Source: Okeania sp. (GTDB lineage: Bacteria > Cyanobacteriota > Cyanobacteriia > Cyanobacteriales > Microcoleaceae). From it: 28,545 bases of DNA. Positions 1-28,545 of this stretch are shown piece by piece. Positions within the stretch are counted from its first letter, which is position 1. Every line of letters begins with the position of its first letter. The stretch is from contig NZ_JAYKGW010000034.1 of the NCBI RefSeq assembly GCF_035285525.1, forward strand, positions 1 through 28,545, in the 5' to 3' direction. The position numbers and the translations under genes are program-made. Below the pieces are notes generated by a model. That model had not been told where the DNA came from, ran no database searches, and saw nothing but the letters and a program-made list of their open reading frames with translations.

Positions 1-410
1 GGTATCCAGACACGGCGGGTCGGGCTGGCTTTGAGGTATCGCGTATTTAATAAATCAACCAAGTTTAATCGCTGCATAGGAGGTAGGTTTTTTATACCGT
101 CTATTCCCGCAGTTTTCTTACCCTGGTTATCTTGAGTCACGCGCCTAACAGCTAGCAACCTAGCGCAATAACTTTTGGTCAGAAGTCTTTGGTATTTACG
201 CATCTTGCGGATTTCGCCACGGCTGGATGCTCTGTAAATTAACTTTTGCAACTTAAATACATTCTTCTCAACCCGTCTCCAGTTGATATCCTTCCATTTA
301 AGATTTGGATTGATACATACCGGGTCTGGTATATCGTCTGTATCCCATGCCACGCTTAAAAAGGGCTTTGGGTTTCCCAATCTTCTTTTTAGTGTTTTAG
401 CTTTATTCAT
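1..410 (-). CDS. Group II intron-encoded reverse transcriptase/maturase, N-terminal 136 aa (partial; continues past the window edge)
   Basis: This is my own reverse-complement translation from the ATG at 410-408: MNKAKTLKRRLGNPKPFLSVAWDTDDIPDPVCINPNLKWKDINWRRVEKNVFKLQKLIYRASSRGEIRKMRKYQRLLTKSYCARLLAVRRVTQDNQGKKTAGIDGIKNLPPMQRLNLVDLLNTRYLKASPTRRVWI. The INW..VEK.V.KLQ..IY.A / LLAVRRVTQDNQGKKTAGIDG / RRVWIP blocks are the RT0-RT2 signature of bacterial group II intron proteins. It is absent from the ORF track because it has no stop codon in the window. Confidence 0.92.
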   Translation of the reverse strand, partial: MNKAKTLKRRLGNPKPFLSVAWDTDDIPDPVCINPNLKWKDINWRRVEKNVFKLQKLIYRASSRGEIRKMRKYQRLLTKSYCARLLAVRRVTQDNQGKKTAGIDGIKNLPPMQRLNLVDLLNTRYLKASPTRRVWI

Positions 411-1013
411 CGCTATTTATTACCTTACATTACGTCTAACAGTGGGTACGTCAGCAAAATCATGCTTTTTACCCAATCCTACTCTCCCTAAGACCTACGA
501 TAAAATGCGTAGATTTACCTTGAATGGCTTCCTAAGATTTCGACCTATATACTTAGGTGTCTTAGAGAGGTTTCCTCGTTCCCTTATCCCTTTATTACGG
601 CCAATTTAGTGGGGTAAAATCTCCCGGAGGGTTCAGTATGGTTGTTGATAATTTTCCTGTTATAAAATTATCCATTGACCCCCTGACTTTCGTCCTACAT
701 CCCATAGCTACCTTGGGGATGGATTGACGTAACGAGAGTTTGATTACCTTCCTGTTTGTCCACTTGTCAGCCTTTGCTTGCGGTATCGTTCCTCGGTAAC
801 TGGTATTTTTCCGCTTTTAGACCAGCTTTAGGGATTGATGTTCAGTCGCTACCCTATGGCCTATGCTTTCTACCCAACAACAGGGCGGTGGAATTTCACC
901 ACGAAGGAAATAAGAGTTTTCCAATGGCCAAATATTTAACCTCCTTTAAGATTAGCCACGGAAGGCCAGATATACCTGCTGAAAAGCAGTTTTGACTAGC
1001 CAACGAGTCGCAC
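1..1013 (-). mobile_element. Group II intron, 5' portion (domains I-III plus the start of the domain IV ORF). It runs off the left edge of the window.
   Basis: The minus strand reads ...GAACCTTTT|GTGCGACTCGTTGG, with the GUGCG 5' splice-site consensus starting at 1013. About 600 nt follow without an ORF (1013 down to 411), which is the expected size of domains I-III. The intron-encoded protein ORF then starts at 410. Domains V/VI and the 3' exon are outside the window. Confidence 0.88.
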
Positions 1014-1694
1014 AAAAGGTTCATCATAAGTTCCCACCCATTCCTTACTATTCCCTATCCAATTTACTATTTTCTCAGCTACCTTATCTGCAGGTGGAGC
1101 AGAATTAACTCGCTGTTCCCGAATCTTATAAGCTTTATCATTCAAACGATTCACAGGCGCCCAAGCAAATTTACCAGCTATTACCCCAGGGCGATACAAT
1201 CGGAGGTAAATCATATTTTTACTAGAATGATATACAATTGGTCCGACTCCAGACCAGAAATAATGTAAGGCTATTTTTCCAGAATGATAAACAGGTCCGA
1301 AACAGGAAGGACTTCCATCAGCAATGGAACCAATGGCAATGACATCTAAACGTCTACTTCTAACTAACTTTGCTGCTTCAGTCGCCACAACGGCAGGCCA
1401 AGTATAGTTAACTCTGTTCATTGATTCTACCAACTCAATGACAGGAATCCCACCTTCTCCCACTTCGGTTTCAATTTGACCAGCGTTTAATATTACCACA
1501 TCTGGGTCATAGTCAAATAGTTTTTTGGCATCTTCTATAGTTTCTTGGGGAGAAACATACAACTCATCAAAAAAATCTCCTTCTAGATTAGGTTGACGAG
1601 TCACACCGACAACTCGCCACCCCCGTGACTTATATGCTTTACCCATCGCACTACCTAAAGTGCCAGAAATTCCAGTAATTACAACAGTTTTCAT
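996..1694 (-). CDS. SDR-family NAD(P)-dependent oxidoreductase, exon 1. The native coding sequence ends at 1014; the last 5 codons and the stop are intron sequence.
   Basis: N-terminal Rossmann motif VITGISGTLGS, NAG motif (VILNAGQ), and YxxxK motifs (YHSGK, then a second YHSSK). The ORF tail VRLVG* (1013-996) is read from the GTGCGAC... start of the intron. Confidence 0.8.
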   Translation of the reverse strand: MKTVVITGISGTLGSAMGKAYKSRGWRVVGVTRQPNLEGDFFDELYVSPQETIEDAKKLFDYDPDVVILNAGQIETEVGEGGIPVIELVESMNRVNYTWPAVVATEAAKLVRSRRLDVIAIGSIADGSPSCFGPVYHSGKIALHYFWSGVGPIVYHSSKNMIYLRLYRPGVIAGKFAWAPVNRLNDKAYKIREQRVNSAPPADKVAEKIVNWIGNSKEWVGTYDEPFVRLVG

Positions 1695-2302
1695 ATAATT
1701 TTATCCATGAACGAATAGCCCTGTAGCAATTAGCTATTATATAGTGTCTGGTTGAATAAAGAAAAAGCTTTTAAGATTATTTATATACAGGTTTTAAATA
1801 TTACTGATTTTTGTTTCTATAAATTCTGTTTAAGTATCTCAATAAGCTTTTGGAAATTATTACTTTGATAGTGTTTTAAAAGTTTAATAGCTGTTTTTTA
1901 TGGTTCGTCTATTTTCACATTAATAATTTTAGTTTTATATCAAATCCGATAGTATTGGTAGAATTCAAGACCGTAGGGGTTTGGTCTCCAATTTATCGGG
2001 AACCGTACGCTCTACAAACTAACTAGGATTTGTAGCTTTTTTCTGATTATAAACCTTATTCCCCAAAGCAAGTGGATTTGATATTACAGCAGATTTCAAT
2101 CAAATAATATACAAAGTGAATAACGAAAATTTTCTAGTGGGGTTATCTTGCCCGCGATGGGCGTAGTTAATAATAGTCAAAAGAACTGTATATCACACAA
2201 ACAATACATTCTATAGAAATTACCAATTGGTTGCTTGAAAATGAACCTGATTATTTACAAGAACTTGCTGAATTTTTAAAAGGAATAATCGAAAATTCCT
2301 CA

Positions 2303-2588
2303 AATCAATAAAAAATTAATTCCGGGTCGGAAATAGAGTAAATTAGCGATCGCTTCCCTCTGCTCAACAATACTTAGGCAAAGGTACTAGGTATAGATTC
2401 AAAAAAACTATTGTACAAGAGTTTTAAACTTTATAGATAGAGTCTCTGTCAATCAATAAAAAATTAATTCCGGGTCGGAAATAGAGTAAATTAGCGATCG
2501 CTTCCCTCTGCTCAACAATACTTAGGCAAAGGTACTAGGTATAGATTCAAAAAAACTATTCTACAAGAGTTTTAAACTTTATAGATAG
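2303..2588. repeat. Tandem duplication: two 138-bp copies (2303-2440 and 2451-2588, period 148 bp) with 1 mismatch
   Basis: Direct comparison of the two copies (aatcaataaaaaattaattccgggtcggaaatagagtaaattagcgatcgc...ttatagatag). The only difference is ttgtacaag versus ttctacaag. Each copy carries a HIP1 site and the AAAACTAT-N6-AGAGTTTT palindrome. Confidence 0.95.
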
Positions 2589-2610
2589 CCTCCTAACTAT
2601 CTTCTACTTC

Positions 2611-2641
2611 TATCTCCCCCTTTTTTTGAAAGGGGGAGATA
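2611..2641. repeat. Perfect 13-bp-stem hairpin (tatctcccccttt / aaagggggagata, 5-nt loop), 145 bp upstream of rimO
   Basis: The inverted repeat was read directly. No U-run follows it on either strand, so I do not call it a terminator. Confidence 0.7.
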
Positions 2642-2785
2642 ATCTCCCTTTGCACACCAGATTTACTATCACTTTATTATCCGAAACTACCGTTATATCT
2701 AGATTGATAACTTACTTTCCCCCCTGTAAAAATCAGAAAATATGCTATACTAAAAAATTGTTGCTAAAAAAAATCCATAAATAAA

Positions 2786-4099
2786 ATGTCTACAAAACCC
2801 ACCATCGCATTTAGTCACCTGGGATGCGAAAAAAATCGCATTGATACCGAACACATCATCGGTTTACTCGCACAAGCAGGTTATCAAGTAGATGCTAACG
2901 AAGAATTAGCAGATTATGTTGTCGTCAACACCTGTAGTTTCATCCAAGCTGCTAGAGAAGAGTCTGTCAGAACTTTGGTAGAATTAGCTGAAGCTAATAA
3001 AAAAATAGTCATTGCTGGTTGCATGGCACAACACTTTCAACAAGAACTACTCGCCGAGTTACCAGAAGCTGTAGCACTCGTCGGTACAGGTGATTATCAT
3101 AAAATAGTAGACGTGATGCAACGAGTCGAAAAAGGCGAGCGCGTCCAAGAAGTTACCCCGGAACCTACTTACATCGCTGACGAAACTACCCCCCGTTACC
3201 GCACAACATCTGAAGGCGTTGCTTATGTGCGAATCGCCGAAGGATGCGACTATCGTTGCGCTTTCTGTATCATTCCTCATCTTAGGGGAAATCAGCGATC
3301 GCGCACCATAGAATCTATTGTCGCCGAAGCTCAACAACTAGCACACCAAGGCGTTAAAGAAATTATTCTTATTTCCCAAATAACCACCAACTATGGAGTC
3401 GATATTTATGGTAAACCACAATTAGCCGAACTGCTGCGGGCGTTAGGGAAAGTTGATATACCCTGGATTAGAATGCACTACGCTTACCCCACTGGTTTAA
3501 CACCCAAAGTCATAACCGCCATCCAAGAAACTCCCAATGTTTTACCATACCTCGATTTACCCCTACAACATTCTCATCCCGAAATTCTCAGAGCAATGAA
3601 TAGACCTTGGCAAGGTCAAGTTAACGATGATATCATTCAAAAAATTAAAGCAGCTATGCCTAACGCCGTGTTGCGGACAACATTTATTGTTGGCTTCCCT
3701 GGTGAAACCGAAGAACATAATGCACATTTAGTAGAATTTGTCAAGCGTCACGAATTTGATCATGTCGGCGTCTTTACATTTTCTCCAGAAGAAGGAACCC
3801 CTGCTTATAATTTGCCCAATCAGTTGCCCCAAGAATTCATGGATGCTCGCCGGGAAGAAATTATGGAAGTCCAACAGTCCATATCTGAGAAACAAAATCA
3901 AAAATTAGTGGGACAAGTAGTCGATGTACTAATTGAACAAGAAAATCCTCAAACCGGAGAATTAATTGGTAGATCGGCCAGATTTTCTCCAGAAGTAGAT
4001 GGACTGGTTTATGCTCAAGGAGAGGCCAGATTAGGGTCAATTGTTCCAGTAAAAATTACAGATGCAGATATTTACGATTTGTATGGCCAGGTACAGTAA
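2786..4099 (+). CDS. rimO: Ribosomal protein S12 methylthiotransferase RimO (radical SAM MTTase)
   Basis: N-terminal UPF0004 domain with three Cys (HLGCEKN, VNTCSF, IAGCMAQ). Radical-SAM CxxxCxxC motif ([10 protein letters not shown]). C-terminal TRAM-like domain. It lies upstream of a DEAD-box helicase, as in the Synechocystis rimO-crhR operon. Confidence 0.92.
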
Positions 4100-4187
4100 T
4101 TAATAATTGATAATTGATAATTAATAATTAGAGCTTGCAGATTAAATTTGAAAACTTTGACAGATAAAGGTTTTAGCTTTTTAGAGT

Positions 4188-4491
<304 letters not shown>

Positions 4492-5295
4492 AATGACTGA
4501 TAACTGATAACTGAAATTATCCTGACCATTAAAAAATTTGGCCGTAGTAGATAGTCTAAACTGTCCTCTTTTCCCTACTCCCTACTCCCTAAAAAAATAA
4601 GTTAAGAAAAATATGTAAAAAATACCCAATGTGTTAAGTGATTTGTTATTATGTAAATCATTATTAAGAATAAAAAGGGCCACTGATAGTAAGAAACTGT
4701 AGATTATCTAAACTGCCTGTTGAGACTAATGCTCAAGTGTAAAGATGCAGTTAAACAAAATAAAGAGAAGTAATTTTTCTTTAAATTATTTAATTCAATG
4801 GGCAACTTCAAGATGCGCAACAGCTTATTACTTTAAAACAGAGGTCCAACCTGCCTTAATGTACCCAACTAGGGAGAAAAGGAACAGGGCATTTGGCCTT
4901 TATCAAAATCTCAGCATCAGACCTACGTTTTCCAGTATGGGAAATTTAGGCATAAATGCTGAGTCAAGTTGACTACTTCTAAAATATAGATCAAAAAGTG
5001 GCAAAGGCATACTGCCCTACCAATCAGCTAGCTATAACTACGGCAAATAAGCAAGAAATTTGAGTATTGCTGAATTAAAGGATGAATAAAGTGAGATGGG
5101 CATCCTGCGCGTCCGAAAATATAAGGAACGGGCAAGATGTCCCCATACACAAAATTGTTAAAATCATCCCATATTTATGTAATGCCGAAATTTGTATCTA
5201 GTGAGGGCTTATGAGCAGCTATGGTTGACCATAAATCCGCCTCCAAGTTGGGTGACAAAGGAACCGGATGTCAACTGTTTACATTAGGAGAATTA

Positions 5296-6771
5296 ATGGA
5301 TTTATCGTTTGCAAATTTAGGAATTTCAGAAGAACGTGCAAATCATTTAGAAACAATCGGTTTTACTGAACCTACTCCGATTCAAACTGAAGCAATACCA
5401 CATTTGCTGGCAGGAACAGATATTGTAGGTCAAGCTCAGACAGGTACAGGTAAAACAGCAGCATTTTCGTTACCCATATTGGAGCGGATAGATTTAAGTA
5501 TAAACGCAGTTCAAGCGTTAATTTTAACCCCAACTCGTGAGTTAGCACTACAAGTCACAGAAGCGATTCGTCAATTTACTGGTATAGATAGTAAAGTTCC
5601 AAGTAAACGGCGATTATTTGTTCTCACTGTTTATGGTGGTCAGTCTATCGAGCGTCAGGTGCAACGTTTGCAAAAGGGTGTTCATATTGTAGTAGGAACC
5701 CCAGGACGAGTTATAGATATGTTGAATCGGAATAGTTTGAAACTAGATCATTTGAAAATGATGGTTTTAGATGAAGCTGATGAAATGTTGAGTATGGGAT
5801 TTATTCAGGATGTAGAAAGAATTTTGGACGCTGCACCTCTTGAACGTCAAACAGCTTTCTTTTCTGCTACTATGGATTATTCAATCCGAAAATTGGTGAA
5901 TAAGTATTTGCGATCGCCAGTTACAGTTAAAGTAGCTCAACAAAAAACTACTCCGAAACGGATTACTCAAACTGCGTACATGGTACCTCGTGGTGTTTCT
6001 AAAGGAAAAGCTCTACAGCCAATTCTCGAATTAGAAGACCCAGAAGCAGCTTTGATATTTGTCCGCACCAGACAAGCAGCAGCAGAATTGACCAATCAAT
6101 TACAGTCAGCAGGTCACAGTGTTGATGAGTATCACGGTAATTTAAACCAATCTCAACGGGAACGGTTGTTAAGTCGCTTCCGAAATCAACAAGTACGTTG
6201 GGTGGTAGCAACTGATATTGCAGCTCGTGGTTTAGATGTGGATCATTTAACTCATGTGATCAATTATGATTTGCCTGATAGTGTGGATAGTTACGTTCAC
6301 CGTATTGGTCGTACAGGTCGTGCAGGTCGGGAAGGAACGGCAATTTCTTTAATTCATCCTGTAGACAAGCGGAAGTTACGGTTAATAGAACGTCACTTAC
6401 GTCAGCGTTTAGATACTCGTTCAATACCCAAGCGCTCTCAAATTGAAGCTCGACAGTTAGAGAAATTGCAGAGTAAAGTGCGAACTGCTTTGAGTGGAGA
6501 ACGGATGGCTTCTTTCTTACCGTTAATTTCTCAGTTAGGTGAAGAATACGATCCCCATGCGATCGCTGCTGCTGCTTTACAGATAGCTTATGATGAAACT
6601 CGTCCTGCTTGGATGGGGCCTGATTATGCTCAGGATGAGGATCAATTTATGTATGATACTCCTAAACCAAAGTTGAAAAAGCAGGCACCAAGGAAGTCTC
6701 GTAAGCCAAATTTTTCTGATAAAAATCAGAAAACAAAGGATGAGATTTTTGTAGAAGAGGCATCTGTTTAA
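5296..6771 (+). CDS. DEAD-box ATP-dependent RNA helicase (CrhR/CsdA-like)
   Basis: Q motif GFTEPTPIQ, motif I AQTGTGKT, Ia PTRELA, TPGR, II DEAD, III SAT, VI HRIGRTGRAG. I prefer the ATG at 5296 (MDLSFANLG...) over the ORF-track start at 5221, because AGGAG sits 6 nt upstream (ttAGGAGaattaATG) and the conserved core begins right after it. Confidence 0.94.
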   Translation: MDLSFANLGISEERANHLETIGFTEPTPIQTEAIPHLLAGTDIVGQAQTGTGKTAAFSLPILERIDLSINAVQALILTPTRELALQVTEAIRQFTGIDSKVPSKRRLFVLTVYGGQSIERQVQRLQKGVHIVVGTPGRVIDMLNRNSLKLDHLKMMVLDEADEMLSMGFIQDVERILDAAPLERQTAFFSATMDYSIRKLVNKYLRSPVTVKVAQQKTTPKRITQTAYMVPRGVSKGKALQPILELEDPEAALIFVRTRQAAAELTNQLQSAGHSVDEYHGNLNQSQRERLLSRFRNQQVRWVVATDIAARGLDVDHLTHVINYDLPDSVDSYVHRIGRTGRAGREGTAISLIHPVDKRKLRLIERHLRQRLDTRSIPKRSQIEARQLEKLQSKVRTALSGERMASFLPLISQLGEEYDPHAIAAAALQIAYDETRPAWMGPDYAQDEDQFMYDTPKPKLKKQAPRKSRKPNFSDKNQKTKDEIFVEEASV

Positions 6772-6872
6772 CTTCCCATACAGAAGTACCGCGCTCTCCC
6801 TTAGGGGAGCGTCCTATGGGAAAGCAGGGCTAGGGTTTACGGTTTTCCTATAGTTCTGTTCTGTTTGTTAAT

Positions 6873-7118
6873 GTAGGGGTTTGGTCTCCAAACCCTCTAC
6901 AAACTAAAATTTTTATCAATAAATAATATTGATGGTAGGCGTAAGTAAGCCCTTGTTGTTCCCGTTAGGGTTGCGCAGCATGGAAAGTAGCTTGCTTCTC
7001 CGTAGGAGTAACCCAACATTAGTAAGGCTGATAATCAGTAGAATTTAAGAATGCAGGAGGTTGGTCTCCAAACCCTCTACAAACTAGAATTTTTATCAAT
7101 AAATAATATTGATGGTAG
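6873..7118. repeat. Two 66-bp direct repeats (6873-6938 and 7053-7118) flanking 114 bp of unique sequence
   Basis: gtaggggtttggtctccaaaccctctacaaactaaaatttttatcaataaataatattgatggtag versus gcaggaggttggtctccaaaccctctacaaactagaatttttatcaataaataatattgatggtag. Each copy contains two hairpins (ggtttggtctccaaacc core; atcaata-aataa-tattgat). A related copy lies at 1974-2022. Confidence 0.9.
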
Positions 7119-7169
7119 AACTTTACAGCAGTTCTCAGATGAATAAACCACACTCAAAAAATGATAACT

Positions 7170-7208
7170 CTGTAGGGATGTTCCATGGAACATCTCTACA
7201 AGGTTTTT
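7170..7208. terminator. Palindromic hairpin with flanking T/A runs between the convergent helicase and ABC1 kinase genes; possible bidirectional terminator
   Basis: ctgtagggatgttcc|ggaacatctctacaa (13/15 complementary, centred on ccatgg) is followed by TTTTT on the plus strand and preceded by AAAAAA. It lies ~50 nt beyond the ABC1 kinase stop. It also resembles a dispersed Nostocales palindrome. Confidence 0.4.
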
Positions 7209-7251
7209 ATTGGTTAAGGCGATCTCATTCATTAAGAGTGAAAATCGGTCC

Positions 7252-9009
7252 CTACATCATCTTATCCAATCTATCAATACGCTTCAAAAGTCGTATAAAA
7301 GCAAACCCCATCACCACAACCAATAAAACCAACACCAAAGCCAAACCAACCTGATTATTAACATATAGAATAGTCGCCGACAAAGTGAAACCACTAATCA
7401 ACAAAGCATAATTAGTACCCATTTGCACATTACTAACTCGCCGAACTAACCTATCTGTTTCCACCGCCCTTACCCGAACCTTAATATCTCCCTGCTCTAG
7501 CTTATCGATCGCATCCTCAATACGACGAGGCAAACCCAAAGCAGTAGAACTAACCTGAGCTGCTTGACGACCAAGTTCATTAAAAATAGTATTTTGAGAA
7601 TTTCCATCAGACATAATCTCCATGGCAAACGGTTGTGCCACCTCCATAAAATTAAACTCTGGGTCTAAACCCTTACCAACTCCCTCTAAAGTAGAGAAAG
7701 CTCGCATGACAAAAGTAAAAGTTGCCGGAAAACGGAAAGGTTGGTCATAAGCAACCTCATACAAATCATCACTAATAGCCGTAATTGACTGAGCTTCAAA
7801 CGGCTTATCCATAAAATTATCCAACATATACTGAATAGAACGCCTCACCGGTCCCATATCTCCAGTAGGTTGTAATGCTCCTAAATCTATCAAAGATATA
7901 ATCACTCTCTCTGCATCTTTGGAAGCAATACCATAGAGAGTTTGCATTAGTTTTTGCTTCATGTTAGCCTTGATTTCTCCCATCATCCCAAAATCATAGA
8001 AAATTAATCCCCCTTCTGGACTAACCGCAATATTACCGGGATGAGGATCAGCATGGAAAAAACCATAATTCAAAAGTTGCTGTAAATAAGCTTGCGCACC
8101 CATTTTTGCCAAAGCTTTTCTATTTTGACCTGATGCTTCCAAAGCCTCATAATTACTAATTTTGATACCAGGAACATATTCTAATGTCAGTACCCGTGGC
8201 GCCGAATATCGCCAAAAAACTCTAGGAACCCTTACCCAGTCACAGTTACGAAAATTGCGACGAAAAGTATCAGCATTACGACCTTCATTGAGATAATCTA
8301 TTTCTAGCCATAAAATTCGGCAACACTCTTCGTAAATACCCAACCAGTCTCTACCGGGACCCCATTGGGGATGACTTTGGAAATAATGAGCTATCCCTTT
8401 AAGAATAGCCAAATCAATTTGGAATAGTTTTTTTAACCCTGGTCTTTGCACTTTGACCACCACATCTTCACCAGAGTGGAGTTGCGCTCTATGAACTTGA
8501 CCTAAACTAGCAGCAGCTAAAGGAACTGGATCGAAACTTTTGTATAATTTTTCTATTTTTTTGCCTAGATCTTCTTCAATAATTGTCTCAACTTGTTCAT
8601 AGTTAAAAGCAGGGACTCGATCTTGAAGTTTGGAAAGCTCTTCCACATATTCGGAGGGAAATAGATCTGCACGGGTAGAGAATAGCTGTCCCAATTTGAT
8701 AAAAGTAGGACCTAATTCTAGCATAGTATCTCGAACCCAGACAGCTTGTTTTCGCCGTCTCAGATTTTTCTTTTCTTCTGTTACTCCTCCTCGGTAGCTC
8801 CAATCTTTTTTATCTACCCAAAGCCAAGTTAGCCAAAGGAGAACGAAACTCCAAATATCAATATAACGACGCTGGCGAGAGTAATTTTCTCTATTCCAGC
8901 GATAAGCTTTCTGACTATGAGGTTGACTGGGAGCTAGAGTCATTGAGCCTCCAGTTGTATAGTTAGCTTCTTTTTTGTGGTTAGTAATGTCATCGAGGAG
9001 AACGGACAC
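7252..9009 (-). CDS. ABC1/UbiB (AarF) family atypical protein kinase with C-terminal transmembrane anchor
   Basis: ABC1-domain motifs AAASLGQVHRA, VVVKVQRPG, FFHADPHPGNI and YDFGMMG. Hydrophobic C-terminus NYALLISGFTLSATILYV...LALVLVLLVVVMGFAFI. The start could be the second Met (MTLAPSQ). Confidence 0.9.
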   Translation of the reverse strand: MSVLLDDITNHKKEANYTTGGSMTLAPSQPHSQKAYRWNRENYSRQRRYIDIWSFVLLWLTWLWVDKKDWSYRGGVTEEKKNLRRRKQAVWVRDTMLELGPTFIKLGQLFSTRADLFPSEYVEELSKLQDRVPAFNYEQVETIIEEDLGKKIEKLYKSFDPVPLAAASLGQVHRAQLHSGEDVVVKVQRPGLKKLFQIDLAILKGIAHYFQSHPQWGPGRDWLGIYEECCRILWLEIDYLNEGRNADTFRRNFRNCDWVRVPRVFWRYSAPRVLTLEYVPGIKISNYEALEASGQNRKALAKMGAQAYLQQLLNYGFFHADPHPGNIAVSPEGGLIFYDFGMMGEIKANMKQKLMQTLYGIASKDAERVIISLIDLGALQPTGDMGPVRRSIQYMLDNFMDKPFEAQSITAISDDLYEVAYDQPFRFPATFTFVMRAFSTLEGVGKGLDPEFNFMEVAQPFAMEIMSDGNSQNTIFNELGRQAAQVSSTALGLPRRIEDAIDKLEQGDIKVRVRAVETDRLVRRVSNVQMGTNYALLISGFTLSATILYVNNQVGLALVLVLLVVVMGFAFIRLLKRIDRLDKMM

Positions 9010-9266
9010 AGTAGTATTTTATAATTGGTAATTTTATTTAAAGATTTGGCTCATGGCAATAGAAAACAATGAGCGCAGATTTATAGTTTGTAAAATTCAA
9101 TTTTGAAAGTCCCCATTTTATCTATTGATTCAGTACGAGGATGAAAAGTTTGTCATAATGTACCGAATCAATATCCTTAAGGGAATTCAGTTATATTAGT
9201 TACTTATTAGCAGGTTGAAGAATCCCGTATTGTCCTTCTATCTAAGGTTAACATTAGGGATAAATA

Positions 9267-9593
9267 TCAAGAAGAAGAACTACGATATTTTTGCAGTTCG
9301 GCTCTAACTTGAGCTACTTCAGCCCTTAAATCGTCAATTATAGCTTGTAGGTCTTTTGGTTGAGAATCTAATTCCTCAGAATTACTATTATCATTACTAT
9401 TATTTTCTATTTGCGCTTCTCTATCCGCTCTTTCTAAAACTTGCTCAATAAATGTACGCAAGTTTTCTCTTTGCTCTGCATCAAATTTACCTAGTCCACT
9501 TAGGGTATTAGTAATACCATTTTCTAGTTGTTCATAGATTCCTTCTGCAATTGCTCTACCAACAAAGAAGGCATGAATTGGTGATTTATTCAT
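9267..9593 (-). CDS. Small (108 aa) hypothetical protein with acidic/N-rich linker and C-terminal amphipathic helix
   Basis: Clean ORF, co-directional with the flanking kinase genes. The N-terminal block [17 protein letters not shown]...[19 protein letters not shown] looks like a conserved helical domain. I cannot name a family. Confidence 0.6.
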
Positions 9594-9691
9594 AATAAAA
9601 TAGTTTATTCTGATAATTTAACTAATCCATTTAACGGTTAGTAACTTTCAATTGTAAAGTATTGTATCACATTATCTCTATTTAGGGTTTG

Positions 9692-9925
9692 CTGATTTAT
9701 CGGGAACCATAAAAGTCTTTTTGTTAGGGGAGGCAGTAGGGAGTAGGGAGTATGTAGGCACGTTGTATGCAGTTTCCTTAAAGAGTTAAGAGAAGCGAGG
9801 AGTTGGAGAAGAGGTGGTCATTTATAATTGCCCCTTAGTTTTTCCCTCATAATTACTCCAAAATTCTCACTTTTTCCACTTTCTCAACCCAAAAGCTGGT
9901 ACTTTTACGGTTCCCGAAAAATCAG
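9692..9925. mobile_element. MITE-like 234-bp element with 25-bp terminal inverted repeats (23/25 match)
   Basis: ctgatttatcgggaaccataaaagt (9692-9716) versus the reverse complement of acttttacggttcccgaaaaatcag (9901-9925). Related half-sites (tttcaggaaccgtgc / tatcgggaaccgta) occur at about 1993-2010, 13331-13346 and 25988-26005. Confidence 0.6.
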
Positions 9926-10305
9926 TACCTAAAATTCTTCAAACCTTTATTGAACAAGACTTAGGGAAATATACTATATAGATAGAGTTAAAAAACTATT
10001 GTTCAATAGTTTTAAGCACTATATATCTAGGGTGGCTGCGTAAGTCCTTTTGAATAGTACTTTGATATTTAATCAGCAAGCCCTATAGAAGTATTGATAT
10101 AGAAACCTAAAATAATTTTTGTGGAAAAAAAGTTCTAGCTTTTTGCTCTTTCAAGTTAGAGTATTGAGCAGACAATAAGGGAAAAATTAAGGAATAATTT
10201 GACTACAATCAAGCATTAAAGAAATAGAGTAAATCCAACCTAGGATAAAATAATAGTTATAATGTCTTTGATTTTTGCTATCTTTATAACTAATAACAAA
10301 TCAAA

Positions 10306-11877
10306 TTAATAGTAGTTACCAGAGTAATTATTTTGCTGTTGATTTTCTTGATTTTCCTGGTTCGGATATTCGAGTTGATAATCAGAAGGCTCATAGAATG
10401 TTTTTGGTGAATCAACTTTGGTACTATTATCATCAACAGAATAATTGTACGGAGATACTTGAGTTTTTATATCATTAGAATAATCTACCTTTTCTGGTTT
10501 AAATTTATCTTCATCAGATACAAATGAACTATCAGGAAAAACGTCATTACCAACAGAATTTGGCTTAGGTAATTTATTTAATTTTGGTGGATTTTTAGAG
10601 TGATTTTCGACTGAAATATAATCAAAAAGAGGACTAGATGGATCTTGACTTCGGAAAGTATAATTCTGCTCTTTTTTCAGACTTTCTAAGATATTATCCG
10701 ATTTGAAACTTCTTCCTTTGTTATTAACTTTGGCATAGCTATAACGCATCGTAACATCAAAACCTATCCACCCAAAAGTTACAGCAGTCAAGAGAAATAA
10801 CGAAAAAATTGTTAACTGGAAATAAATTCGATTAATCCAACTAAACATAAACATATTAGCAAGAATTTTCACATTAATGTTATTCACCTTTTTCCTGGGA
10901 ACTTCCTTAGCAATATGTTTCTCTTCTTCATAATCAATAGTTGATTCTAATTCACACTCTATTAATTTACCTTTATTGTTAAAAGCAGATGATTTCTCTG
11001 TTACAGAATTATCTGGTTTTTTGACATCTAAAATACTTGATTCATTTAACAGAAAAGCCAACCAACTTTCAACTGTTTGAGGTCGTTTTTTGGGATCTAT
11101 TTCTAATCCCATGAGAATAGTATTCTCAATACATTGAGTAAGATTAGGTTGCAAATATTTCAGTTCTTTTGTAGAAAATTTAAGTGTTTGAGAAACAGTT
11201 TTACTAAGTCTTAAAGGTGCAGGAATAGGAGTTTGGCCAGTAAGTAAATAATATAAAGTAGCAGTTAAAGCATAAATATCTGTTGCTGGACTTAACTTTT
11301 GTTTGGGATTACATTGTTCTGGCGGTGAATATCCCATAGAAAATAAATTAGTATGAGTTTGTCTAATTCCAGGAGTTAAATCACAAGCAATACCAAAATC
11401 AGTTAGTATGACTGTATTAGTTCCAGCTCGCCTAATAATATTCTTAGGTTGTATATCCCGATGTAAAAACCCATTTTTGTGGACTACTGAAAGAGCTGAA
11501 GCAATTTGGTGTACATAATGAGCAGCTTGGTGAGGATGGAGATTATTGCTATACTTTTTTACCAACTCAGCCAAATTTTGACCCGGTATATAGTCCATTA
11601 CTATGAAGAAAAAACCATCTTCTTCAAAAAAGTCCCATATTCTGACAATATTGGGATGTACAGATTTAGCCAGGAGGTGAGCTTCACTGATAAATTGATG
11701 CTGAAATTTAGGAAAATCTTGATGTTGTCGTAGACTTTCATTCAAAGTTTTCAACACAACAATTTGGTTAAATTGATGATGAATAGCTCGGTAAGTTATA
11801 CCAAAACATCCTTGGCCTAAAATACTATCTATAGTATATTTTCCTTCTTGAAGGACAACTCCTGCTGTTAAGTTCAT
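10306..11877 (-). CDS. Hanks-type Ser/Thr protein kinase with a central TM segment and a long low-complexity C-terminal region
   Basis: Gly-loop LGQGCFG, VLK lysine, catalytic loop HRDIQPKN, DFG, SPPE. The predicted TM is IYFQLTIFSLFLLTAVTFGWIGF. The tail is S/N/P/D-rich and ends QENQENQQQNNYSGNYY. Confidence 0.9.
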   Translation of the reverse strand: MNLTAGVVLQEGKYTIDSILGQGCFGITYRAIHHQFNQIVVLKTLNESLRQHQDFPKFQHQFISEAHLLAKSVHPNIVRIWDFFEEDGFFFIVMDYIPGQNLAELVKKYSNNLHPHQAAHYVHQIASALSVVHKNGFLHRDIQPKNIIRRAGTNTVILTDFGIACDLTPGIRQTHTNLFSMGYSPPEQCNPKQKLSPATDIYALTATLYYLLTGQTPIPAPLRLSKTVSQTLKFSTKELKYLQPNLTQCIENTILMGLEIDPKKRPQTVESWLAFLLNESSILDVKKPDNSVTEKSSAFNNKGKLIECELESTIDYEEEKHIAKEVPRKKVNNINVKILANMFMFSWINRIYFQLTIFSLFLLTAVTFGWIGFDVTMRYSYAKVNNKGRSFKSDNILESLKKEQNYTFRSQDPSSPLFDYISVENHSKNPPKLNKLPKPNSVGNDVFPDSSFVSDEDKFKPEKVDYSNDIKTQVSPYNYSVDDNSTKVDSPKTFYEPSDYQLEYPNQENQENQQQNNYSGNYY

Positions 11878-12057
11878 AAATACTAATTTTCATACAAGTA
11901 TTATTGGTTAGAATACAACAATTTTAATAAACCTAATATTTAAACCAGATTTACTATAAATTAGTTAAATAGTAGCTTGAAAGAGTCAAATCAGGTAATC
12001 TAAATCAGTAACTATTTAAAGATAGTTAAACACAAAAATCTATAAAATAGAATACTT

Positions 12058-12813
12058 ATGAGGGAAAAAAACTCTGGCTCTGCACTTAGTCCACTTCCAG
12101 AAAGTCTAGTTTTAGGTTTACCAGTACATTGTAGCAACAACTATTCTGGTTGGTTACTTTCTCGACTAGAGGCCGAAGTAGGAACTCATATAGTTACACT
12201 AAATGCAGAAATGGTAATCCAAGGTGAGAAAAATCATGTCTTAGCTAATATAATTCGTCAAGCTGAATTAGTAGTTCCTGATGGAGCAGGTGTAGTTTTA
12301 TACCTGAAGTTTAAGGGTAAGTCTGTACAGCGTTGTCCTGGTATTGAATTAGCAGAAAGTCTTTTGTGGCAAGTATCTAAACAAAATCCAGATAATTTGG
12401 TATTTTTCTATGGAGGAAAACCAGGAGTAGCAATGAAAGCTGCTGAGTCTTGGCAAGACAAAGTTCCAGAGTTAGCGATCGCTTGTCAACATGGTTATCT
12501 ATCTCCAGCAGAAGAGAAGGAACTTTTGCACACTTTGGCACAATTACAACCCAGATTAATATTCGTAGGTTTAGGAGTACCTCGTCAAGAGTTATGGATT
12601 GCGGAACATAAATATATTTGTCCTCAAGCAATTTGGATTGGTATTGGTGGTAGTTTTGATATATGGGCTGGTATAAAGGAAAGGGCACCTGCTTGGTTTC
12701 GTAATAATTCTTTGGAGTGGTTATATCGACTTTATCAGGAACCTTGGCGTTGGAGAAGAATGTTGTCTCTACCAAAATTTGCCTGGAAAACTTTGATGGA
12801 AATTAAATTTTAG
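12058..12813 (+). CDS. WecB/TagA/CpsF-family glycosyltransferase (lipid-linked ManNAc/ManNAcA-type transferase family)
   Basis: Family blocks were read from the translation: VTLNAEMV, VPDGAGVV, FFYGGKPGVA, LIFVGLGVPRQELWI, IGIGGSFDIWAG...RAP.W, LEWLYRLYQEPWRWRRM. Confidence 0.87.
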   Translation: MREKNSGSALSPLPESLVLGLPVHCSNNYSGWLLSRLEAEVGTHIVTLNAEMVIQGEKNHVLANIIRQAELVVPDGAGVVLYLKFKGKSVQRCPGIELAESLLWQVSKQNPDNLVFFYGGKPGVAMKAAESWQDKVPELAIACQHGYLSPAEEKELLHTLAQLQPRLIFVGLGVPRQELWIAEHKYICPQAIWIGIGGSFDIWAGIKERAPAWFRNNSLEWLYRLYQEPWRWRRMLSLPKFAWKTLMEIKF

Positions 12814-12815
12814 AC

Positions 12816-12905
12816 AGAAGAAGGAGTAAGAAGGAAGAAGGAGTAAGAAGGAAGAAGGAAGAAGGAGGAAGGAAGAAGGAAGAAGGAAGAAGGAGAAAGA
12901 AGAAA
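12816..12905. repeat. 90-bp polypurine tract made of AGAAGGA-type heptamers (STRR-like), starting 3 nt after the stop codon
   Basis: agaagaaggagtaagaaggaagaaggagtaagaaggaagaaggaagaaggaggaaggaagaaggaagaaggaagaaggagaaagaagaaa contains only two pyrimidines. The complementary motif cttcttccttcttccttc occurs at 19440-19458. Confidence 0.95.
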
Positions 12906-13564
12906 CTTTTAACGCAACTTCCGCACGTCAAATTATAACACTAGAGTATTATAATAATTTGGTAGCTTAGTAAATATTTATACTGTAGGAATTATCTTTC
13001 TTTATTTAGCTTTCTCATTCATCCAATTCTCAGGAAAATATGAAGCATAAATACTTAATTAACTATTTACTTTTATAATTTTCTTCTTAATGCATGACTT
13101 TTGACTTTTGACTTATATTTTATGGTACATTTTGTCTGGCGAAATGTAGGCTTTAACAAAAAGGGATAAACTATAGAGATAACTATCTAGGGCTTACTTA
13201 TGGAAAATCTTTTGGCTCTTTGTAGTCAGGAGTCAAACCACCCCTAACCCTTCCCAGGAGGAGAAGTCAGGAGAAAAGGTTTTCCAATTTTTAGAATGTT
13301 AAAAAGTACTCTTGTTTGAGTTCCTAATGCACGGTTCCTGAAACCCAAAAGGAGCGCATTTTGAACATGAGTTGTGCAACAAAATTACCCCCTATCAACC
13401 CATCATCCCATCTCCTTAAAAAAACTTTTTTAGCAAACCCTAATTATTAATTATTAATTATTAGTTATTGAAAGGGAATTTGTCTTTACCTTAGATAGAA
13501 AACCAATCTGGCGGAGGCAACCTTCTAGAAAATAAAATACAAAGCAAAAAACAAAAATAAACTA

Positions 13565-15313
13565 TTAAATATTAACTGCCGATACTTGTTCATCAAAAGG
13601 AATTTTAGGAAAGTTCGGCAAATCTACTGCTGCTGATAAGTTTTGTTTTTCTGGTACTTCAGGTACAATTTCTTCTTCAAAAAATTCAGGCTCAAATACA
13701 GGTGAATCCCAAGTTGGTAAATGTAGCTTATTACCTACTAATGTTGTCTCTTCGACATCTTGCTCCACTTCCTCTACCATTTCAGAAGACTCATCTGCAT
13801 TTATTTCAGGATTTATATCTTTTTCTAGTATAGGTTGATACTCACAAACATTCCACTTTCCTGTAGAGATGTTCCATGATATACGCTCTTGTTTAATCCC
13901 TTTATTTGATTCCTCAGACAAATTCTCTACTTTTTTAGATTCTTCCATAACCTTATTTTCGACCAATTTTTCCCTTTCTTTTTGTTGACTTTTTCCTTTA
14001 GGTAAATCATTTTCTATAACTAAATACTCTTCTGCTTCTGTATACTGTAAAGTAGTATCTTGTGGCGATACTTTTTCTGCTAATTCATAATCAGGAACTT
14101 CACCTATTCTACTAAATAAAGGTAGACTAGGATTTAATATAGTCTCACTAACCTCAGTAAAAAATTCATACTCAGAAGTATTTTCTGGTGATGATGATAC
14201 TTCTTGTGGTTTAGTCAAACCTTGAGGTAAATCTAATTTATTTTCCCAATTAATATTAGTAGAATTCGTTTCTTTTTTGTCAAAAATAGATTCTTCTACT
14301 TGTTTATTTTTTATCTTTGGAGACCAAGGTTTAACTGGTTCAGAATTGATCAGAGGTATTTTTTTTGTGTTAGTCTGAAGGAAAGAATTTTCTTGCTTAA
14401 AAGTTTCAGATTTTGAGCTTAATTCAGATGTTTGAAATGTAGATTTTTCTTCTTCTAAAAGTTCAGATTTTGAACTTAATTCAGATGTTTGAACTGGATT
14501 GTTTACAGCTTTTTCAATTGTTTGATTTACCCTATCTATCTTTTCTGGAATTTCCAGATTTCTTGCCAAAGCAGCTTTGAACTGTAAAGTTTGTTGTTGC
14601 TGTCGATATAGTCTGTTTCGCAACTCTCGGCAACTATTTTCTAACTGTTTAAGATGATAACTTTGTTGATTGTAAGATTGTTTAGTTAAAGCACATTCTC
14701 TTTCCATTTGTGCCTGTTGTTGTTGACTATTTTGCCACTTATTTGTTAAAGACTCAACTAAAACCTCTTGACGCTGAATAATTTTATTACATAACTCTAA
14801 CTTGTAAAATAAACGAGTTACCTGTTGTTGAGTTGCTGCTAGTTCTTTAGTTCTTTCTTCTACCAACTTTTCTTGATTTTCTAGAGTTTTTTGACATTCT
14901 TCTAAAGAGGTTTCTAATTCTGTAACTCGGTTTACCAGTTCGCGGTTACATTCATGCAAAGCTTCCATAAGACTGGGAGCTTCTAGTTCTTCAGTGGAGT
15001 CTTTTTTCAAAACTGATTTAACCCCTACAACTTCCTGAGACTTTCTTTGAGGTTGATTTTGATTAGGTAATTTTAAATCTTTCACTTCTGATGAAGTTGT
15101 TTTTGATACTGGAATTGAATCTACACTCATAGCATTAGGAAAATTAACGGTCTCCCACTCATCGTTCTCTAGAGATGTGCGTTTTTCTGGAGCTATATTT
15201 TCTTCAATTTTGTCCAGTTGATAAGTGTAGTCCAGTTTTTGGTGATTTACTGGATTATTTGTTTCTGGGAAGTTCTGGTTTCCAGGAAGTTCAGCTTCTG
15301 GCATGGCTTTCAC
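13565..15313 (-). CDS. Large (582 aa) coiled-coil-rich hypothetical protein with an acidic low-complexity C-terminal half
   Basis: A long heptad-like Q/E/L-rich segment (LMEALHECNRELVNRVTELETSLEECQKTLENQEKLVEERTKELAATQQQV...RELRNRLYRQQQQTLQFKAALA). An internal ~20-aa duplication QTSELSSKSELLEEEKSTF / QTSELSSKSETFKQENSFL is visible as a ~60-bp DNA repeat at about 14395-14500. Confidence 0.7.
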   Translation of the reverse strand: MKAMPEAELPGNQNFPETNNPVNHQKLDYTYQLDKIEENIAPEKRTSLENDEWETVNFPNAMSVDSIPVSKTTSSEVKDLKLPNQNQPQRKSQEVVGVKSVLKKDSTEELEAPSLMEALHECNRELVNRVTELETSLEECQKTLENQEKLVEERTKELAATQQQVTRLFYKLELCNKIIQRQEVLVESLTNKWQNSQQQQAQMERECALTKQSYNQQSYHLKQLENSCRELRNRLYRQQQQTLQFKAALARNLEIPEKIDRVNQTIEKAVNNPVQTSELSSKSELLEEEKSTFQTSELSSKSETFKQENSFLQTNTKKIPLINSEPVKPWSPKIKNKQVEESIFDKKETNSTNINWENKLDLPQGLTKPQEVSSSPENTSEYEFFTEVSETILNPSLPLFSRIGEVPDYELAEKVSPQDTTLQYTEAEEYLVIENDLPKGKSQQKEREKLVENKVMEESKKVENLSEESNKGIKQERISWNISTGKWNVCEYQPILEKDINPEINADESSEMVEEVEQDVEETTLVGNKLHLPTWDSPVFEPEFFEEEIVPEVPEKQNLSAAVDLPNFPKIPFDEQVSAVNI

Positions 15314-15403
15314 CTAGAGTAGAGTCTACAGATTGCCTGATTATTTATTATTTATAGCAATTCCCATATTTGTGAGGTACACAATTCCTGATTTTAGGCA
15401 AGA

Positions 15404-15429
15404 GGGAACAGGGAACAGGGAACAGGGAA
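15404..15429. repeat. STRR-type heptamer tandem repeat (GGGAACA x3.7)
   Basis: Read directly. Similar heptamer arrays occur at 4099-4128, 4497-4513, 4578-4592, 9735-9751, 13097-13115 and 13441-13470. Confidence 0.9.
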
Positions 15430-15831
15430 TTAAGAAATACGATAAAAATAAAAATAGATGTACCTTATGACTATGAAAAAGGTTATATATCCTTAATATT
15501 AATATTATCATGCCTGACCGTCAACTATAGCATAAGTCATAATTTATAAGTCATAAGTTCTAATAAATTAGGTTGACAAGAAGAGTAATACTGGAGGCAG
15601 AAGGGTTAGAATGATTTGGACAAAGTATCTTTCTCATAACTGGATTTGGTATCAGAAGTTCAATTCTGACTGTAACTAATAGTATGACCATATCTTTACC
15701 ATATCTATAGAACCTTTTTGGGATATATAAAGTTAGGTTGGGATCTGGGGAGATGGTTAGAGGCTATTTTTCTACCTTTTTTCCTATGCTATAGGTAATA
15801 TTTCCCAAAGCTATCTACCAACTTTCTAATA

Positions 15832-17718
15832 ATGCAAAATACCTTTTCCGGAACCAAAATATTATTACTAATCTTTTATATTTTCCCAGTATTATTACTT
15901 CTCTGGTTTCTAGGTAATTTTAGTGTCAATGTTCCCTATTGGGATCAATGGAGATTAACCTCTATATTTGAGCGAGTTGCTGAAGGGAATGCTACCTTTT
16001 TTGACTTTTTTACAGTACACGGACATCACAGAATATTAATACCTAAATTAATTATTACTGCTTTAGCTTTTGCGACTAAATGGAATACTCAAGCGGAAAT
16101 AATTTGTAGTGTTATTTTTGTCATCATCACATTTTTTACTATCTACAAAATAGCCGAAATTCAATTTAAAAGTCAAAACCAAAATATTCTACATATAGCA
16201 AATATTTTAAGTTGTCTATTTTTATTTTCTTTAGTGCAACATCAGAACTGGTTATGGGGATTTACCATATTTTGGTTTCTGACAAACTTATGTTTAATAG
16301 TGGCAGTATATTTTATTTACGCTTTAGAGAATTTATCAGCAAAAACTAGAATATTTATAGCAGCAATATTTTGTTTAATTGGAAGTTTTACTCTAATCCA
16401 AGGATTACTTTCTTGGCTAGTTTTAATTCCGTTAATATTATCTATAGAAGGGAAAGTAAAACAAAAAATTAGTAGGCTAAGTATCTGGATTTTGCTATTT
16501 ATAATTTCATGTATTGTCTACGCAATTAACTTTAATCCAATTCGAGAACCTAAACCATTTTTATTTACAGAAAAACCTTTTTTGATTATAAATTACTTTT
16601 TAGCAGTTCTCGGTTTACCTTTAGTGAGACTTCCCATTCTGGCAATTTTAACCGGATTAATATTATTGTCTGGTTTCCTATTTTTTACATATTACTTTCT
16701 CAGGAAAATTTTGTTTCAAAAAGAAAGTCAAGAATTAGGAAGAAAAAGTTATGGAGCAGAAACAATGAGTAGGCAATTTAGAGGTAAAATAATTTCTATT
16801 CCAGAAACTTTAGATGCACTTTTATTAACAAATTTAGACTTTTCTTCAAAGGCAACTATTCCTTGGTTAACAATAGGTACATTTTCTCTAATTTCTGCTG
16901 TATCTATTTCTGTAGGTAGAGCAGAATATGGAATTGAAAATGCTATGATTTCTTCCCGATATACAACTACGTCAATATTATTAATTATTTCTCTAATTTA
17001 TCTTCTGGCTTTGTTTGTACAAGAGCAACAAAAACAAAAATATTTATCAATATATAAAATTTTAGCTGCCCTAATGACAGGAATTATAATGATTAATTCA
17101 GTATCTGTTGTGCGGAATATAAAATTAAGTTTTCCCTACATGGAAAGTCGGAAAGAATGTCTAGAAATCATTAACTATTTAGCAGATTCAGAATTTATCA
17201 AAACATCTCCAGATAGTTGTTTGGTATTAATGAATGGCAAAACTTGGTTGGTCAGACAAGGTGCAGAAATTATGGCAAAATTAGGATGGCGAGAATTTCC
17301 TCAAAATCTGGAATTTATCCAACAACCAAAACAAAATTATGGTTATTTAGATAATCCTCAAACAAGTGCAAAACCTCTAATTATTAAAGGTGATGAAAGT
17401 CTAAGTTTGGGAGGTTGGGCAATTAGACCAGATAGAAAAAAACAACCTAATTTAGTCTTGTTTTCTTCTGGTGAGAATGAATATTTTTTTGCTAATGCTA
17501 TTGTTAATTTAGAGAGTAATGATATTGCTACAATTATGAAGTCGAAAATTTATAGTAGAGCCAGATGGAAAGTAAAATTTTTAGCCAAATCTTTACCTGT
17601 GGGAGAAACTGTTATTAAGGCTTGGGTTTATAATTCTAACAAACAAGAATTTGTCAAATTAAATGATGAATTAAAACTTAGAGTAGAAGGGAGTTCAGAA
17701 GATAATAATAACTTCTAA
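15832..17718 (+). CDS. Polytopic membrane protein (about 12 or more TM segments) with a C-terminal soluble domain; putative GT-C-type glycosyltransferase, paralogue of 22717-24507
   Basis: Strongly hydrophobic N-terminal ~450 aa. An acidic/aromatic motif follows TM1 (VPYWDQW). It shares blocks with the second membrane protein: HHRILIPKLIITAL / EHFVLIPAIIYAL, QHQNWLWG / AAHNWMRG, YGIENAMISSRYTT / FGIEQAIASRYAT. The function is inferred, not recognised. Confidence 0.72.
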   Translation: MQNTFSGTKILLLIFYIFPVLLLLWFLGNFSVNVPYWDQWRLTSIFERVAEGNATFFDFFTVHGHHRILIPKLIITALAFATKWNTQAEIICSVIFVIITFFTIYKIAEIQFKSQNQNILHIANILSCLFLFSLVQHQNWLWGFTIFWFLTNLCLIVAVYFIYALENLSAKTRIFIAAIFCLIGSFTLIQGLLSWLVLIPLILSIEGKVKQKISRLSIWILLFIISCIVYAINFNPIREPKPFLFTEKPFLIINYFLAVLGLPLVRLPILAILTGLILLSGFLFFTYYFLRKILFQKESQELGRKSYGAETMSRQFRGKIISIPETLDALLLTNLDFSSKATIPWLTIGTFSLISAVSISVGRAEYGIENAMISSRYTTTSILLIISLIYLLALFVQEQQKQKYLSIYKILAALMTGIIMINSVSVVRNIKLSFPYMESRKECLEIINYLADSEFIKTSPDSCLVLMNGKTWLVRQGAEIMAKLGWREFPQNLEFIQQPKQNYGYLDNPQTSAKPLIIKGDESLSLGGWAIRPDRKKQPNLVLFSSGENEYFFANAIVNLESNDIATIMKSKIYSRARWKVKFLAKSLPVGETVIKAWVYNSNKQEFVKLNDELKLRVEGSSEDNNNF

Positions 17719-17752
17719 GATAGCCATGAAATAAATTATTCAACACCATCCC

Positions 17753-18470
17753 ACCATGAAATAAATTTGATAGCTCATAGCTGAACTCCCTTAACAGGGA
17801 CTGAAAATATCTAGTCCTTTGAAGAGGACTTAAGCTTTTAACGAAGGATTTTAATCCCTGGTATTATTAGAGAATTTTACAGGAGAATCCTCTTCATCAG
17901 TCATTTGTTCTAGATAAGAATTTACAGTTCCTTTTGAATGATGTTGTTTTTGATTATCGACATAAGCGATCGCTAGTTCTAATTGTTTTTGTCCCAAAGA
18001 AAAAACCCATATCCTCTTTGTCAAGCAAATTTATTTTCCTTCTGAGATAGAACATTATTTAGATAATGAGAACTACTACCTTTAATCTTTTTTACAAAAT
18101 CAGAAATAGCTAAAGTAGGTGGGATTGAAACTATTAAATCAATATGATTTTCTACACCATTAATAGCATGAATAATATAATTAAGAGCATCAGCTTTGCC
18201 AATAATATAATGATAAAGTTGAGGTTCAATATTTTGTTTGATCAGAGGTGGTCTTTCTTTAGTTGACCAAACAAAATGATAAAAAAGTCGCCATAATGCT
18301 ATTCTAATTTTTATCTTTTAAATATACAAATTTCAGGTGAAAATTGATATACTGCCCATAAATTTATTTCATGGCTAATAGCTTAAGTCCTCTTGAGAGG
18401 ACTAAGTATTTTTAGTCCCTTTTCAGGGACTTGAGCTTTAAGCCTGGGATTTTAATCCCAGCCAGTATAT
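17753..18470 (-). mobile_element. Decayed IS200/IS605-type (tnpA-only, ~0.7 kb) element with hairpin-rich ends
   Basis: A Y1-transposase pseudogene is flanked by copies of a two-hairpin module: left about 17785-17862 (...tagtcctttgaagaggacttaagcttttaacgaaggattttaatcc) and right about 18383-18460 (...tagtcccttttcagggacttgagctttaagcctgggattttaatccc). A short inverted repeat is also present: ccatgaaataaattt (17753-17767) / aaatttatttcatgg (18360-18374). Exact ends are uncertain. Confidence 0.55.
17851..18302 (-). pseudogene. IS200/IS605-family Y1 (HUH) transposase / RAYT-like gene, inactivated
   Basis: My minus-strand translation gives (ATA)ALWRLFYHFVWSTKERPPLIKQNIEPQLYHYIIGKADALNYIIHAINGVENHIDLIVSIPPTLAISDFVKKIKGSSSHYLNNVLSQKENKFA*QRGYG, then a frameshift in a T-run, then FSLGQKQLELAIAYVDNQKQHHSKGTVNSYLEQMTDEEDSPVKFSNNTRD*. 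Lesions are ATA in place of ATG, TGA where W is expected (FAWQRGYG), one frameshift, and HUH degraded to H-I-D. Confidence 0.8.
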
Positions 18471-18531
18471 CCTCATAGAATGATTTTAATCTCAGACAGT
18501 ATATCCTAAAAAAATTAATTTTAATCAAAAT

Positions 18532-19398
18532 ATGATGTCAAAAAATCATTGCCCTTTATGTCAGGCAGATAAATTTAACTACTACAAAACAGGGGATGAA
18601 TATTTATTAGCAAAATGTTCTGAATGTGGTATGGTATGGGATAATAATCCACCAGTAAATCCTCTTGCTATCTATCAAGAAGATTATTATAATAATGATT
18701 TCCCTAAAGGAGGATATTCTAATTATTTCCAAGGGATGAAAATTAATAGTCAGACTTTTCGTAAGCGTTTATTAAAAGCTGAGAAAAAACTTTCTGGAAA
18801 AGGTTTATTATTAGATGTTGGTTGTGCTTTAGGTGATTGTTTGCAGCAAGCAAAAGATTTAGGATGGGATAATCCTCAAGGTTTAGAAGTTTCTGAATAT
18901 GCGGTAAATTTTGCTAAAGGTAGAGGTTTATCTGTATATCAAGGAGATTTATTTAATCATAATTTTGCACCTAATTCTTTTGACTTGATTATGTTGCAAG
19001 ATATGATTGAACATACGACAAATCCTATGGCTCAGTTAACAGCAGCTTATCAACTTTTGAAACCTGGTGGATGGGTTTTTATTACTACTCCAAATGTGGG
19101 AGGATTTTGGCATAGATTATTGGGGTCTTTATGGTATCATTATAAGCCAACAGAACACTTGACATATTTTTCCCTAGATACGATAAAATTTGCTTTGGAA
19201 AAAAGTGGATTTTCTGATGTAGAATCAAAGCCAACCAATAATTTAATGAGTCTGGGATATATTTTGAATAGATTGAGGTATTATCAGGAGATTTTATTCT
19301 CTTTTTTACTTTCAATTTCTCAATTTATCAACCTAGATAAATTAGTCTTTAATTTATGGATAGGAGAATTAGAAGCTTGGGGGAGAAAAGACGGTTAA
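18532..19398 (+). CDS. Class I SAM-dependent methyltransferase with N-terminal CxxC...CxxC zinc ribbon
   Basis: HCPLCQ...CSECG zinc-ribbon pair. SAM motif I LLDVGCALGDCL, with a downstream acidic/loop motif (LIMLQDMIEH, LKPGGWVFITTPN). Confidence 0.87.
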   Translation: MMSKNHCPLCQADKFNYYKTGDEYLLAKCSECGMVWDNNPPVNPLAIYQEDYYNNDFPKGGYSNYFQGMKINSQTFRKRLLKAEKKLSGKGLLLDVGCALGDCLQQAKDLGWDNPQGLEVSEYAVNFAKGRGLSVYQGDLFNHNFAPNSFDLIMLQDMIEHTTNPMAQLTAAYQLLKPGGWVFITTPNVGGFWHRLLGSLWYHYKPTEHLTYFSLDTIKFALEKSGFSDVESKPTNNLMSLGYILNRLRYYQEILFSFLLSISQFINLDKLVFNLWIGELEAWGRKDG

Positions 19399-19415
19399 CA
19401 GCTTCTTATAGTTAA

Positions 19416-19458
19416 CAGTTATCAGTTATCAGTTATCAGCTTCTTCCTTCTTCCTTCT
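19416..19458. repeat. STRR-type tandem heptamers (CAGTTAT x3.4) followed by a CTTCTTC/CTTCCTT pyrimidine repeat, just after the methyltransferase stop
   Basis: cagttatcagttatcagttatcag cttcttccttcttccttc was read directly. Confidence 0.9.
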
Positions 19459-19478
19459 AACAACTGAGGTCAAAAAAA

Positions 19479-20024
19479 ATGAATGTAATTGTAACAAAAA
19501 TTCCTGAAGTATTGTTGATAGAGCCAAAAGTTTTCGGTGACGAACGTGGCTTTTTTATGGAGAGTTTTAATCAACGTAATTTTTCCGAAAAAACAGGAGT
19601 AAATCTGGAATTTGTACAAGATAATCACTCCCGTTCTCGCAAAGGAGTATTGCGAGGTTTACATTATCAAATTCAACAAGTTCAAGGTAAATTATTACGA
19701 GTAGTTGTAGGAGAAATATTTGATGTTGCTGTCGATATTAGAAAAAGTTCTCCTAGTTTTGGTAAGTGGGTAGGTTATCTTTTAAGTGCAGAAAATAAAC
19801 GACAACTTTGGGTTCCTCCTGGTTTTGCTCATGGTTTTTTAGTAGTGTCTGAAACTGCTGATGTTTTGTATAAGACTACTGATTATTATGCACCTCAATA
19901 TGAGCGTTCAATTATTTGGAATGATTCAGAAATTGGCATTGATTGGCCTTTGGATGGCATTGAAGTGAAATTATCTCAAAAAGATGAAGCTGGTACAACT
20001 TTGAGAGATGCTGATTTGTTTTAA
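19479..20024 (+). CDS. rfbC: dTDP-4-dehydrorhamnose 3,5-epimerase (RmlC/RfbC)
   Basis: Full-length cupin epimerase with canonical blocks: FGDERGFF.ESF, RGLHYQ, GKLLRVV.GEIFDVAVDIR..SP.FGKW, LWVPPGFAHGF, YKTTDYY.P..ER.I.WND. Confidence 0.95.
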   Translation: MNVIVTKIPEVLLIEPKVFGDERGFFMESFNQRNFSEKTGVNLEFVQDNHSRSRKGVLRGLHYQIQQVQGKLLRVVVGEIFDVAVDIRKSSPSFGKWVGYLLSAENKRQLWVPPGFAHGFLVVSETADVLYKTTDYYAPQYERSIIWNDSEIGIDWPLDGIEVKLSQKDEAGTTLRDADLF

Positions 20025-20145
20025 TAATATAATTCAAGATTCAGGAGTCATAAGTCAGAATATTATTTGCAAAAATTACTTACTATAATGATTATTTGGA
20101 GTTTAATTTTTCGTCATAACTTAATATTAAGACAGAATGAAAGTT

Positions 20146-20412
20146 GGTAAATTATCAAAGGGTAAAATTATCAAACCTCGAAAATTGAGAATTATGAATG
20201 TTGGGATAAACTTTCTAACTAAAGTAATTTTTGAGAGAGGGTAAAATTTTGCCTATATGCTGACTTAAAGACAGAAGGAAAATTGCCAAATTATCAAACT
20301 GTAAAATTATCAAAACTCAGAATTAATAATTTCTAAAATTTCGGCAAACTTTCTAGCTGAATATTTTCCAAAGAGGGTAAATTTTTGCCTATTTGTTGAG
20401 CTAAAGCGAGAA
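20146..20412. repeat. Imperfect tandem duplication (unit about 130-135 bp: 20146-20276 and 20285-20412) inside the rfbC-rfbD spacer, carrying four AAATTATCAAA boxes
   Basis: My alignment: ggtaaattatcaaagggtaaaattatcaaacctcgaaaattgagaatt...aaactttctaactaaagtaatttttgagagagggtaaaattttgcctatatgctgacttaaagacag versus gccaaattatcaaactgtaaaattatcaaaactcagaattaataatt...aaactttctagctgaatattttccaaagagggtaaatttttgcctatttgttgagctaaagcgag. Confidence 0.85.
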
Positions 20413-20527
20413 TTAAGAAATCTGGTTCTCTGAGCATTTTACAGCTAAAGTTATTTTTGATTTCATAACTTTATGAAATCAATAAAATCGAAAAATTAAA
20501 TTTAAACTAACTAACCAAAAATCACAA

Positions 20528-21409
20528 ATGAAAATATTATTAACAGGTATCAACGGACAACTAGGAAACCAACTACAACCCCTGCTCACAAAAGCAGGAG
20601 AAGTAACCGCAGTAGGACGAGAAAATTTAGACTTAGCCAACTCCAATGCCATCTCTCAAATTATAGAGCAAATTAAACCAGAACTAATTATTAATGCCGC
20701 GGCTTATACAGCAGTTGACAAGTCTGAAAATGAACCAGAATTAGCTAATTCTGTTAATAGTATCGCTCCTGGAATTATAGCAAAAGAGGCTAAAAAGTTA
20801 GGAGCAACTTTAATCCACATTTCTACCGACTATGTTTTTGATGGTACTCAAAGCACTCCCTACACAGAAACCGACCCCACAAACCCCCTCGGAACTTATG
20901 GTAAGTCTAAGTTGGCTGGAGAAGAAGCTATTCGAGAAACAGAGGCTAATCATATTATTATTAGAACAGCTTGGGTTTATGGAGTTTATGGAAAAGGTAA
21001 TTTTGTCAAAACTATGTTGCGAGTAGGTAAAGATAGAGAAGAATTAAGAGTAGTTTACGATCAGGTTGGTTGCCCAACTTGGACGGGAGATTTAGCAGAG
21101 GCGATCGCTCAATTTATTCCTCGTCTTAATGAGGAAACTTATGGAACTTATCATTATACAAATAGTGGAGCTATTAGTTGGTACGATTTTGCTATGGCTA
21201 TTTTTGAAGAAGCAAAACAACTGGGTTTTCCTTTGGAGGTAAAAAGGGTGGTTCCTATTACGACTGCGGAATATCCAACTCCAGCAAAACGCCCTGCTTT
21301 TTCAGTTTTAAATGGTGGGAAAATTGCCAAAGTTTTGGGAAATCATTCTCCTTATTGGAAAGATAGTTTGAGGCAAATGTTAAGACAGTTAGTTGCTGTA
21401 AATAATTAA
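20528..21409 (+). CDS. rfbD: dTDP-4-dehydrorhamnose reductase (RmlD/RfbD)
   Basis: LLTGINGQLG Rossmann motif, NAAAYTAVDK.E, STDYVFDG, YGKSKLAGE (YxxxK), RTAWVYG, and a C-terminal RP.FSVL block. Confidence 0.93.
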   Translation: MKILLTGINGQLGNQLQPLLTKAGEVTAVGRENLDLANSNAISQIIEQIKPELIINAAAYTAVDKSENEPELANSVNSIAPGIIAKEAKKLGATLIHISTDYVFDGTQSTPYTETDPTNPLGTYGKSKLAGEEAIRETEANHIIIRTAWVYGVYGKGNFVKTMLRVGKDREELRVVYDQVGCPTWTGDLAEAIAQFIPRLNEETYGTYHYTNSGAISWYDFAMAIFEEAKQLGFPLEVKRVVPITTAEYPTPAKRPAFSVLNGGKIAKVLGNHSPYWKDSLRQMLRQLVAVNN

Positions 21410-21753
21410 CAATTAGCTTTTTTTATTTTTGGGGTTTTGAGAAATTCTTTGATTGATTAAGTCATTCTTTACCTTCTCTTGAGTATAAAAATATTTTCTT
21501 GAGATTGATAGATACAAAATTTGACTTCAACAGACTATATCTATAGTCACCCAAAACTATGGCGCTATAGTTTTTATGTCTGAAAATCTATAGGTAGATT
21601 CAGCAATTAAAAGTTAATAATTACTTCTCCTTAAAAGTGAGAGAATCTATCAATAGAAAAGAAATATTATTTCCCTGTTTTCAATTCCCTCACGGTTTTA
21701 ACTAAAGGTAATTATTTATTAATTATCCATTATCAATTATCCATTATTAATTA

Positions 21754-22512
21754 ATGAATATTACTCCTTCTCCTTGGGTGAAAATATTTCAACCCATTTC
21801 TCAACCGACCCTGCGTTTATTCTGTTTTCACCCTTCCGCTTCTGGTGCTTCCTTGTTTCGCACCTGGGAAAAATACTTGCCTTCTAATATAGAGGTATGT
21901 GCTATACAACTACCAGGTAGAGAAACTAGAATTAAAGAACCTTTAATTACAAAATGGGATAAACTTTTACTTCCATTAATTCAAGCATTAAAACCCCTAA
22001 TTATAGAATATCCCTTTGTATTTTTCGGGCATAGTCTTGGTGTCGCCGTCTGTTTTGAAGTAGCTTGTCAATTACGAAAGGCAAAACTTCCAACTCCTAA
22101 ATGTCTATTTGTTTCAGGTCGTTATGCTCCTCACATTCTTGCTGATAACCCAGTTCATCAAAAGTCAGAACAAGTTTTAATGTCTAAATTTCGTGACTAC
22201 GGTGGTACTCCAGAAGCGGTGTTACAAAACCGAGACCTAATGGAATTATTTTTACCTATTTTACGAGCAGACCTGACTCTGCATGAAACATATATTGAAT
22301 CAGGTGAACCTCCTTTTGAGTTTCCCATAGTTGCTTTTAGGGGTAAAAATGATGGTGAAGTTAACTATCAAGAATTATTTGAATGGAATCATTATACTCT
22401 CGCTTCTTTTGACTTACATGAATTTCCAGGAGGTCATATGTTTTTCCAAAAGGAGCCAAAAGTTTTAATTGAGACAATTTTAAAGTTTGTTAGTTTAGGG
22501 AGTAGGGAGTAG
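21754..22512 (+). CDS. Type II thioesterase (alpha/beta hydrolase, GrsT/TycF-like family)
   Basis: LFCFHPSASGASLFRTW, QLPGRE.R, the nucleophile elbow FFGHSLG, LPILRADL, and the C-terminal FPGGHMFF histidine block. This is the typical layout of editing thioesterases that accompany PKS/NRPS systems. Confidence 0.84.
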   Translation: MNITPSPWVKIFQPISQPTLRLFCFHPSASGASLFRTWEKYLPSNIEVCAIQLPGRETRIKEPLITKWDKLLLPLIQALKPLIIEYPFVFFGHSLGVAVCFEVACQLRKAKLPTPKCLFVSGRYAPHILADNPVHQKSEQVLMSKFRDYGGTPEAVLQNRDLMELFLPILRADLTLHETYIESGEPPFEFPIVAFRGKNDGEVNYQELFEWNHYTLASFDLHEFPGGHMFFQKEPKVLIETILKFVSLGSRE

Positions 22513-22611
22513 CAAGAAGTAAAGAAGGAAAAAGTAAAGAACTGAAGAATAATTTAGTTATATAGGTGTGAAGGAATAGATGTTGAAAAAAAAGGAAAAA
22601 ATGATGGAGAT

Positions 22612-22716
22612 AGCTATTTCAAATTAATTCATACATCTGTGGCAAAATCGGTGTCTGACTCTGCCATTGCTATTTCAAATTAATTCATACATCTGTAGCA
22701 AAATTCATGTCTTGCT
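22612..22716 (+). repeat. Direct repeat (about 45-49 bp, period 56 bp) immediately upstream of the second membrane-protein gene
   Basis: agctatttcaaattaattcatacatctgtggcaaaatcggtgtctgac (22612-) versus tgctatttcaaattaattcatacatctgtagcaaaattcatgtcttgc (22668-). Confidence 0.9.
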
Positions 22717-24507
22717 TTGCGATTTATGTTAATCAAAAAAAAGTCAAAGATTACTTTTCTAATTATCACTACCATAGCAATTTTACTCCCAGCTTTCTAT
22801 ATACTTTTTATGATATCGAAAGCAGGAGAACTACTAAATTTTGATTATTGGTGGATGATTAAAAATATCTATTCTATAGATGGTTTTTCCAATAATATTT
22901 TTGACTGGATGTTTCGCGCCAACGAACATTTTGTCTTAATTCCTGCCATAATTTATGCCCTAAATATTATTCTTACCAAAGGTTCCAATATTGGGTTGTG
23001 TCTAGCGACATTTTTCCTAGCTTTTATTCAAGGAATTTTCTTAATTATATTAGTACCCAATACTCTCAAAAAATATCCGCCGATACTTTTATTATTAATT
23101 TTATTCATATCAATTTTTAACTTTACTCCCGCTGCTGCTCATAACTGGATGCGCGGATATAGTGGAGTACATTGGGTAATTGCTAATTTATTTGTTATTG
23201 CCTCAATATTTTGTGTTAAAAAATTACTAGAATCTCAACAAAATAGATTTGTTATTGCCAGTATAATATTCGGAATTTTAGGATGTATTAGTTATAGTAC
23301 CGCTCTAGGAGTTTTCCCGATATTATGTGCAGTTGCTATTCTCTATAAGTTGCCAAAAAAACTTACTATCTCTTATGTATTTGTTTCTGTTTTAGTAATA
23401 GGAACTTATTTCTTTACTTACACAACACCATCTCATCATCCGTCGTTATCTAAACTAAATTTTATTAATATAATTGCCTATGTTCCTGTTTATCTAGGAG
23501 CAATTTTTACTCATAATATTCCCATCGCTTCCGCAATAGGTTGGATAGGATTAATTTTAACAGGAATATTTTTTATTTATTGGTTATTTCTATCTTATCC
23601 GCAAAATTGGTTTCCTTGGTTATCCATAATAATTTATACTTTTGGAACTGCTTTAATGGCAGCAGTTAGTCGTTCTGGTTTTGGAATAGAACAAGCGATC
23701 GCTTCTCGTTATGCAACTCTACCTTCTCTATTTTGGTTAAGTCTAATTATCCTAATTTTTCTATGGTTAGAAAAACAGCAACTTCCCCCCAGAAAACAAT
23801 GGTATTTTGTTATGCCATTGGTGACAGTTTTAACAGTTTTAACTATATCAATGTATCAAGTAGGAACGGCAACTTTTAGAGAAATTGCTCATCGGGCAAC
23901 TTTTCAACCTTTAGTAGCATTATCGTTACAATTAGGAATTTCCGATCCGACTTTAATTAAGGAAAAAGTTGGCAACCGTCCTGCTGCTTTTTTAGGATTA
24001 GTTGATGCTTTAAAAGCTGATGGTTTAGTACCTTTTCATAGAGATATAAAACAGAATAATTTTTGTGCTAGTTTGGGTGAGAAAATTGACTCTAATTTAT
24101 TAAGTACTAAACTGCCAGAAAATTTTCAGGGATATTTTGATAATGTGACTAAATTTTCTCCGACTACAGCTAGAGTGAATGGATGGGTGAGTCAAGTTAA
24201 AGGTCAAAATTCAAAGGTCAAAAGTGAAGATAATTTTCCAATTAAATGTATTGTGATTTTGAATCAAGAAAATGTAGTTAAAGGTTTTGGGATGTTAGGT
24301 TTTCCTCGTGCTGATGTAGCAGAACTTTTAGGAGCAGAATATGAATTTTCAGGTTGGAAAGGATATATTGAAGTCAATGGTCAAAGGTCAAAAATCAACA
24401 GTGAAGAAAATATTTCAATCTCAGATAATGAAGTTTTAACAGCTTATGTGAAGTTGAAAAATCGCCAAAGTTGGATAGCTTTAACTAATCAATATAATTT
24501 TGATTAA
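22717..24507 (+). CDS. Polytopic membrane protein with C-terminal soluble domain; putative GT-C-type glycosyltransferase, paralogue of 15832-17718
   Basis: Multiple hydrophobic segments. The motif FDYWW follows TM1, and blocks are shared with the first paralogue (see that entry). The ORF-track start at 22717 is TTG. The ATG at 22726 (MLIKKKSK) is the more likely start. Confidence 0.72.
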   Translation: MRFMLIKKKSKITFLIITTIAILLPAFYILFMISKAGELLNFDYWWMIKNIYSIDGFSNNIFDWMFRANEHFVLIPAIIYALNIILTKGSNIGLCLATFFLAFIQGIFLIILVPNTLKKYPPILLLLILFISIFNFTPAAAHNWMRGYSGVHWVIANLFVIASIFCVKKLLESQQNRFVIASIIFGILGCISYSTALGVFPILCAVAILYKLPKKLTISYVFVSVLVIGTYFFTYTTPSHHPSLSKLNFINIIAYVPVYLGAIFTHNIPIASAIGWIGLILTGIFFIYWLFLSYPQNWFPWLSIIIYTFGTALMAAVSRSGFGIEQAIASRYATLPSLFWLSLIILIFLWLEKQQLPPRKQWYFVMPLVTVLTVLTISMYQVGTATFREIAHRATFQPLVALSLQLGISDPTLIKEKVGNRPAAFLGLVDALKADGLVPFHRDIKQNNFCASLGEKIDSNLLSTKLPENFQGYFDNVTKFSPTTARVNGWVSQVKGQNSKVKSEDNFPIKCIVILNQENVVKGFGMLGFPRADVAELLGAEYEFSGWKGYIEVNGQRSKINSEENISISDNEVLTAYVKLKNRQSWIALTNQYNFD

Positions 24508-24567
24508 TTTGATATATCTCAGAAAAAAGTCATTTATTCAAAAGTAAAAACAGGAAATTTTCAGAGA

Positions 24568-24781
24568 TTATGTGAAATTGAAAAATCGCCAAAATTAGAT
24601 AGTTATAACAGATAAAGGGGTGTATCTCAATATTTATTTGTAAAAATCTTTTTTCCTATTCCCTCCATACCTATTCTCAGTTAAGTGTTCCCTAAAAGTG
24701 ATGAATCTTAAGCTAGTTTATGTTAAATTAAAAAATTGTCAAGATTAGATAGCTTTAGCAAATCAACATAGTTTTAAATAA
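24568..24781 (+). repeat. Two decayed copies of the last ~40-64 nt of the preceding gene (24568-24604 and 24718-24781)
   Basis: Gene tail ttatgtgaagttgaaaaatcgccaaagttggatagctttaactaatcaatataattttgattaa versus ttatgtgaaattgaaaaatcgccaaaattagatagtt and ttatgttaaattaaaaaattgtcaagattagatagctttagcaaatcaacatagttttaaataa. Confidence 0.85.
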
Positions 24782-24942
24782 AACAGTGGGAACATCTTGC
24801 TCCCTTGCATTATGATTATATTTGTTAATGAAACAGTGGGAAACTATTCCTCCCTTACTAGATGTTGTTTGCTACTATTTGATACTGCTTTTTATTCTTT
24901 ACTATTCCCTGTTCCCAGCTAAGTGTTTCCTATAATTTAACC

Positions 24943-25905
24943 TTGAATAATAAATACCTCAGTTTTGTAATTCCAGTTTATAACGAAGAAGCCACAATCA
25001 AACCCTTGTTTGAGAGAATTTTAGATGTAATTAATTTAATAGAAATTGATAGTTATGAAATAATTTTTGTAGATGATGGAAGTAGCGATCGCTCTTGGAT
25101 AGAAATTAATGAATTAATCAAAAAATATCCCCATAAGATTAAAGGAATTAAACTAAGAAGAAACTTTGGAAAATCTTCTGCTTTATCTGCTGGATTTAAA
25201 AAGTCTAGAGGAAATATTATCTTTACTTTAGACGCAGACTTACAAGACGACCCTACCGAAATACCTAAATTTTTAGAGAAGTTAGAGTCAGGACATGATT
25301 TAGTTTGTGGATGGCGAAAAAATCGTAATGACCCTCTTTCTAAAACATTACCATCGAAATTATTTAATAGAGTTACATCCATTTTAACGGAGGTAAAATT
25401 ACATGACTTTAACTGTGGATTCAAAGCTTATAAAAAAGAAGTATTAGACTGTATAAAAGTTTATGGAGAATTACATCGTTATATTCCCGTATTAGCTCAT
25501 AGTTTAGGATTTAAAATTACTGAAGTACCTGTACAACATCATCGCCGAAAACAGGGAAAATCTAAATATGGTTTAGAACGTTATACCCGTGGATTTATTG
25601 ATTTATTAACAGTTTTAGCCACTACTCATTATTTACATAAACCAGGTCATTTGTTTGGAAGTTTAGGATTATTTTTTGGTGTCATAGGAATGACTTCTTT
25701 GGGTTATTTAACTATACTTTGGTTTATGGAAGTTCGACCTATAGGTACTCGACCTTTATTTTTGTTTGGAATTTTGTGTATTATTCTCTCTGTACAGTTA
25801 ATATCTTTGGGAATTTTGGCCGAATTAATTACTAAAAATGTAGATAATAATTATGTGGATAAACAGATTTGTGAAGTGGTAGAAATTCCCGAAAAAAATG
25901 GATAA
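24943..25905 (+). CDS. Polyisoprenyl-phosphate glycosyltransferase, GT2 family (GtrB/ArnC/DPM1-like), TTG start
   Basis: FVIPVYNEE, FVDDGSSD, LDADLQDDP (DxD region), NRNDPL..., FNCGFKAYKKEV, then two C-terminal TM helices (LFGSLGLFFGVIGMTSLGYLTILWF; LFLFGILCIILSVQLISLGILAELI). This is the GtrB-type architecture. No in-frame ATG lies near the conserved N-terminus. Confidence 0.9.
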   Translation: MNNKYLSFVIPVYNEEATIKPLFERILDVINLIEIDSYEIIFVDDGSSDRSWIEINELIKKYPHKIKGIKLRRNFGKSSALSAGFKKSRGNIIFTLDADLQDDPTEIPKFLEKLESGHDLVCGWRKNRNDPLSKTLPSKLFNRVTSILTEVKLHDFNCGFKAYKKEVLDCIKVYGELHRYIPVLAHSLGFKITEVPVQHHRRKQGKSKYGLERYTRGFIDLLTVLATTHYLHKPGHLFGSLGLFFGVIGMTSLGYLTILWFMEVRPIGTRPLFLFGILCIILSVQLISLGILAELITKNVDNNYVDKQICEVVEIPEKNG

Positions 25906-26039
25906 TTAGTTGGCCTCAAAACTATATCTCTGTGTTATCATAAAAATTAACAAAAGTCAAGCGTACAGACCATATTTTATCAGTGCGATTTTTCAGGAAC
26001 CGTGCATCCTGGTCTCGTCTTGATTGCCCTTAAAAAAAC

Positions 26040-26100
26040 GCAGTATTTTTAGTCCTCAGAAGAGGACTTGAAGCTCTGAGCCAAAAAATTTAATCTTTGG
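26040..26100. repeat. Solo copy of the IS200-end hairpin module (REP/PATE-like)
   Basis: cgcagtatttttagtcctcagaagaggacttgaagctctgagcc...aatttaatc aligns with 18405-18460 (ctaagtatttttagtcccttttcagggacttgagctttaagcc...gattttaatc). It sits between the convergent GT2 and HlyD genes. Confidence 0.7.
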
Positions 26101-28365
26101 CTAATTAACATTAGTCAAACTTTGGAACTTACCAGTAAACCTATTAAAGAATAACTCTAAAACCGTCCGTTTACCAACATTAATATTAGAGTTAATTGCC
26201 ATACCATTCTGCAAACCAATTTCCAGGTCATTCTCGTGACCCAAAACAAAAGTTTGCCTTTCTAATTCAATTTTAGTTTCAAAAGAAAAATAAGCTCTTC
26301 CTTCTTCTTGACTTGGAGGAATAGCATCATTACTAATAAAAACAACCTCCCCTGTTGCAGTACCAAATTCATTAGCAGGTAAAGCTTCAACTTGTACTTC
26401 TACAGGTACACAGTCTACATCTTTTAAGCCTAACTTTTCCCGATTTTCTCTCAGTTCCGGACAAACACATTTCTTGCCCGGTTCACATTGAATAACCTCC
26501 CCACCAGCCAACTCTTGTTCGTGATAAAGTTCCAATTTTTTGCGTTTATCATTCAAAGCCTTTAACACCAAAGCAACATCTTTATTCTGAATATAAACGA
26601 CAGCTTCTAAACCTTCATCATCATCCAAAACTGTTAGTAAAGGTTGAGTTTGTTGCGCTTCAAAAGAAGCATCCTCACATCTTTGTGGTTGAATATCTCC
26701 TGGTTGCAAAACTTCTTTAATGACATATTGACAAATAGGGTCTGTATTTATATCTAGAGAAGACTCTTCTTTAGTTGTCGGTTGTAAATCAAAAATTACC
26801 CCAGAAACTGGGGATTTTAAAACTTGATTATCACGGGCTTCTTCTAACTTTTCTATCTGAGCATTAACCTCAGTTAGTCGCTTATTATTGTCTAGTTGTA
26901 AACGAGTAAATTGAGAATCTATTCTAGCAATTTCTCTACCTTCATTTTCGGCAGTTCTAGCATAAAGTTCTCTTGCCCAAGCATCTCTAGTATTTTTTAA
27001 TTGTTCCTTAGTTCTCCTAATAGATACAATTAAACGTTGTTGTTCTAACTTAGCTCTTTGAACTTCTGCTTCACGGGCTTTAACTTCTCCTGCCCTGGCA
27101 TTAATCTCAGCTTGCCGAGAATTAATTTCTCCTTTTCTAGAATTAATTTCTCCTTCTAAAGTATTAATATTTGCTAATTGAGAATTAACCTCTCCTTGTC
27201 TAGCATTAATATCAGCCAACCGAGAATTAATTTCTCCTTTTCTAGTATTAATTTCTCCTTTTCTAGAATTAATTTCTCCTAATCTGGTATTAATTTCTCC
27301 TGCCCTAGACTGTATCTGGTCTTGCTGTCTTAACATCTCACTCTCACCCCGAAACACTTCTTGTTCCTGACGTTTTTTTTGCAATTCAGCGATCGCTCCT
27401 TCTTCTACCAAAGGAGATATTTGCTCCAAAATTCCTTGGTTAGAATTTAACACCTTACCCGACTTTTCTAACTGCCCTTTAGCTAATTCTAATTGTTCCT
27501 TAGAATACTTTAATTGTTCTTGAGAATATTCTAATTGCGCCCTAGTATTATTCAATTGTTCCCTAGTATTATTAAGTTGTTCCCTAGCAAATTTTAGTTG
27601 TTCTTGTGCAGTTTTTAATTGGTCATTAGCATAAACTCGCTGTTGCTCAGTATTTCTTAATTGTTGTCTAGAAAACTCTAATTGTTGTCTAGAATATTGC
27701 AATTGGTCTTGGGCTACTCTTAACTGTTCTTTAGCAGCTTCCTCCTGTTCTTTTGCTTGTTCAAGTTGTTTTTCTAGCTCTCTGATTTGTAATTCTACAG
27801 TACCCACACGAGAATTATATTCAGCTTTATAATTGACATATAATCCTTGTAAACTTGGGTCAATATTGACAAAACCACCCCTGTTTAAATAAAGTTCATT
27901 AATTAGAGCGCGATAGGCTTGATTTTCTGATATTCTTGTTTGCCTTTCTTGAGCAAGTTTCTGTAAATCTGGTGGTAAATCTGTGGGAACTTTGCCATCC
28001 AATACTTCTTGGTAAAACTTGTTTTCTCTTTTAATAGTTTCTCTTAATTTTATGGCAGAACCTAAGTCTGCACTAGGAACAGTAGGATTAAAAGTTAATA
28101 ATGGTTGATTCTTTTCCACGCGATCGCCACTTTCTACATGAAGTCTAACCACATTCCCACTGGTAGGAGCTTGGACATCTATAGAACCATCCTTCAGTTC
28201 TAATTTACCTATTGCGGGTATAGCTTGGTCTATCTGAGCAAAATAAGCCCAAATTACTGCTGAACTGGTCATTAACATAATCATCCAGAGAAATAGTCTA
28301 GATAGTATGGCTGGTTTCTCTAGAATTACTGGTTGTTCGCTTAGTGATAGAGATTGGTCTTGCAT
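26101..28365 (-). CDS. HlyD-family membrane-fusion/periplasmic adaptor protein with a greatly extended repeat-built coiled-coil and a Cys-containing insert
   Basis: N-terminal TM LFLWMIMLMTSSAVIWAYF. First lipoyl half VQAPTSGNVVRLHVESGDRVEKNQPLLTF and second half LKSPVSGVIFDL. C-terminal beta-barrel/MP-like region. About 350 aa of coiled coil lie in between. Six Cys are found in the C-terminal third. Confidence 0.88.
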   Translation of the reverse strand: MQDQSLSLSEQPVILEKPAILSRLFLWMIMLMTSSAVIWAYFAQIDQAIPAIGKLELKDGSIDVQAPTSGNVVRLHVESGDRVEKNQPLLTFNPTVPSADLGSAIKLRETIKRENKFYQEVLDGKVPTDLPPDLQKLAQERQTRISENQAYRALINELYLNRGGFVNIDPSLQGLYVNYKAEYNSRVGTVELQIRELEKQLEQAKEQEEAAKEQLRVAQDQLQYSRQQLEFSRQQLRNTEQQRVYANDQLKTAQEQLKFAREQLNNTREQLNNTRAQLEYSQEQLKYSKEQLELAKGQLEKSGKVLNSNQGILEQISPLVEEGAIAELQKKRQEQEVFRGESEMLRQQDQIQSRAGEINTRLGEINSRKGEINTRKGEINSRLADINARQGEVNSQLANINTLEGEINSRKGEINSRQAEINARAGEVKAREAEVQRAKLEQQRLIVSIRRTKEQLKNTRDAWARELYARTAENEGREIARIDSQFTRLQLDNNKRLTEVNAQIEKLEEARDNQVLKSPVSGVIFDLQPTTKEESSLDINTDPICQYVIKEVLQPGDIQPQRCEDASFEAQQTQPLLTVLDDDEGLEAVVYIQNKDVALVLKALNDKRKKLELYHEQELAGGEVIQCEPGKKCVCPELRENREKLGLKDVDCVPVEVQVEALPANEFGTATGEVVFISNDAIPPSQEEGRAYFSFETKIELERQTFVLGHENDLEIGLQNGMAINSNINVGKRTVLELFFNRFTGKFQSLTNVN
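27058..27309 (-). repeat. 12 tandem 21-bp units encoding heptads (SRAGEIN TRLGEIN SRKGEIN TRKGEIN SRLADIN ARQGEVN SQLANIN TLEGEIN SRKGEIN SRQAEIN ARAGEVK AREAEVQ)
   Basis: Plus-strand units of the form attaatttctccttttctaga, several nearly identical, in frame with the HlyD CDS. Confidence 0.93.
27457..27729 (-). repeat. 13 tandem 21-bp units encoding heptads (EQLRVAQ DQLQYSR QQLEFSR QQLRNTE QQRVYAN DQLKTAQ EQLKFAR EQLNNTR EQLNNTR AQLEYSQ EQLKYSK EQLELAK GQLEKSG)
   Basis: The period-21 register was read in both the DNA and the protein, in frame with the HlyD CDS. Confidence 0.93.
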
Positions 28366-28415
28366 TTGATTATAATTTAGAATGTAGAATTTATAATTTA
28401 GAATTCTGACTCTTC

Positions 28416-28480
28416 AAAAAGAGGGCGGGTTTAGATAAATCTGAGATTAAACAGAGAAATTTCTGCTCAAACCCGCCCCT
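28416..28480 (-). terminator. GC-rich hairpin followed by U5 on the minus strand, ~50 nt upstream of the HlyD start. It is either the terminator of an upstream gene or an attenuator.
   Basis: Minus-strand RNA: aGGGGCGGGTTT (28480-28469), 36-nt loop, AAACCCGCCCtc (28432-21), then TTTTT (28420-16). A third complementary copy lies at 28511-28522. Confidence 0.4.
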
Positions 28481-28545
28481 ACATAATTATTAATTATCCA
28501 TTGAAACAGTAGGGGCGGGTTTCACAATACCGCTAACGGTTTTCA

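Follow-up and report, generated by a model that had tools for sequence, protein, structure and literature searches.

At the left end of the window, by which we mean the whole stretch of 28,545 nucleotides analyzed here (28.5 kb from the start of contig C34, which belongs to a genome bin of 260 contigs that is 97% complete), the minus strand carries exon 1 of an SDR oxidoreductase gene at 1014..1694, which was delimited from the open reading frame listing and a Pfam adh_short match, covers codons 1-227 of 258, and ends in ...YDEPF. The minus-strand open reading frame 1694..996 comprises 232 codons, the final five of which (VRLVG) are intron-derived: the last exon codons, GAT GAA CCT TTT, end at 1014, and GTGCGACTCG follows from 1013. 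Direct reading of the sequence placed the 5' splice site GTGCG at 1009..1013 (minus strand) and bore out the claim of an earlier sequence-only reading that the SDR frame runs straight into the group II 5' splice consensus at 1013; likewise, the unspliced frame was found to survive for five intron codons (VRLVG*) before an in-frame TAG at 996..998 on the same strand closes it, as that reading had stated. The stretch of about 600 nt that it had described as free of open reading frames corresponded to 1013..411 (603 nt), in which no credible frame was present, and the frame behind it, for which RT0-RT2 blocks had been claimed, starts with an ATG at 410, contains the quoted strings, and matched Pfam RVT_N (7e-33). 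The observation of the SDR gene and the intron as first described was confirmed.

The product of exon 1 scored 32.9 bits against Pfam adh_short (PF00106; cut-off 26.6), and its translation contains the SDR motifs TGISGTLG (TGxxGxxG) and YHSGK (YxxxK). Exon 1 was 81-96% identical to the intron-less homologues of relatives. As to the substrate or function of the SDR, an NCBIfam search returned no equivalog above the cut-off. In addition, a contig of run X1, a lagoon metagenome obtained from DNA that is the probable source sample, spanned 879-1986 with 0 differences, which indicated that the 5' exon/intron junction is present as DNA.

The remainder of the intron was located on a second contig, C87, which overlaps window positions 1-76 exactly, this 76-nt overlap being the end of both contigs; the 76-mer occurred in no further contig of the genome bin. 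The start of domain IV and codons 1-136 of the intron-encoded protein (IEP) lie at 1..410 of the window (minus strand; RVT_N match and 76-nt overlap), and the reading frame of the IEP runs on across the C34/C87 overlap, with 488 residues on C87. On the latter contig (locus L005), the rest of this frame extends to 1469, as judged from the RVT_1, GIIM, and HNH matches, and is followed by domain V at 1543-1577 (RF00029 over 1541-1618), the branch A at 1611, the 3' splice site after 1618, and SDR exon 2 at 1619-1711 with its stop codon at 1712-1714. The total length of the intron in the joined contigs is 2555 nt. Extension of the contig, proposed earlier as a check, thus supplied domain V/VI, the 3' splice site, and the 3' exon, and the true C-terminus, which had been predicted to lie outside the window, was found in a 31-codon exon on C87. 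The scenario of an intron fragment with neither domain V/VI nor a 3' exon downstream fails, since both are on C87.

In intron-less relatives, the sequences flanking the intron abut base for base (window 1014 corresponds to position 1501, and C87 1620 to position 1499, of locus L007), and for the other part of C87 synteny was found with the DNA that follows the SDR gene in Trichodesmium erythraeum and in one other relative. The overlap, the IEP frame, the exon continuity, and the synteny all support joining C34 to C87. The middle of the intron crosses an assembly break, in which, strictly speaking, an extra insertion might be hidden; the intron family has several copies in the same genome bin, such as the cinA and C126 copies, and all of them break the assembly. 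These results correct the annotation, in that the SDR is not truncated and the two contigs can be joined.

Immediately after the 3' end of the intron, the reading frame on C87 encodes SFKIFKYLFALFPNFFYRLQLYGWPKGSKFM and closes with a stop codon. Joining exon 1 in frame with the 31 codons of the 3' exon, a step that the sequence-only reading had suggested, gave a protein of 258 aa, which is the length of 12 intron-less homologues of the same genus or family and which aligned end to end with them. Neither exon contained a stop or a frameshift, and the C-terminus was identical to that of the closest homologues except for the junction residue, the first of exon 2. The insertion lies between codons 227 and 228, in phase 0, 31 codons before the stop. 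Carriers of homologues were collected by a scan of one genome per species, including Okeania, Trichodesmium erythraeum IMS101, Dapis, Lyngbya, Limnoraphis, and others. The insertion site was empty in all 50 loci examined, from about 35 genomes (Trichodesmium, Okeania, Dapis, and Lyngbya among them), and the insertion is therefore specific to one lineage. The first base past the site is G (GGN, Gly) in all Trichodesmium, Okeania, and Dapis alleles, as opposed to A (AGC, Ser) in the intron-bearing allele.

At the 3' end of the intron, the Rfam model RF00029 (Intron_gpII, domains V/VI) matched L005 1541-1618 along its entire length (model positions 1-77 of 77) with 48 bits (gathering score 40), and its last position coincides with the inferred 3' splice site, which follows ...GCTTAGTTTAAC. 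This 3' 12-mer is common to all family copies with a located 3' end but one, which differs by a single base. Domain V also reached the gathering score of the plastid ndhA/ndhB D5 model (53.8 vs 53), the bulged A of domain VI lies 7 nt from the intron 3' end ...AAC, and compensatory changes between intron subfamilies were observed in the domain VI helix. At the 5' end, the first 14 nt were kept with at most one mismatch in all family copies, each beginning with GTGCGACTCGTTGG or one mismatch off, the copies for this comparison having themselves been retrieved by a 1-mismatch search. The 5' 603 nt of the intron matched many copies in relatives at 74-90% identity. The proposed folding of the 5' part against group II covariance models found no backing in Rfam, as neither a group II match to the 5' part nor a D1-D4 model came up when window 1-2500 was scanned at E ≤ 1; the sole match in this range, CRISPR-DR58 (E = 0.61), is at chance level and was rejected. 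Domains I-III were therefore delimited solely from the family alignment: RNAalifold on 12 family copies predicted 149 pairs in these domains, 28 of them with compensatory changes, and on the minus strand placed domain I at 575..1007 (intron ~7-439), domain II approximately at 484..569, and domain III approximately at 437..481. Judging from this anatomy, the intron looks complete and intact, and the element looks functional.

The IEP comprises 600 aa in total with YADD at residue 308, and carries, besides RVT_N, the domains RVT_1, GIIM (maturase), and HNH. Against the NCBIfam model for group II RT/maturases, TIGR04416, it scored 324 bits (cut-off 300). The best solved relative was PDB 6ME0 chain C (5.7e-94, over residues 5-471 of the part on C87), which we take to be the T.el4h group IIB intron RNP from Thermosynechococcus elongatus, with an IEP of the chloroplast-like class. 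The two systems share the RT-X-D/En architecture and the use of EBS1, EBS2, and EBS3, the match itself being one of sequence similarity only. LtrA, the protein of Ll.LtrB, was a distant match to the IEP (E = 1e-30) covering the RT fingers only.

The exon-binding sites were identified by covariation over about 40 to 54 family copies, with controls. EBS1 (AACAGG; intron 353-358, window 656..661, minus strand) occupies positions 4-9 in the 10-nt loop of a hairpin with strong stem covariation and pairs with IBS1 (CCTTTT; exon -6..-1, 1014..1019, minus strand) at 5/6 positions, AACAGG and CCUUUU being interrupted by a C.U mismatch at -3. EBS2 (CGTCA; intron 285-289, 725..729, minus strand) pairs 5/5, with one G.U, with IBS2 (TGATG; exon -13..-9, 1022..1026, minus strand). 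The complementarity to the exon end that had been anticipated was thus present for both elements. Over 44 family copies, the EBS1-IBS1 pairing was 6/6 in 27 and 5/6 in 14, and mean EBS1 pairing amounted to 5.06/6 with the own exon vs 2.39/6 with swapped exons; for EBS2, 5/5 pairing at the same offset was found in 11/17 family sites vs 4/272 swapped-exon controls. EBS3 was assigned to intron position 395, which formed a Watson-Crick pair with +1 in 36/38 distinct sites (8/38 for the runner-up column); in the SDR intron it is a U (619..619, minus strand), and its partner is the first base of the 3' exon, A. As a result, EBS1, EBS2, and EBS3 are now mapped for a large intron family.

An EBS3 contact marks IIB introns, and IIA introns use delta-delta' instead. 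Going by the contact found here, the intron is of structural subgroup IIB. The U of EBS3 pairs canonically with the derived A at +1, with which the ancestral G is to be contrasted, as it would only wobble; we infer that the intron was inserted into an allele already carrying A, or that replacement of G by A at +1 was favoured later. The C.U mismatch at -3 could possibly lower splicing efficiency. A search of the 44 copies for a donor, which would share EBS1 (AACAGG) or EBS2 with the SDR intron and match its own site perfectly, found none.

Taken together, the interpretation of an intron-interrupted SDR gene put forward in the sequence-only reading appears supported, and we consider it very probable that a full-length mobile IIB intron has been retro-inserted into the 258-codon SDR gene and that the full-length enzyme is made after splicing. 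According to this model, a full-length mobile intron of 2555 nt, of subgroup IIB and putatively of the cyanobacterial/chloroplast-like type, would have been retro-inserted between SDR codons 227 and 228 in an Okeania/Trichodesmium-type cyanobacterium. Transcription of the SDR gene would read through the intron, and the folding of the ribozyme would be helped by its own RT/maturase/HNH protein of 600 aa, encoded in domain IV. EBS1-IBS1 and EBS2-IBS2 pairing would hold the 5' exon and EBS3-IBS3 pairing the 3' exon, and the intron would leave as a lariat, with the bulged A in domain VI as its branch point. The ligated exons, whose junction is predicted to read ...GAACCTTTT up to the splice site and AGCTTTAAG from there on, would form an mRNA that encodes the whole 258-aa SDR, including the conserved C-terminal 31 residues. 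The unspliced RNA would give only a truncated protein consisting of 227 residues plus VRLVG, so that the full-length SDR would depend on splicing. Splicing in vivo and present mobility are both plausible on the basis of the intactness of the element and of precedent.

The main competing explanation is that of a dead insertion, in which the intron would no longer splice at this site, or would do so too poorly, and the SDR gene would be a recently disrupted but otherwise undamaged pseudogene. The mismatch in the center of EBS1-IBS1 is compatible with such a state; however, a third of the family copies have one EBS1 mismatch, some of them in essential-looking genes, and the +1 base is the canonical partner of EBS3. 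The insertion is unique to one lineage and hence possibly very recent, and many pseudogenes are present in T. erythraeum (PMC4649490); yet the catalytic and exon-binding elements and the IEP of 600 aa are all intact, neither exon has acquired a stop or frameshift, and the peptide of the 3' exon equals that of the relatives except for the junction residue. Spliced SDR RNA turned up in none of the runs, which counts for a dead insertion; X1, the single run with this organism, is from DNA. Two metatranscriptome runs, X15 and X16, contained intron RNA and none of the SDR exon: they covered 81-1013 only, at 90-99% likeness and very deeply, the coverage stopping at the 5' splice site. Since the SDR exon is absent from these runs, they represent intron RNA of relatives and not the splicing of this SDR gene. 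On balance, we regard a dead insertion as unlikely.

An assembly artefact, in which the halves on C34 and C87 would derive from different intron copies or strains, was judged to be highly improbable. The join indeed rests on a 76-nt overlap of two contig ends within a 260-contig metagenome bin that holds several assembly-breaking copies of the same family, but on each contig the intron half runs without a break into its SDR exon, and these exons abut exactly in relatives; the 76-mer is absent from all other contigs, C87 has the same downstream synteny as in relatives, and the IEP frame and the order of the domains are continuous over the join. Still more remote, and rejected here, is the reading that the intron sits effectively behind the gene, the true end of the SDR being at or near ...YDEPF, an outcome that the sequence-only reading had itself named as contrary to its proposal. 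Nothing was found in its favor. All homologues run at least 31 residues further, through a highly conserved motif that is FKIFKYLFALFPNFFYRLQLYGWPKGSKF in the closest relatives, and the same tail is encoded directly after the intron on C87. The spliced, full-length SDR thus remains the preferred interpretation.

A survey of the intron family collected 54 distinct insertion sites. In T. erythraeum, four copies matched the 5' 600 nt at 82-86% identity, one of them at a dnaN-like site. Across the family, copies were found in genes resembling rpiA, hisH, dnaN, dnaG, recF, argC, cysK, rpsB, thyX, prfB, and others, the names of these host genes being judged from flanking peptides and not by family search; some host genes contain two introns, and derivatives of 1.0-1.8 kb are ORF-less. 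According to reviews, the group II introns of bacteria are mostly found outside housekeeping genes. The proposal of the sequence-only reading that an intron inside a coding gene is unusual is valid for bacteria as a whole but fails for the Trichodesmium-type clade, in which coding genes with introns have been documented (PMC4649490, PMC4424553). In T. erythraeum, 17 group II introns are reported to splice in vivo, many of them inside protein-coding genes (PMC4649490), and its dnaN and RIR introns are the textbook case (Meng et al., 2005, as cited in PMC12584367). The SDR gene is thus a new host gene rather than a new principle, the habit of the intron being known in this cyanobacterial group.

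The closest known systems are the introns of T. erythraeum IMS101 (dnaN, RIR, thyX, and others; Pfreundt and Hess, 2015, PMC4649490), which belong to the same host clade, T. erythraeum counting as a same-genus relative in the genome set, and to the same intron family. Like the SDR intron, they lie inside conserved ORFs, their exons rejoin precisely, and both ORF-carrying and ORF-less copies occur; unlike in these introns, the SDR host gene and site are new, the site being empty in T. erythraeum. Splicing, which is predicted for the SDR intron, has been documented for those of Trichodesmium. The introns of T. elongatus are mostly outside conserved ORFs, whereas the SDR intron lies within a gene; the twintrons of T. 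elongatus lack coding exons (PMC4649490). Ll.LtrB, in the ltrB relaxase gene of Lactococcus lactis, is also mobile, also encodes an RT/maturase/En protein, and likewise makes its host protein dependent on splicing; it differs in being a IIA intron with delta-delta', in contrast to the EBS3 of the SDR intron. LtrA recognises G-21 of its target. Recalling this recognition, G was enriched at -21 in the target profile of the SDR-intron family. Certain other bacterial IIB introns are tied to protein-coding genes, and their position relative to the codons matters; the authors who described them raised the possibility that folding is affected by ribosomes close to the 5' splice site. The SDR intron differs from them in its place 31 codons ahead of the stop and in lacking the insertion described there.

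Dependence of a full-length enzyme on splicing is rare in bacteria at large but documented for Trichodesmium and relatives. The exactly mapped lineage-specific insertion, with its pair of occupied and empty sites, is usable for mobility or splicing experiments.

Apart from the SDR locus, the insertion sites of the family displayed a bias in codon phase. Among the 32 distinct coding sites, defined as those where joining of the exons yields an open frame of 100 codons or more, phases 0, 1, and 2 were represented by 25, 2, and 5 sites, respectively (binomial p = 3e-7 vs one third). In 26/32 coding-site copies, a stop in frame 0 occurred at intron codon 6-7, and the first frame-0 stop lay beyond codon 10 and later than the own-frame stop in only two copies, both of which are non-phase-0, with the own-frame stop at codon 10-11. 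Of the unused frames, too, about two thirds had a stop within 14 codons, and an early in-frame stop as the sole cause of the bias was rejected as non-discriminating. The target profile showed A at +1/+2 in all phases, together with G at -21 and T at -19, -16, and -13; since the A-A preference at +1/+2 is shared by all phases, it cannot create the bias and was likewise rejected as its cause.

A model of target preference, for which only 13 putatively non-coding sites served as the training set, was applied to the long ORFs of this genome and predicted 47% phase 0, and 57-63% at the best-scoring positions, vs 78% observed; the 13 training sites may include decayed genes, in which case the control would be partly circular. 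Target preference, as modeled, explains much of the phase-0 excess, perhaps all of it. That the excess also reflects translation-linked selection, beyond the choice of DNA targets, is a tentative idea to which we give a low probability: insertions might survive best where ribosomes entering the unspliced intron terminate at once, so that the ribozyme would not be unfolded.

Literature searches for such a phase bias in bacterial group II introns returned no report. For spliceosomal introns, the phase-0 excess has been described as not fully explained (PMC3488318), and for this reason the family-wide phase-0 excess could matter more than the SDR insertion itself, although target preference accounts for much of it here. 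If the idea of translation-linked selection is true, the family would constitute a natural bacterial group II population with a phase-0 excess like that of spliceosomal introns, and would provide a system in which its cause may be tested.

In the intron-bearing allele of the SDR gene, the first base of the 3' exon (+1) was A, within an AGC serine codon, whereas all same-clade relatives carried G, within a GGN glycine codon (window 1014 and position 1619 of L005, the contig C87 locus holding the 3' part of the intron and the second SDR exon, compared with the homologous loci L007-L018 and L106-L121). A at this position is the canonical partner of the EBS3 base of the intron (U395), and it was also the preferred +1 base across the intron family (24 of 38 sites).

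The family copies surveyed in relatives (L037-L057 and L066-L105, including L067, L070, L077, L084, L102, and L105) further revealed a marked bias in codon phase. Of the 32 distinct insertion sites whose joined exons could be read through for 100 codons or more, 25 lay in phase 0 (p = 3e-7 versus one third), against only 47-63% expected from a target-preference model built from non-coding sites. At 26 of these 32 sites, a frame-0 stop was found 6-7 codons inside the intron.

Matches to the interrupted SDR locus were also found in sequencing runs. In two metatranscriptomes, X15 and X16, labeled as synthetic and symbiont metagenomes, RNA contigs 90-99% similar to the 5' part of the intron (window 81-1013) were present at very high depth, and their coverage ended at the 5' splice site. 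This RNA is intron RNA of relatives, and the signal possibly reflects the accumulation of excised introns. In a macroalgae metagenome, a 271-nt contig (X2 record 30) matched the exon over window 1014-1140, up to 1014, and continued with 144 letters of non-intron sequence; it may represent an intron-less SDR allele from a related organism.

As for the flanks, a dispersed repeat was observed at window 1935-2080, where the depth of the DNA run X1, the probable source metagenome, rose from 21 to approximately 1250 and numerous loose ends fell within 1937-2021. The C87 flank contains a string resembling it, GGAGACCAAACCCCTACG, near 2100. A weak Rfam match to CRISPR-DR58 in this region (E = 0.61) is at chance level. 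Downstream of the SDR gene, C87 carries on its minus strand a 289-aa ORF (3054-3923), conserved in position in relatives, which may encode a PhzF-family isomerase.

The genome of the window contains at least three more family copies, each interrupted by a contig end, and in addition a more distant intron on C126 (44% IEP identity). Intron sites were located at C101:11798 (plus strand), on C103 at 127 nt from the end (minus), on C136, with the 3' end and a CinA-like exon (minus), at C252:14722, and, for the distant intron, at C126:7990. Such introns are among the main reasons why the assembly of this bin is broken.

In several cases, two family introns occupied one host gene, either separated by only 15-20 codons or placed at distinct positions within it: L087 (Trichodesmium erythraeum genome G005, 5586624-5590274), a thyX-like gene (L091 and L094), and a dnaN-like gene (L053 and L077). 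At L092, a single 3' end was preceded by two 5' ends, an arrangement that looks like nested or tandem introns. Short derivatives of the family, 1.0-1.8 kb long (L092, L093, L098, L102, L103, L053, L057, and L095), retained both intron ends and domain V, while the IEP ORF was mostly or wholly gone. Since their host genes appeared intact, these derivatives would need the maturase to be supplied in trans.

Follow-up and report, generated by a model that had tools for sequence, protein, structure and literature searches.

Three-component transmembrane glycosylation systems are exemplified by GtrA-GtrB-GtrC of Shigella and Salmonella phages, CsbB-GtcA-YfhO, GacI/J-GacK-GacL, and CsdAB/CD/EF of L. 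lactis. In these systems a membrane-anchored GT-A glycosyltransferase (GT2) of the GtrB/ArnC family works with polytopic proteins of predicted GT-C fold; more than one GT-C enzyme can share a system, and unlinked flippases are often found (PMC8035078). GT136, a recently founded GT-C family (ORF12 of Citrobacter youngae O1), belongs to a pentofuranose three-component system and decorates ABC-transporter-dependent O-polysaccharides in the periplasm; its donor comes from a polyprenyl phosphoribose synthase and its flippase is a MATE-family protein (PMC11127046). Also relevant here are the Pgf system of S. mutans (pgfS-pgfM1-pgfE-pgfM2), in which a GT2 resembling GtrB is encoded together with two polytopic proteins and a sugar-nucleotide enzyme, a UDP-4-epimerase (PMC5856776), and the ArnC/ArnT pathway for aminoarabinose modification of lipid A.

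The Okeania locus compared with described systems

The window (the whole 28,545-nucleotide stretch of DNA analysed) is one complete Okeania contig. The host belongs to the Oscillatoriales (Microcoleaceae), and not to the Nostocales as the initial annotation had it. All seven co-directional open reading frames of that annotation were found where it had placed them; they are listed here with their surroundings.

12058-12813: WecG/TagA glycosyltransferase, flanking gene (profile search match)
15832-17718, plus strand: MP1, polytopic membrane protein, 628 aa (open reading frame, AF2 model, Foldseek)
17773-18443, minus strand: decayed IS200-like (Y1 transposase) insertion (repaired translation, inverted repeats)
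18532-19398, plus strand: class I SAM methyltransferase with N-terminal 4-Cys zinc ribbon (Methyltransf_23, CxxC...CxxC)
19479-20024, plus strand: RmlC, dTDP-4-dehydrorhamnose 3,5-epimerase (TIGR01221)
20119-20416, no strand: about two copies of a 138-bp repeat in the rmlC-rmlD spacer (blastn self-offset against L039)
20528-21409, plus strand: RmlD, dTDP-4-dehydrorhamnose reductase (TIGR01214)
21754-22512, plus strand: type II thioesterase, TE (PF00975, GHSLG and GGH motifs)
22717-24507, plus strand: MP2, paralogue of MP1, 596 aa (hhalign, Foldseek)
24943-25905, plus strand: GT2, GtrB/ArnC-type polyprenyl-phosphate glycosyltransferase with C-terminal TM hairpin (PF00535, ArnC model)
26101-28365, minus strand: HlyD-family adaptor, 754 aa (TIGR01843, 3.9e-34)

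The locus probably encodes a multi-component glycosylation system of the three-component type. It shares with those systems the combination of a GtrB/ArnC-family GT2 with polytopic proteins of predicted GT-C fold, the presence of more than one such protein, and the occurrence of distant MP1 relatives in O-polysaccharide-like clusters. It differs in that MP1 and MP2 match no YfhO, PMT_2, GT87, or GtrC family in Pfam or NCBIfam, and in that the cluster is tied to rmlC/rmlD and a HlyB-type type I secretion system (T1SS). It differs also in lacking, among the listed reading frames of the locus, a GtrA, Wzx, MATE, or ArnEF-type flippase; the window as a whole holds no gene for a flippase, an initiating phosphoglycosyltransferase, or an acceptor polymer. 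The initial annotation was right that a flippase is missing, but this is not anomalous because in such systems the flippase is often encoded elsewhere (PMC8035078).

The likeness to GT136 is one of layout: the MP1 model likewise combines a bundle of TM helices, a small helical domain placed behind TM1, and a C-terminal domain rich in beta structure (PMC11127046), whereas the donor-forming enzyme here is of GtrB type and no MATE-family protein is encoded at the locus. The likeness to Pgf is one of gene content (PMC5856776); the sugar-nucleotide enzymes are RmlC and RmlD instead of a UDP-4-epimerase, GT2 scores far below the equivalog cutoff of the PgfS model (155 against 500 bits; 3e-45), and the genomic context favours a polysaccharide acceptor. 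GT2 and E. coli ArnC share 34% identity over 296 aa, that is, over the full length of GT2 including the TM hairpin, and by TM-score no structure matches the MP1 model better than ArnT (5f15; Foldseek TMt 0.39); however, GT2 reaches 185 bits with the ArnC model (1.3e-54) against an equivalog cutoff of 529, homologues of ArnA, ArnB, ArnD, ArnE, and ArnF were not found, and the profile of the MP1/MP2 family has no sequence relation to ArnT.

GT2 and the MP1/MP2 pair

Judged by its sequence, GT2 is a full-length polyprenyl-phosphate glycosyltransferase of the ArnC/GtrB type, as the initial annotation had proposed. Besides the ArnC alignment, it matches PF00535 (1e-35) and, among solved structures, ArnC (3e-46) and Synechocystis GtrB sll0501 (1.5e-35).

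By hhalign (97.7%; E 1.6e-12 over 464 columns) MP1 and MP2 are genuine paralogues; they belong to a large family that has no characterised member and that still counts over 10,000 representatives when clustered at 50% identity. Neither has a sequence match in Pfam, NCBIfam, or the PDB; a profile of 123 sequences from the family still gave no link to a GT-C entry in these three databases, and hhalign found the family related neither to E. coli ArnT nor to the DUF6798/GT87 protein encoded nearby. Both predicted structures show some 13 TM helices followed by a beta-sandwich at the C terminus; in the AF2 model of MP1 (pLDDT 86, pTM 0.87) this beta domain, predicted to be periplasmic, covers residues 494-620. 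The model of MP2, for which the ATG at 22726 is the likely true start, is weak (pLDDT 63).

GT-C_A enzymes (ArnT, STT3, PglB, Pmt4) are the best membrane-protein matches of both models independently, with all Foldseek E-values above 1e-3 and TM-scores below 0.4. The full-length membrane matches of MP1 are ArnT 5f15 and STT3 (probability about 1, E about 1e-2, TM 0.31-0.39); the top 11 matches of MP2 are STT3/PglB oligosaccharyltransferases (probability 0.85-1.0, E 1e-2 to 1.4e-1, TM 0.19-0.36). Across 132 family members with a median identity of 28%, D38, the Asp of the first loop, is conserved in 98%, R363 in 100%, R376 and Y377 in 97-98%, G528 in 100%, and W579 in 98%. The weak structural matches and the conserved first-loop Asp suggest that MP1 and MP2 are most likely GT-C-fold enzymes. 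Profile comparison and structure prediction bear out the two GT-C-like paralogues of the initial annotation, weakly as regards fold; profile searches place them in no known sequence family. Against the assignment stand its sole basis in weak structural matches (Foldseek E about 1e-2, TM 0.3-0.39) and the low confidence of the MP2 model.

Conserved gene order and variable genes

The order PpiC-rotamase, HlyB-type ABC transporter, HlyD, MP1, (variable genes), RmlC, RmlD, (TE), MP2, GT2 recurs in Okeania, Trichodesmium, Dapis, Microcoleus, Tychonema, Kamptonema, and Lyngbya. The arrangement, found in dozens of genomes, is far beyond chance and is not a random juxtaposition. The undescribed envelope-glycan modification cluster proposed initially is genuine and conserved. 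The order is kept even where MP1 identity has fallen to about 40%, and it survives insertions and one block inversion.

In 57 of 64 loci MP1 is preceded by HlyD and the ABC transporter. The window alone has HlyD on the opposite strand; in another Okeania the HlyD encoded immediately before MP1 shares 81% identity with that of the window. The HlyB-type ABC/HlyD pair still adjoins the cluster after the inversion. The giant HlyD that had been taken for a flanking gene is part of the conserved synteny. The WecB/TagA-family flank is also present; WecG was found in no other locus at positions where comparison is possible. The partnership of the cluster with the ABC/HlyD pair had been overlooked. The ABC transporter is of the HlyB type, not the DevA type, and its C39-like domain lacks the catalytic Cys; HlyD has a weak DevB-family match, and no RTX-repeat substrate is consistently encoded near the cluster.

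In Microcoleus each GT-C paralogue adjoins its own GT2 of the polyprenyl-phosphate-sugar-synthase type. GT2 adjoins MP2, and the enzyme denoted GT2' adjoins MP1-like genes in Microcoleus, Stigonema, Waterburya, and Aetokthonos. MP1-like genes of Stigonema, Calothrix, Waterburya, and Aetokthonos have a DPM1-like GT2 and an SDR epimerase as neighbours and are surrounded by Wzt, multi-domain GT2/GT1 polymerase-like proteins, and methyltransferases; these distant relatives are thus in Wzt-type O-polysaccharide-like clusters, without a T1SS.

RmlC (TIGR01221, 276 bits against a cutoff of 156) and RmlD (TIGR01214, 360 against 224) are confidently assigned; their syntenic orthologues are at most 63% identical to E. 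coli RfbC and 44-48% identical to RfbD, respectively. Of 59 loci, 37 have both RmlC and RmlD within 10 kb; in the one locus without them that was inspected, an inserted defence/TA island accounts for their absence. None of the 88 loci examined encodes RmlA or RmlB, in line with the truncated pathway reported initially.

TE (PF00975, 1.5e-44) has GHSLG and GGH motifs and RedJ and RifR as its closest solved structures (about 1e-37), by which it is a canonical carrier-protein-dependent type II thioesterase. Its syntenic orthologues, intact, sometimes duplicated and sometimes beside a cyclase-family gene, are confined to Okeania, Trichodesmium, and Dapis, so TE is an add-on and not a core component. 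It is missing from most syntenic loci, including those of Microcoleus, Tychonema, and MAG82; one outgroup homologue immediately follows an NRPS. The acylation that the initial annotation had envisaged is for these reasons unlikely. The zinc-ribbon methyltransferase (Methyltransf_23, 1.5e-22; N-terminal CxxC...CxxC) was correctly identified; orthologues of 60-91% identity are limited to the Okeania/Trichodesmium/Dapis clade and related MAGs, and its PDB matches are generic methyltransferases only.

Intergenic spacers measure 80 to 813 bp, exceeding the 500 bp given earlier. They contain short heptamer arrays, one 34-bp repeat, and the 138-bp unit, of which Okeania sp. KiyG1 has 14 tandem copies (L039, 16479-18410); to call the spacers full of tandem duplications is right only in part. 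The one decayed IS within the run is a frameshifted IS200-like tnpA (about 17851-18330, minus strand; repaired translation PF01797, 1.1e-27) flanked by 68-nt inverted repeats (17773-17840 and 18376-18443). The insertion is missing in another Okeania locus (L003) and partly common to L039.

Alternative readings and the proposed pathway

A glycosylation system of the three-component type leaves the conserved HlyB-type T1SS neighbour outside its account, and the large spacers and the IS remnant inside the gene run also count against it. The T1SS could be accommodated if, as in Pgf, PglB, or PMT systems, MP1 and MP2 transferred a lipid-linked sugar to Ser, Thr, or Asn of an envelope or secreted protein (S-layer or oscillin-type) that might pass through the adjacent transporter. 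The persistence of the ABC/HlyD pair, its C39-like domain without catalytic Cys, the protein-modifying enzymes (STT3, PglB, Pmt4) among the top Foldseek matches, the PgfS match of GT2, and an architecture that mirrors pgfS-pgfM1-pgfE-pgfM2 (PMC5856776) are in its favour. Foldseek scores, however, are unable to separate GT-C subfamilies, and the C-terminal beta-sandwich with its conserved aromatics suits a glycan acceptor. T1SS substrates normally bypass the periplasm, which is the site of GT-C active sites; with no consistent RTX-repeat substrate and distant relatives in Wzt-type clusters that lack a T1SS, transfer to protein is unlikely. It is quite improbable that MP1 and MP2 are not glycosyltransferases and serve the rhamnose genes as a Wzy-like polymerase, WaaL-like ligase, acyltransferase, or transporter. 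The absence of a sequence-level tie to known GT-C families, the modest Foldseek values, and WaaL in the MP1 match list (probability 0.28) would fit such a role, but GT-C_A enzymes rank first for both models (probability 0.95-1.0), the first-loop Asp and invariant Arg fit the GT-C active-site pattern, and steady pairing with a polyprenyl-phosphate-sugar-synthase-type GT2 is a hallmark of GT-A/GT-C systems.

The intact and retained TE, its occasional duplication or cyclase-family neighbour, and the DevB-family match of HlyD could point to a rhamnose glycolipid or lipopeptide-like metabolite, with TE freeing an acyl chain, the glycosyltransferases adding (methyl)rhamnose, and ABC/HlyD exporting the product in DevBCA-like fashion. 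This is very unlikely: none of the loci has a gene for a carrier protein, PKS, NRPS, or acyl activation, TE is of the editing type and missing from most syntenic loci, and the transporter class is wrong. There is equally little to recommend functionally unrelated genes held together by shared ancestry alone. The strongly syntenic genomes are all of one family of filamentous cyanobacteria, Microcoleaceae, so that phylogenetic inertia could partly explain the order, and spacers are long and accessory content variable; yet the order has outlasted MP1 divergence, insertions, and inversion, and the GT-C and GT2 pairing recurs in unrelated cyanobacterial orders.

Under the favoured three-component-type model, GT2 would use a nucleotide sugar to glycosylate polyprenyl phosphate at the cytoplasmic face, and an unlinked flippase would turn the product to the periplasmic face. 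There MP1 and MP2, as GT-C-fold transferases, would add the sugar to an extracytoplasmic glycan, each at its own position or acceptor, with the C-terminal Ig-like beta-sandwich (invariant Gly, Trp, and Tyr) probably binding the carbohydrate acceptor. RmlC and RmlD would carry out the last steps to dTDP-L-rhamnose, with unlinked genes providing RmlA and RmlB; this rhamnose most likely enters the rhamnose-containing polymer being decorated, and the methyltransferase plausibly O-methylates a sugar. TE would be a lineage-specific passenger or accessory gene outside the core, and the HlyB-type ABC and HlyD, as conserved neighbours, are given no role in this scheme. The cluster thus most likely serves to couple a sugar to a lipid carrier in the membrane and then to link that sugar, outside the cell membrane, to a sugar polymer of the surface.

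Organization and conservation of the gene cluster

The seven co-directional open reading frames recognized in the initial annotation were recovered in full, and their properties are listed here. The host, Okeania, is a filamentous member of the Oscillatoriales/Microcoleaceae and does not belong to the Nostocales, the order to which it had been assigned.

Genes of the cluster (window coordinates, strand, product)
15832-17718, +, MP1, polytopic membrane protein of 628 aa, without a Pfam or NCBIfam match
18532-19398, +, class I SAM methyltransferase with a four-Cys ribbon at the N-terminus
19479-20024, +, RmlC, above the equivalog cutoff
20528-21409, +, RmlD, above the equivalog cutoff
21754-22512, +, thioesterase (TE), PF00975
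22717-24507, +, MP2, polytopic membrane protein of 596 aa, without a Pfam or NCBIfam match
24943-25905, +, GT2, glycosyltransferase of the GT2 family

Spacers between the genes measure 80-813 bp, in place of the 80-500 bp first reported; the largest, between MP1 and the methyltransferase gene, contains a frameshifted IS200-like transposase. The description of the spacers as full of tandem duplications holds only in part: they contain short heptamer arrays, one 34-bp repeat and a 138-bp unit. The decayed IS described within the run is real: PF01797 matches the repaired translation of the IS200-like transposase at 1.1e-27. In this tnpA remnant the HUH motif is mutated ("HID"), and the reading frame contains a single internal stop and a single frameshift. 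The IS remnant (17773-18443) is bracketed by 68-nt inverted repeats that are 82% complementary, and additionally by perfect inverted repeats of 15-17 nt. Because terminal inverted repeats are normally missing from IS200/IS605 elements, the remnant may be the product of an insertion into a palindromic repeat; a BLASTN search of the IS region against plasmids gave no match. The 138-bp unit is present in about two copies in the rmlC-rmlD spacer (20119-20416), in 14 tandem copies (1.9 kb, 88% matches) in Okeania sp. KiyG1 (locus L039, 16479-18410), and in several copies in further Okeania strains. Promoter-like sites in the window occur at the chance rate, making the scan uninformative on operon structure. 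Upstream of MP1 and divergent from it (13565-15313, minus strand) is a gene for a 582-aa acidic, Gln-/Glu-rich coiled-coil protein without a family assignment; the other loci lack a counterpart of it.

A scan of species-representative genomes yielded 227 loci with MP1 relatives, 80 of which were mapped with 10-kb flanks using the window proteins as queries. Okeania, Trichodesmium, Dapis, and related MAGs share the order PpiC-type rotamase, ABC protein, HlyD, MP1, methyltransferase, RmlC, RmlD, TE, MP2, and GT2, with zero to two TE copies in loci of the Okeania/Trichodesmium/Dapis type. A second layout, found in Microcoleus, Tychonema, Kamptonema, Lyngbya, and O. nigro-viridis PCC 7112, differs in the middle and reads rotamase, ABC protein, HlyD, MP1, a 253-aa DPM1-like GT2 (GT2'), a 354-aa SDR epimerase/dehydratase, an unrelated methyltransferase encoded on the opposite strand, RmlC, RmlD, MP2, and GT2. 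Microcoleus carries a GT2 of the polyprenyl-phosphate-sugar-synthase type beside each paralogue, of which Okeania has one left. HlyD and the ABC protein lie upstream in 57 of the 64 loci with enough flank, and RmlC and RmlD are found within 10 kb in 37 of 59 loci; wherever detected, the latter two sit between MP1 and the MP2-GT2 pair. Synteny in related genomes had been named as the observation that would separate a functional cluster from a chance juxtaposition; since the gene order recurs, chance juxtaposition is ruled out.

The apparent lack of RmlC and RmlD in the one Microcoleus locus examined for this is due to a defence/toxin-antitoxin island of ~6 kb. In this strain, Microcoleus sp. 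A006_D1 (L089 13821-21753 and L090 1-7682), the island splits the MP1 half from the RmlC-MP2 half and encodes an RHH protein, an NNH5/NA-iREase1 nuclease-like gene product, an uncharacterized protein of 1104 aa, and a DUF433/DUF5615 pair. PCC 7112, Microcoleus, and Okeania SIO2C2 encode, downstream of GT2, a DUF6798/GT87-like polytopic protein of 610-654 aa (L002 12976-17052; L088 18356-20320; L090 13053-17117), which represents a second, Pfam-recognized GT-C-like family; in PCC 7112 and Microcoleus its gene is followed by those for a ~740-aa unannotated protein and a GDSL-lipase-like protein. None of these three genes is present in the window.

The exporter partner of HlyD is intact in other Okeania strains (L003 3467-6469, for example); the window's own copy would lie past the right end. 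In this ABC protein a cyclic-nucleotide-binding domain at the N-terminus is followed by a C39-type domain and the core of an ABC exporter. With the HlyB model for type I secretion it reaches 721 bits, where the cutoff is 725.55. In the PDB it matches HlyB best (5.5e-21), with the bacteriocin transporter PCAT1 at 1.8e-4, and it has alanine at the position of the PCAT1 catalytic cysteine. Because of this substitution and the far better match to HlyB, the C39-like domain is of the kind found in RTX exporters rather than a leader-peptide protease, and a GG-leader bacteriocin exporter was rejected. The set of domains suggests type I secretion regulated by cyclic nucleotides (cNMP).

The window HlyD (26101-28365, minus strand) is 81% identical to the HlyD encoded upstream of MP1 in another Okeania, and lies tail-to-tail downstream of GT2 on the opposite strand, the sole such arrangement among 81 loci. 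At the DNA level, the window is homologous to other Okeania loci only from a point ~40 bp ahead of the MP1 start codon. From the orientation of HlyD and the start of homology it follows that the 10-kb block has been inverted relative to the exporter, which it still adjoins; the breakpoints fall at 15790 and 25906-26100. As homology starts only ~40 bp upstream of MP1, this gene may have lost its ancestral promoter region. A simple inversion does not also explain the upstream flank: pyruvate kinase is encoded downstream of GT2 in Okeania SIO2C2, and there is none upstream of MP1 in the window. The adaptor, with 754 aa, exceeds the usual length in the HlyD family; its coiled-coil (residues ~250-430) contains runs of a 7-residue "GEINxRx"-like repeat and "EQLxxx" repeats, the copy number of which varies between strains (two 14-residue gaps relative to the L003 orthologue).

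The paralogous membrane proteins and GT2

Direct BLASTP comparison of MP1 and MP2 detects only a shared 57-residue motif. When profiles of their orthologue alignments are compared, the probability is 97.7% and the E value 1.6e-12 over 464 columns, so the two are real and old paralogues. A profile search of 1.84 billion cluster representatives places 10,097 of them in the family at E ≤ 1e-3 and 2,553 at E ≤ 1e-30. Pfam and NCBIfam scans of MP1 and MP2 returned no family, and no GT-C family was found among weak Pfam matches to E ≤ 5 over 73 members or in ten distant representatives. PDB sequence searches with the profiles of MP1 orthologues, MP2 orthologues, and the 123-sequence family alignment gave noise only. 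When the family profile was aligned by hhalign to E. coli ArnT or to the neighbouring DUF6798/GT87 protein, the probability stayed below 1%. Distant representatives all bear the cluster-member name "hypothetical"; a few database records name members "YfhO family" or "RgtA/B/C/D-like", labels that could not be reproduced.

Conservation was counted over 132 family members with a median identity to MP1 of 28%. An aspartate in the first loop after TM1 (D38 in MP1, D43 in MP2) is 98% conserved, and is near-invariant in the 123-sequence alignment as well. R363 is 100% conserved, R376 and Y377 97-98%, and G528, W529, and W579 of the C-terminal domain are among the most conserved residues. This set corresponds to the active-site pattern of GT-C enzymes, which combines an acidic residue of the first external loop with conserved basic residues. 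An "NEH" motif in the first loop is conserved in most of the family, including MP2, with E in 87% of members; in the MP1 clade it is replaced by "HGHHR" (MP1 residues 64-67, window 16021-16032), and the histidines in place of the second acidic residue may reflect a different metal or donor requirement. Okeania MP1 also carries an insertion of ~40 residues in a basic cytoplasmic loop (residues ~296-333, window 16717-16830), with low pLDDT, which is missing in the 580-aa Trichodesmium and Dapis orthologues.

The AlphaFold (AF2) model of MP1 (pLDDT 86, pTM 0.87) consists of ~13 long helices across residues 7-445, the loop that follows TM1 containing short helices, and a beta-sandwich at 494-620; MP2 is modelled with the same layout at lower confidence (pLDDT 63). 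Both agree with the GT-C plan of about 8-13 TM helices ahead of an extracytoplasmic soluble domain. The topology of MP1 was read from its sequence, in which a strongly basic loop (291-343) precedes three TM helices, rather than from a topology predictor. Foldseek searches of the PDB with both models returned nothing at E ≤ 1e-3. The best membrane-protein matches of both are GT-C_A enzymes (ArnT, STT3, PglB, and Pmt4): ArnT 5f15 and STT3 for MP1, and for MP2 a top eleven of STT3 and PglB, then Pmt4. Nearly all ArnT, STT3, and PglB matches have a probability of 0.95-1.0, but E values of ~1e-2 to 6e-1 and TM scores of 0.29-0.39; the Pmt4 match is weaker (probability 0.47). A GT-C fold is likely for MP1 and MP2, being supported and not proven.

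Residues 7-171 of GT2 match the GT-A catalytic domain PF00535 at 1e-35. Over 296 residues (4-298) the protein is 34% identical to E. coli ArnC (E 3e-55), in an alignment that pairs its "LDADLQ" (a DxD-type motif) with the same motif of ArnC and takes in the C-terminal hydrophobic hairpin, a two-helix membrane anchor. The PDB matches to ArnC (9hwj, 3e-46) and Synechocystis GtrB sll0501 (5eke, 1.5e-35) both cover this hydrophobic C-terminus. Full-length likeness to ArnC and these PDB matches mark GT2, as judged from sequence, as a genuine polyprenyl-phosphate glycosyltransferase of the GtrB/ArnC/DPMS branch. It is not ArnC proper, scoring 185 bits against an NCBIfam equivalog cutoff of 529; of the rest of the Arn pathway, ArnE and ArnF are absent from 88 loci and ArnA-, ArnB-, and ArnD-like genes from the window.

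Sugar-modifying genes and polysaccharide context

E. coli RmlC and RmlD queries find orthologues at 63% and about 45-48% identity, respectively, in a search of 88 loci. In the same loci RmlB has no orthologue (the best match, at 26% identity, is an SDR epimerase), and RmlA finds only nucleotidyltransferase ORFs of ~35% identity in three loci. As first described, then, RmlC and RmlD occur without RmlA and RmlB, the complete RmlABCD set not being encoded at the locus, and the presence of RmlC and RmlD only is a stable feature of the cluster. On a Trichodesmium erythraeum-type contig (L001 13879-14990) rmlC is called as fragments of 68, 105, and 71 aa; the gene appears to be disrupted or partly duplicated in Trichodesmium, with rmlD, TE, MP1, and MP2 intact.

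TE matches PF00975 at 1.5e-44, has GHSLG and GGH motifs, and is nearest among solved structures to the editing thioesterases RedJ/RifR (~1e-37). Its syntenic orthologues (at least 66% identity) are confined to the Okeania/Trichodesmium/Dapis clade; beyond these, homologues reach 53% identity at most and belong to the ordinary type II thioesterases of cyanobacteria, one being encoded immediately after an NRPS. Being clade-restricted, TE was rejected as a core component and is a lineage-specific acquisition. The WecG/TagA gene reported as flanking the cluster (12058-12813) is indeed present there; as none of the other loci covered has a counterpart, it was rejected as part of the cluster. BLASTP detected no homologue of the flippases Wzx, ArnE, or ArnF in 88 loci, and 15832-25905 holds no further membrane ORF of at least 50 aa. 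An unlinked flippase is common in three-component systems (PMC8035078).

MP1-like genes of Stigonema, Waterburya, Calothrix, and Aetokthonos (37-38% identity) occur without the type I secretion genes and retain the neighbouring DPM1-like GT2' and SDR epimerase. Their neighbours include Wzt (an ABC ATPase with an O-antigen-binding Wzt_C domain), further GT2/GT4 genes, a GDP-mannose dehydratase, and multi-domain methyltransferase-GT2-GT2-GT1 proteins. This context is as expected for post-polymerization decoration of an ABC-transporter-dependent polysaccharide, and agrees with published accounts of enterobacterial O-antigens and of wall polymers in Gram-positive bacteria (PMC8035078; PMC11127046). 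Giant multi-domain glycosyltransferases (methyltransferase, GT2, and GT1; 1300-1560 aa) adjoin the cluster in several genomes (L004 1-3035, L089 1-3820, L078 4622-9103), directly upstream of rotamase-ABC-HlyD in L004 and L089, where there is an extra GT41 domain, and beside the MP1-like gene in Calothrix (L078). These enzymes may build the acceptor polymer.

Proposed function and significance

In the proposed pathway, GT2 would load a sugar onto polyprenyl phosphate at the cytoplasmic face, and the lipid-linked sugar would cross the membrane by way of an unlinked flippase. MP1 and MP2 would then each pass the sugar to a different position or acceptor of an extracytoplasmic glycan that their C-terminal beta-sandwich would recognize. 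RmlC and RmlD would finish dTDP-rhamnose, most simply for the polymer under decoration, and the methyltransferase would modify a sugar.

A rather unlikely variant is that GT2 makes polyprenyl-phosphate-rhamnose from dTDP-L-rhamnose or a methylated derivative, with MP1 and MP2 as a new GT-C family of rhamnosyltransferases; the acceptor might then be a surface glycoconjugate exported in connection with the co-conserved HlyB-type system. Compatible with this are the position of RmlC and RmlD between MP1 and MP2-GT2 in all loci where they are detected, and the finding that GT2 is the sole glycosyltransferase using a nucleotide sugar in the Okeania/Trichodesmium cluster. A literature search found, in the papers covered, no description of undecaprenyl- or polyprenyl-phosphate-rhamnose as a lipid-linked donor, and another found no mention of the Trichodesmium and PCC 7112 locus tags.

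Protein glycosylation of the Pgf/PglB type, possibly tied to type I secretion, is an unlikely account of the cluster; GT2 is also far below the PgfS equivalog cutoff, and no RTX-repeat substrate is found consistently across loci near the secretion genes. It is quite improbable that MP1 and MP2 are membrane proteins other than glycosyltransferases; their sequences, which fall into none of the established GT-C families (YfhO, PMT/PMT_2, GT87, ArnT/GT83, STT3, and others), speak for that reading, and the ranking of GT-C_A enzymes first among the membrane-protein matches of both models speaks against it. A glycolipid pathway dependent on TE is highly improbable, there being no carrier protein, PKS, or NRPS in the window or the syntenic loci to serve as its partner. 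Equally hard to credit is linkage through phylogenetic inertia alone; identity across loci has fallen to ~40-45% for MP1 and ~55% for MP2, and is kept at ~70% for GT2 and ~75% for RmlC.

For decoration of an extracytoplasmic glycan, the mechanism class is already known from Gram-positive cell walls and enterobacterial O-antigens, and the cluster extends this class without introducing a new principle. What is new is the combination in Microcoleaceae of an unannotated GT-C-like family, duplicated within the cluster, with a fixed rmlC/rmlD pair and a conserved partnership with a HlyB-type exporter bearing a cNMP domain.

If confirmed, MP1 and MP2 would bring into the GT-C enzymes a new sequence family, which numbers over 10,000 representatives at 50% identity and is without Pfam, NCBIfam, or PDB coverage. 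The sheaths, LPS, and EPS of bloom- and mat-forming cyanobacteria influence gliding, aggregation, interactions with phages and grazers, and carbon export. The cluster would open the genetics of periplasmic glycan decoration in such organisms (Trichodesmium, Okeania, and Microcoleus), and the linkage of rmlC/rmlD with cNMP-domain HlyB-type secretion leads to specific hypotheses on donor, acceptor, and regulation.

What the first reader, a model, noticed from the sequence alone, without database searches (positions are those of the whole stretch)
26101..28365. Giant HlyD-family adaptor whose hairpin arms are built from matched arrays of 13 and 12 heptad (21-bp) repeats, plus a six-cysteine insert
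HlyD-type adaptors are typically several hundred residues shorter than this 754-aa protein. The excess is two tandem arrays in the coiled-coil region. The first is 13 x 21 bp (27457-27729, xQLxxxx heptads). The second is 12 x 21 bp (27058-27309, GEIN-type heptads, several units nearly identical at the DNA level). They are separated by a 49-aa tip segment. The two arms of an antiparallel alpha-hairpin must stay equal in length, so near-equal repeat numbers of two unrelated repeat types imply co-ordinated expansion. The expansion would lengthen the hairpin by roughly 12-13 heptads beyond the ordinary coiled coil. That may serve to span the thick cyanobacterial periplasm/peptidoglycan or to reach a distant outer-membrane partner. 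The near-identity of some units suggests ongoing slippage, meaning length variation. The C-terminal third also contains six Cys (ICQY, QRCED, IQCEPGKKCVCPEL, VDCVPV), which suggests periplasmic disulfides in an inserted subdomain. The partner ABC/MFS and TolC-like genes are not in the window.
Basis: partly seen in the sequence, partly recalled or inferred. Interest (0 to 1): 0.65.

Follow-up and report, generated by a model that had tools for sequence, protein, structure and literature searches.

The report
Extra-long secretion adaptor with matched repeat arms
This gene encodes the periplasmic bridge protein of a cyanobacterial type I secretion system; its coiled-coil hairpin is predicted to be about 28 nm long, more than twice the longest solved example, and across related species its two arms always gain or lose seven-residue repeats in equal numbers.

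Summary
ORF 26101-28365(-) encodes a 754-aa HlyD-family adaptor with 13 xQLxxxx heptads (aa 213-303), 12 xRxGEIN heptads (aa 353-436), a 49-aa spacer and six Cys.

AlphaFold2 predicts two continuous helices, 170-321 and 327-517, with pLDDT above 90 and a turn at 322-326. The two arrays face each other. The return helix of 191 residues corresponds to about 28 nm.

In about 160 orthologues from Oscillatoriales, the arm lengths fall into six classes (53/45 to 102/94 residues). The difference between the arms is always 8 residues. At least 8 independent changes were matched in both arms, and there is one real exception. So coordinated expansion is real.

The window protein is the extreme of a family in which repeat-built hairpins are normal, so it is not a singular oddity. 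Heptad indels in both helices are already a stated principle for adaptors and chemoreceptors.

In orthologues a HlyB-type ABC exporter lies directly upstream in 61 of 61 loci. It has a cNMP-binding domain and a C39-like domain without the catalytic Cys. In the window that position lies beyond 28545.

The six Cys are invariant and sit in two family-specific inserts, but their fold and any disulfides remain unresolved. The idea that the hairpin spans a thick envelope is plausible but untested.

Verdict: new variant of a known kind, moderate interest.

The parts
26101..28365 (-). Complete gene for a 754-aa HlyD-family type I secretion periplasmic adaptor (membrane fusion protein)
   Evidence: ORF list. 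TIGR01843 type_I_hlyD 3.9e-34 and Pfam HlyD_3 32.9 bits against a cut-off of 22.2. Family profile vs E. coli HlyD 8DCK/7SGR E=1e-12.
28240..28311 (-). Single N-terminal transmembrane helix (aa 19-42), preceded by a short cytoplasmic segment (aa 1-18)
   Evidence: AF2 helix H19-42. This stretch aligns to the HlyD TM region, residues 58-80 of 8DCK_C.
28081..28182 (-). N-terminal half of the lipoyl domain (aa 62-95)
   Evidence: Pfam HlyD_3, Biotin_lipoyl_2 and Biotin_lipoyl hits at aa 62-95.
27403..27858 (-). Outgoing arm of the alpha-hairpin, one continuous predicted helix (aa 170-321). Helices aa 97-122 and 132-159 precede it.
   Evidence: AF2 secondary structure with pLDDT 92-97 over most of the helix.
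27457..27729 (-). Array 1: 13 x 21 bp, xQLxx(A/S/T)x heptads (aa 213-303), lying 21-111 residues before the turn
   Evidence: The number of units varies among orthologues in step with array 2.
27388..27423 (-). Hairpin tip: RLS-like motif Q315-x3-L319-x6-A326 (R315 in most family members), with the predicted turn at aa 322-326 (EGAIA). L319 and G323 are invariant.
   Evidence: AF2 loop 322-326. Invariant columns. RLS motif definition from PMC3391258.
26815..27387 (-). Return arm of the hairpin, one continuous predicted helix of 191 residues (aa 327-517), about 28 nm
   Evidence: AF2. The best Foldseek matches are long antiparallel coiled coils: Rad50, SMC arms and chemoreceptors.
27058..27309 (-). 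Array 2: 12 x 21 bp, (S/T/A)Rx(G/A)E(I/V)N heptads (aa 353-436), lying 29-112 residues after the turn and therefore opposite array 1
26785..26820 (-). C-terminal half of the lipoyl domain, motif LKSPVSGVIFDL (aa 516-527)
   Evidence: Corresponds by motif to HlyD IRAPVSGKVQQL. P519 and G522 are invariant.
26641..26784 (-). Insert 1 relative to E. coli HlyD and to the sister families (aa 528-575), carrying invariant C545 and C563
   Evidence: Not matched in the alignment to HlyD or in the nearest relatives outside the family. The Cys are invariant. AF2 confidence is low.
26410..26565 (-). Insert 2 (aa 601-652): a helix followed by a Cys cluster with invariant C627, C633, C635 and C652
   Evidence: pLDDT is 77-85 in the fragment model. 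No fold match.
26131..26409 (-). C-terminal beta-barrel part (aa 653-745)
   Evidence: Aligns to HlyD residues 388-467. Precomputed PF26002 Beta-barrel_AprE hit. AF2 strands.

Best explanation
The gene encodes the periplasmic adaptor (HlyD type) of a type I secretion system. Its ABC exporter is of the HlyB type, with an extra N-terminal cNMP-binding domain and a C39-like domain that lacks the catalytic Cys. That exporter gene lies just upstream, beyond the end of the window.

The protein is anchored in the inner membrane by one helix. Its lipoyl and beta-barrel domains sit on the transporter. By analogy with HlyD, MacA and EmrA, six copies would pack their alpha-hairpins into a tube whose tips dock on a TolC-like outer-membrane duct.

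Here the hairpin is about 27 heptads per helix, or about 28 nm. About 13 heptad layers (about 13 nm) come from two tandem 21-bp arrays of different sequence that face each other. Leu of arm 1 is level with Ile/Val of arm 2, with small residues (A/S/T in arm 1, G/A in arm 2) at a second conserved position of each heptad.

The tip and the lipoyl junction are both fixed. A unit gained or lost by replication slippage in one array therefore mis-registers the hairpin, and only lineages with a matching change in the other array persist. This explains the constant 8-residue difference between the arms.

The exporter has no periplasmic domain, so the adaptor alone must reach the outer-membrane duct. 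I infer that hairpin length is set by the unusually wide envelope of these large filamentous cyanobacteria.

Shown: family membership, the repeats, the predicted hairpin, the co-variation and the operon partner in orthologues. Inferred: the hexameric tube, TolC docking, the slippage-plus-selection mechanism and the envelope-width rationale.
For: Family membership.

Hairpin geometry: AF2 helices 170-321 and 327-517 with pLDDT above 90 and a turn at 322-326. Foldseek hits to antiparallel coiled coils. The L/I register at i+j=650 puts the turn centre at 325.

Co-variation: among 120 database homologues, 119 have N1-N2=8, in classes 53/45, 60/52, 81/73, 88/80, 95/87 and 102/94, with a constant 42-residue tip. 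The same holds in 44 genome loci, apart from one that contains Ns. Fitch parsimony on a tree built from the non-repeat parts needs at least 9 changes, 8 of them matched in both arms. These include three separate origins of the 102/94 state: the window, P0018 and L021. In L021 the change arose by 14-aa duplications in both arms.

Recent duplication: DNA units identical at 21/21, 20/21 and 19/21 positions.

Partner: an ABC ORF lies directly upstream on the same strand in 61/61 loci. In the Okeania orthologue it scores 720 bits on TIGR01846 HlyB and has cNMP_binding, Peptidase_C39, ABC_membrane and ABC_tran domains. Ala occupies the catalytic-Cys position and the His is retained.

Scale: the 127 A, 11-heptad hairpin of EmrA is called 'exceptionally long' in PMC4158417, which tabulates hairpins of 27-67 A for RND and ABC (MacA) adaptors and notes that the MFS transporter EmrB has no periplasmic extension. 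Oscillatoriales envelopes measure 45-69 nm, with 14-18 nm of peptidoglycan (PMC9326267). The alpha-domain spans 425 residues here, against a family median of 340 and a median of 245 in more distant relatives.
Against: - The score against TIGR01843 (118 bits) is below NCBI's cut-off of 208.65.
- No ABC or TolC gene is in the window itself.
- AF2 was run on a monomer. Overall pTM is 0.36 and I could not inspect coordinates, so pairing of the arms rests on secondary structure, fold matches and co-variation.
- No data link hairpin length to measured envelope width. Lyngbya, Limnoraphis and Capilliphycus carry the shortest version, which I know to be large, thick-walled forms (own knowledge, not tested here), so there is no obvious size correlation.
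- One database protein (P0110, 60/38) has unmatched arms and could not be traced to a contig.
- The tip has Q rather than R at the first RLS position in the window.
Confidence: 0.65

Rival explanations
1. The structure is as described, but the length has no adaptive meaning. The arrays are slippage-prone DNA, and the only selection is that the two arms stay equal. Under this view the length classes are neutral drift, and any length above some minimum works, for example because the tube can tilt, bend or interdigitate with the outer-membrane duct.
For: There are many length classes, and the 102/94 state arose three times. Repeat units are nearly identical at the DNA level. There is no evident relation between length class and organism type. 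Large clades are fixed at a single class, with 60/52 in 83 of 120.
Against: Even the shortest family member has an alpha-domain of about 325 residues, well above the median of 245 in more distant relatives. This suggests a raised minimum. A sister lineage expanded independently with different repeats (P0123), which hints at a common pressure.
Confidence: 0.25
2. The long coiled coil does not extend as a 28-nm rod in vivo. It folds back into a four-helix bundle, as in CusB, or lies along the membrane or peptidoglycan, so it serves as something other than a longer reach, such as a chaperone cage or scaffold.
For: CusB folds its hairpin back (PMC4446572). Gly in most arm-2 heptads is unusual for a stable coiled coil. 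AF2 pTM is low.
Against: AF2 gives uninterrupted helices of 152 and 191 residues at pLDDT above 90, with no internal break. The strict equality of arm changes and the in-register L/I layers fit simple two-helix pairing along the whole length.
Confidence: 0.07
3. The system is a peptidase-containing ABC exporter (PCAT or bacteriocin type, like HetC) that exports a small processed peptide, not an RTX-type protein secretion system.
For: The partner has the HetC-like cNMP + C39 + ABC architecture. The upstream PpiC-like gene weakly matches TIGR04500, a 'putative peptide maturation system protein' (8.6e-11, far below its cut-off). The adaptor has a weak NHLM_micro_HlyD hit.
Against: The partner's best model by far is TIGR01846 HlyB, at 720 bits against 429 for NHLM_micro_ABC1. 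Its C39-like domain has Ala where PCAT1 has the catalytic Cys, as in the non-proteolytic C39-like domain of HlyB.
Confidence: 0.15

Closest known systems
E. coli HlyD (type I secretion adaptor; PDB 5C21/5C22, 7SGR, 8DCK)
   Same: It shares the N-terminal TM anchor, the lipoyl domain split by an alpha-helical hairpin, the C-terminal beta-barrel, and the operon with a HlyB-type ABC exporter that has a non-catalytic C39-like domain.
   Different: The protein is 754 aa against 478 aa. The hairpin domain is about 425 residues against roughly 200, giving about 28 nm against about 11.5 nm (the HlyD figure is from my own knowledge of Kim et al. 2016). The extra length comes from tandem heptad arrays. 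There are two Cys-bearing inserts around the beta-barrel. The partner carries an added cNMP-binding domain. The NCBIfam score is below the family cut-off.
Aquifex aeolicus EmrA (MFS-pump adaptor, PDB 4TKO)
   Same: It has a long two-stranded antiparallel coiled coil serving a transporter without a periplasmic domain. The adaptor must cover the whole distance to TolC (PMC4158417).
   Different: EmrA has 11 heptads per helix (127 A) and is described as exceptionally long. The window protein has about 27 heptads in the return helix. EmrA's coil is not built from recent tandem repeats.
Chemoreceptor (MCP) cytoplasmic hairpins, heptad classes 24H-44H (Alexander and Zhulin)
   Same: Hairpin length evolves by symmetric seven-residue insertions or deletions in both arms (PMC5907407). 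Foldseek also pairs the model with MCP hairpins.
   Different: This is an unrelated protein family in a different compartment. MCP classes are ancient and stable. Here the changes are recent, occur between close relatives, and arise by tandem duplication in two distinct repeat arrays.
General rule for periplasmic adaptor hairpins (Symmons et al. 2015)
   Same: [quoted passage not shown]
   Different: That statement compares distant adaptors. The present family gives a graded natural series of six lengths within one orthologous group, with DNA-level evidence of how the changes arise.
HetC of Nostoc PCC 7120 (cNMP + C39 + ABC exporter)
   Same: The partner ABC of the orthologues has the same three-part N-terminal architecture.
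   Different: HetC has an active Cys protease and no adjacent adaptor gene (PMC10986499). Here the catalytic Cys is replaced by Ala and an adaptor gene always follows.

Membership tests
HlyD-family type I secretion adaptor (TIGR01843 / Pfam HlyD clan) | Significant match to the family models | tested here: inconclusive
   TIGR01843 gives E=3.9e-34 and 118 bits in 3 stretches, below the curated cut-off of 208.65. Pfam HlyD_3 gives 32.9 bits, above its cut-off of 22.2. A family profile hits E. coli HlyD at 1e-12.
HlyD-family type I secretion adaptor | Short cytoplasmic N-terminus and a single TM helix | tested here: met
   AF2 helix 19-42 aligns with the HlyD TM region.
HlyD-family type I secretion adaptor | Lipoyl domain split by an alpha-helical hairpin, followed by a beta-barrel domain and no membrane-proximal domain | tested here: met
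   Lipoyl N-half at aa 62-95. Helices 97-517. PVSG motif at aa 516-527. The beta-barrel part aligns to HlyD 388-467. PF26002 hit precomputed.
HlyD-family type I secretion adaptor | RLS/RLT tip motif RxxxLxxxxxx(S/T) for TolC docking | tested here: inconclusive
   The spacing is kept across the predicted turn. In the window it reads Q315-L319-A326, and in most family members R315-L319-A326. L319 is invariant. The literature accepts deviations in the HlyD family.
HlyD-family type I secretion adaptor | Encoded next to a HlyB-type ABC exporter | not testable with these tools
   The window ends 180 nt upstream of the start codon. In orthologues the feature is met in 61/61 loci.
HlyD-family type I secretion adaptor | Hexamer that docks on a TolC-family outer-membrane duct and is needed for substrate secretion | not testable with these tools
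   No multimer modelling and no TolC gene are available in the window or the loci examined.
Peptidase-containing ABC exporter (PCAT) systems | Catalytic Cys/His dyad in the C39 domain of the partner exporter | tested here: not met
   Tested on the Okeania orthologue's partner: Ala aligns with the catalytic Cys position of PCAT1, and the His is retained.
DevB-type ABC-exporter adaptors of cyanobacteria (TIGR02971) | Match to the DevB family model above its cut-off | tested here: not met
   E=2.7e-5 and 23.7 bits against a cut-off of 129.

The most novel reading that the evidence does not exclude
The hairpin acts as an evolvable molecular ruler. Paired slippage in two complementary heptad arrays lets each Oscillatoriales lineage retune the reach of its type I secretion tube in steps of about 1 nm, from about 21 to 28 nm, to match its own inner-to-outer-membrane distance. 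The family would then be a natural length series, and envelope width could be read from sequence. Removing or adding matched heptad pairs would test directly how trans-envelope machines cope with periplasm width.
Probability: 0.3. Interest if true: 0.65.

Novelty: new variant of a known kind. Interest (0 to 1): 0.45.

Why it matters
Tripartite exporters must bridge two membranes, yet almost all structural knowledge comes from proteobacteria with a periplasm of about 20-25 nm. This family shows how the same machine is stretched. The predicted hairpin is more than twice as long as any solved adaptor, and it is built modularly from heptads.

The strict arm-for-arm co-variation is sequence-only evidence for antiparallel pairing along the whole rod. 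It also shows compensatory evolution at the level of repeat number.

The family offers a ready-made graded series for testing whether adaptor length is matched to envelope width in thick-walled cyanobacteria. On the practical side, many members are mis-annotated as 'chromosome partitioning protein ParA' or 'myosin-like'. They should be renamed as type I secretion adaptors.

Tried and rejected
- An exact look-up of the window protein and of the odd P0110 in the assembly index found nothing. The window's own upstream sequence and the provenance of the one unmatched-arm protein therefore stay unknown.
- Foldseek on the full model was dominated by generic coiled coils and did not retrieve HlyD. 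The profile-sequence search did.
- I modelled the C-terminal 250 residues separately to resolve the Cys inserts. The result had mean pLDDT 59. Insert 2 was moderately confident and insert 1 was poor. No significant PDB fold match appeared; the best was the EmrA beta-barrel at E=0.23. No statement about disulfide pairing is therefore possible.
- I considered that the Gly-rich GEIN heptads might form a beta structure, given weak Pfam DUF4097 and FecR hits. I rejected this because AF2 predicts helix at pLDDT above 90 and the register matches arm 1.
- I considered that L024 carried an interrupted gene. It is only a 208-nt duplication of the 5' end upstream of an intact 726-aa gene.
- L083's deviant arm count is discounted because the ORF contains masked Ns.
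- I tried to test the envelope-width idea through the organisms of shorter relatives. The named ones are Oscillatoriales with alpha-domain spans of 313-335 residues and a Rivularia with 248. This is suggestive, but there are too few to count as a test.
- Literature searches found no description of this family or of repeat-array hairpins in cyanobacterial adaptors. The library is incomplete, so this is not proof of absence.
Full report
**1. The observation**

The minus-strand ORF 26101..28365 starts with ATG, encodes 754 aa, and is the only ORF of at least 60 aa across that stretch. Cutting the translation at the coordinates given yields 13 heptads at aa 213-303, all with Q at position 2. Twelve have L at position 3, and position 6 is A, S or T. 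It also yields 12 heptads at aa 353-436 of the form (S/T/A)-R-x-(G/A)-E-(I/V)-N. The spacer is 49 residues, and Cys lie at 545, 563, 627, 633, 635 and 652.

Tandem Repeats Finder finds the period-21 arrays independently. Identity of the DNA with itself at a 21-nt offset is 0.61 and 0.69 in the two arrays. It is 0.30-0.37 in most of the rest of the gene, including the non-repeat helix 440-517, and 0.43 in the short helix 170-212. Three units of array 2 are identical or differ at one base, and two units of array 1 differ at two bases.

**2. What the protein is**

- NCBIfam's type_I_hlyD model matches at 3.9e-34 in three pieces. The score is below the curated cut-off, as expected when a 422-position model is interrupted by long inserts.
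- Pfam HlyD_3 and the lipoyl models hit aa 62-95.
- A profile of 58 family members finds E. coli HlyD (8DCK, 7SGR) at 1e-12. The match runs through the TM/lipoyl N-half and the C-terminal beta-barrel. Serratia LipC is also found.
- AlphaFold2 with that alignment predicts a TM helix (19-42), short helices 97-122 and 132-159, one uninterrupted helix 170-321, a five-residue turn at 322-326, and one uninterrupted helix 327-517. pLDDT is mostly above 90 along the coil. The lipoyl and barrel parts are modelled poorly.
- The best structural neighbours are long antiparallel coiled coils: Rad50, SMC arms and chemoreceptors.
- At about 1.48 A per residue, the 191-residue return helix is about 28 nm, or about 27 heptads. 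The adaptor hairpin described in the literature as 'exceptionally long', Aquifex EmrA, has 11 heptads per helix and measures 127 A. AcrA, MexA and MacA measure 47-67 A (PMC4158417).

**3. The two arrays face each other**

Array 1 lies 21-111 residues before the predicted turn, and array 2 lies 29-112 residues after it. The conserved Leu of arm 1 (215+7k) and the conserved Ile/Val of arm 2 (435-7k) satisfy i+j=650 in 13 successive layers. This places the fold point at residue 325, inside the AF2 turn. The apparent 13-versus-12 mismatch disappears because a degenerate unit with I351 precedes array 2.

The 49-aa 'tip segment' is therefore not a separate element. It is helix-turn-helix, with an RLS-like spacing across the turn: Q315-L319-A326 in the window and R315 in most relatives, with L319 and G323 invariant.

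**4.

The protein search returned 178 homologues, all from filamentous Oscillatoriales. They include Okeania, Trichodesmium MAGs, Microcoleus, Tychonema, Kamptonema, Lyngbya, Limnoraphis and Capilliphycus. Lengths are 637-754 aa, and many are mis-named 'ParA'.

I measured arm 1 between invariant Q203 and V305, and arm 2 between invariant Q347 and E441. The 120 listed proteins fall into these classes:

| Arm 1 / arm 2 (residues) | Number of proteins |
|---|---|
| 53/45 | 16 |
| 60/52 | 83 |
| 81/73 | 2 |
| 88/80 | 15 |
| 95/87 | 1 |
| 102/94 | 2 |

Every step is a whole number of heptads, the tip is always 42 residues, and arm 1 minus arm 2 is 8 in 119 of 120 proteins.

Forty-four further genes taken from genome contigs give the same result. 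The only deviant contains masked bases. A neighbour-joining tree from the non-repeat parts requires at least nine changes of state, eight of them equal in both arms. The longest state arose three times: in the window, in P0018 and in L021. In L021 a 14-residue duplication is visible in each arm relative to its close relatives.

The single unmatched protein (P0110, 60/38) could not be traced to a contig. It may be an assembly collapse or a genuine unbalanced allele.

Co-ordinated change of two unrelated repeat arrays is thus established. Close relatives differ in length (754, 740 and 726 aa at 80-84% identity), which fits continuing slippage.

**5. How unusual is it?**

The window protein is the long extreme, not a singular case. 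All family members carry 5-12 GEIN-type heptads.

Scanning 1.8 billion representatives with the C-terminal third shows that the whole family collapses into one 50% cluster. The next relatives are about 40% identical and lack the Cys-bearing stretch.

The span between the two lipoyl halves is 425 residues here, the maximum seen. The family median is 340, and the median in the more distant relatives is 245. One distant protein (P0123) reaches 423 with quite different repeats: a 14-residue unit in arm 1 and REAELLN heptads in arm 2. Named members of the nearest outside clusters are also Oscillatoriales, with spans of 313-335. A Rivularia protein has 248.

The principle that adaptor hairpins lengthen by heptads in both helices is already stated in reviews (PMC4446572). 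Symmetric heptad indels define chemoreceptor classes (PMC5907407). What is new is the magnitude, the tandem-array mode, and the fine-grained series within one orthologous group.

**6. Genomic context and likely system**

The window ends 180 nt upstream of the start codon. Downstream, the neighbour is a convergent GT2 glycosyltransferase.

In Okeania and Capilliphycus the gene is preceded by a PpiC-like gene and by an exporter of about 1000 aa with cNMP_binding, Peptidase_C39, ABC_membrane and ABC_tran domains. An ABC ORF lies directly upstream on the same strand in 61 of 61 loci that have enough flank. That exporter scores 720 bits on the HlyB model, whose cut-off is 725.6. This is far above its scores on the bacteriocin-type models.

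In an alignment with PCAT1, the exporter has Ala at the catalytic Cys position and retains the His. It is therefore a non-proteolytic C39-like domain, as in HlyB. The added cNMP domain recalls HetC, where it binds ppGpp (PMC10986499).

I conclude that this is a HlyB/HlyD-type secretion system, probably nucleotide-regulated. Its substrate and outer-membrane partner are unknown.

**7. Mechanism proposed**

Shown: the domain order, the predicted hairpin, the facing arrays, their co-variation, and the partner gene in orthologues.

Inferred from HlyD, MacA and EmrA biology:
- Six hairpins form a tube that meets a TolC-like duct tip to tip.
- A HlyB-type exporter has no periplasmic domain, so the adaptor must cover the whole distance. 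The same argument was made for EmrA.
- Five of the seven positions of the arm-2 heptad and three of arm 1 are conserved. This is more than a two-helix coil needs. It fits helices that also contact neighbours and line a lumen.
- Slippage in one 21-bp array changes one arm by about 1 nm. The tip and the lipoyl junction are fixed, so such alleles are mis-registered and persist only when the other array changes equally.

The functional reason for the length is the weakest step. Measured envelopes of Oscillatoriales are 45-69 nm thick with 14-18 nm of peptidoglycan (PMC9326267). A 28-nm hairpin, plus the membrane-proximal domains, plus a TolC barrel of about 10 nm (own knowledge), would fit that distance. 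However, I have no width data for the species concerned. Lyngbya, Limnoraphis and Capilliphycus carry the shortest version, so neutral length drift above a raised minimum remains a serious rival.

**8. The cysteines**

All six Cys are invariant in the 58-sequence alignment, and 118 of 120 homologues have exactly six. They lie in two inserts relative to E. coli HlyD and to the nearest outside relatives, which mostly have no Cys. These are aa 528-575 (C545, C563) and aa 601-652 (C627, C633, C635, C652).

The region is periplasmic by topology, so disulfides are plausible. The full model and a separate model of the C-terminal 250 residues give only low to moderate confidence, and no known fold is matched. 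The subdomain's structure and role remain open.

**9. Verdict**

The claim of exceptionality needs tempering, because repeat-built long hairpins are the norm in this cyanobacterial family. The functional rationale and the disulfide subdomain are untested.

This is a new variant of a known kind of protein. It is of moderate interest, mainly as a natural length series for studying how trans-envelope machines match envelope width.

Noticed in passing
window 28469-28482 and 28509-28522: A perfect 14-bp inverted repeat (AAACCCGCCCCTAC / GTAGGGGCGGGTTT) separated by 26 nt lies in the 180 nt upstream of the adaptor gene. It occurs nowhere else in the window, and 0.03 matches are expected by chance. 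A partial third copy (AAACCCGCCCTC) lies nearer the gene. It could be a terminator of the upstream gene, a regulatory hairpin or a small mobile repeat.
   Followed up: partly
window 28370-28405: A heptanucleotide tandem repeat (TTAGAAT x 5.1, 82% matches) lies immediately upstream of the start codon.
   Followed up: no
window 15832-17718 (+) and 22717-24507 (+); L001 14628-16511; L002 12623-14392: A polytopic membrane protein of about 590-630 aa, with no Pfam or NCBIfam hit, stays linked to the adaptor gene. It is 75% identical to the Okeania neighbour and 38% identical to the Capilliphycus neighbour. A second, similar-looking copy is present in the window. In all three genomes it sits among rmlC/rmlD, methyltransferase and glycosyltransferase genes. 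This hints at a conserved link between this secretion system and a rhamnose-containing surface glycan or a glycosylated surface protein.
   Followed up: partly
database proteins P0003, P0008, P0018, P0020 and others: Dozens of NCBI records of this family are named 'chromosome partitioning protein ParA', and one JGI record is named 'myosin-like domain' protein. These mis-annotations are evidently driven by the coiled coil.
   Followed up: yes
P0123 (648 aa, NCBI contig of 6954 nt, unnamed): A distant relative has its own hairpin expansion. It carries about five copies of a 14-residue, proline-containing unit (RIETARRQIPTAQx) in arm 1, opposite about 14 REAELLN-type heptads in arm 2. A proline in every second heptad of a supposed coiled coil is odd.
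   Followed up: no
L024 6001-6208 (Trichodesmium sp. sediment MAG): A 208-nt direct duplication that includes the first 77 nt of the adaptor gene precedes an intact 726-aa copy.
   Followed up: yes
L001 9520-9879 (Okeania sp. SIO1I7): A gene for a 23S rRNA intervening-sequence protein (PF05635) is inserted between the ABC exporter and the adaptor gene in this Okeania genome. It is absent from the Capilliphycus locus.
   Followed up: no
window 13565-15313 (-): A 582-aa ORF has no Pfam hit and only a weak SMC-like coiled-coil match. It is another long coiled-coil protein in the same neighbourhood.
   Followed up: no
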